Shown here piece by piece: positions 1 to 18,409 of a stretch of DNA of 18,409 nucleotides. The position numbers and the translations under genes were made by a program. The notes beneath the pieces were generated by a model. The model searched no databases and was not told the DNA's origin. It saw only the letters and a program-made list of their open reading frames with translations. The DNA lies in contig JAEOTX010000012.1 in the NCBI GenBank assembly GCA_016839605.1, positions 1 through 18,409 of the forward strand. The letters run 5' to 3'. This stretch comes from Candidatus Thorarchaeota archaeon (GTDB lineage: Archaea; Asgardarchaeota; Thorarchaeia; Thorarchaeales; Thorarchaeaceae). Every line of letters starts with the position of its first letter. Position 1 is the stretch's first letter.

Positions 1-2
1 CC

Positions 3-3000
3 ACTCAGGTCCTCAAGGGTGAAAGTGAGTCAACAACGTCATCTGAAGAGGAAACAGAAACCGAATCATCCGGTGCATCTGAAGAGATGACCAATGAGAG
101 CGAAGCATCTGAGGAAGCGAATGCCTCTTCCCCTAGTGAACAACAACAACAAGAGGACCACGAGACCTCGCAGCAATCAGAGGAGTCAGTTGCCCAACGA
201 ATGCCAGAAATACAGCAGGGCTACTCCGCAGAAACAGAGCCTGACCGGGGAACCCATACAGAGGGAAGCGAAGTCACTGAGTCAAGACGACGGAGTGTCG
301 AGCAGTCCACACTTGACGAATTCGAGGATGCAGAAGCCTCAGGTGATGCTTCGGAAGACTTGAGAACTGAGTCAACAGACTCTAGTGAAGAGTCGGAGGA
401 GCGCCGTGTCGAACGTGTCGAAGAAATCGAGCGCAATATTGAGGATACAGAAAACCCCGACGCACAAGAAGCCACTGAACCTACCGCAGATACAGATAAA
501 GCTGAGGGATATGCAGACACAAACAGCGAGGTCTCTCATGATAGTCATGATGAAGCGGGAGAGCTTGCAGATTGTGAAGGTTCTGAGGACACGATGCATT
601 CCGCGGAAGGGGGCGAATCTTATGAAACTGGCGAGGAACAGCAGGAATCCGTGTCTGAAATCGAGGCTACACAAGAGCCTGAACACGAGAGTCATTCCCG
701 AGAAGAGGGAGCGACTGAGGCTCAAGAAGCTGAGGAGGTCGTTGTGGATTCAGAGGAGGACCAAACCGAGTCCCTGGAAGACGAGAGTGAGACTGAGGAG
801 TGGCGGATGCCGTCGATGCTTCCAGAGAACTACTCGTTCGACATATTCCCAGAAACGGAGGAGGAGAACTTCAGACCTGCACTCCTGTCTGAAACTATAC
901 AAGGAATCTGGGAGAGCCTCAGCGATGAGGAACGGGAAGAGATCAGACCTTTCCTACGGAAGGGAATCGAGAGCGAGGAAGACCTCGAGGAGGAGCTTGA
1001 GAGATCGCCAAGTGTGAAGTATTCTTCTGACTTTGAGGAGGACCTGGAGGATGCACGTGCCTACCTCCTACTTTCGGCGGAGGATCGTGCCCTCACGGAA
1101 ACTCCCCGACTCTTGGAGCGGCTGATGAATCTTGAGGCTGAGCGCCGCTGGGCTGAATTGCTCTTGACACAGTCTGTTGAGAGCATCATTGATGACTCCG
1201 CATCAATCGAGTCTGAGGCTGAACCGGTGCCGGGGTCTAGAGGAAAGCCGCGCGAGATTCGGTTGCACGAGCCTTCCATCGCAGGTCATGCTGTCCGGGA
1301 TATCAGGACAGTGAGAAGACTACTCAAGAAGCACTACCCAGGCATGCTTGAGCGTTCTGATATCGACAGTCTGTTGAAGCAAGTCGAGGACCATCTGCGA
1401 CTCATTGCGAGACTCTCTGGAAGAACAACAGTGTCCCATAGAGAGCTAGCTATTATCTCAAAGGAACTCGGAATCAAGAAGGGCAACTCGTATGACTGGG
1501 TGTTGAGAGGTCAGGTGCCCAACTTCTACAAGATTCTGGAACAGGCGCTGTCAAAGGAAGCCGCCGCCGCAGTTTTGGATAAGATTCGAGAGTTACTAGG
1601 GTCCATCACAAGCTGGACCGATGTTGAAGCTCGACTTGAGGAGATGTATCCTTGTGGCGAGTACAAGCAGGGATTCAGGTACGATGTCCGCAAACAGAGG
1701 GTCAAGGACTTCTTCAAGTATATCGCTGAATTAGCAAAGAGTGGAACGACGAAGGGCATCGCCCGGCGGGCTGGAATCAAGATTAGGGTTGCTCGGGCTT
1801 TCTCCGATGGGGAAATCCCCTGGCTGATTCGGCATGTGCTACCTGTGGGCTCAATGAGCGAGCTCATGACCAAGGTACAATTCAAGATACCACAAATCCG
1901 CAGGATTGATTTGCGGTCGTTGCAGGAGTTTCATGATATTGTGGATCAACACTTCCCGTGGCTATTGGAGCGGAAGGACTACAAGAGACTCATAAGGCAA
2001 CTCGAGGCCTTCTTTAGACTTGTAAGACGATATCGTGGTGTGGAGTTCTACGCTCCGAGTGACATCTACAAACTGGAGAAGGAGCTTGGTGTTTCTCGAG
2101 AAACTATCAGGGCTTGGCTTATTGGAGAAGCCCTTCCCATGGTCTTTGATATGTTAGACAAGGGGCTCTCAATTGAGGAGGCTGAGGAGAAGTTCAGGGA
2201 GATCACTTCGAGGCTTAACGGAGTTGAGTCATGGTCTGAATTGAGGCGGCGTACGAAGACGTTCTATCCACAAGAGGACACAGAGCAGTTGCCAACCTAT
2301 CAAAAAGATGTGCTTCATGCAAAGGCTTTCTTCAAGTTGTTGACTGCATTAAGGAAGGGTGGCCTGCATACTGATATTGCAGCGAGGGCAGGTCTTAGCG
2401 TCGCCAAAGTCAAAGGGTTGCTCCATGGAGAGGGATTTCCATGGCTTGTTAGGACGGCAACAATGATTCCTGCTGAAAAGCCGAGAAGGGGATACCGGTG
2501 GTTGCCCCTCATAATGGATACCCAAAAGCGAATGAGGGCTTGGATTCAGGTTCCTAAAATGATTAGAGGACTCAATGAAGTCGTTTCTCTGCAGAAGCAA
2601 CTCATGCCCCTAAAAGGAAAATCGATGAAGAATTGGAAGAAACGGTTTGGCGATTTGGAGTTTGTTGAAGCCTTTATGTATCTTCTAGGAGCTTTTACAT
2701 CTGATGGAACAGTTGGTCGAAAGGAAGGAGTATCTACACGACTAGGCATTTCCTTGAGTAAAAAATACCCATGGAGCGAGGCTTTTGGTGAGCTGTTCTG
2801 CTACTGTCTTGGGATTTTGGGGATAAGAGCAAAGAGAGAAAAAGATACAGTGGATGAAAATGGTAATGAAAAGGCAAATTGGAGTAGTAATCATTCATCA
2901 CTTCCAATTTGGATCATAAGGTCTGCTTTGGGACTTAGGAGAGGGCAGGCAAAAGGCAAACAATCTATCAGTGCAGATTGGATTCTCAAGATGTCAAAAG

Positions 3001-3437
3001 GAAACCGAATCTCTTTCGTGCAGGGTCTCGCTGATGGTGATGGTCATGCCTCAGTGAGAGGTCTATCTGCAGGTATTGCGACAAAAACTAACAAGGAATT
3101 CATTCTCAAGCTCCTTGCCTCTTTAGGGATTGAATCAACTTCATATTCTAATGGAATCGTGTTCAACAAGAAGGATTCCCTGCGAAACGCATCACAACTG
3201 CCCTTCTTTCGTGCTGCTGATGGCCGTCAATTCCGTCTAGAGGAAATCATCCGAATGATTGATTCAATGGATTGGGCATCGGTTTCTGCCGACGAACGTG
3301 TTCTCATTATGAATCTACATTCCGAGGGCTGCACAGCTGGTGAGATTAGCAGCATCTTATGGGAGAAGTTAGGAAGAGCAAGGCGTACTCCCACAATAAA
3401 AAAGGCGATTCGCGACCACATTGGCGATTCAGCATAA
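3..3437 (+). CDS. Large multidomain LAGLIDADG endonuclease-family protein (acidic low-complexity N-terminus, 4 HTH-containing repeats, double LAGLIDADG, C-terminal HTH); 5'-partial
   Basis: The frame of ORF 87..3437 is open back to position 3 (TQVLKGESESTTSSEEETETESSGASEE then M), so the true start probably lies upstream of the window. LAGLIDADG-type helices FMYLLGAFTSDG (2673-2708) and SFVQGLADGDG (3012-3044) are about 112 aa apart, both keeping the acidic residue before the last Gly. C-terminal LIMNLHSEGCTAGEISSILWEKLGRARRTPTIKKAI is HTH-like. Confidence 0.8.
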   Translation, partial: TQVLKGESESTTSSEEETETESSGASEEMTNESEASEEANASSPSEQQQQEDHETSQQSEESVAQRMPEIQQGYSAETEPDRGTHTEGSEVTESRRRSVEQSTLDEFEDAEASGDASEDLRTESTDSSEESEERRVERVEEIERNIEDTENPDAQEATEPTADTDKAEGYADTNSEVSHDSHDEAGELADCEGSEDTMHSAEGGESYETGEEQQESVSEIEATQEPEHESHSREEGATEAQEAEEVVVDSEEDQTESLEDESETEEWRMPSMLPENYSFDIFPETEEENFRPALLSETIQGIWESLSDEEREEIRPFLRKGIESEEDLEEELERSPSVKYSSDFEEDLEDARAYLLLSAEDRALTETPRLLERLMNLEAERRWAELLLTQSVESIIDDSASIESEAEPVPGSRGKPREIRLHEPSIAGHAVRDIRTVRRLLKKHYPGMLERSDIDSLLKQVEDHLRLIARLSGRTTVSHRELAIISKELGIKKGNSYDWVLRGQVPNFYKILEQALSKEAAAAVLDKIRELLGSITSWTDVEARLEEMYPCGEYKQGFRYDVRKQRVKDFFKYIAELAKSGTTKGIARRAGIKIRVARAFSDGEIPWLIRHVLPVGSMSELMTKVQFKIPQIRRIDLRSLQEFHDIVDQHFPWLLERKDYKRLIRQLEAFFRLVRRYRGVEFYAPSDIYKLEKELGVSRETIRAWLIGEALPMVFDMLDKGLSIEEAEEKFREITSRLNGVESWSELRRRTKTFYPQEDTEQLPTYQKDVLHAKAFFKLLTALRKGGLHTDIAARAGLSVAKVKGLLHGEGFPWLVRTATMIPAEKPRRGYRWLPLIMDTQKRMRAWIQVPKMIRGLNEVVSLQKQLMPLKGKSMKNWKKRFGDLEFVEAFMYLLGAFTSDGTVGRKEGVSTRLGISLSKKYPWSEAFGELFCYCLGILGIRAKREKDTVDENGNEKANWSSNHSSLPIWIIRSALGLRRGQAKGKQSISADWILKMSKGNRISFVQGLADGDGHASVRGLSAGIATKTNKEFILKLLASLGIESTSYSNGIVFNKKDSLRNASQLPFFRAADGRQFRLEEIIRMIDSMDWASVSADERVLIMNLHSEGCTAGEISSILWEKLGRARRTPTIKKAIRDHIGDSA
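1293..2460 (+). repeat. Internal protein repeats: four ~103-aa modules arranged as a tandem 206-aa (618-nt) unit, A-B-A'-B'
   Basis: Module starts at 1293 (VRDIRTV), 1605 (ITSWTDV), 1911 (LRSLQEF) and 2223 (VESWSEL). HYP/HFP (1332/1950), MYP/FYP (1644/2262) and KELG/KELG (1461/2079) are each exactly 618 nt apart. IARRAGI..GEIPWL aligns with IAARAGL..GEGFPWL. Confidence 0.85.
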
Positions 3438-3456
3438 GATTCAAAACGTGGCAGTA

Positions 3457-3499
3457 TAGTCATGACGAATTATCTCAGAGGCGGGTAGCGTCATGACTA
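3457..3499 (+). promoter_or_regulatory. 11-bp perfect inverted repeat whose right arm contains the carboxyltransferase start codon
   Basis: TAGTCATGACG (3457-3467) and CGTCATGACTA (3489-3499), 21-nt loop; the ATG at 3493 is inside the right arm. Function is inferred. Confidence 0.45.
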
Positions 3500-5040
3500 A
3501 TGAGAAATTTGAGAAGCTCAAAAAAATGCGTGAGAAAGCCAAACTAGCAGGCGGGGAGGAACGCATAGCGAAACAGCATGAACGTGGAAAGTATACCGCG
3601 AGAGAACGCATTGAAAAACTTCTAGATCCAGGTTCATTTGTTGAGATTGATGAATTTGTGATAAGTCGAATTTCGGATTTTGGGATGGATAAGAAACGAA
3701 TTCTAGGTGATGGAGTAATAACCGGTTATGGTGCTATAAATGGTCGAAAAATCTTCATCTTCAGCCAGGATTTCACCGTATTCGGAGGGTCGCTGTCAGA
3801 GAAGTACGGGGATAAGATCTGCAAGGTCATGGATTTAGCTATGCAGGCTGGAGCTCCTGTAATAGGCTTGAACGATTCAGGCGGAGCTCGTATTCAAGAA
3901 GGAATTCTGGCGCTGGCGTCATACTCCCACATTTTCGAACGCAATACCTGGGCCAGCGGTGTCATTCCCCAACTATCCGCAATTTTAGGTCCTTGTGCCG
4001 GCGGAGCAGTCTACAGTCCAGCTGTGACCGATTTCACTCTGATGGTGAAAGGCACATCACACATGTTCATCACTGGCCCTGAAGTCATTAAGACAGTCAC
4101 AGGGGAGGAAGTCACATTTGAGGAACTCGGAGGTGCAATGACACATGCGTCAATCAGTGGAGTGTCACATTTCGCTAGCGAGGATGAAGACCACTGCTTT
4201 GAACAAATAAGGATGCTGCTTAGTTACATTCCGAGTAACAATCTAGAGGACCCGCCAAGAGTGATGAGCGACTGCTCACCTGATGATGTCGATGAATCAA
4301 TCGATGAGGTAGTCCCTGATGACCCTAACAAGCCCTACGACATGAGGGATGTCGTCACAAAGCTTGCGGACAATGGGGATTTCTTTGAAGTTCATGAGCA
4401 TTGGGCTAAGAACATGATTGTGGGTTTTACCCGCTTCAATGGATACTCAGTCGGTATAGTAGGAAACCAGCCTGCTCATCTAGCTGGAACACTCGATATA
4501 GACGCGTCGGACAAGTGTGCCAGGTTTGTCAGATTCTGTGATGCATTCAACATCCCGATTATTACATTCATGGATGTGCCCGGATTCCTTCCAGGAACGG
4601 CACAGGAATGGGGCGGCATAATTAGGCATGGCGCGAAGATTCTGTATGCCTTTGCAGAAGCGACTGTTCCGAAGATTACAATTATCACAAGGAAAGGCTA
4701 TGGTGGAGCCTATGATGTGATGTCATCAAGGCACATTGATGCAGACCTTGTTTATGCTTGGCCTGGATCAGAGATTGCAGTAATGGGGCCCGATGGCGCT
4801 ATCAACATCATATTTCGAAAAGAGATTGAGAAGGCAAAAGACAAAGAGAAGAAACGTGCTGAGTTAGTGAGGGAATATCGGGAAAAATTCGCCAACCCAT
4901 ACGTTGCTGCAGGGCTTGGCTATATCGATAAGGTAATCTTCCCACATGAAACCCGACAGTTGATCTGCAGTGGACTTGACGTTTTGGCGAGTAAACGAAA
5001 AAGCAGACCCCCCAAGAAGCATGGGAATATACCTCTTTAA
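3493..5040 (+). CDS. pccB: Acyl-CoA carboxylase carboxyltransferase subunit (propionyl-CoA carboxylase beta / methylmalonyl-CoA decarboxylase alpha family), full length
   Basis: 515 aa with [84 protein letters not shown] and C-terminal [10 protein letters not shown]. pccB and mmdA cannot be told apart from sequence alone. Confidence 0.95.
3922..5040 (+). repeat. First copy of a 1.12-kb imperfect direct repeat (partner 7423-8541; the last 42 bp recur at 9304-9345)
   Basis: Colinear with 7423-8541 at a constant offset of 3501 nt with no indels. The longest exact match I noticed is 20 bp, GCACAGGAATGGGGCGGCAT (4600-4619 and 8101-8120). Confidence 0.95.
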
Positions 5041-5073
5041 TTCGTTTCAGACATCAATTCTGGAGTTGACCAA

Positions 5074-6078
5074 ATGAATCGCGTGGAGAGATTCATAGAA
5101 TCACTCAGTTCAAACGTGAAGTCCTATAGAATTAAGAGGAAGCTCGAAAGAGCATATGACCCTGACATTGATGCCAATCAGTTGGCCAAATACCTCATTA
5201 TGAGAGTGGAGCAATCAACCAAGGAATCACTTGAGGTTTCTAGCACTAGCTTTGAAAGCACTGGGCGTGCTCTTAGATATCTTCGAAACATGGTTCCAGT
5301 TGCTCTATCTTCCCTAACAGAAAATGAAATGGAACAGGCAATTGTTCAATATGGGCAACCATTGATTCGAGTATACGAATCATTGAATCTATTGGATGAT
5401 GCCCTCCTACTTGCGATGGCTGGTCGTTATACATCATCGTTAACAATTCTGCGTTCTGCTCTTGAATCTATGATTGTTGGTGGTTTCTATCATGGGTTAG
5501 CAAACTCGGATCTAAGAAACAAGGCGTCAGAACTACTTGGCCGTAGACGAAGATGGCCATGGTCTATGCTCGAACTTATTGCCAATCTTACAAACTCCTA
5601 CGAAAATGTAAGTGGTATATCTCTGGAATCAATGATTGAGAATGAGCTAGTAAATCAAGATCCGCCACTGACTCCGCCTACTCTTCGATTTATGTTGGAT
5701 GTTGTGATTCATATGTATGAACCTACAATTCTGCCTAATCCCCTCCAACAGATTCATGAAGAGCTTTACGAAAATCTCTCTGTTTATGCCCATGTTATGA
5801 GCGATGGCATGACCATTGTGCAACATGGCTTGGATGAAGAGCCTGAATTTGATAGTGGAAAAGTATCACTTGACTTAATCCACAAATTCCAAGGTTATTT
5901 CATAGGTACCCTTGACATGGTTGGTGCGCTGTACTATACTTTTACTTCTGACCTGCACGCATCTCCCCGAGTTAGGCAATTAATTATCCAGCAGGACTCA
6001 CAAGTGCATATGCATCGCGAGGGGCTGGACCTTACTTTTGATGCTCTCCGATCTGCAATCGGTCTACGACGAGTTTAA
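5074..6078 (+). CDS. Hypothetical all-alpha protein, HEPN-like (DUF5677-type motifs)
   Basis: 334-aa ORF with GGAG RBS at 5062-5065. Motifs GRYTSSLTILRSALE (R127, E131) and LYENLSVYAH (Y232, S236, H240) match the G-x-Y...LR-x-x-LE and Y-x-x-LS-x-x-x-H pattern I associate with DUF5677/HEPN-fold proteins. The ORF is well supported; the family call is moderate. Confidence 0.55.
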   Translation: MNRVERFIESLSSNVKSYRIKRKLERAYDPDIDANQLAKYLIMRVEQSTKESLEVSSTSFESTGRALRYLRNMVPVALSSLTENEMEQAIVQYGQPLIRVYESLNLLDDALLLAMAGRYTSSLTILRSALESMIVGGFYHGLANSDLRNKASELLGRRRRWPWSMLELIANLTNSYENVSGISLESMIENELVNQDPPLTPPTLRFMLDVVIHMYEPTILPNPLQQIHEELYENLSVYAHVMSDGMTIVQHGLDEEPEFDSGKVSLDLIHKFQGYFIGTLDMVGALYYTFTSDLHASPRVRQLIIQQDSQVHMHREGLDLTFDALRSAIGLRRV

Positions 6079-6088
6079 GCAAACTCGT

Positions 6089-7366
6089 TTAATCATTCGA
6101 AACTGGGGGAGGACATCCTCCTTGAAGCTGGATTTTCTCCCAATCTACTTCCCAAAAAGGGGCTCCTCGAACTAGCAGGGCGCTTTTCGTGGCAATGGCT
6201 CTATTTATTGTCTTGATAGTCTGGATATATCGCTCACCTTCCAGCCTTTCCAAGTCATCTGTGAATCCTACTACTATCATATCTAGGTTCTTCTTAATGT
6301 AGTCAAAGTCGAATTCATCAGATTCGAATCTTCTTCCTCTGCAAAGCCCTCTGACTTTAGACGATTTCCCCTTGAAATCGAATCTAAGTCCCATTTTAAA
6401 AACATCCCAGAAACAGCCTCTCCATTTGCGCACATCACAAAAGATTGTGCCTCTAACTGATGACATTTCGACTCGACACAGGTCTTTCTCATACCTTATT
6501 TCTACTGACTCGCTGATAGCCCAATCAACAGGTCGCTTTTCGGGGAATAGGGTTCCCTCAACGAATCTTGGGATATTACTGGAAACATTCCTCGAGGGGC
6601 GCTTTCGAAAACGGTCAGGAAATGGCATTCCCTTCTTCTGAAGTAAATCTGATGAATATGCTCTGGCGAGAATATCTTCTCGATTGGTAAATGCAATTTC
6701 AGAAAGACGTGAAAGCACATCTTCTGTCAATAAATCCTCTGGGAGCAAGTTGAGCGCTTCAATGGTTCCAAACCTAACCGAATTCGATTTATCTCTTAAC
6801 AGATCCAAAATAGGCAACTTGGCTTTGTTAGCAAGCTTTGCAAGAATAATCCCCAATTTGTATGAAGATTTGGTTTTTCGAATAACATCTAGAAGGACTG
6901 GCAAAAACTCAATTCTTGGCTTCTCTTCAAAAGCTTTAATGAAACCATTAACCAGTCTGTTATTCTTTGTTTTCTTAAGCAGTGACTTGATGTTCTTGAA
7001 TGAATCTTCTCCACTAATCATCATCAGTGCTGATAGCATCTCCTTGGTATGAAAGCAGACCTTCTTCTTGCAAGCTTCAAGCTTCGCAGTCAATCGGGGG
7101 ACCACATAGGGACTATTGAGGATACCAAGGGTGCGAATCAATAATGGATTGGGAGACCTATAATGAACAACGTTTCCTCCTTCTCCCAAAGCAATATCAA
7201 CAAGAAAGCCAAGTTTCGTAGGATATTGAGTAGCCCATTGAATTGCTGATTCAATAATCTCCTCCTGTTTGCGAGCTCTCTGTTCTCCAGTTAATGCATA
7301 CAACTCACGTTTCTTTGAGTCAATTCTCAATAATTTAGATTCTGCATCGTCTAATCCAGGGCTCAT
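6089..7366 (-). CDS. HEAT/PBS-like repeat protein with a possible C-terminal PC4/YdbC-like domain
   Basis: Long ORF; the ATG at 7366 (MSPGLDD) is preferred over the TTG at 7393 because a TATA box sits 28-33 nt upstream of it. HEAT-like segments LIRTLGILNSPYVVPRL and KLPILDLLRDKSNSVRFGTIEALNLL. Confidence 0.6.
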   Translation of the reverse strand: MSPGLDDAESKLLRIDSKKRELYALTGEQRARKQEEIIESAIQWATQYPTKLGFLVDIALGEGGNVVHYRSPNPLLIRTLGILNSPYVVPRLTAKLEACKKKVCFHTKEMLSALMMISGEDSFKNIKSLLKKTKNNRLVNGFIKAFEEKPRIEFLPVLLDVIRKTKSSYKLGIILAKLANKAKLPILDLLRDKSNSVRFGTIEALNLLPEDLLTEDVLSRLSEIAFTNREDILARAYSSDLLQKKGMPFPDRFRKRPSRNVSSNIPRFVEGTLFPEKRPVDWAISESVEIRYEKDLCRVEMSSVRGTIFCDVRKWRGCFWDVFKMGLRFDFKGKSSKVRGLCRGRRFESDEFDFDYIKKNLDMIVVGFTDDLERLEGERYIQTIKTINRAIATKSALLVRGAPFWEVDWEKIQLQGGCPPPVSND

Positions 7367-7392
7367 TCTACTAGCCAGAAGCAAAATTCGCA

Positions 7393-7400
7393 ATTTAAAT
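7393..7400 (-). promoter_or_regulatory. Archaeal TATA box (ATTTAAAT) for the HEAT-repeat gene
   Basis: TTTAAA at 7394-7399, 28-33 nt upstream of the ATG at 7366, typical spacing for a leaderless archaeal transcript. The element is palindromic. Confidence 0.5.
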
Positions 7401-7422
7401 CTGAGCTAACGCGAACCGTTGC

Positions 7423-8541
7423 TACTGCAATATTTTCAGACTGAATACCTGGGCGAGCGGAGTGATTCCGCAGATCTCTGCGATAATGGGTCCCTGCGCA
7501 GGCGGGGCAGTATACAGTCCAGCAGTCACTGATTTCACATTGATGGTCAAAGGCACCTCTCACATGTTTATCACTGGACCCGAAGTTATCAAGACTGTCA
7601 CGGGTGAAGAGGTCACCTTCGAAGAGCTTGGAGGCGCAATGACCCACAATAGCGTGAGTGGTGTTGCCCAGTTCGCCAGTGAGGATGAGGACCACTGCTT
7701 CGAGCAGATACGAAAGCTCCTCAGCTACATGCCTAGCAACAACTTGGAGGACCCTCCCAGAGTGATGAGTGACTGTTCACCTGATGATTTCGATGAGTCG
7801 ATTGACGACATCGTGCCTGAGGATCCTAACAAACCCTACGACATGCGTGATGTTGTTGCTAAAATTGTCGACAATGGAGAGTTCTTAGAGGTTCATGAGC
7901 ATTGGGCGAAGAACATGATGGTGGGCTTTGCTCGGGTGGATGGAAGGTCAATAGGCATTGTTGGCAATCAGCCTGCTCACTTAGCAGGCACTCTAGACAT
8001 CAACGCGTCAGACAAGTGCTCTCGATTCGTCAGGTTCTGTGATGCCTTCAATATCCCGGTGGTCACATTCATGGACGTCCCGGGTTATCTACCCGGAACT
8101 GCACAGGAATGGGGCGGCATCATTCGTCACGGTGCAAAGATTCTCTATGCGTTTGCAGAGGCTACAGTTCCCAAGATCACCATAATCACTCGGAAAGGCT
8201 ACGGCGGCGCCTTCGATGTTATGTCTTCTCGGCACATAGGAGCGGACCTGGTGTATGCCTGGCCTACTGCAGAGATTGCTGTAATGGGTCCTGACGGAGC
8301 AATAAACATCATCTTCCGCAAGGAGATATCTGCGGCAAAGAACAAGGAGAAGAAGCGTGCCGAGTTAGTGAAGGAGTACCGAGAGAGGTTCGCTAATCCC
8401 TATATTGCTGCAGGCTTAGGGTATATCGACAAGGTCATCTTTCCGCACGAAACGAGATCATTGATTTGCAAAGGCCTTGATGTCCTAGCGAGCAAGAGAC
8501 AGAGTAGGCCTCCAAAGAAGCATGGCAATATGCCCCAGTAA
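7423..8541 (+). pseudogene. pccB: 5'-truncated second copy of the carboxyltransferase gene (codons ~144-515)
   Basis: Homology starts at [17 protein letters not shown] (copy 1: [17 protein letters not shown]). An in-frame TGA lies at 7402, and the ORF-track GTG start at 7462 is just internal Val157. Hand alignment gives 43 differences in 359 aa (88% identity), with no stops or frameshifts. The N-terminal region including [10 protein letters not shown] is missing. Confidence 0.9.
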
Positions 8542-8550
8542 TTAGGACGA

Positions 8551-8862
8551 CTAAAGAGGGGGCATCGCAGGAATCTGAATGCGGCCCGCAAACAAGAATG
8601 CAAGCATAAGTATGATGAATGCAAAGATAATAATCATAATCAACGAATTCAGAGAATCCTGAATAGCTTGCACTCTCTCTTCAATCTCATTTGCCCGTTG
8701 GAATTGCCTCATGAAAACACAATGTCCCCCGAGCTCTACACCGTCTTCATCGATTAACCTCACCCACTGCATGCATTCATTCTTCTTACACACGTCTTGC
8801 TGGAAAGGGCAGTCAAACCTCTCCTCTTCAGACAGTATGTTAGGATATTCTTTCGACGACAT
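8551..8862 (-). CDS. Small Cys4-motif protein with short coiled coil and C-terminal transmembrane anchor
   Basis: The ATG at 8862 is preceded by GGAGGT (8870-8875, 7-nt spacing), giving 103 aa. Contains CPFQQDVCKKNECMQW...GGHC, heptad segment IEERVQAIQDSLNSL and hydrophobic IMIIIFAFIILMLAFLFA. Confidence 0.7.
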   Translation of the reverse strand: MSSKEYPNILSEEERFDCPFQQDVCKKNECMQWVRLIDEDGVELGGHCVFMRQFQRANEIEERVQAIQDSLNSLIMIIIFAFIILMLAFLFAGRIQIPAMPPL

Positions 8863-9303
8863 TTCACTTACCTCCATTAAGACTCATCAGTCAGATATCT
8901 TTTACAATACTTCATTTCCCTACATGTTCCTGAAGGCATCATTCTGGCTTAATGCCAGATGGGCTTCTACTGTACAAATCACTCATTGATGGTCTATAGG
9001 CCTCGAATGACAATAGTGAGATGCCAGTATACCTAAAGCTAGAAACCATGAGTCAGAGGATTGGAATCGTCGATTTTGAGATTGGTGCGGCGGCAACCCT
9101 AGTGCTCATTCACGCCCAGGATGCCATGGTCATCTTTCGTAATGCGGTTTCTAGAGGTTCTATTAAAGCTCCCTCAATTCCATTTGGTTTCAGGCTAGAT
9201 AACCTTGAACTGCTATTCCGTATATGCTTTGTGAACCTCAATTATTTCAACGTGAGGGCCGTTCACTGCCAGGTAAGGGGTATATTACCAAGTCAGTAGG
9301 GGA

Positions 9304-9345
9304 CAGAGCAGACCTCCCAAGAAACATGGTAACATGCCGCAGTGA
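9304..9345 (+). pseudogene. pccB: 42-bp third remnant of the carboxyltransferase 3' end, including its stop codon
   Basis: CAG AGC AGA CCT CCC AAG AAA CAT GGT AAC ATG CCG CAG TGA translates to [13 protein letters not shown], identical in protein to the end of copy 2 (8500-8541). 34/42 nt are identical and all 8 differences are silent. Not in the ORF track. Confidence 0.9.
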
Positions 9346-9421
9346 TGAGTTGAATCTCGGGACTCAAAATTGGTGAATTTTAGGCCTATCTATCTACTTC
9401 GAACATTGATGTTTCTTGGGA

Positions 9422-10792
9422 TTAGTTGCTATTGGATAGATTTGTCCATTTGACACCCACTTTTTTCAAGGCATACTCAATTTCACTCAAATAATCACCA
9501 TATACAACTAGCCAGTGAAATCCTTTCATTTCATGTAACAGTTTCTTCCAATCACCCTCGATCTCTATGTCTAATTGAGTGCGGCATATTTGAAGAGTTG
9601 GATTGTCGATTATTCTTCCTCTGAATCCAATCCATTCGTTTCCACTAAACGAAGGATCGATAACAGTAACTACTTGACCTTTCTTCATCTTTACTTGTGG
9701 TGCTGCTCCATAATCAGATTCAAAGTGAGTGAGAATTTCCACTCTTTCAAGGTTTGAGCCATCCATTCTACGCGGTGCTGTGCAATGTGCAACAGTGACT
9801 TGACCTTTATGAGGTAAGGTAGGGTCGACGAAGAAAACAGGTTTGCTTGAAATAAAGTGCAAAAGAATTCCTGCCGGAATAGCGACAAAGTCGGATTCAC
9901 AGAATGCTAGGTATCCAGAATCATTGAGTAAACAGATGGGTAAGCAAGCAGTCGTTTCAGATATTGGCATAACAATTGACATACATCCTGCAATTGTAAG
10001 GATGTGTGCGTTATCTTCTTTCAATAAGTCTTTGAAAACTCGTTCAAGTAGAAATGCATTGATTACGAAATTCTTGTCTGTTTTAAGCTCGACTTTACTA
10101 TTTGACAAATAGTTCTCTGCATCTTCTTGAGCCATTTCAATTGCATCGGTATCTGCCTTCAATACCTCGATTCTATTCGCTAACTCCTGATAGGAAACAG
10201 TTTCTATTTGAAAATCCCATGTTTCATTTGCTTTCTGTACAGCTTCCTCCCCAATACCCCATCCTCCAGGTGCTCCTATCGAAATGACTTTTGCACCAAT
10301 TGCATATTTCAGCCCTACTAGAGCCCTTAATTTCTGGAAGAGTTCTTTGTAATCATCAACTACAATATCCTCAACAATGACAGGTTGCAGGATCTCATCA
10401 GATACACTTTTTCTTAAGAACCGTGGATGGATTATTTCGTACCAGAGATAGTCTTTCCTGAGGAAGAATATTATTGGCATATCATATGACGACAACTGTT
10501 CTAAGGGCTCAATCGAGTCAATTTCCTGCACACCAGCTGCGTATACTAAAATTACATCTGCATTGATGTCTAGATTTCTTATATCTTCAACAGTTTTGGT
10601 CTTGCTTAAAGGCTGAATTCGTAATGGGAACCTAGCCTTATTTTGTAATTCTAGTAATTCATCCTTAATTCTCTTAATCTCGCTGTCTGCATCAGCTTCA
10701 GATTGAATCCCTCCCCAAGGTCTCCAACTAGTTTGCTCCTTCTTCTCGTAAACCCCATATAGAAAGATTGGTTTTACTTGAAAATCGAACAT
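9422..10792 (-). CDS. L-fucose/L-arabinose isomerase-family protein (COG2407-like sugar isomerase)
   Basis: 456 aa with AFCESD (metal-binding E-x-D), VAHCTAP, THFESDYG, CRTQL and GFHWLVVYGDY, characteristic of fucose-isomerase-related proteins. Substrate unknown. Confidence 0.8.
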   Translation of the reverse strand: MFDFQVKPIFLYGVYEKKEQTSWRPWGGIQSEADADSEIKRIKDELLELQNKARFPLRIQPLSKTKTVEDIRNLDINADVILVYAAGVQEIDSIEPLEQLSSYDMPIIFFLRKDYLWYEIIHPRFLRKSVSDEILQPVIVEDIVVDDYKELFQKLRALVGLKYAIGAKVISIGAPGGWGIGEEAVQKANETWDFQIETVSYQELANRIEVLKADTDAIEMAQEDAENYLSNSKVELKTDKNFVINAFLLERVFKDLLKEDNAHILTIAGCMSIVMPISETTACLPICLLNDSGYLAFCESDFVAIPAGILLHFISSKPVFFVDPTLPHKGQVTVAHCTAPRRMDGSNLERVEILTHFESDYGAAPQVKMKKGQVVTVIDPSFSGNEWIGFRGRIIDNPTLQICRTQLDIEIEGDWKKLLHEMKGFHWLVVYGDYLSEIEYALKKVGVKWTNLSNSN

Positions 10793-10819
10793 GAGCAGGT
10801 AAAAAGGTCATGAATACCC

Positions 10820-10825
10820 AATAAA
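10820..10825 (-). promoter_or_regulatory. Probable TATA box (TTTATT) for the isomerase gene
   Basis: 28-33 nt upstream of the ATG at 10792, the same spacing as for the HEAT gene; no RBS, consistent with a leaderless transcript. Confidence 0.4.
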
Positions 10826-10868
10826 TGTGTTCAGACAAGAGAGAACGGAATCACTTCTTGCTCTCTTT

Positions 10869-12944
10869 TCATGACTCTGTCTTAGGTAGCATCATCACCA
10901 TGCTGGTGCCCTGTCGATAATCGCCCTTCACACGGTCTTCGACCCAAATCCTGCCACCATAACGATTCATGATACGTCGGACAAGAGTAAGGCCTAGTCC
11001 GCTTCCGCGCTTCTCTCTGTCCCCAAACCGGGCGAGAATCGCTTTCTTCAAAGTGTCGTTGATTCCTGGGCCCCTGTCCTGCACTCTTATCGAAAGAAAA
11101 CTCTCACTTTCTGATTCATCTGCAGCGACGTCGATGACCACTATGTCATTCTTGTCCATTCTTGCAGAGTTATGAAGTAGGTTATAGAAGACATCAACTA
11201 GAAATTCATCAGCAATTACTGAGTATTGCTCATTGCTGAAATTGGTGTTGATTCTTATACTCATCCCCGGAAACGAATCCTTGACCATGTCAATTGCTTC
11301 TGTGAGTGCAAAATGTGGATCTAAGGGGACCAGCTTGGACTTCTCTCCAAGAGCAGCCAGTTTCTTAACATTGGTCACAAGCTTTGCTCCTCTCTGAGTC
11401 TGCGCCAGAGCTGACTTTGCCAGAGATTCCAGCTCCTCGGATAGGCTTCCACTATCAAGCATAAGCTCCATACTCGACATGATTCCCTGTTGCAGATTGG
11501 AGATGTCATGAGCCATCAGATCATTGTAGAACGCCGCTGTTGCCACAGCCTCCTCTAGTTGGCTCTCTGTCTTTTTCCTCTCAGTGATGTCTCTCGCAAT
11601 ACCAAGGATGCCAACTGGCCTGTCCTTATCATCTCGCAGAAAGACTCGTGAAATTTCAGCCCAAATTCTTGCTCCATCTTTTCGTAGGAATTCCAGCTCA
11701 AGAGGAGGTGCATCATACCCATCCTTTCCAACCTCTTCTTCCAGTGCAAGTGCATCATTCAGAACTGCCCGAGCTACCTCGACTGTTTCCTTTGGCATTA
11801 ATGAGCCTACGTCTACACCCATCAACTCTTCAGGTAAGTAACCTAGCACTTCCAAACTCGCCGGACTGATGTACGTGAAATCGAAATTCAAATCTATGGT
11901 CCAGATAACATCCTTCGCGTTTTCTGCGAGTAATCGAAACCTCTCTTCGCTGGACTGTAGAGCATCCTGAGCCTGATGCCTAGCCAACACAGTAGAAAGC
12001 ATTCCTGCTATAGTTTGAAATAGGGCTTGGTCTCTGTTTCCAAGCCGCTTCTTTTTCCGAGCAGCTATATTCAGGACACCGAGGAGTTCTTCGTTTGCTC
12101 CAATTATTGGCCAGAAAATTATAGCCTGAATTCCCATCTGTTCTAAGAGTGACCTTCGAGAATCAAGAATCGAGCTCTCATGAATGTCTGATTCGAAAAT
12201 GGGCTTCTTCGTTCGAGCAACATGTGCAGCGAGGTACTCTTGATCATCAAGAGGGACCTCACTCCTCGCACCAGCAGGGATGCCAACGACAGCATGCAAT
12301 TTTAGTACTTGATTTCCTTCGTCGTATAGCCTAATGGTTCCAAGGTCGAATCCCAGAATGTCCACCAAGCCGGATATAATCCTGTGACTAGTGGCCTGTG
12401 TGTAGGTTTGCTCTAATGCAGCCTCTGCAATCAGTTGGAATGCCGCTCGCTCCCGTTCAAAGGCTCTTCGCGCCTTGGTGGACTCTGTTATGTCCATCAT
12501 TGATACAAGGACTCTATTCAACGACTCTTTACTCTCATTGGGGACAGAAAGATTGAGCAGAATATGTCTGGTATCCCCTGTGACTGTTTCCAAATCAACA
12601 ATTTGCCTAAACCTAGTTTCACCTTCTGAAAGAGCTATCAGTTCTTCCCGGAAGATATCGTATGCATCTTCCTCTAGGATGTTGCGCAGACTGCCAAGGA
12701 GTAGCTTCTCATCCTCTACGCCCTGCAGCTTCAAGGTTGCCCTGTTTACCCTGACGATCTCAACTAATTCCGCACATTTCAGAACATCATCCAAGTTCTC
12801 TTGAAAGAATTTTCTGAAATCAGTGACCCCTGAAGCCCTCAGGCTATCGAAATATTCCTTCACTTGTGAGAAATCTTCTTCCCATAAAGAAACTGGAGAG
12901 TCCTCAAACAAGGTTAGATAGTGACTCTCAGTTTCGTCCATCAA
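10869..12944 (-). CDS. Cytoplasmic PAS-GAF-PAS sensor histidine kinase
   Basis: PAS (YLTLFEDSPVSLWEEDFS), GAF (PIIGANEELLGVLNIA), PAS/PAC (SEERFRLLAENAKD...GIARDITERK), H box LMAHDISN, N box FYNLLHNS, G1 DRGPGI and G2 GSGLGL. GGAG RBS at 12953-12956; start is TTG 12944 or ATG 12941. Confidence 0.92.
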   Translation of the reverse strand: MMDETESHYLTLFEDSPVSLWEEDFSQVKEYFDSLRASGVTDFRKFFQENLDDVLKCAELVEIVRVNRATLKLQGVEDEKLLLGSLRNILEEDAYDIFREELIALSEGETRFRQIVDLETVTGDTRHILLNLSVPNESKESLNRVLVSMMDITESTKARRAFERERAAFQLIAEAALEQTYTQATSHRIISGLVDILGFDLGTIRLYDEGNQVLKLHAVVGIPAGARSEVPLDDQEYLAAHVARTKKPIFESDIHESSILDSRRSLLEQMGIQAIIFWPIIGANEELLGVLNIAARKKKRLGNRDQALFQTIAGMLSTVLARHQAQDALQSSEERFRLLAENAKDVIWTIDLNFDFTYISPASLEVLGYLPEELMGVDVGSLMPKETVEVARAVLNDALALEEEVGKDGYDAPPLELEFLRKDGARIWAEISRVFLRDDKDRPVGILGIARDITERKKTESQLEEAVATAAFYNDLMAHDISNLQQGIMSSMELMLDSGSLSEELESLAKSALAQTQRGAKLVTNVKKLAALGEKSKLVPLDPHFALTEAIDMVKDSFPGMSIRINTNFSNEQYSVIADEFLVDVFYNLLHNSARMDKNDIVVIDVAADESESESFLSIRVQDRGPGINDTLKKAILARFGDREKRGSGLGLTLVRRIMNRYGGRIWVEDRVKGDYRQGTSMVMMLPKTES

Positions 12945-13127
12945 TCAATCATCTCCAAGTTACTATGCTGCGAGTGTGGTGCTCACAATAAGGTATCTGG
13001 GCGCAATCCAATACTATGTATCCTGTTGTTATATGCATCGCTTGGTGTCCTAGATATTTCATGGGCTCTAATACATCCGGCAACTCTTTTATCCCGTGAC
13101 AGCCACTCAACGGAAGGTGTCACTTCA

Positions 13128-14120
13128 ATGTCTAACGGCAAATCTGTTCTTATCACCGGAGGCACTGGTTTTATAGGAGCGCATTTGGCTCGCAAGCTGA
13201 TACGAGAAGGATATGATGTTGTACTCTTTGACCTCTATCCGAATCCTCATGGAATAGAGGACATCAAGGATCGAGTCAAGATTGTAGAGGGAGATGTTGC
13301 AGACTATAACGCCCTTGCAGAAACCATAGAACGATTCAATGTTGGGTCGGTCATTCATACTGCTGCAATGCTCTCAGTTGCGGCTGCTACCGAACTAAGA
13401 ACAGCCTACAACGTCAATATCGATGGAACATTCAATATTCTTGAAGCCTGCAGAATTGCTGGAATTGACAAGGTAGTGTTCCTTAGCAGTCTTGCAGCAT
13501 TTGGACCGAACTCTCCATTCCCATTTCACGAAGCGACCTACAGAGAGCCTGCCAGCTTCTATGGGGTGAGCAAGGTGTGTGGGGAGGTCTTGGGTACATT
13601 CTATCATCACACACATGGATTAGACTTCAGATGCGTCAGGCTTGCTGTTGTGATTGGACCTGGGAGACGAGGCAAAGGAGCGACAGTTTCATTCTCTAAG
13701 TTCGTTGAAGAAGTAGTCTTGGAAAAGCCGGGTGTCATCCTAGTTCCTGACTACACAATCCTTCCAATTATCCATGTTGATGATGCCACAGATCTACTCT
13801 TGGCATTGTGGAAAGCTGACAGTGTGGACAAACGAATTCACATGTCTGGTGGTGTGTCTGTTGCTATCGAAGACTTCGTCAGTGAGGTCAAGAAGCAGGT
13901 TCCCAAAGCTGATGTGCGATATGAAATGGACTCAACAGTCGAGGAGGTCGCCGGAACATGGACACTGCTCACGACTATGCTAGTGCAACAGGGTCAAGAG
14001 AAAGTCTATCGAGAGATCGAGGAGATTGGATGGAAGCTAATGATAGATGATGTTGAGAAGCTAGCTGCTCATTTTGTAAAGGAAATCAAGGACAACCGCG
14101 AGATGTACTCATCATATTAG
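13128..14120 (+). CDS. NAD-dependent epimerase/dehydratase family extended SDR (resembles SDR-type L-threonine 3-dehydrogenase)
   Basis: TGGTGFIG, HTAAMLS, SSLAAFG, YGVSK and GLDFRCVR. Start moved to ATG 13128 (GGAAGGTG RBS at 13112-13119), giving 330 aa. Confidence 0.88.
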   Translation: MSNGKSVLITGGTGFIGAHLARKLIREGYDVVLFDLYPNPHGIEDIKDRVKIVEGDVADYNALAETIERFNVGSVIHTAAMLSVAAATELRTAYNVNIDGTFNILEACRIAGIDKVVFLSSLAAFGPNSPFPFHEATYREPASFYGVSKVCGEVLGTFYHHTHGLDFRCVRLAVVIGPGRRGKGATVSFSKFVEEVVLEKPGVILVPDYTILPIIHVDDATDLLLALWKADSVDKRIHMSGGVSVAIEDFVSEVKKQVPKADVRYEMDSTVEEVAGTWTLLTTMLVQQGQEKVYREIEEIGWKLMIDDVEKLAAHFVKEIKDNREMYSSY

Positions 14121-14133
14121 GAGGAATATTGGC

Positions 14134-15075
14134 TTGAAGGAAATCAAGAAGACAATGGTAATTGGTGGGGGTGCAATGGGTCATGGCATTGCCCAAGTCT
14201 TTGCACAATCAGGATGTGACGTGGTTCTTGTTGACATCAACGAGGTGGTCTTACTTAATGCGAAGAAGCATGTTGGGGCTAATCTTGAGCTGCTTGCTCA
14301 ACATAACTTGGTAAAGGAGGAGTCAATCGGCGATATCCTTGATAGAATTGTTATTGAACCTGATGTGTCAAAGGCACCATCGGATGTGGATTTCGTTATT
14401 GAAGCTGTTCCAGAAGATGTTGAACTGAAACAGAGGGTGCTGGGCGCTGCTGCAGCCTCTTGTTCCGATGATGCGATTCTTGCCACAACAACATCTGTGA
14501 TTCAGGTTGCCGATATTGCTGAAGGCATGAGCAAGCCTGAACGATTCATTGGAGCGCACTGGATGAACCCACCATACATCCTTCCTTTGGTTGAGATTAT
14601 TCCTGGACCCAAGACCGATGACGCAATTATCACTGCAGTCAGAATGTTTCTGGAGGAGACTTGCGGAAAACGCACAGTTACTTGTGGAGATGCCCCTGGG
14701 TTTCTAGTGAACAGGATGGCAGCCGCAGTATTAGTTGAGGCTGCCAAGATGGTGGAAGAAGGCATCGCCTCATTTGAAGACATTGACAGAGCATGGAAGG
14801 AGCATATGGGCTACATATTCCTGCAGTTTGGACCCTTTGGGAATATTGACCACATTGGTTTGGATGTCATCAATCTTGCAGCTAACTATCTTGCCTTTGT
14901 CTTAGAGGATGAACGTTTCAGACCTCCTGCATGGCTACAGGAGAAGATTGAGGCTGGAGACCTTGGGACTAAGAGCGGCAGGGGCGTTTATGATTATGGA
15001 GGGAGGTCTCCTGAAGACCTTCGCATTGAGAGGACCAAGAAGCTGCTCGAGATTATAAAATCCCGCGAGGGCTAG
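14134..15075 (+). CDS. 3-hydroxyacyl-CoA dehydrogenase family protein
   Basis: GGGAMGHGIA, VIEAVPEDVELK, HWMNPP..LPLVEI (catalytic His/Glu), PGFLVNR, GPF..IDHIGLD and GDLGTKSGRGVYDY. TTG start with GGAGG at 14120-14124; probably co-transcribed with the SDR. Confidence 0.92.
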   Translation: MKEIKKTMVIGGGAMGHGIAQVFAQSGCDVVLVDINEVVLLNAKKHVGANLELLAQHNLVKEESIGDILDRIVIEPDVSKAPSDVDFVIEAVPEDVELKQRVLGAAAASCSDDAILATTTSVIQVADIAEGMSKPERFIGAHWMNPPYILPLVEIIPGPKTDDAIITAVRMFLEETCGKRTVTCGDAPGFLVNRMAAAVLVEAAKMVEEGIASFEDIDRAWKEHMGYIFLQFGPFGNIDHIGLDVINLAANYLAFVLEDERFRPPAWLQEKIEAGDLGTKSGRGVYDYGGRSPEDLRIERTKKLLEIIKSREG

Positions 15076-15077
15076 AG

Positions 15078-16757
15078 TCAGCCTTCGGGAGTAGCTGCCA
15101 GTAACTGGCTGAGGATGCTTTCGTATTCACGGGAAACACGAACATCAACAACTGCAGGTTTGCCTGAATCCAAGGCACGTTGCAGTGCGGGCTTAATGTC
15201 TTCTGTCTTGGTCACGGTTTCTCCGTGCGCACCTAGACTTTCAGCAAACTTGTCGAGATTCACATGCTCATTGATGATTGTTCCACGTCTTGCAAGTTCT
15301 TCCGACCCTGTCTTGATTTTCCTAGTGTGATATACTAGTCCCCATGCTAGGTCATTGCAGACTACAATGACAACAGGAATGTCTTGTCGAACAGCAGTCT
15401 CGAGTTCAACACCATTGAAGAAGAATGTCCCATCTCCGCATACAAGGTAGACATCTTTCTCAGGCTGAGCTGTTTTGGCTGCCAGACTGATCGGAAGGCC
15501 TGCTCCAAGGTGGCCCAATGGGCCTTGCGCTCCAATTATCTGACCTGGGTACTCTGCTCTCAGATAGAGGAAGGCCCATGCAGAGGTGTCTCCTCCATCA
15601 ATCACAAACAAGCTCTCAGGACTCGCAAACTCTCGCAGTTCGCGCATCAGACGATCCGGTCTAATTGGAACCTCCACTGGATCAGCTTCCTCATCAAAGC
15701 CTTCAGCCATCATCTGATAGCCCATTTTGACTTGATTTGAGAAGGCAGTGTCAGTTCTCTTGATTTTCGAAGATTTCGCATAGTCAAGCATTGACTCCAG
15801 TACTGCTTTGGCGTCTCCTGTAATCCCGACCTCAACAGGTCTGTTCTTGCCTATGACTGATGAGTCGATGTCTACATGCACCACTTTCACATCTTCTGCA
15901 AAAGACGCTGGATCCGTTCCAAAGCCGAGGAAGTTGTCGAAACGCGCACCAATTGTGAGCATCACATCTGCCTGTCGTAGGAACGGATTGGTGACAGCGT
16001 TGCCTATTGAGAGATCATGACTCTGCGGAATGCATCCCAGAGCAAGAAACTCGCAGGCCACTGGAGTTGTCATCAATTCCGCGAGCTCAACTAGCTCCTT
16101 AGAAGCTCCAGACCAATAGACTCCGCTTCCAGCTAAGATGATGGGTCGTTCCGCTCCCGCAAGAAGATTGACTGCTTTCTTAATGCAATCAAGATCCCCA
16201 GTTGGTCTTCCTGTTGGACGAAATGAGTCCGGAGCAAATTTCGACTCAGAGCACGAACTTACTTGCACATCTTTGGGAATCTCTAGGACTACAGGACCTT
16301 TCTTTCCAGACATAGCTTCGGTGAAAGCCATTCGAACGTACTTCCCAATTTGCTTGGGATTTCTACACCGAGCCGCCCATTTGGTGAATGGTTCCACCAT
16401 CTTTACGGCATCGATATCTTCGAAGGCATCCATTTCTGTCATGTCCAAAGGGACTGCCGAAGTTATTGCTACCATAGGACTACCAGCTTGGTATGCCTGA
16501 ACCAGAGATGGAAGGAGATTGACGAGCCCCGGCCCCATGGGAACAAGGCAGACGCCCGGAGTGCGTGTGACGCGTCCCCAGCCATCTGCTGCATTCCCAG
16601 CAGCCTGTTCATGCCTTACACTTACGACCTTCACTCCATTATCAATGAGTTCATCTAGAATGGGAAGGATAGAGCCATCTGCCAGTGTGAAGACAGTATT
16701 TACATTCTCTGCTATAATGGCCCTTGCAGCTACTTGAGCTCCTGTCAGCTCTTTCAA
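15078..16757 (-). CDS. Thiamine-diphosphate-dependent enzyme (acetolactate synthase-like / 2-hydroxyacyl-CoA lyase-like)
   Basis: RHEQAAGNAADGWGRVT, GPGLVN, GPVVLEIPKDV and ThDP/Mg motif GDGTFFFNGVELETAVR...NDLAWG. The TTG start overlaps the MFS stop (TTGA, 16754-16757). Confidence 0.9.
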   Translation of the reverse strand: MKELTGAQVAARAIIAENVNTVFTLADGSILPILDELIDNGVKVVSVRHEQAAGNAADGWGRVTRTPGVCLVPMGPGLVNLLPSLVQAYQAGSPMVAITSAVPLDMTEMDAFEDIDAVKMVEPFTKWAARCRNPKQIGKYVRMAFTEAMSGKKGPVVLEIPKDVQVSSCSESKFAPDSFRPTGRPTGDLDCIKKAVNLLAGAERPIILAGSGVYWSGASKELVELAELMTTPVACEFLALGCIPQSHDLSIGNAVTNPFLRQADVMLTIGARFDNFLGFGTDPASFAEDVKVVHVDIDSSVIGKNRPVEVGITGDAKAVLESMLDYAKSSKIKRTDTAFSNQVKMGYQMMAEGFDEEADPVEVPIRPDRLMRELREFASPESLFVIDGGDTSAWAFLYLRAEYPGQIIGAQGPLGHLGAGLPISLAAKTAQPEKDVYLVCGDGTFFFNGVELETAVRQDIPVVIVVCNDLAWGLVYHTRKIKTGSEELARRGTIINEHVNLDKFAESLGAHGETVTKTEDIKPALQRALDSGKPAVVDVRVSREYESILSQLLAATPEG

Positions 16758-18001
16758 TTGGTTGCCTCCGGGGCATCAAACTGCTCAAAGTCGCGTCCAG
16801 CTGTTTCTGGAAGAGTAAATGGAAGGCCCACCATTAACACAAAGCCAATGATTGCAAGCATCATTCCAAATGAAAGTCCGACCGCAGTAGCTAGAATTCC
16901 GACAAACCATCCTCCAAAGGAGAGACCTCTTGCAAGGCTGAAGATGACCGATGTCGCTGTTGCTCGCGACTCTGTTGGGAACATCTCCGAAGCCCAAACT
17001 CCGAATAACGCATGGCTACCAAATCCTGCAGGGATTATGAATAGTGCTGCAACAGCTAGACTTCGTACAGGGATGAGAATGGCAAAGATGCCAAGCATTA
17101 TCGTAGCAATAAGCCCTACAATGGCAGATAACACGAAACTGATTCTTCTGCCTACCTTATCACTGAGAAGTCCAAACGCCGGAAGGATCAGCATCGCAAC
17201 TAATGAGATAAGAAGTACAATTGTATCAGCCTCTTGGGCGGTATATGCTAATTCGAATTCTAGGAACGTGGGGCCCCAGTCCACAATGGCATGATACGCA
17301 AACTCAGCAGCCCAGAAGAGTACAACCGAGAGAACTAGGAGTTTCCCAAATCCTCTTGCAAAGACTTGGCGGATGCCAATTTGAATGGGTGTACCCACTT
17401 CTTTCTCCTCCTCTCCCAATCTTTGCCAGAGCTTTGACTCAGGAATTGTGAAGTATAGAATCAAGATGAGCGGGATTGCTAGCAGCGTTACTAGGAAAGT
17501 ATTGCGCCAGCCATAGACTGGGGCAATTGTGAGTGCCGCCACAGCTGAAACAATGTATCCAACTAGGAACATAGCATGCATGAGTCCACCAAAGAGGCCT
17601 CTTCGCTTCGGAGAGAATACCTCTCCCAACAATGCGTAAGCAATGCCCCAAGAAACTCCCATGCCTGAAAGAATCCGTAGAATAGCTAACACTTCAAAGC
17701 TTGGTGCAAAAGCAGTCATCGCTGTAAGTATTGCATCCCAAAGAACTGAGAATAGAAGGAAATTCTTCCTACCATACTTGTCAGCAAGATGCCCGAACAG
17801 GATGGCTCCAGGAACAGTAGCGATGTACTGTGCAGAAAACACGAATCCCACCGCGTCGAACGACTGTCCAAACTCAGCCATTATTTCAGGTGCTACAAAA
17901 TTGATGATAGTAAGTCCAACTGCGTCAAATGCCCAGCCAAGAGCACAGGCAATGAATACAAGCAGCTTCTCCTTTCTACTATAGCTATCCTCCGTGTTCA
18001 T
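16754..18001 (-). CDS. MFS transporter (sugar / organic-acid:H+ symporter-like)
   Basis: 415 aa with about 12 hydrophobic segments, motif A GHLADKYGRK and GLLSDKVGRR, plus SEMFPTESRA, IPES and LPET. Confidence 0.93.
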   Translation of the reverse strand: MNTEDSYSRKEKLLVFIACALGWAFDAVGLTIINFVAPEIMAEFGQSFDAVGFVFSAQYIATVPGAILFGHLADKYGRKNFLLFSVLWDAILTAMTAFAPSFEVLAILRILSGMGVSWGIAYALLGEVFSPKRRGLFGGLMHAMFLVGYIVSAVAALTIAPVYGWRNTFLVTLLAIPLILILYFTIPESKLWQRLGEEEKEVGTPIQIGIRQVFARGFGKLLVLSVVLFWAAEFAYHAIVDWGPTFLEFELAYTAQEADTIVLLISLVAMLILPAFGLLSDKVGRRISFVLSAIVGLIATIMLGIFAILIPVRSLAVAALFIIPAGFGSHALFGVWASEMFPTESRATATSVIFSLARGLSFGGWFVGILATAVGLSFGMMLAIIGFVLMVGLPFTLPETAGRDFEQFDAPEATN

Positions 18002-18143
18002 AATCTCACATCATTCTCTCTTGCCCAATATGGGCTGAACCATCGTAATTCGTTATCCATCATAAAGACCTTTTGGCCAGTATGGAGTGATAGCTATGAT
18101 GTCGGATATTTTGAAATGACTCGGGATTTGACTGGGACTGATT

Positions 18144-18407
18144 TCATGGGAGTTCTTCAATCAGTTTTACTGCTTCTTCACCAGTTATTGCTGTAAGCGT
18201 TTCAGTTCTATTTGTGCCTCCGCGTCCAAACATGAATAATGATTTCATTGCTGATTCAATATCCGGACCTTCAACTATTGCAACCCAATCGTATCTTCCC
18301 ATAGTGTAGTATAGGCTCAGTATTTTGCATCCATGTGACTCTGCAATCTCATTAGCTTGTTTCTGACGTTTTCCTGCACTCTTTATAGTTTCAATTCCCT
18401 TCTGTGT
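18144..18407 (-). CDS. GYD domain protein, 5'-partial (runs off the window end)
   Basis: Manual translation, not in the ORF track: TQKGIETIKSAGKRQKQANEIAESHGCKILSLYYTMGRYDWVAIVEGPDIESAMKSLFMFGRGGTNRTETLTAITGEEAVKLIEELP*. T-x-G-x-YD and TETL match the GYD family. Confidence 0.85.
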   Translation of the reverse strand, partial: TQKGIETIKSAGKRQKQANEIAESHGCKILSLYYTMGRYDWVAIVEGPDIESAMKSLFMFGRGGTNRTETLTAITGEEAVKLIEELP

Positions 18408-18409
18408 GA

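Follow-up and report, generated by a model that had tools for sequence, protein, structure and literature searches.

In one contig of a Candidatus Thorarchaeota archaeon, an intact acyl-CoA carboxyltransferase gene is followed by two displaced 3' ends of its earlier versions, with passenger genes between them, and this arrangement is best explained, in our judgment by somewhat better than an even chance, as a tail-stacking hotspot at which the nuclease encoded by the neighboring gene A makes a break between codons 143 and 144 (143|144). The window, that is, the whole stretch of DNA analyzed, is the entire MAG contig of 18,409 nt, from a MAG totaling 3.08 Mb, and it was compared with 87 related genomes and with metagenome contigs. 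As the preliminary description of this DNA had reported, three successive copies lie in one orientation and each ends at its stop codon; genome-wide tblastn detected carboxyltransferases of this kind only at these copies across the 3.08-Mb MAG. The features of the window are as follows.

3 to 3437, plus strand: gene A, a giant free-standing LAGLIDADG protein of at least 1116 aa (PF14528, LAGLIDADG_3, E 2.7e-8).
3493 to 5040, plus strand: copy 1, an intact acyl-CoA carboxyltransferase (mmdA/pccB-like), type I allele, 515 aa (PF01039, E 7e-199).
5074 to 6078, plus strand: cargo gene C, 334 aa, all-helical, with no family match and sporadic among relatives.
6089 to 7393, minus strand: cargo gene D, 434 aa, with weak HEAT-repeat similarity (PF13646, E 8e-4, below the cutoff).
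7423 to 8541, plus strand: copy 2, codons 144-515 of the native type II allele, an open frame with a gap-free alignment to copy 1.
8551 to 8877, minus strand: gene F, 108 aa, Cys-rich with a C-terminal membrane helix (from the ORF and its sequence).
9292 to 9345, plus strand: copy 3, the last ∼45 to 55 nt of the original resident gene including its TGA stop, a G009-like tail (tblastn E 8e-4).
9422 to 10792, minus strand: gene G, 456 aa, with no family match, an ancestral downstream neighbor whose position is kept in relatives.

Copy 1 spans the complete PF01039 (Carboxyl_trans) profile (positions 1-493 of 493), and copy 2 only positions 132-493; against TIGR01117, copy 1 scores 844 bits, under the 999-bit cutoff of that model. 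Trees computed separately for codons 1-143 and codons 144-515 place each half in the type I clade, and in either half copy 1 groups with G004, G006, G007, G010, and G016. RpoB groups this archaeon (G000) with G001, G011, G002, G005, and G015. The carboxyltransferase gene tree is incongruent with genera, its type I clade also holding G087, from another genus, and G048, and dS between copy 1 and every sampled allele is saturated. Judged by these trees, copy 1 is foreign to the lineage along its full length, and gene A, of which the sister haplotype keeps just an 86-aa remnant, arrived together with it in the last event. The split phylogeny does not divide copy 1, which is type I throughout, copy 2 being type II. 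Because both halves of copy 1 are type I, the last event replaced the whole gene and not its 3' end alone; the earlier proposal that only a replacement 3' end had been brought in must be given up, the LAGLIDADG gene having come along as well.

Copy 2 is cut exactly between codons 143 and 144. Over codons 144-515, it shares 76 to 78% nucleotide and 88% amino acid identity with copy 1, without gaps and with the frame open; identity to G014 and G009 is 97% at the amino acid level. In a sister haplotype (L080-L082), which has an intact, single type II gene and lacks copy 1, the match begins at 7423 and amounts to 94% of nucleotides and 100% of amino acids, and copy 2 clusters with this intact gene with an SH-aLRT of 98. 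Third codon positions account for 64 of the 66 differences between the two, no amino acid is changed in 372 codons, and the flanks are 93.5 to 94.7% identical in nucleotide sequence. Copy 2 shows no relaxed selection (omega 0.014), and its time as a pseudogene is limited to at most about 1% of its divergence from the sister haplotype. In the read contigs of three sequencing runs, positions 7563-9509 have ∼2× the depth of 4135-7464, and loose contig ends at 7423/7426 read ...QEGVKSLVS|Y, that is, the uninterrupted type II gene; the native sequence of copy 2 begins within 12 to 17 nt of the junction. Since the 94%-identical sister haplotype has this gene whole, and whole versions are found side by side with the displaced one in the same samples, the last replacement was very recent, and the newest insertion is still polymorphic in the sampled population. 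Wherever the window departs from the sister haplotype, the limits coincide exactly with conserved genes.

Copy 3 (9304-9345) encodes a 13-residue peptide followed by a stop, the same as the tail of copy 2 with eight synonymous differences, and its homology probably starts earlier, at about 9292-9298. It is the best genome-wide tblastn match after the two real copies (E 8e-4), is identical to the G009 tail at 37 of 42 nt, and has the TGA stop in common with it. Downstream lies a 77-nt spacer that is the same in G014 and G009, so that the order of copy 3, spacer, and gene G here matches that of gene tail, spacer, and gene G in those genomes; by this colinearity, copy 3 is a relic of the original gene that has kept its ancestral place beside the native neighbor G. 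Gene G occupies the same position in G009 and G014 (90 to 92% amino acid identity) and in G011 (75%), with DNA matches also in G002 and G015. It had been taken for third-round cargo and labeled a sugar isomerase; it is instead the ancestral neighbor that marks the right edge of the array, and searches of Pfam, NCBIfam, PADLOC, and PDB lend the label no support.

Two rounds of replacement, at least, can be told apart, with the newest cargo beside the gene; the colinearity of copy 3 and the sister haplotype of copy 2 both support this part of the original proposal. In the first round, a type II allele and gene F replaced the original gene save its last ∼50 nt, now copy 3. A block comprising gene A, a full-length type I allele, and genes C and D came in with the second round, in place of the type II allele through codon 143 and of all that lay before it. 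On its right, this block ends at the same phosphodiester bond (143|144) as the junctions with unrelated cargo in other genera; its left boundary was not found and lies beyond the start of the contig.

As regards the cargo, gene C (5074-6078) had been called HEPN-like, a label for which Pfam, NCBIfam, PADLOC, and PDB, with no match to any entry, give no support; its homologs occur in 8 of the 87 genomes at no more than 33% identity, save one 61-residue fragment at 43%, and its Atlas neighbors are unnamed or DUF5677. For gene D, the HEAT assignment corresponds to a sub-threshold match only (E 8e-4), and no homolog adjoins the carboxyltransferase gene in any relative's locus. Gene F has no family match in profile searches of Pfam, NCBIfam, and PADLOC and is not at the matching position in G014, G009, G011, or the sister haplotype; together with the spacer at 8878-9291, it is the cargo of the older round.

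The same process of accretion has operated in many relatives. Stacks of same-orientation 3' fragments are present in G003, G016, G063, G066, G078, G086, G087 (six fragments), and G089 and in the metagenome contigs L103-L108 and L115; among the genomes and contigs compared, this arrangement is common, with toxin-antitoxin, defense, and surface genes as cargo. The copies shorten with distance from the intact gene in the window, as had been remarked, but not in the arrays of relatives. L105 has two more cassettes beside the gene than L106, and a HicAB cassette flanked by tails holds a different array position in the two. Scanning of ∼25 cassette genes, and of ∼15 arrays with their surroundings, found no integrase or transposase, in keeping with the initial view that no integrase is involved. 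Likewise, the window holds no recombinase, as had been stated, but it does have a LAGLIDADG nuclease gene 56 nt upstream of the carboxyltransferase gene; this is the sole LAGLIDADG gene, upstream of the target, and the cassettes of the window and of related arrays hold no nuclease gene.

At codon 144, give or take one codon, the gene fragments adjoin six different left flanks (the window; G016; G087; L106/L107; L103/L105/L115b; and L115a), and these flanks have no common motif, conserved repeat, or element end. Two 5' fragments, G016:C386 and G075:C278, stop after codon 143. The different 5' breakpoints from which a fixed site had been doubted are borne out for the short tails, whose starts are scattered over codons 434-501 and which a single cut site leaves unexplained, but not for 143|144, which recurs in at least six junctions and in the two 5' fragments. 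Since those junctions join unrelated cargo and yet share this one position with both 5' fragments, a site-specific break is favored; by its position, the recurrent junction argues for such a break and against random single crossovers.

Gene A, from its motifs and location, is the candidate for the endonuclease that would open the carboxyltransferase gene. Its N-terminal region is acidic, and it further has repeated HTH modules, a LAGLIDADG domain with two motifs, and an HTH at its C terminus; profile searches and inspection of the sequence revealed neither zinc finger nor intein motifs. Each of the two LAGLIDADG motifs has an acidic catalytic residue, and both Asp-bearing motifs (...SDG... and ...DGDG...) are invariant in seven carboxyltransferase-linked orthologs. 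Orthologs of at least 44% identity always lie ∼100 nt upstream of the carboxyltransferase gene, and orthologs or remnants are directly upstream of it at ∼17 loci in several genera; the sister haplotype keeps an 86-aa remnant only. Between L105 and L106, gene A is a clean presence/absence difference, with the carboxyltransferase 96.4% identical and the flank only 82%. Among 12-codon windows of the carboxyltransferase, which is otherwise conserved, codons 139-150 rank second in variability (entropy 1.11; mean, 0.46), and type I and type II alleles differ within them, although this patch could simply be a surface loop. Gene A is missing upstream of some arrays that have a codon-144 fragment (L103 and L106/L107) and present at loci that lack one (G049, G057, G089, L118, and L119), and its association with the fragment, ∼3 of 6 against ∼2 of 35 assessable loci, is weak, with relatedness as a confounder. 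At another conserved locus, genes of other A subfamilies are apparently resident, with no visible tail stacks, so A could be a domesticated DNA-binding protein.

According to the explanation that we favor, foreign DNA bearing a working carboxyltransferase allele and its neighbors would repeatedly join the resident gene; the incoming allele would take over, and the remainder of the old gene, in every case from its 3' side, would move downstream along with earlier cargo. The double-strand break at 143|144 would be the work of the A-family LAGLIDADG endonuclease, encoded ∼485 nt away; the broken end would copy an A-linked, cleavage-resistant allele together with the donor sequence behind it. Afterward, the copied DNA would join the second break end or pair with a donor fragment, and in existing arrays homologous recombination between repeated tails may shuffle the cassettes.

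Tails could also be stacked with no dedicated nuclease, foreign DNA being taken up and integrated by the host's homologous recombination with its anchor either within the conserved gene or upstream of it, which we consider possible and clearly less probable. The other end would join illegitimately (homology-facilitated illegitimate recombination) or pair with a fragment already in place, single crossovers would re-insert circles released between repeated tails, and the codon-144 junction would be an old boundary spreading by descent and recombination. Cassettes devoid of recombinase or nuclease, tail-bounded cassettes that change array position between L105 and L106, the scattered starts of short tails, codon-144-fragment arrays with no A upstream, and window and sister-haplotype differences bounded by conserved genes would all suit this reading. 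It is less easily reconciled with a codon-144 boundary common to six different sequences and to the ends of two 5' fragments, as each distinct junction would need its own founding event, with a chance of roughly (7/1545)^5, and with copy 2, which, native to within 12 to 17 nt of the junction, resembles a break end and not a crossover within 1.1 kb.

That a site-specific recombinase, either encoded at another genomic site and acting in trans like an integron integrase or borne by transient elements, inserts the cassettes in the gene is improbable: the exact recurrence of one junction and the resemblance to cassette arrays would fit, but the ∼15 arrays examined have no integrase or transposase in or beside them, the junctions have no conserved repeat or element end, and duplicated segments of up to 1.1 kb with whole-gene replacement are untypical of att recombination. 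Local tandem duplication followed by decay of the downstream copies, suggested by their closeness and single orientation, can be given almost no credence and is refuted by the separate allele clades of copies 1 and 2 with saturated synonymous divergence, the 94% nucleotide match of copy 2 to the single gene of a haplotype without copy 1, and the lack of relaxed selection on copy 2; copies 1 and 2 are not old tandem paralogs, and the arrangements of relatives differ. A metagenome assembly or binning chimera of two strains is just as hard to credit: the window is a MAG contig and the source community holds several co-occurring alleles, but this architecture recurs in many other assemblies, long contigs included, and independent Logan contigs from four runs cross every window junction with at least 31 nt on either side. 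These contigs bridge 3820/4135-7464 (gene end, cargo, and the 7423 junction) and 7563-9509/10200 (copy 2, the small gene, copy 3, and the next gene), and because all four sediment runs give them, the window is no assembly chimera; the runs belong to one marine-sediment study, the only read support and probably the MAG's own source.

The locus can be compared with the WHO elements at the aldolase gene FBA1 of Torulaspora and Lachancea yeasts (Coughlan et al. 2020, PMC7282813; Osborne et al. 2026, bioRxiv 10.64898/2026.08.13.744650), where the target site is likewise variable among alleles (bioRxiv 10.64898/2026.08.13.744650). In both, 3' fragments of an essential gene are stacked behind it in its own orientation, many with one start, the presumed cleavage site (here 143|144, with the short tails scattered), and the newest unit adjoins the gene; every round leaves the gene with a new, divergent sequence, hence its discordant phylogeny. 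Both also have a locus-linked LAGLIDADG-type nuclease and a protein hypervariable around the presumed cut site, and the sparing of the linked allele by WHO may have its parallel in alleles differing at codons 139-150. In contrast, the WHO nuclease gene lies between gene and fragment, one per unit, and the gene here lies upstream of its target; the cassettes here are passenger genes (toxin-antitoxin, defense, and surface) and not nuclease genes; and the window shows replacement of the whole gene, not of a 3' part. The WHO/HO nuclease is intein-derived with a zinc finger, whereas gene A, a predicted nuclease known from its sequence, combines LAGLIDADG with HTH repeats, and its host is an archaeon, with no meiosis. 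We tentatively propose, at slightly less than even confidence, that Thorarchaeia harbor an archaeal WHO counterpart, in which the upstream giant LAGLIDADG nuclease would cut rival alleles at 143|144 and drive cross-species whole-gene replacement, with an integrase-free 3' cassette array of defense, toxin-antitoxin, and surface genes as the by-product, at several Asgard housekeeping genes. If true, this would be a nuclease-seeded functional analog of the integron at the 3' flanks of housekeeping genes in Asgard archaea.

In the intronless homing of T4-like phages, free-standing homing endonucleases (seg, mob) are encoded beside a conserved target gene, cut it a few hundred bases off, and spread with the flanking resistant allele by repair. 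Gene A, too, lies beside and not inside its presumed target, but in the phage cases the allele is cleanly replaced, and neither stacked remnants nor cargo cassettes stay behind. In fungal mitochondria (Allomyces atp6), mobile endonuclease ORFs carry a C-terminal duplication, so that insertion gives the gene a new end and leaves the old one stranded; such elements occur singly, with the nuclease either fused to the gene end or placed immediately behind it, and do not build multi-cassette arrays. Displacement of the old 3' end by one brought in is likewise seen with e14 and phage 21 at E. coli icd, where a tyrosine integrase acts at a short, fixed att site and ∼165 bp are duplicated; here there is no integrase, duplication extends to 1.1 kb and replacement to the entire gene, and the repeats, in place of short identical ones, are 76 to 80% identical over 42 to 1119 nt. 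Integrons differ in having IntI, attI, and attC, none of which is present here, where repeats and boundaries are pieces of a coding gene; the likeness lies in a growing array of small, promoter-poor cassettes at one anchored site, newest first and reshuffled.

The window comprises one whole contig (18.4 kb) from a Thorarchaeota-type (Asgard) metagenome-assembled genome (MAG G000; 3.08 Mb, 80% complete) and carries three copies of an acyl-CoA carboxyltransferase (CT) gene or its 3' end, with the following features:

3-3437, + strand: gene A, giant LAGLIDADG protein
3493-5040, + strand: CT copy 1, intact acyl-CoA carboxyltransferase of 515 aa
5074-6078, + strand: gene C, cargo
6089-7393, - strand: gene D, cargo
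7423-8541, + strand: CT copy 2, 1119 nt, CT codons 144-515
8551-8877, - strand: gene F, after which a spacer continues to copy 3
end at 9345, + strand: CT copy 3, short tail
9422-10792, - strand: gene G, 456 aa, with a GAF-PAS histidine kinase gene and further genes beyond

Copy 2 aligns with copy 1 without gaps (76-78% nt and 88% aa identity), the last 13 residues of copy 3 are those of copy 2 with only synonymous nucleotide differences, and no further copy was found elsewhere in the 3.08-Mb MAG, which confirms the three same-gene copies recognized in the preliminary description. The junctions also passed a check for misassembly, as Logan contigs from four marine-sediment runs span every one of them (3820, 4135 or 4150 to 7464 in three runs and 5512-7464 in the fourth; 7563-9509 or 7563-10200 in three runs), all of this read support coming from one study. 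The copy 1 protein was not on record in an exact look-up of public assemblies. Searches of PADLOC, NCBIfam and PDB sequences with genes C, D, F and G gave no matches, and the neighbours of gene C in Atlas were either unnamed or DUF5677 only. Gene G is kept beside CT in several species and also had no match in Pfam, so that its earlier label of sugar isomerase is unsupported. Further along, the predicted GTG start of an epimerase ORF (12921) overlaps the TTG start of the opposite-strand histidine kinase ORF (12944); the true starts of both probably lie further in.

CT has been replaced repeatedly at this locus, the old 3' part being displaced each time, and the order of the two rounds can be read from related genomes (numbered G001 onwards; L and P numbers denote loci or metagenome contigs and protein entries). 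In G009, G014 and G011, ∼77 nt separate the CT stop codon from the convergent gene G, beyond which lies the kinase. That CT tail and spacer line up position by position with copy 3, its TGA stop and the 77 nt after it (37 of 42 nt of copy 3 identical to the G009 tail), and copy 3 is therefore the remnant of the original resident gene. Gene G, once proposed as the cargo of a third round, is the ancestral neighbour and occupies the same place in these three genomes. The older replacement (round 1) supplied the type II CT allele, gene F and the spacer.

CT alleles of the genus fall into distinct types told apart around codons 138-150: type I (ILSLAS-YSF-IFERNTW) in G004, G006, G007, G010, G016 and copy 1; type II (16 protein letters, not shown) in G005, G009, G014, G002 and copy 2; and a further type in G011, G015 and G003. 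By its RpoB domain, G000 is closest to G001 (97.8% nt identity), followed by G011, G002, G005 and G015 (85-86%), and it shares 77-79% with the type I genomes. Copy 2 and the G014 allele share 85% (nt) and 97% (aa) identity, whereas copy 1 is 75-78% identical (nt) to every sampled allele, with saturated dS. In separate trees, copy 1 falls in type I both for codons 1-143 (SH-aLRT 97) and for codons 144-515 (SH-aLRT 89), and is thus foreign along its entire length; copy 2 groups with a sister haplotype within type II (SH-aLRT 98 and 99). The last event (round 2), which brought gene A, the type I CT, C and D, was accordingly a whole-gene replacement, contradicting the simple 3'-end replacement put forward initially. 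More broadly, the CT tree crosses genera and its type I clade holds sequences from three of them, while the displaced fragments of G087 cluster with their own genus. No sequence from the window contig was found in the nearest relative, G001, but that genome is 62% complete and its missing contig is uninformative on absence.

The sister haplotype dates round 2. A protein search identified a full-length CT (P0002) that is 100% identical to copy 2 across 372 residues and lies on contigs from three JGI samples (L080-L082), in the order 86-aa remnant of A, intact type II CT, histidine kinase and GYD gene. These contigs match the window DNA at 94.1% for exactly 7423-8543, at 93.5% in the kinase and at 94.7% at the contig end. 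Within the CT part they differ from copy 2 at 66 sites, 64 of them third codon positions, and the amino-acid sequence is unaffected throughout; ω for copy 2 against G014 is 0.014, equal to that of intact-orthologue pairs. Had copy 2 drifted neutrally as a pseudogene for a fraction f of this divergence, ∼226 × f non-synonymous changes would be expected; as none was observed, f is less than roughly 1%. In the reads, copy 2-F-copy 3 is about twice as deep as copy 1-C-D (41.7 vs 22.4, 38.2 vs 18.1 and 10.9 vs 5.8), and loose ends just left of 7423/7426 spell ...QEGVKSLVS|Y, the reading of an unbroken type II gene. These samples therefore also contain a haplotype that lacks the newest insertion. 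Together, the low f and this polymorphism indicate that round 2 is very recent. An alternative, one ancient split maintained by selection, was rejected in the case of both G000 and G016; in G000 the event is recent, as shown by the intact sister allele and the polymorphism. Low-depth joints between copies 1 and 2 (3785>7479 and others) were set aside, having sides of 20-23 nt at non-homologous offsets, as conserved words of other organisms. In a search for the left boundary, no orthologue above 63% of the sister haplotype's upstream HTH gene was found in the G000 MAG. The sister haplotype also lacks window 8544-10881 (2.3 kb with F, copy 3 and G) and 13048-18137 (a 5.1-kb block with an epimerase, a 3-hydroxyacyl-CoA dehydrogenase and two more genes), at L080:2282-2307 and 4477-4519; both stretches are present in the window and in the more distant G005, G011, G015 and G002, and conserved genes bound both differences exactly.

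Six-frame searching across 87 genomes of the order showed that in many of them the intact CT gene is followed by additional 3' fragments of CT in the same orientation. Together with metagenome contigs L103-L105, the mapped arrays read as follows:

G087: A, CT, four-gene module, fragment 144-515, then fragments starting at codons 392, 434, 168, 471 and 472
G063: fragments starting at codons 343 and 437
G078: codons 466, 181 and 489
G089: codons 482 and 435
G066: codons 458, 448 and about 140
G086: codon 324
G003: codon 483
L103/L104: CT, VapBC, fragment
L105: A, CT, VapBC, fragment, HicAB, tail, four genes, fragment

Short CT tails occur in G045, G049 and G068 too, and metagenome contigs L106-L108 and L115 are further arrays, L115 with two codon-144 fragments in one array. 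The shortening of fragments with distance, noted for the window, does not hold in the arrays of relatives. Apparent breaks at codons 167/168 and 198/199 were mostly contig ends or gene-caller starts at Met165, the G087 fragment starting at codon 168 being internal. Cassettes are reshuffled between arrays: compared with L106, L105 has two additional cassettes adjoining CT, a tail-HicAB-tail unit 96.6% identical in a different array position, and a CT gene 96.4% identical beside a flanking GSDH gene at just 82%.

Short tails have scattered start positions, and one break recurs exactly. Going leftwards, homology to CT is lost at the base immediately before codon 144 in the window, G016:C110, G087 and L115a, with an ATPase and a 208-aa gene on the left flank in G016:C110 and a subtilase in G087. 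Within one codon of it lie the L106/L107 junction and a VapC junction common to L103, L105 and L115b. Complementary 5' pieces, in which CT runs through exactly codon 143 into unrelated DNA, are found in G016:C386 and G075:C278, and two contigs of G048 break at 143|144. The sequences abutting the break have no motif in common and hence are not element ends. Random junctions would not be expected to use one bond six times, and fragments flanking the same bond on both sides are what a double-strand break leaves. An intein or intron site was considered at 143|144 and rejected, as the +1 residue is Tyr and splicing motifs and intervening element ends were missing. Of all 12-codon windows of the protein, CT codons 139-150, where allele types differ, rank second in variability; the FBA1 target site in WHO elements is likewise variable, and FBA1 fragments start at the cleavage site as CT fragments do at 143|144 (PMC7282813; bioRxiv 10.64898/2026.08.13.744650).

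Gene A, a candidate nuclease gene, ends 56 nt before CT and ∼485 nt from the break. The protein begins with an acidic region, continues with four HTH-like modules and a two-motif LAGLIDADG domain, and ends in an HTH. Orthologues of at least 44% identity always lie ∼100 nt upstream of CT (G015, G049, G057, G087, G089, L105, L117, L118/L129 and L119), and both Asp-bearing motifs are invariant in seven of them (45-72% identical). G016 has a partial orthologue ∼1.5 kb upstream of CT; C-terminal remnants or ∼160-aa forms precede CT in G011, the sister haplotype, G045, G075, G081 and G094, and more distant paralogues occupy other loci. Between L105 and L106, A is a clean 1.3-kb presence/absence. A second LAGLIDADG subfamily (540-600 aa, 34-42% identical to A; L121, L123, L126, L128, L130, L131 and L134) has a conserved neighbourhood, in the order 440-aa gene, the LAGLIDADG gene itself, small ORFs, a 264-aa gene and an opposite-strand 908-aa gene; no duplicated neighbour fragments were seen there.

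We propose that an A-family endonuclease would cut sensitive CT alleles at 143|144, that repair would copy the donor's A, resistant CT allele and the genes after CT, and that the copied DNA would join or pair with the 144-515 end; later tail-tail recombination may relocate cassettes. In the main competing explanation, host recombination and illegitimate joining alone drive the same process. Some codon-144 arrays lack A, and A is present at loci without such arrays. We found no paper on such stacking in archaea. Wu et al. 2022 (PMC8813620) mention a homing-endonuclease-like gene in an element beside the Heimdallarchaeum 16S rRNA gene, with no mention of tail stacks. New at the CT locus are the 1.1-kb fragment, whole-gene replacement, a candidate nuclease gene upstream of its target, an exact recurrent break with both halves kept, and both states in one population.

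Among the cargo of the CT arrays are VapBC, HicAB, AbiEi/AbiEii, catalase and an NsnB/AriA-like ATPase, as well as histidine kinases, beta-helix, TPR and HEAT proteins, and a recurring module that combines a subtilase with a surface protein and a membrane wHTH protein. The cassette cargo examined yielded neither integrases nor transposases. The module, seen in CT cassettes of four genomes (L056, G016:C386, 388-4758; L062, G087:C4, oriented 9028-13306; L035; L060), consists of a nucleotidyltransferase, a membrane-anchored surface protein of 365-392 aa, a wHTH protein of 150-190 aa with membrane helices, and a subtilase. The ABC-type ATPase of L037 (G016:C110, 503-2399, - strand) matches PADLOC NsnB (E = 2e-54) and AriA; with its 208-aa partner, which belongs to no known family, it probably forms a defence pair.

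If the proposed account is correct, Asgard archaea would acquire and reshuffle accessory genes, among them defence systems, toxin-antitoxin pairs and surface proteins, at essential-gene ends; repair of targeted breaks would bring this about, with no need for integrases or transposases. This would account for the phylogeny of a core metabolic gene crossing genera, make hotspots of pangenome variation in uncultured archaea predictable, and extend to the archaeal lineage closest to eukaryotes a homing principle known until now only from yeasts and fungal mitochondria. The locus would offer a 20-30-bp candidate target site and a candidate nuclease, with both alleles in a natural population. Truncated 350-380-aa 'carboxyltransferase' database entries would likewise be relics rather than enzymes.

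Among public proteins named 'carboxyltransferase', many of 349-379 aa stem from gene callers having read displaced CT 3' fragments as genes (P0049, P0054, P0065, P0079, P0084, P0090, P0092, P0094 and P0096 among them); several begin at the internal Met165, and one such sequence occurs on 14 contigs.

Follow-up and report, generated by a model that had tools for sequence, protein, structure and literature searches.

A contig from a Candidatus Thorarchaeota archaeon (JAEOTX010000012.1, assembly GCA_016839605.1) raises a simple question: why does the gene for a core metabolic enzyme end three times on the same strand, each time behind different DNA? The window, i.e., the whole stretch of 18,409 nucleotides analyzed here, is an entire 18.4-kb contig from a metagenome-assembled genome (MAG) that is 80% complete and comprises 259 contigs. 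The only intact gene of the three copies (copy 1, positions 3493-5040, plus strand) encodes an acyl-CoA carboxylase beta subunit/methylmalonyl-CoA carboxyltransferase (pccB) of 515 aa ending in IPL, assigned by Pfam (Carboxyl_trans, 6.9e-199) and NCBIfam (mmdA subfamily). Copy 2 (7423-8541, plus strand) is a resident-type pccB with an open frame from codon Y144 to the stop; it ends in MPQ and its first 143 codons are missing. The third copy is a relic of 51 nt (9295-9345, plus strand). Between copies 1 and 2 lies cargo A (5041-7422), with ORFs at 5074-6078 (plus strand, 334 aa) and 6089-7393 (minus strand, 434 aa, HEAT-like), and between copy 2 and the relic lies cargo B (8542-9294), with an ORF at 8551-8877 (minus strand, 108 aa) and a doubtful one at 9021-9299 (plus strand, 92 aa). 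On the left, the window starts with a giant LAGLIDADG-domain ORF (87-3437, at least 1,116 aa; sole Pfam hit LAGLIDADG_3 at aa 976-1022), whose last 44 aa are conserved, together with the following spacer, upstream of pccB in genome G011. On the right, the relic is followed by the native intergenic spacer between pccB and its neighbor (9346-9421) and by the convergent neighbor gene itself (9422-10792, minus strand, 456 aa, no family), which forms the ancestral right flank; genes for a histidine kinase, an epimerase, a 3-hydroxyacyl-CoA dehydrogenase, a TPP enzyme and an MFS transporter come next. The relic is the stranded 3′ end of the original resident pccB, probably displaced serially via recombination anchored in the conserved gene.

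The terminal codons of the relic at 9304-9345 (CAG AGC AGA CCT CCC AAG AAA CAT GGT AAC ATG CCG CAG TGA) translate as [13 protein letters not shown] and are identical to the end of copy 2 (8500-8541) at 34 of 42 bases. The 8 differences are without exception silent, being 7 third-position changes plus the stop (TGA vs. TAA), just as a sequence-only reading of this DNA had claimed. The end of copy 1 matches at 31 of 42 positions, and the top unrelated 42-mer on either strand of the window at just 23. In blastn searches against the orthologs of the congeners G009 and G014, the alignment begins at 9295 and extends across the spacer to 9414-9421 (81-83% identity, E 1e-25 to 1e-32). Because pccB homology begins at 9295, the relic comprises codons 500-515 and the stop ([16 protein letters not shown]), and the faint echo of SKR in the upstream SRG, to which the same reading had drawn attention, is genuine homology: the first codons are AGT AGG GGA, compared with AGT AAG AGG in the ortholog, with 2 replacements within these three codons. 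The relic is without a start codon, and its frame is closed by a stop 10 codons upstream. Unconstrained substitutions were simulated in the 42-nt terminus, success being defined as all changes silent and the stop kept. With 8 substitutions, 0 of 40,000 trials succeeded (the proportion was 0.002 with 4 substitutions and 0.01 with 3), which excludes neutral decay of a local duplicate as the source of the pattern, in line with the earlier contention. Both stranded pieces, the relic and copy 2, differ only silently from their counterparts, which implies that they evolved as the termini of functional genes in different lineages and that too little time has passed since they were stranded for decay to set in.

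The position of the relic identifies which of these genes it belonged to. In the congeners G009, G014, and G011, a single pccB directly adjoins the same 456-aa gene and kinase; the neighbor protein is 90-92% identical to that of G009 and G014 and 75% identical to that of G011. Region 9295-9421 aligns with the pccB end and the intergenic spacer of G009 and G014, and the distance from the pccB stop to the stop of the neighbor is 76 nt after the relic and 78 nt in G009. The sequences that follow copies 1 and 2, in contrast to the one that follows the relic, do not align to the post-pccB spacer of G009, G014, or G011. The relic terminus itself is closest to G009 (37/42), followed by G014 and G005 (35/42 each) and copy 2 (34/42), so that an ortholog from another genome does match the 42-mer better than the neighboring copy. 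Given this proximity to the G009 end and the native spacer and neighbor, the relic is the tail of the original gene of this site. The idea that it was the end of a third functional allele is borne out by the silent pattern as well as by this context. It is the oldest copy, still in place, rather than an additional arrival, and copy 1 is the newest.

The two longer copies, which are 76% identical, have different affinities. According to EF-2 and RpoB identities, the window genome groups with G001, G005, G015, G002, G011, G009, and G014, while G004, G006, G007, G010, G016, G003, and G012 are more distant. Copy 2 shares 95-100% aa identity per segment with G009 and G014, and in a maximum-likelihood tree it forms a clade with the metagenomic proteins P0001 and P0098 within G009/G014/G005 (support 100/100). 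Only 2 private changes at otherwise invariant sites were found in copy 2 (F298L and L515Q), a number within the range of working orthologs, which suggests that it has not been idle for long. Copy 1 groups in the same tree with G004/G006/G010, to which it is 90-91% identical at the aa level over its full length, vs. 85% to G009/G014. Its identity to G004/G006/G010 is 82-97% per segment, aa 1-143 included, and its similarity to G009/G014 is clearly lower in most segments, with the strongest gap over aa 1-143. Since copy 1 is foreign-type along its entire length, it is the newcomer, a xenolog; the sequence-only reading had suspected this of the currently expressed 3′ end, and the conclusion can now be extended to the whole gene. 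A model in which copy 1 combines a host 5′ part with an element 3′ part was rejected because aa 1-143 are likewise foreign-type. At the nucleotide level, identity between the copy 1-type genes of G000 and G016 is as low as 76%, which argues against one recent shared transfer.

The same earlier reading had left undecided whether MPQ or IPL is the native ending, and the answer depends on the scale considered. Family-wide, IPL prevails: it is found in 116 of the best 120 database hits and in 12 of the 14 orthologs that were read, so that the observation named in that reading as evidence against the newcomer polarity, relatives ending in IPL throughout, very nearly holds for the family. MPQ occurs in 3 of the 120 hits (P0001, P0002, and the more distant P0098), and the 2 remaining orthologs, those of G009 and G005, end in MPL. 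P0001 is an intact metagenomic protein of 516 aa from other assemblies that is 99.7% identical to copy 2, with a G009-type N-terminus and the C-terminal residues HGNMPQ. The intact MPQ protein, together with MPQ in P0002 and P0098 and MPL in G009 and G005, argues that MPQ is native to the species-level clade. Thus, IPL is the norm in the family, whereas a small clade to which this species belongs has MPQ as its functional native ending. A metagenome scan with both versions of the terminal 21-mer returned 18 chance matches, none of them in pccB.

These data suggest the following sequence of events. DNA from a related lineage would enter by recombination anchored in the highly conserved body of pccB. 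The first import would bring an MPQ-ending 3′ part of pccB together with the downstream genes of the donor (8542-9294), and its far end would join within the last 50 bases of the resident gene, so that pccB would stay whole and the old tail would be stranded downstream. A second, larger import would then deliver a complete foreign-type pccB (copy 1) along with cargo 5041-7422, cutting the resident gene at codon 143/144 and leaving copy 2 behind. Cassettes flanked by two pieces of pccB could subsequently spread by ordinary homologous recombination. The joining mechanism that agrees best with the anatomy would consist of a homology anchor and an illegitimate join, with no site-specific recombinase. 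The anatomy at 9294/9295 comprises a conserved gene upstream, an abrupt junction, and the absence of the original codons 1-499. The end of copy 2 and the relic share no identical stretch longer than 5 nt, which means that the recombination itself left no trace. The relic has no function of its own. Its worth lies in marking a recurrent hotspot of serial displacement and in documenting, datably and in order, how foreign genes were piled up behind a single conserved metabolic gene of an Asgard archaeon. Should the mechanism be ordinary homologous recombination with the conserved gene as an arm, it would constitute a simple route of interspecies gene flow, in the archaeal group closest to eukaryotes, and would explain the xenologous replacement of a core enzyme. 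For annotators, truncated ORFs that look intact, such as copy 2, are displaced pieces and not paralogs.

Stranded ends are common behind pccB across the family, and the 3′ end of this gene is a recurrent site of gene accretion. Same-strand 3′ fragments of pccB, either near a full copy or in strings, were found in no fewer than 13 of the 86 family genomes. The richest array found (G087:C10, L053, 93000-110015) has six within ~15 kb, starting at ~aa 168, 313, 392, 434, 471, and 472, in states from pristine to frameshifted. G078 has a full pccB with three fragments, G063, G066, and G089 have three each (a full copy and two fragments, or three fragments), and further 3′ fragments occur in G003, G016, G045, G049, G065, G068, and G086. 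Nearly all reach the stop, and their starts vary from ~aa 141 to 500; lengths range from 51 to ~1,120 nt, the relic of the window being the shortest. In every upstream copy, the frame continues through the conserved terminal peptide to a proper stop. Among the displaced termini, about half keep the exact conserved peptide and the others have 1-5 replacements or frameshifts, as expected from relics of differing ages that form a time series of decay. However, recombination with intact alleles could also have restored old fragments to a pristine state, in which case the reading of such fragments as recent would be weakened. In G003, G063, and G068, one block occurs in collinear order (76-83% identity), composed of a 3′ part of pccB, a pair of cargo genes, and the following fragment. 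The genes between fragments are of assorted accessory types, namely PIN, nucleotidyltransferase, GNAT, wHTH, an AAA_21 ATPase pair, kinases, beta-helix proteins, and a subtilase; no tyrosine or serine recombinase is among the best 25 of the 87 Pfam families in this cargo. In G016:C110 (L035, 503-2399), an AAA_15/AAA_21 ATPase (462 aa) and a 208-aa partner lie between two gene copies. This pair looks like a defense-type system and occupies the same slot as the ORFs at 5074-7393 of the window.

The cargo ORFs of the window match no Pfam, PHROG, NCBIfam, or PADLOC family, save for a weak HEAT_2 match in cargo A, for which the Atlas offers leads only (DUF5677-like and HEAT repeat). Neither ORF of cargo A is seen downstream of pccB in any relative examined. 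The 108-aa ORF of cargo B has relatives with 29-38% identity in six family genomes, none on the pccB-bearing contigs there, and the 92-aa ORF (9021-9299) has no credible relative. The cargo DNA is absent from the close relatives G001, G002, G005, G013, and G015.

Other processes can leave repeated gene ends, and a local origin is one of them. The repeats are short, direct, and near each other, and the MAG is incomplete and fragmented, so that a tandem or target-site duplication of the gene tail that has since drifted, or an artifact of metagenome assembly, might be envisaged. This is scarcely credible: no simulated set of 8 substitutions was entirely silent, and the relic is nearer to the ortholog of another species (G009) than to copy 2. 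As for an artifact, the junctions lie in unique sequence with no shared k-mer for an assembler jump, and the same architecture recurs in many independent assemblies, including contigs of 110 kb and 471 kb. The repeats could instead be attL/attR remnants of integrase-driven elements (virus, plasmid, or island) that inserted at the 3′ end of pccB with a replacement tail and whose integrases have since been lost. The arrays have the matching geometry, in which same-strand partial copies each restore the gene end, with the newest beside the intact gene and cargo between them; classes of fragment starts recur (~aa 141-147, 435-439, 457-466, and 477-486), and tRNA islands with strings of partial tRNAs offer a published parallel (bioRxiv 10.1101/2020.12.28.424599). 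However, no ORF of the window has a Pfam match to a tyrosine or serine recombinase, and none was found on the array contigs that were checked. PF00589 was undetected in four of five genomes tested (G000, G003, G063, and G087) and matched only non-array contigs in the fifth, G078, in a search (E ≤ 0.01) that matched all 14 control genomes, although archaeal integrases can escape this profile. PF00239 matches were likewise confined to contigs without arrays. (One of these four PF00589-free genomes is 97% complete, and not even a Xer-like recombinase was picked up in any of them.) Furthermore, the repeats differ widely in length and have many starts, with no identical core of the kind required for strand exchange, and no piece of pccB was found on IMG/VR viral contigs with copy 2, a full-length alignment, and a C-terminal alignment as queries (few patterns). 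Remnants of att sites therefore appear unlikely.

The breaks in resident-type genes are more difficult to accommodate, as they cluster at codons 141-147. The junction of copy 2, read at the nucleotide level (7417-7431), falls between S143 and Y144, and the same break is seen in G016 (L035, L048), G075 (L059), and metagenomic proteins. The 3′ fragments start at Y144 in the window, G016, and the metagenomic proteins, at aa 146 or 147 elsewhere, and, in G066, at aa 141; S143 is the last residue of the 5′ fragments of G016 and G075. The insert-side DNA at these breaks is unrelated from case to case. Scattered breakpoints would be expected from illegitimate joins, and the clustering thus counts against the favored mechanism. 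In G016, the 5′ and 3′ halves of the broken gene abut to the nucleotide, indicating that the resident gene of this genome was split by a simple insertion that included a full gene of the copy 1 type; since the 5′ part is kept, simple insertion fits this case better than homology-facilitated illegitimate recombination. The clustering hints at a site-preferring agent for the junction of copy 2. Alternatively, the junction may be an old one whose gene side has been refreshed by recombination with intact alleles. L102 of G056 is a further case of a broken resident-type gene, with the break at S143|Y144 or no more than three codons from it. G048 was considered as a further break at codon 143 and rejected, because the two contig ends overlap and the break belongs to the assembly only. 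An intein at the codon-144 junction was also rejected: the frame upstream of 7423 contains stops, and there are no splicing motifs.

Could a nuclease be this agent? In a selfish module, the LAGLIDADG protein (87-3437) would cut resident pccB near codons 143/144 and the linked copy 1, which differs at that site, would rescue the cell, with the relic as a by-product of an earlier, unrelated event. The S143|Y144 breaks that recur with unrelated insert-side DNA are compatible with this, as is the difference between copy 1 (SYSHIFERN) and the resident type (SYCNIFRLN) at this position, and in G016 (G016:C175) the copy 1-type gene is preceded by a C-terminal piece of the LAGLIDADG protein with 52% identity. 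On the other hand, G016, G066, and G048 have no LAGLIDADG_3 match, G004 and G006 have the copy 1-type allele and no LAGLIDADG protein, and starts at aa 141, 146, and 147 are unlike a single clean cut. Nothing ties the LAGLIDADG protein, a putative nuclease here, to the relic. This explanation is very improbable. A broader version would regard the carboxyltransferase gene as the dedicated landing pad of a recombinase-free cassette system, in which cassettes of accessory genes would each travel with a piece of pccB that acts as their portable arm of homology. An agent with a preferred site, possibly the adjacent LAGLIDADG protein, would break the resident gene at 143/144, and the linked resistant full-length allele would rescue it, as in a natural "cleave and rescue." This proposal is improbable. 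Serial displacement of the resident 3′ end remains the preferred reading of the relic.

The arrays may be compared both with the "C-terminal displacement" of Rhs and T6SS loci and with att remnants. Displacement of C-termini and orphan 3′ modules in Rhs, CDI, and T6SS effector loci were reportedly described by Jackson in 2009 and by Poole in 2011. As in those loci, new 3′ parts at pccB would arrive via recombination for which the conserved upstream portion of the gene serves as the anchor, and old 3′ ends accumulate downstream as same-strand strings with accompanying genes, next to one full-length gene. Here, however, the gene encodes a housekeeping metabolic enzyme in an Asgard archaeon, and unlike the toxins, all displaced tips encode the same carboxyltransferase terminus, with heterogeneous cargo rather than cognate immunity genes. 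For C-terminal displacement in Rhs/T6SS arrays, homology-facilitated illegitimate recombination has been proposed (Kirchberger, 2017, PMC5361080). Experimental demonstrations of this process come from transformable bacteria only (de Vries and Wackernagel, 2002; Prudhomme, 2002, via PMC5361080). It would share with the pccB locus one homologous anchor and one illegitimate join, the trapping of foreign genes beside a conserved gene, and the loss of the recipient segment in between, features that at pccB are deduced from anatomy; the recurring breakpoints, in contrast, would be unexpected from it.

Elements with integrases, such as tycheposons, form additive islands at the 3′ ends of tRNAs or genes (bioRxiv 10.1101/2020.12.28.424599). 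There, as at pccB, the incoming partial copy keeps the proximal conserved gene intact, and older insertions can be recognized from strings of partial copies, the most recent of which lies closest to the gene. Unlike in such islands, no integrase was found at pccB, the repeats are long, divergent, and of many lengths with no common core, and the target is a protein gene of which up to 1.1 kb is duplicated. Integron cassette arrays differ in similar respects, as neither an integrase nor a motif shared after the stops or before the junctions was found here. A paper on mobile elements of Asgard archaea (PMC8813620) deals with aloposons, which target tRNAs, and contains nothing resembling the pccB 3′ arrays.

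Several minor observations concern the flanks. Contig G000:C198 (2,388 nt) carries a gene that is found upstream of pccB in G004, G006, G009, G010, and G012, and its end stops ~1.2 kb short of the expected start of the resident pccB; this contig probably represents the left side of the copy 1 insert, the left junction of which is not assembled in this MAG. The neighbor gene (9422-10792) is 91-92% identical to its counterparts in G009 and G014 at the DNA level and only 90-92% at the protein level, and the DNA of the flanking kinase is 77-78% identical. This ratio of DNA to protein identity suggests, as far as the sequences tell, either a recent exchange or a weak constraint on the protein. In G005 (L043, G005:C59, 1887-3737), a 542-aa ORF substitutes for the 456-aa neighbor and no pccB fragment remains; the first 66 nt past the pccB stop of G005 resemble those past the stop of copy 1 (77%; the first 64 nt in another alignment).
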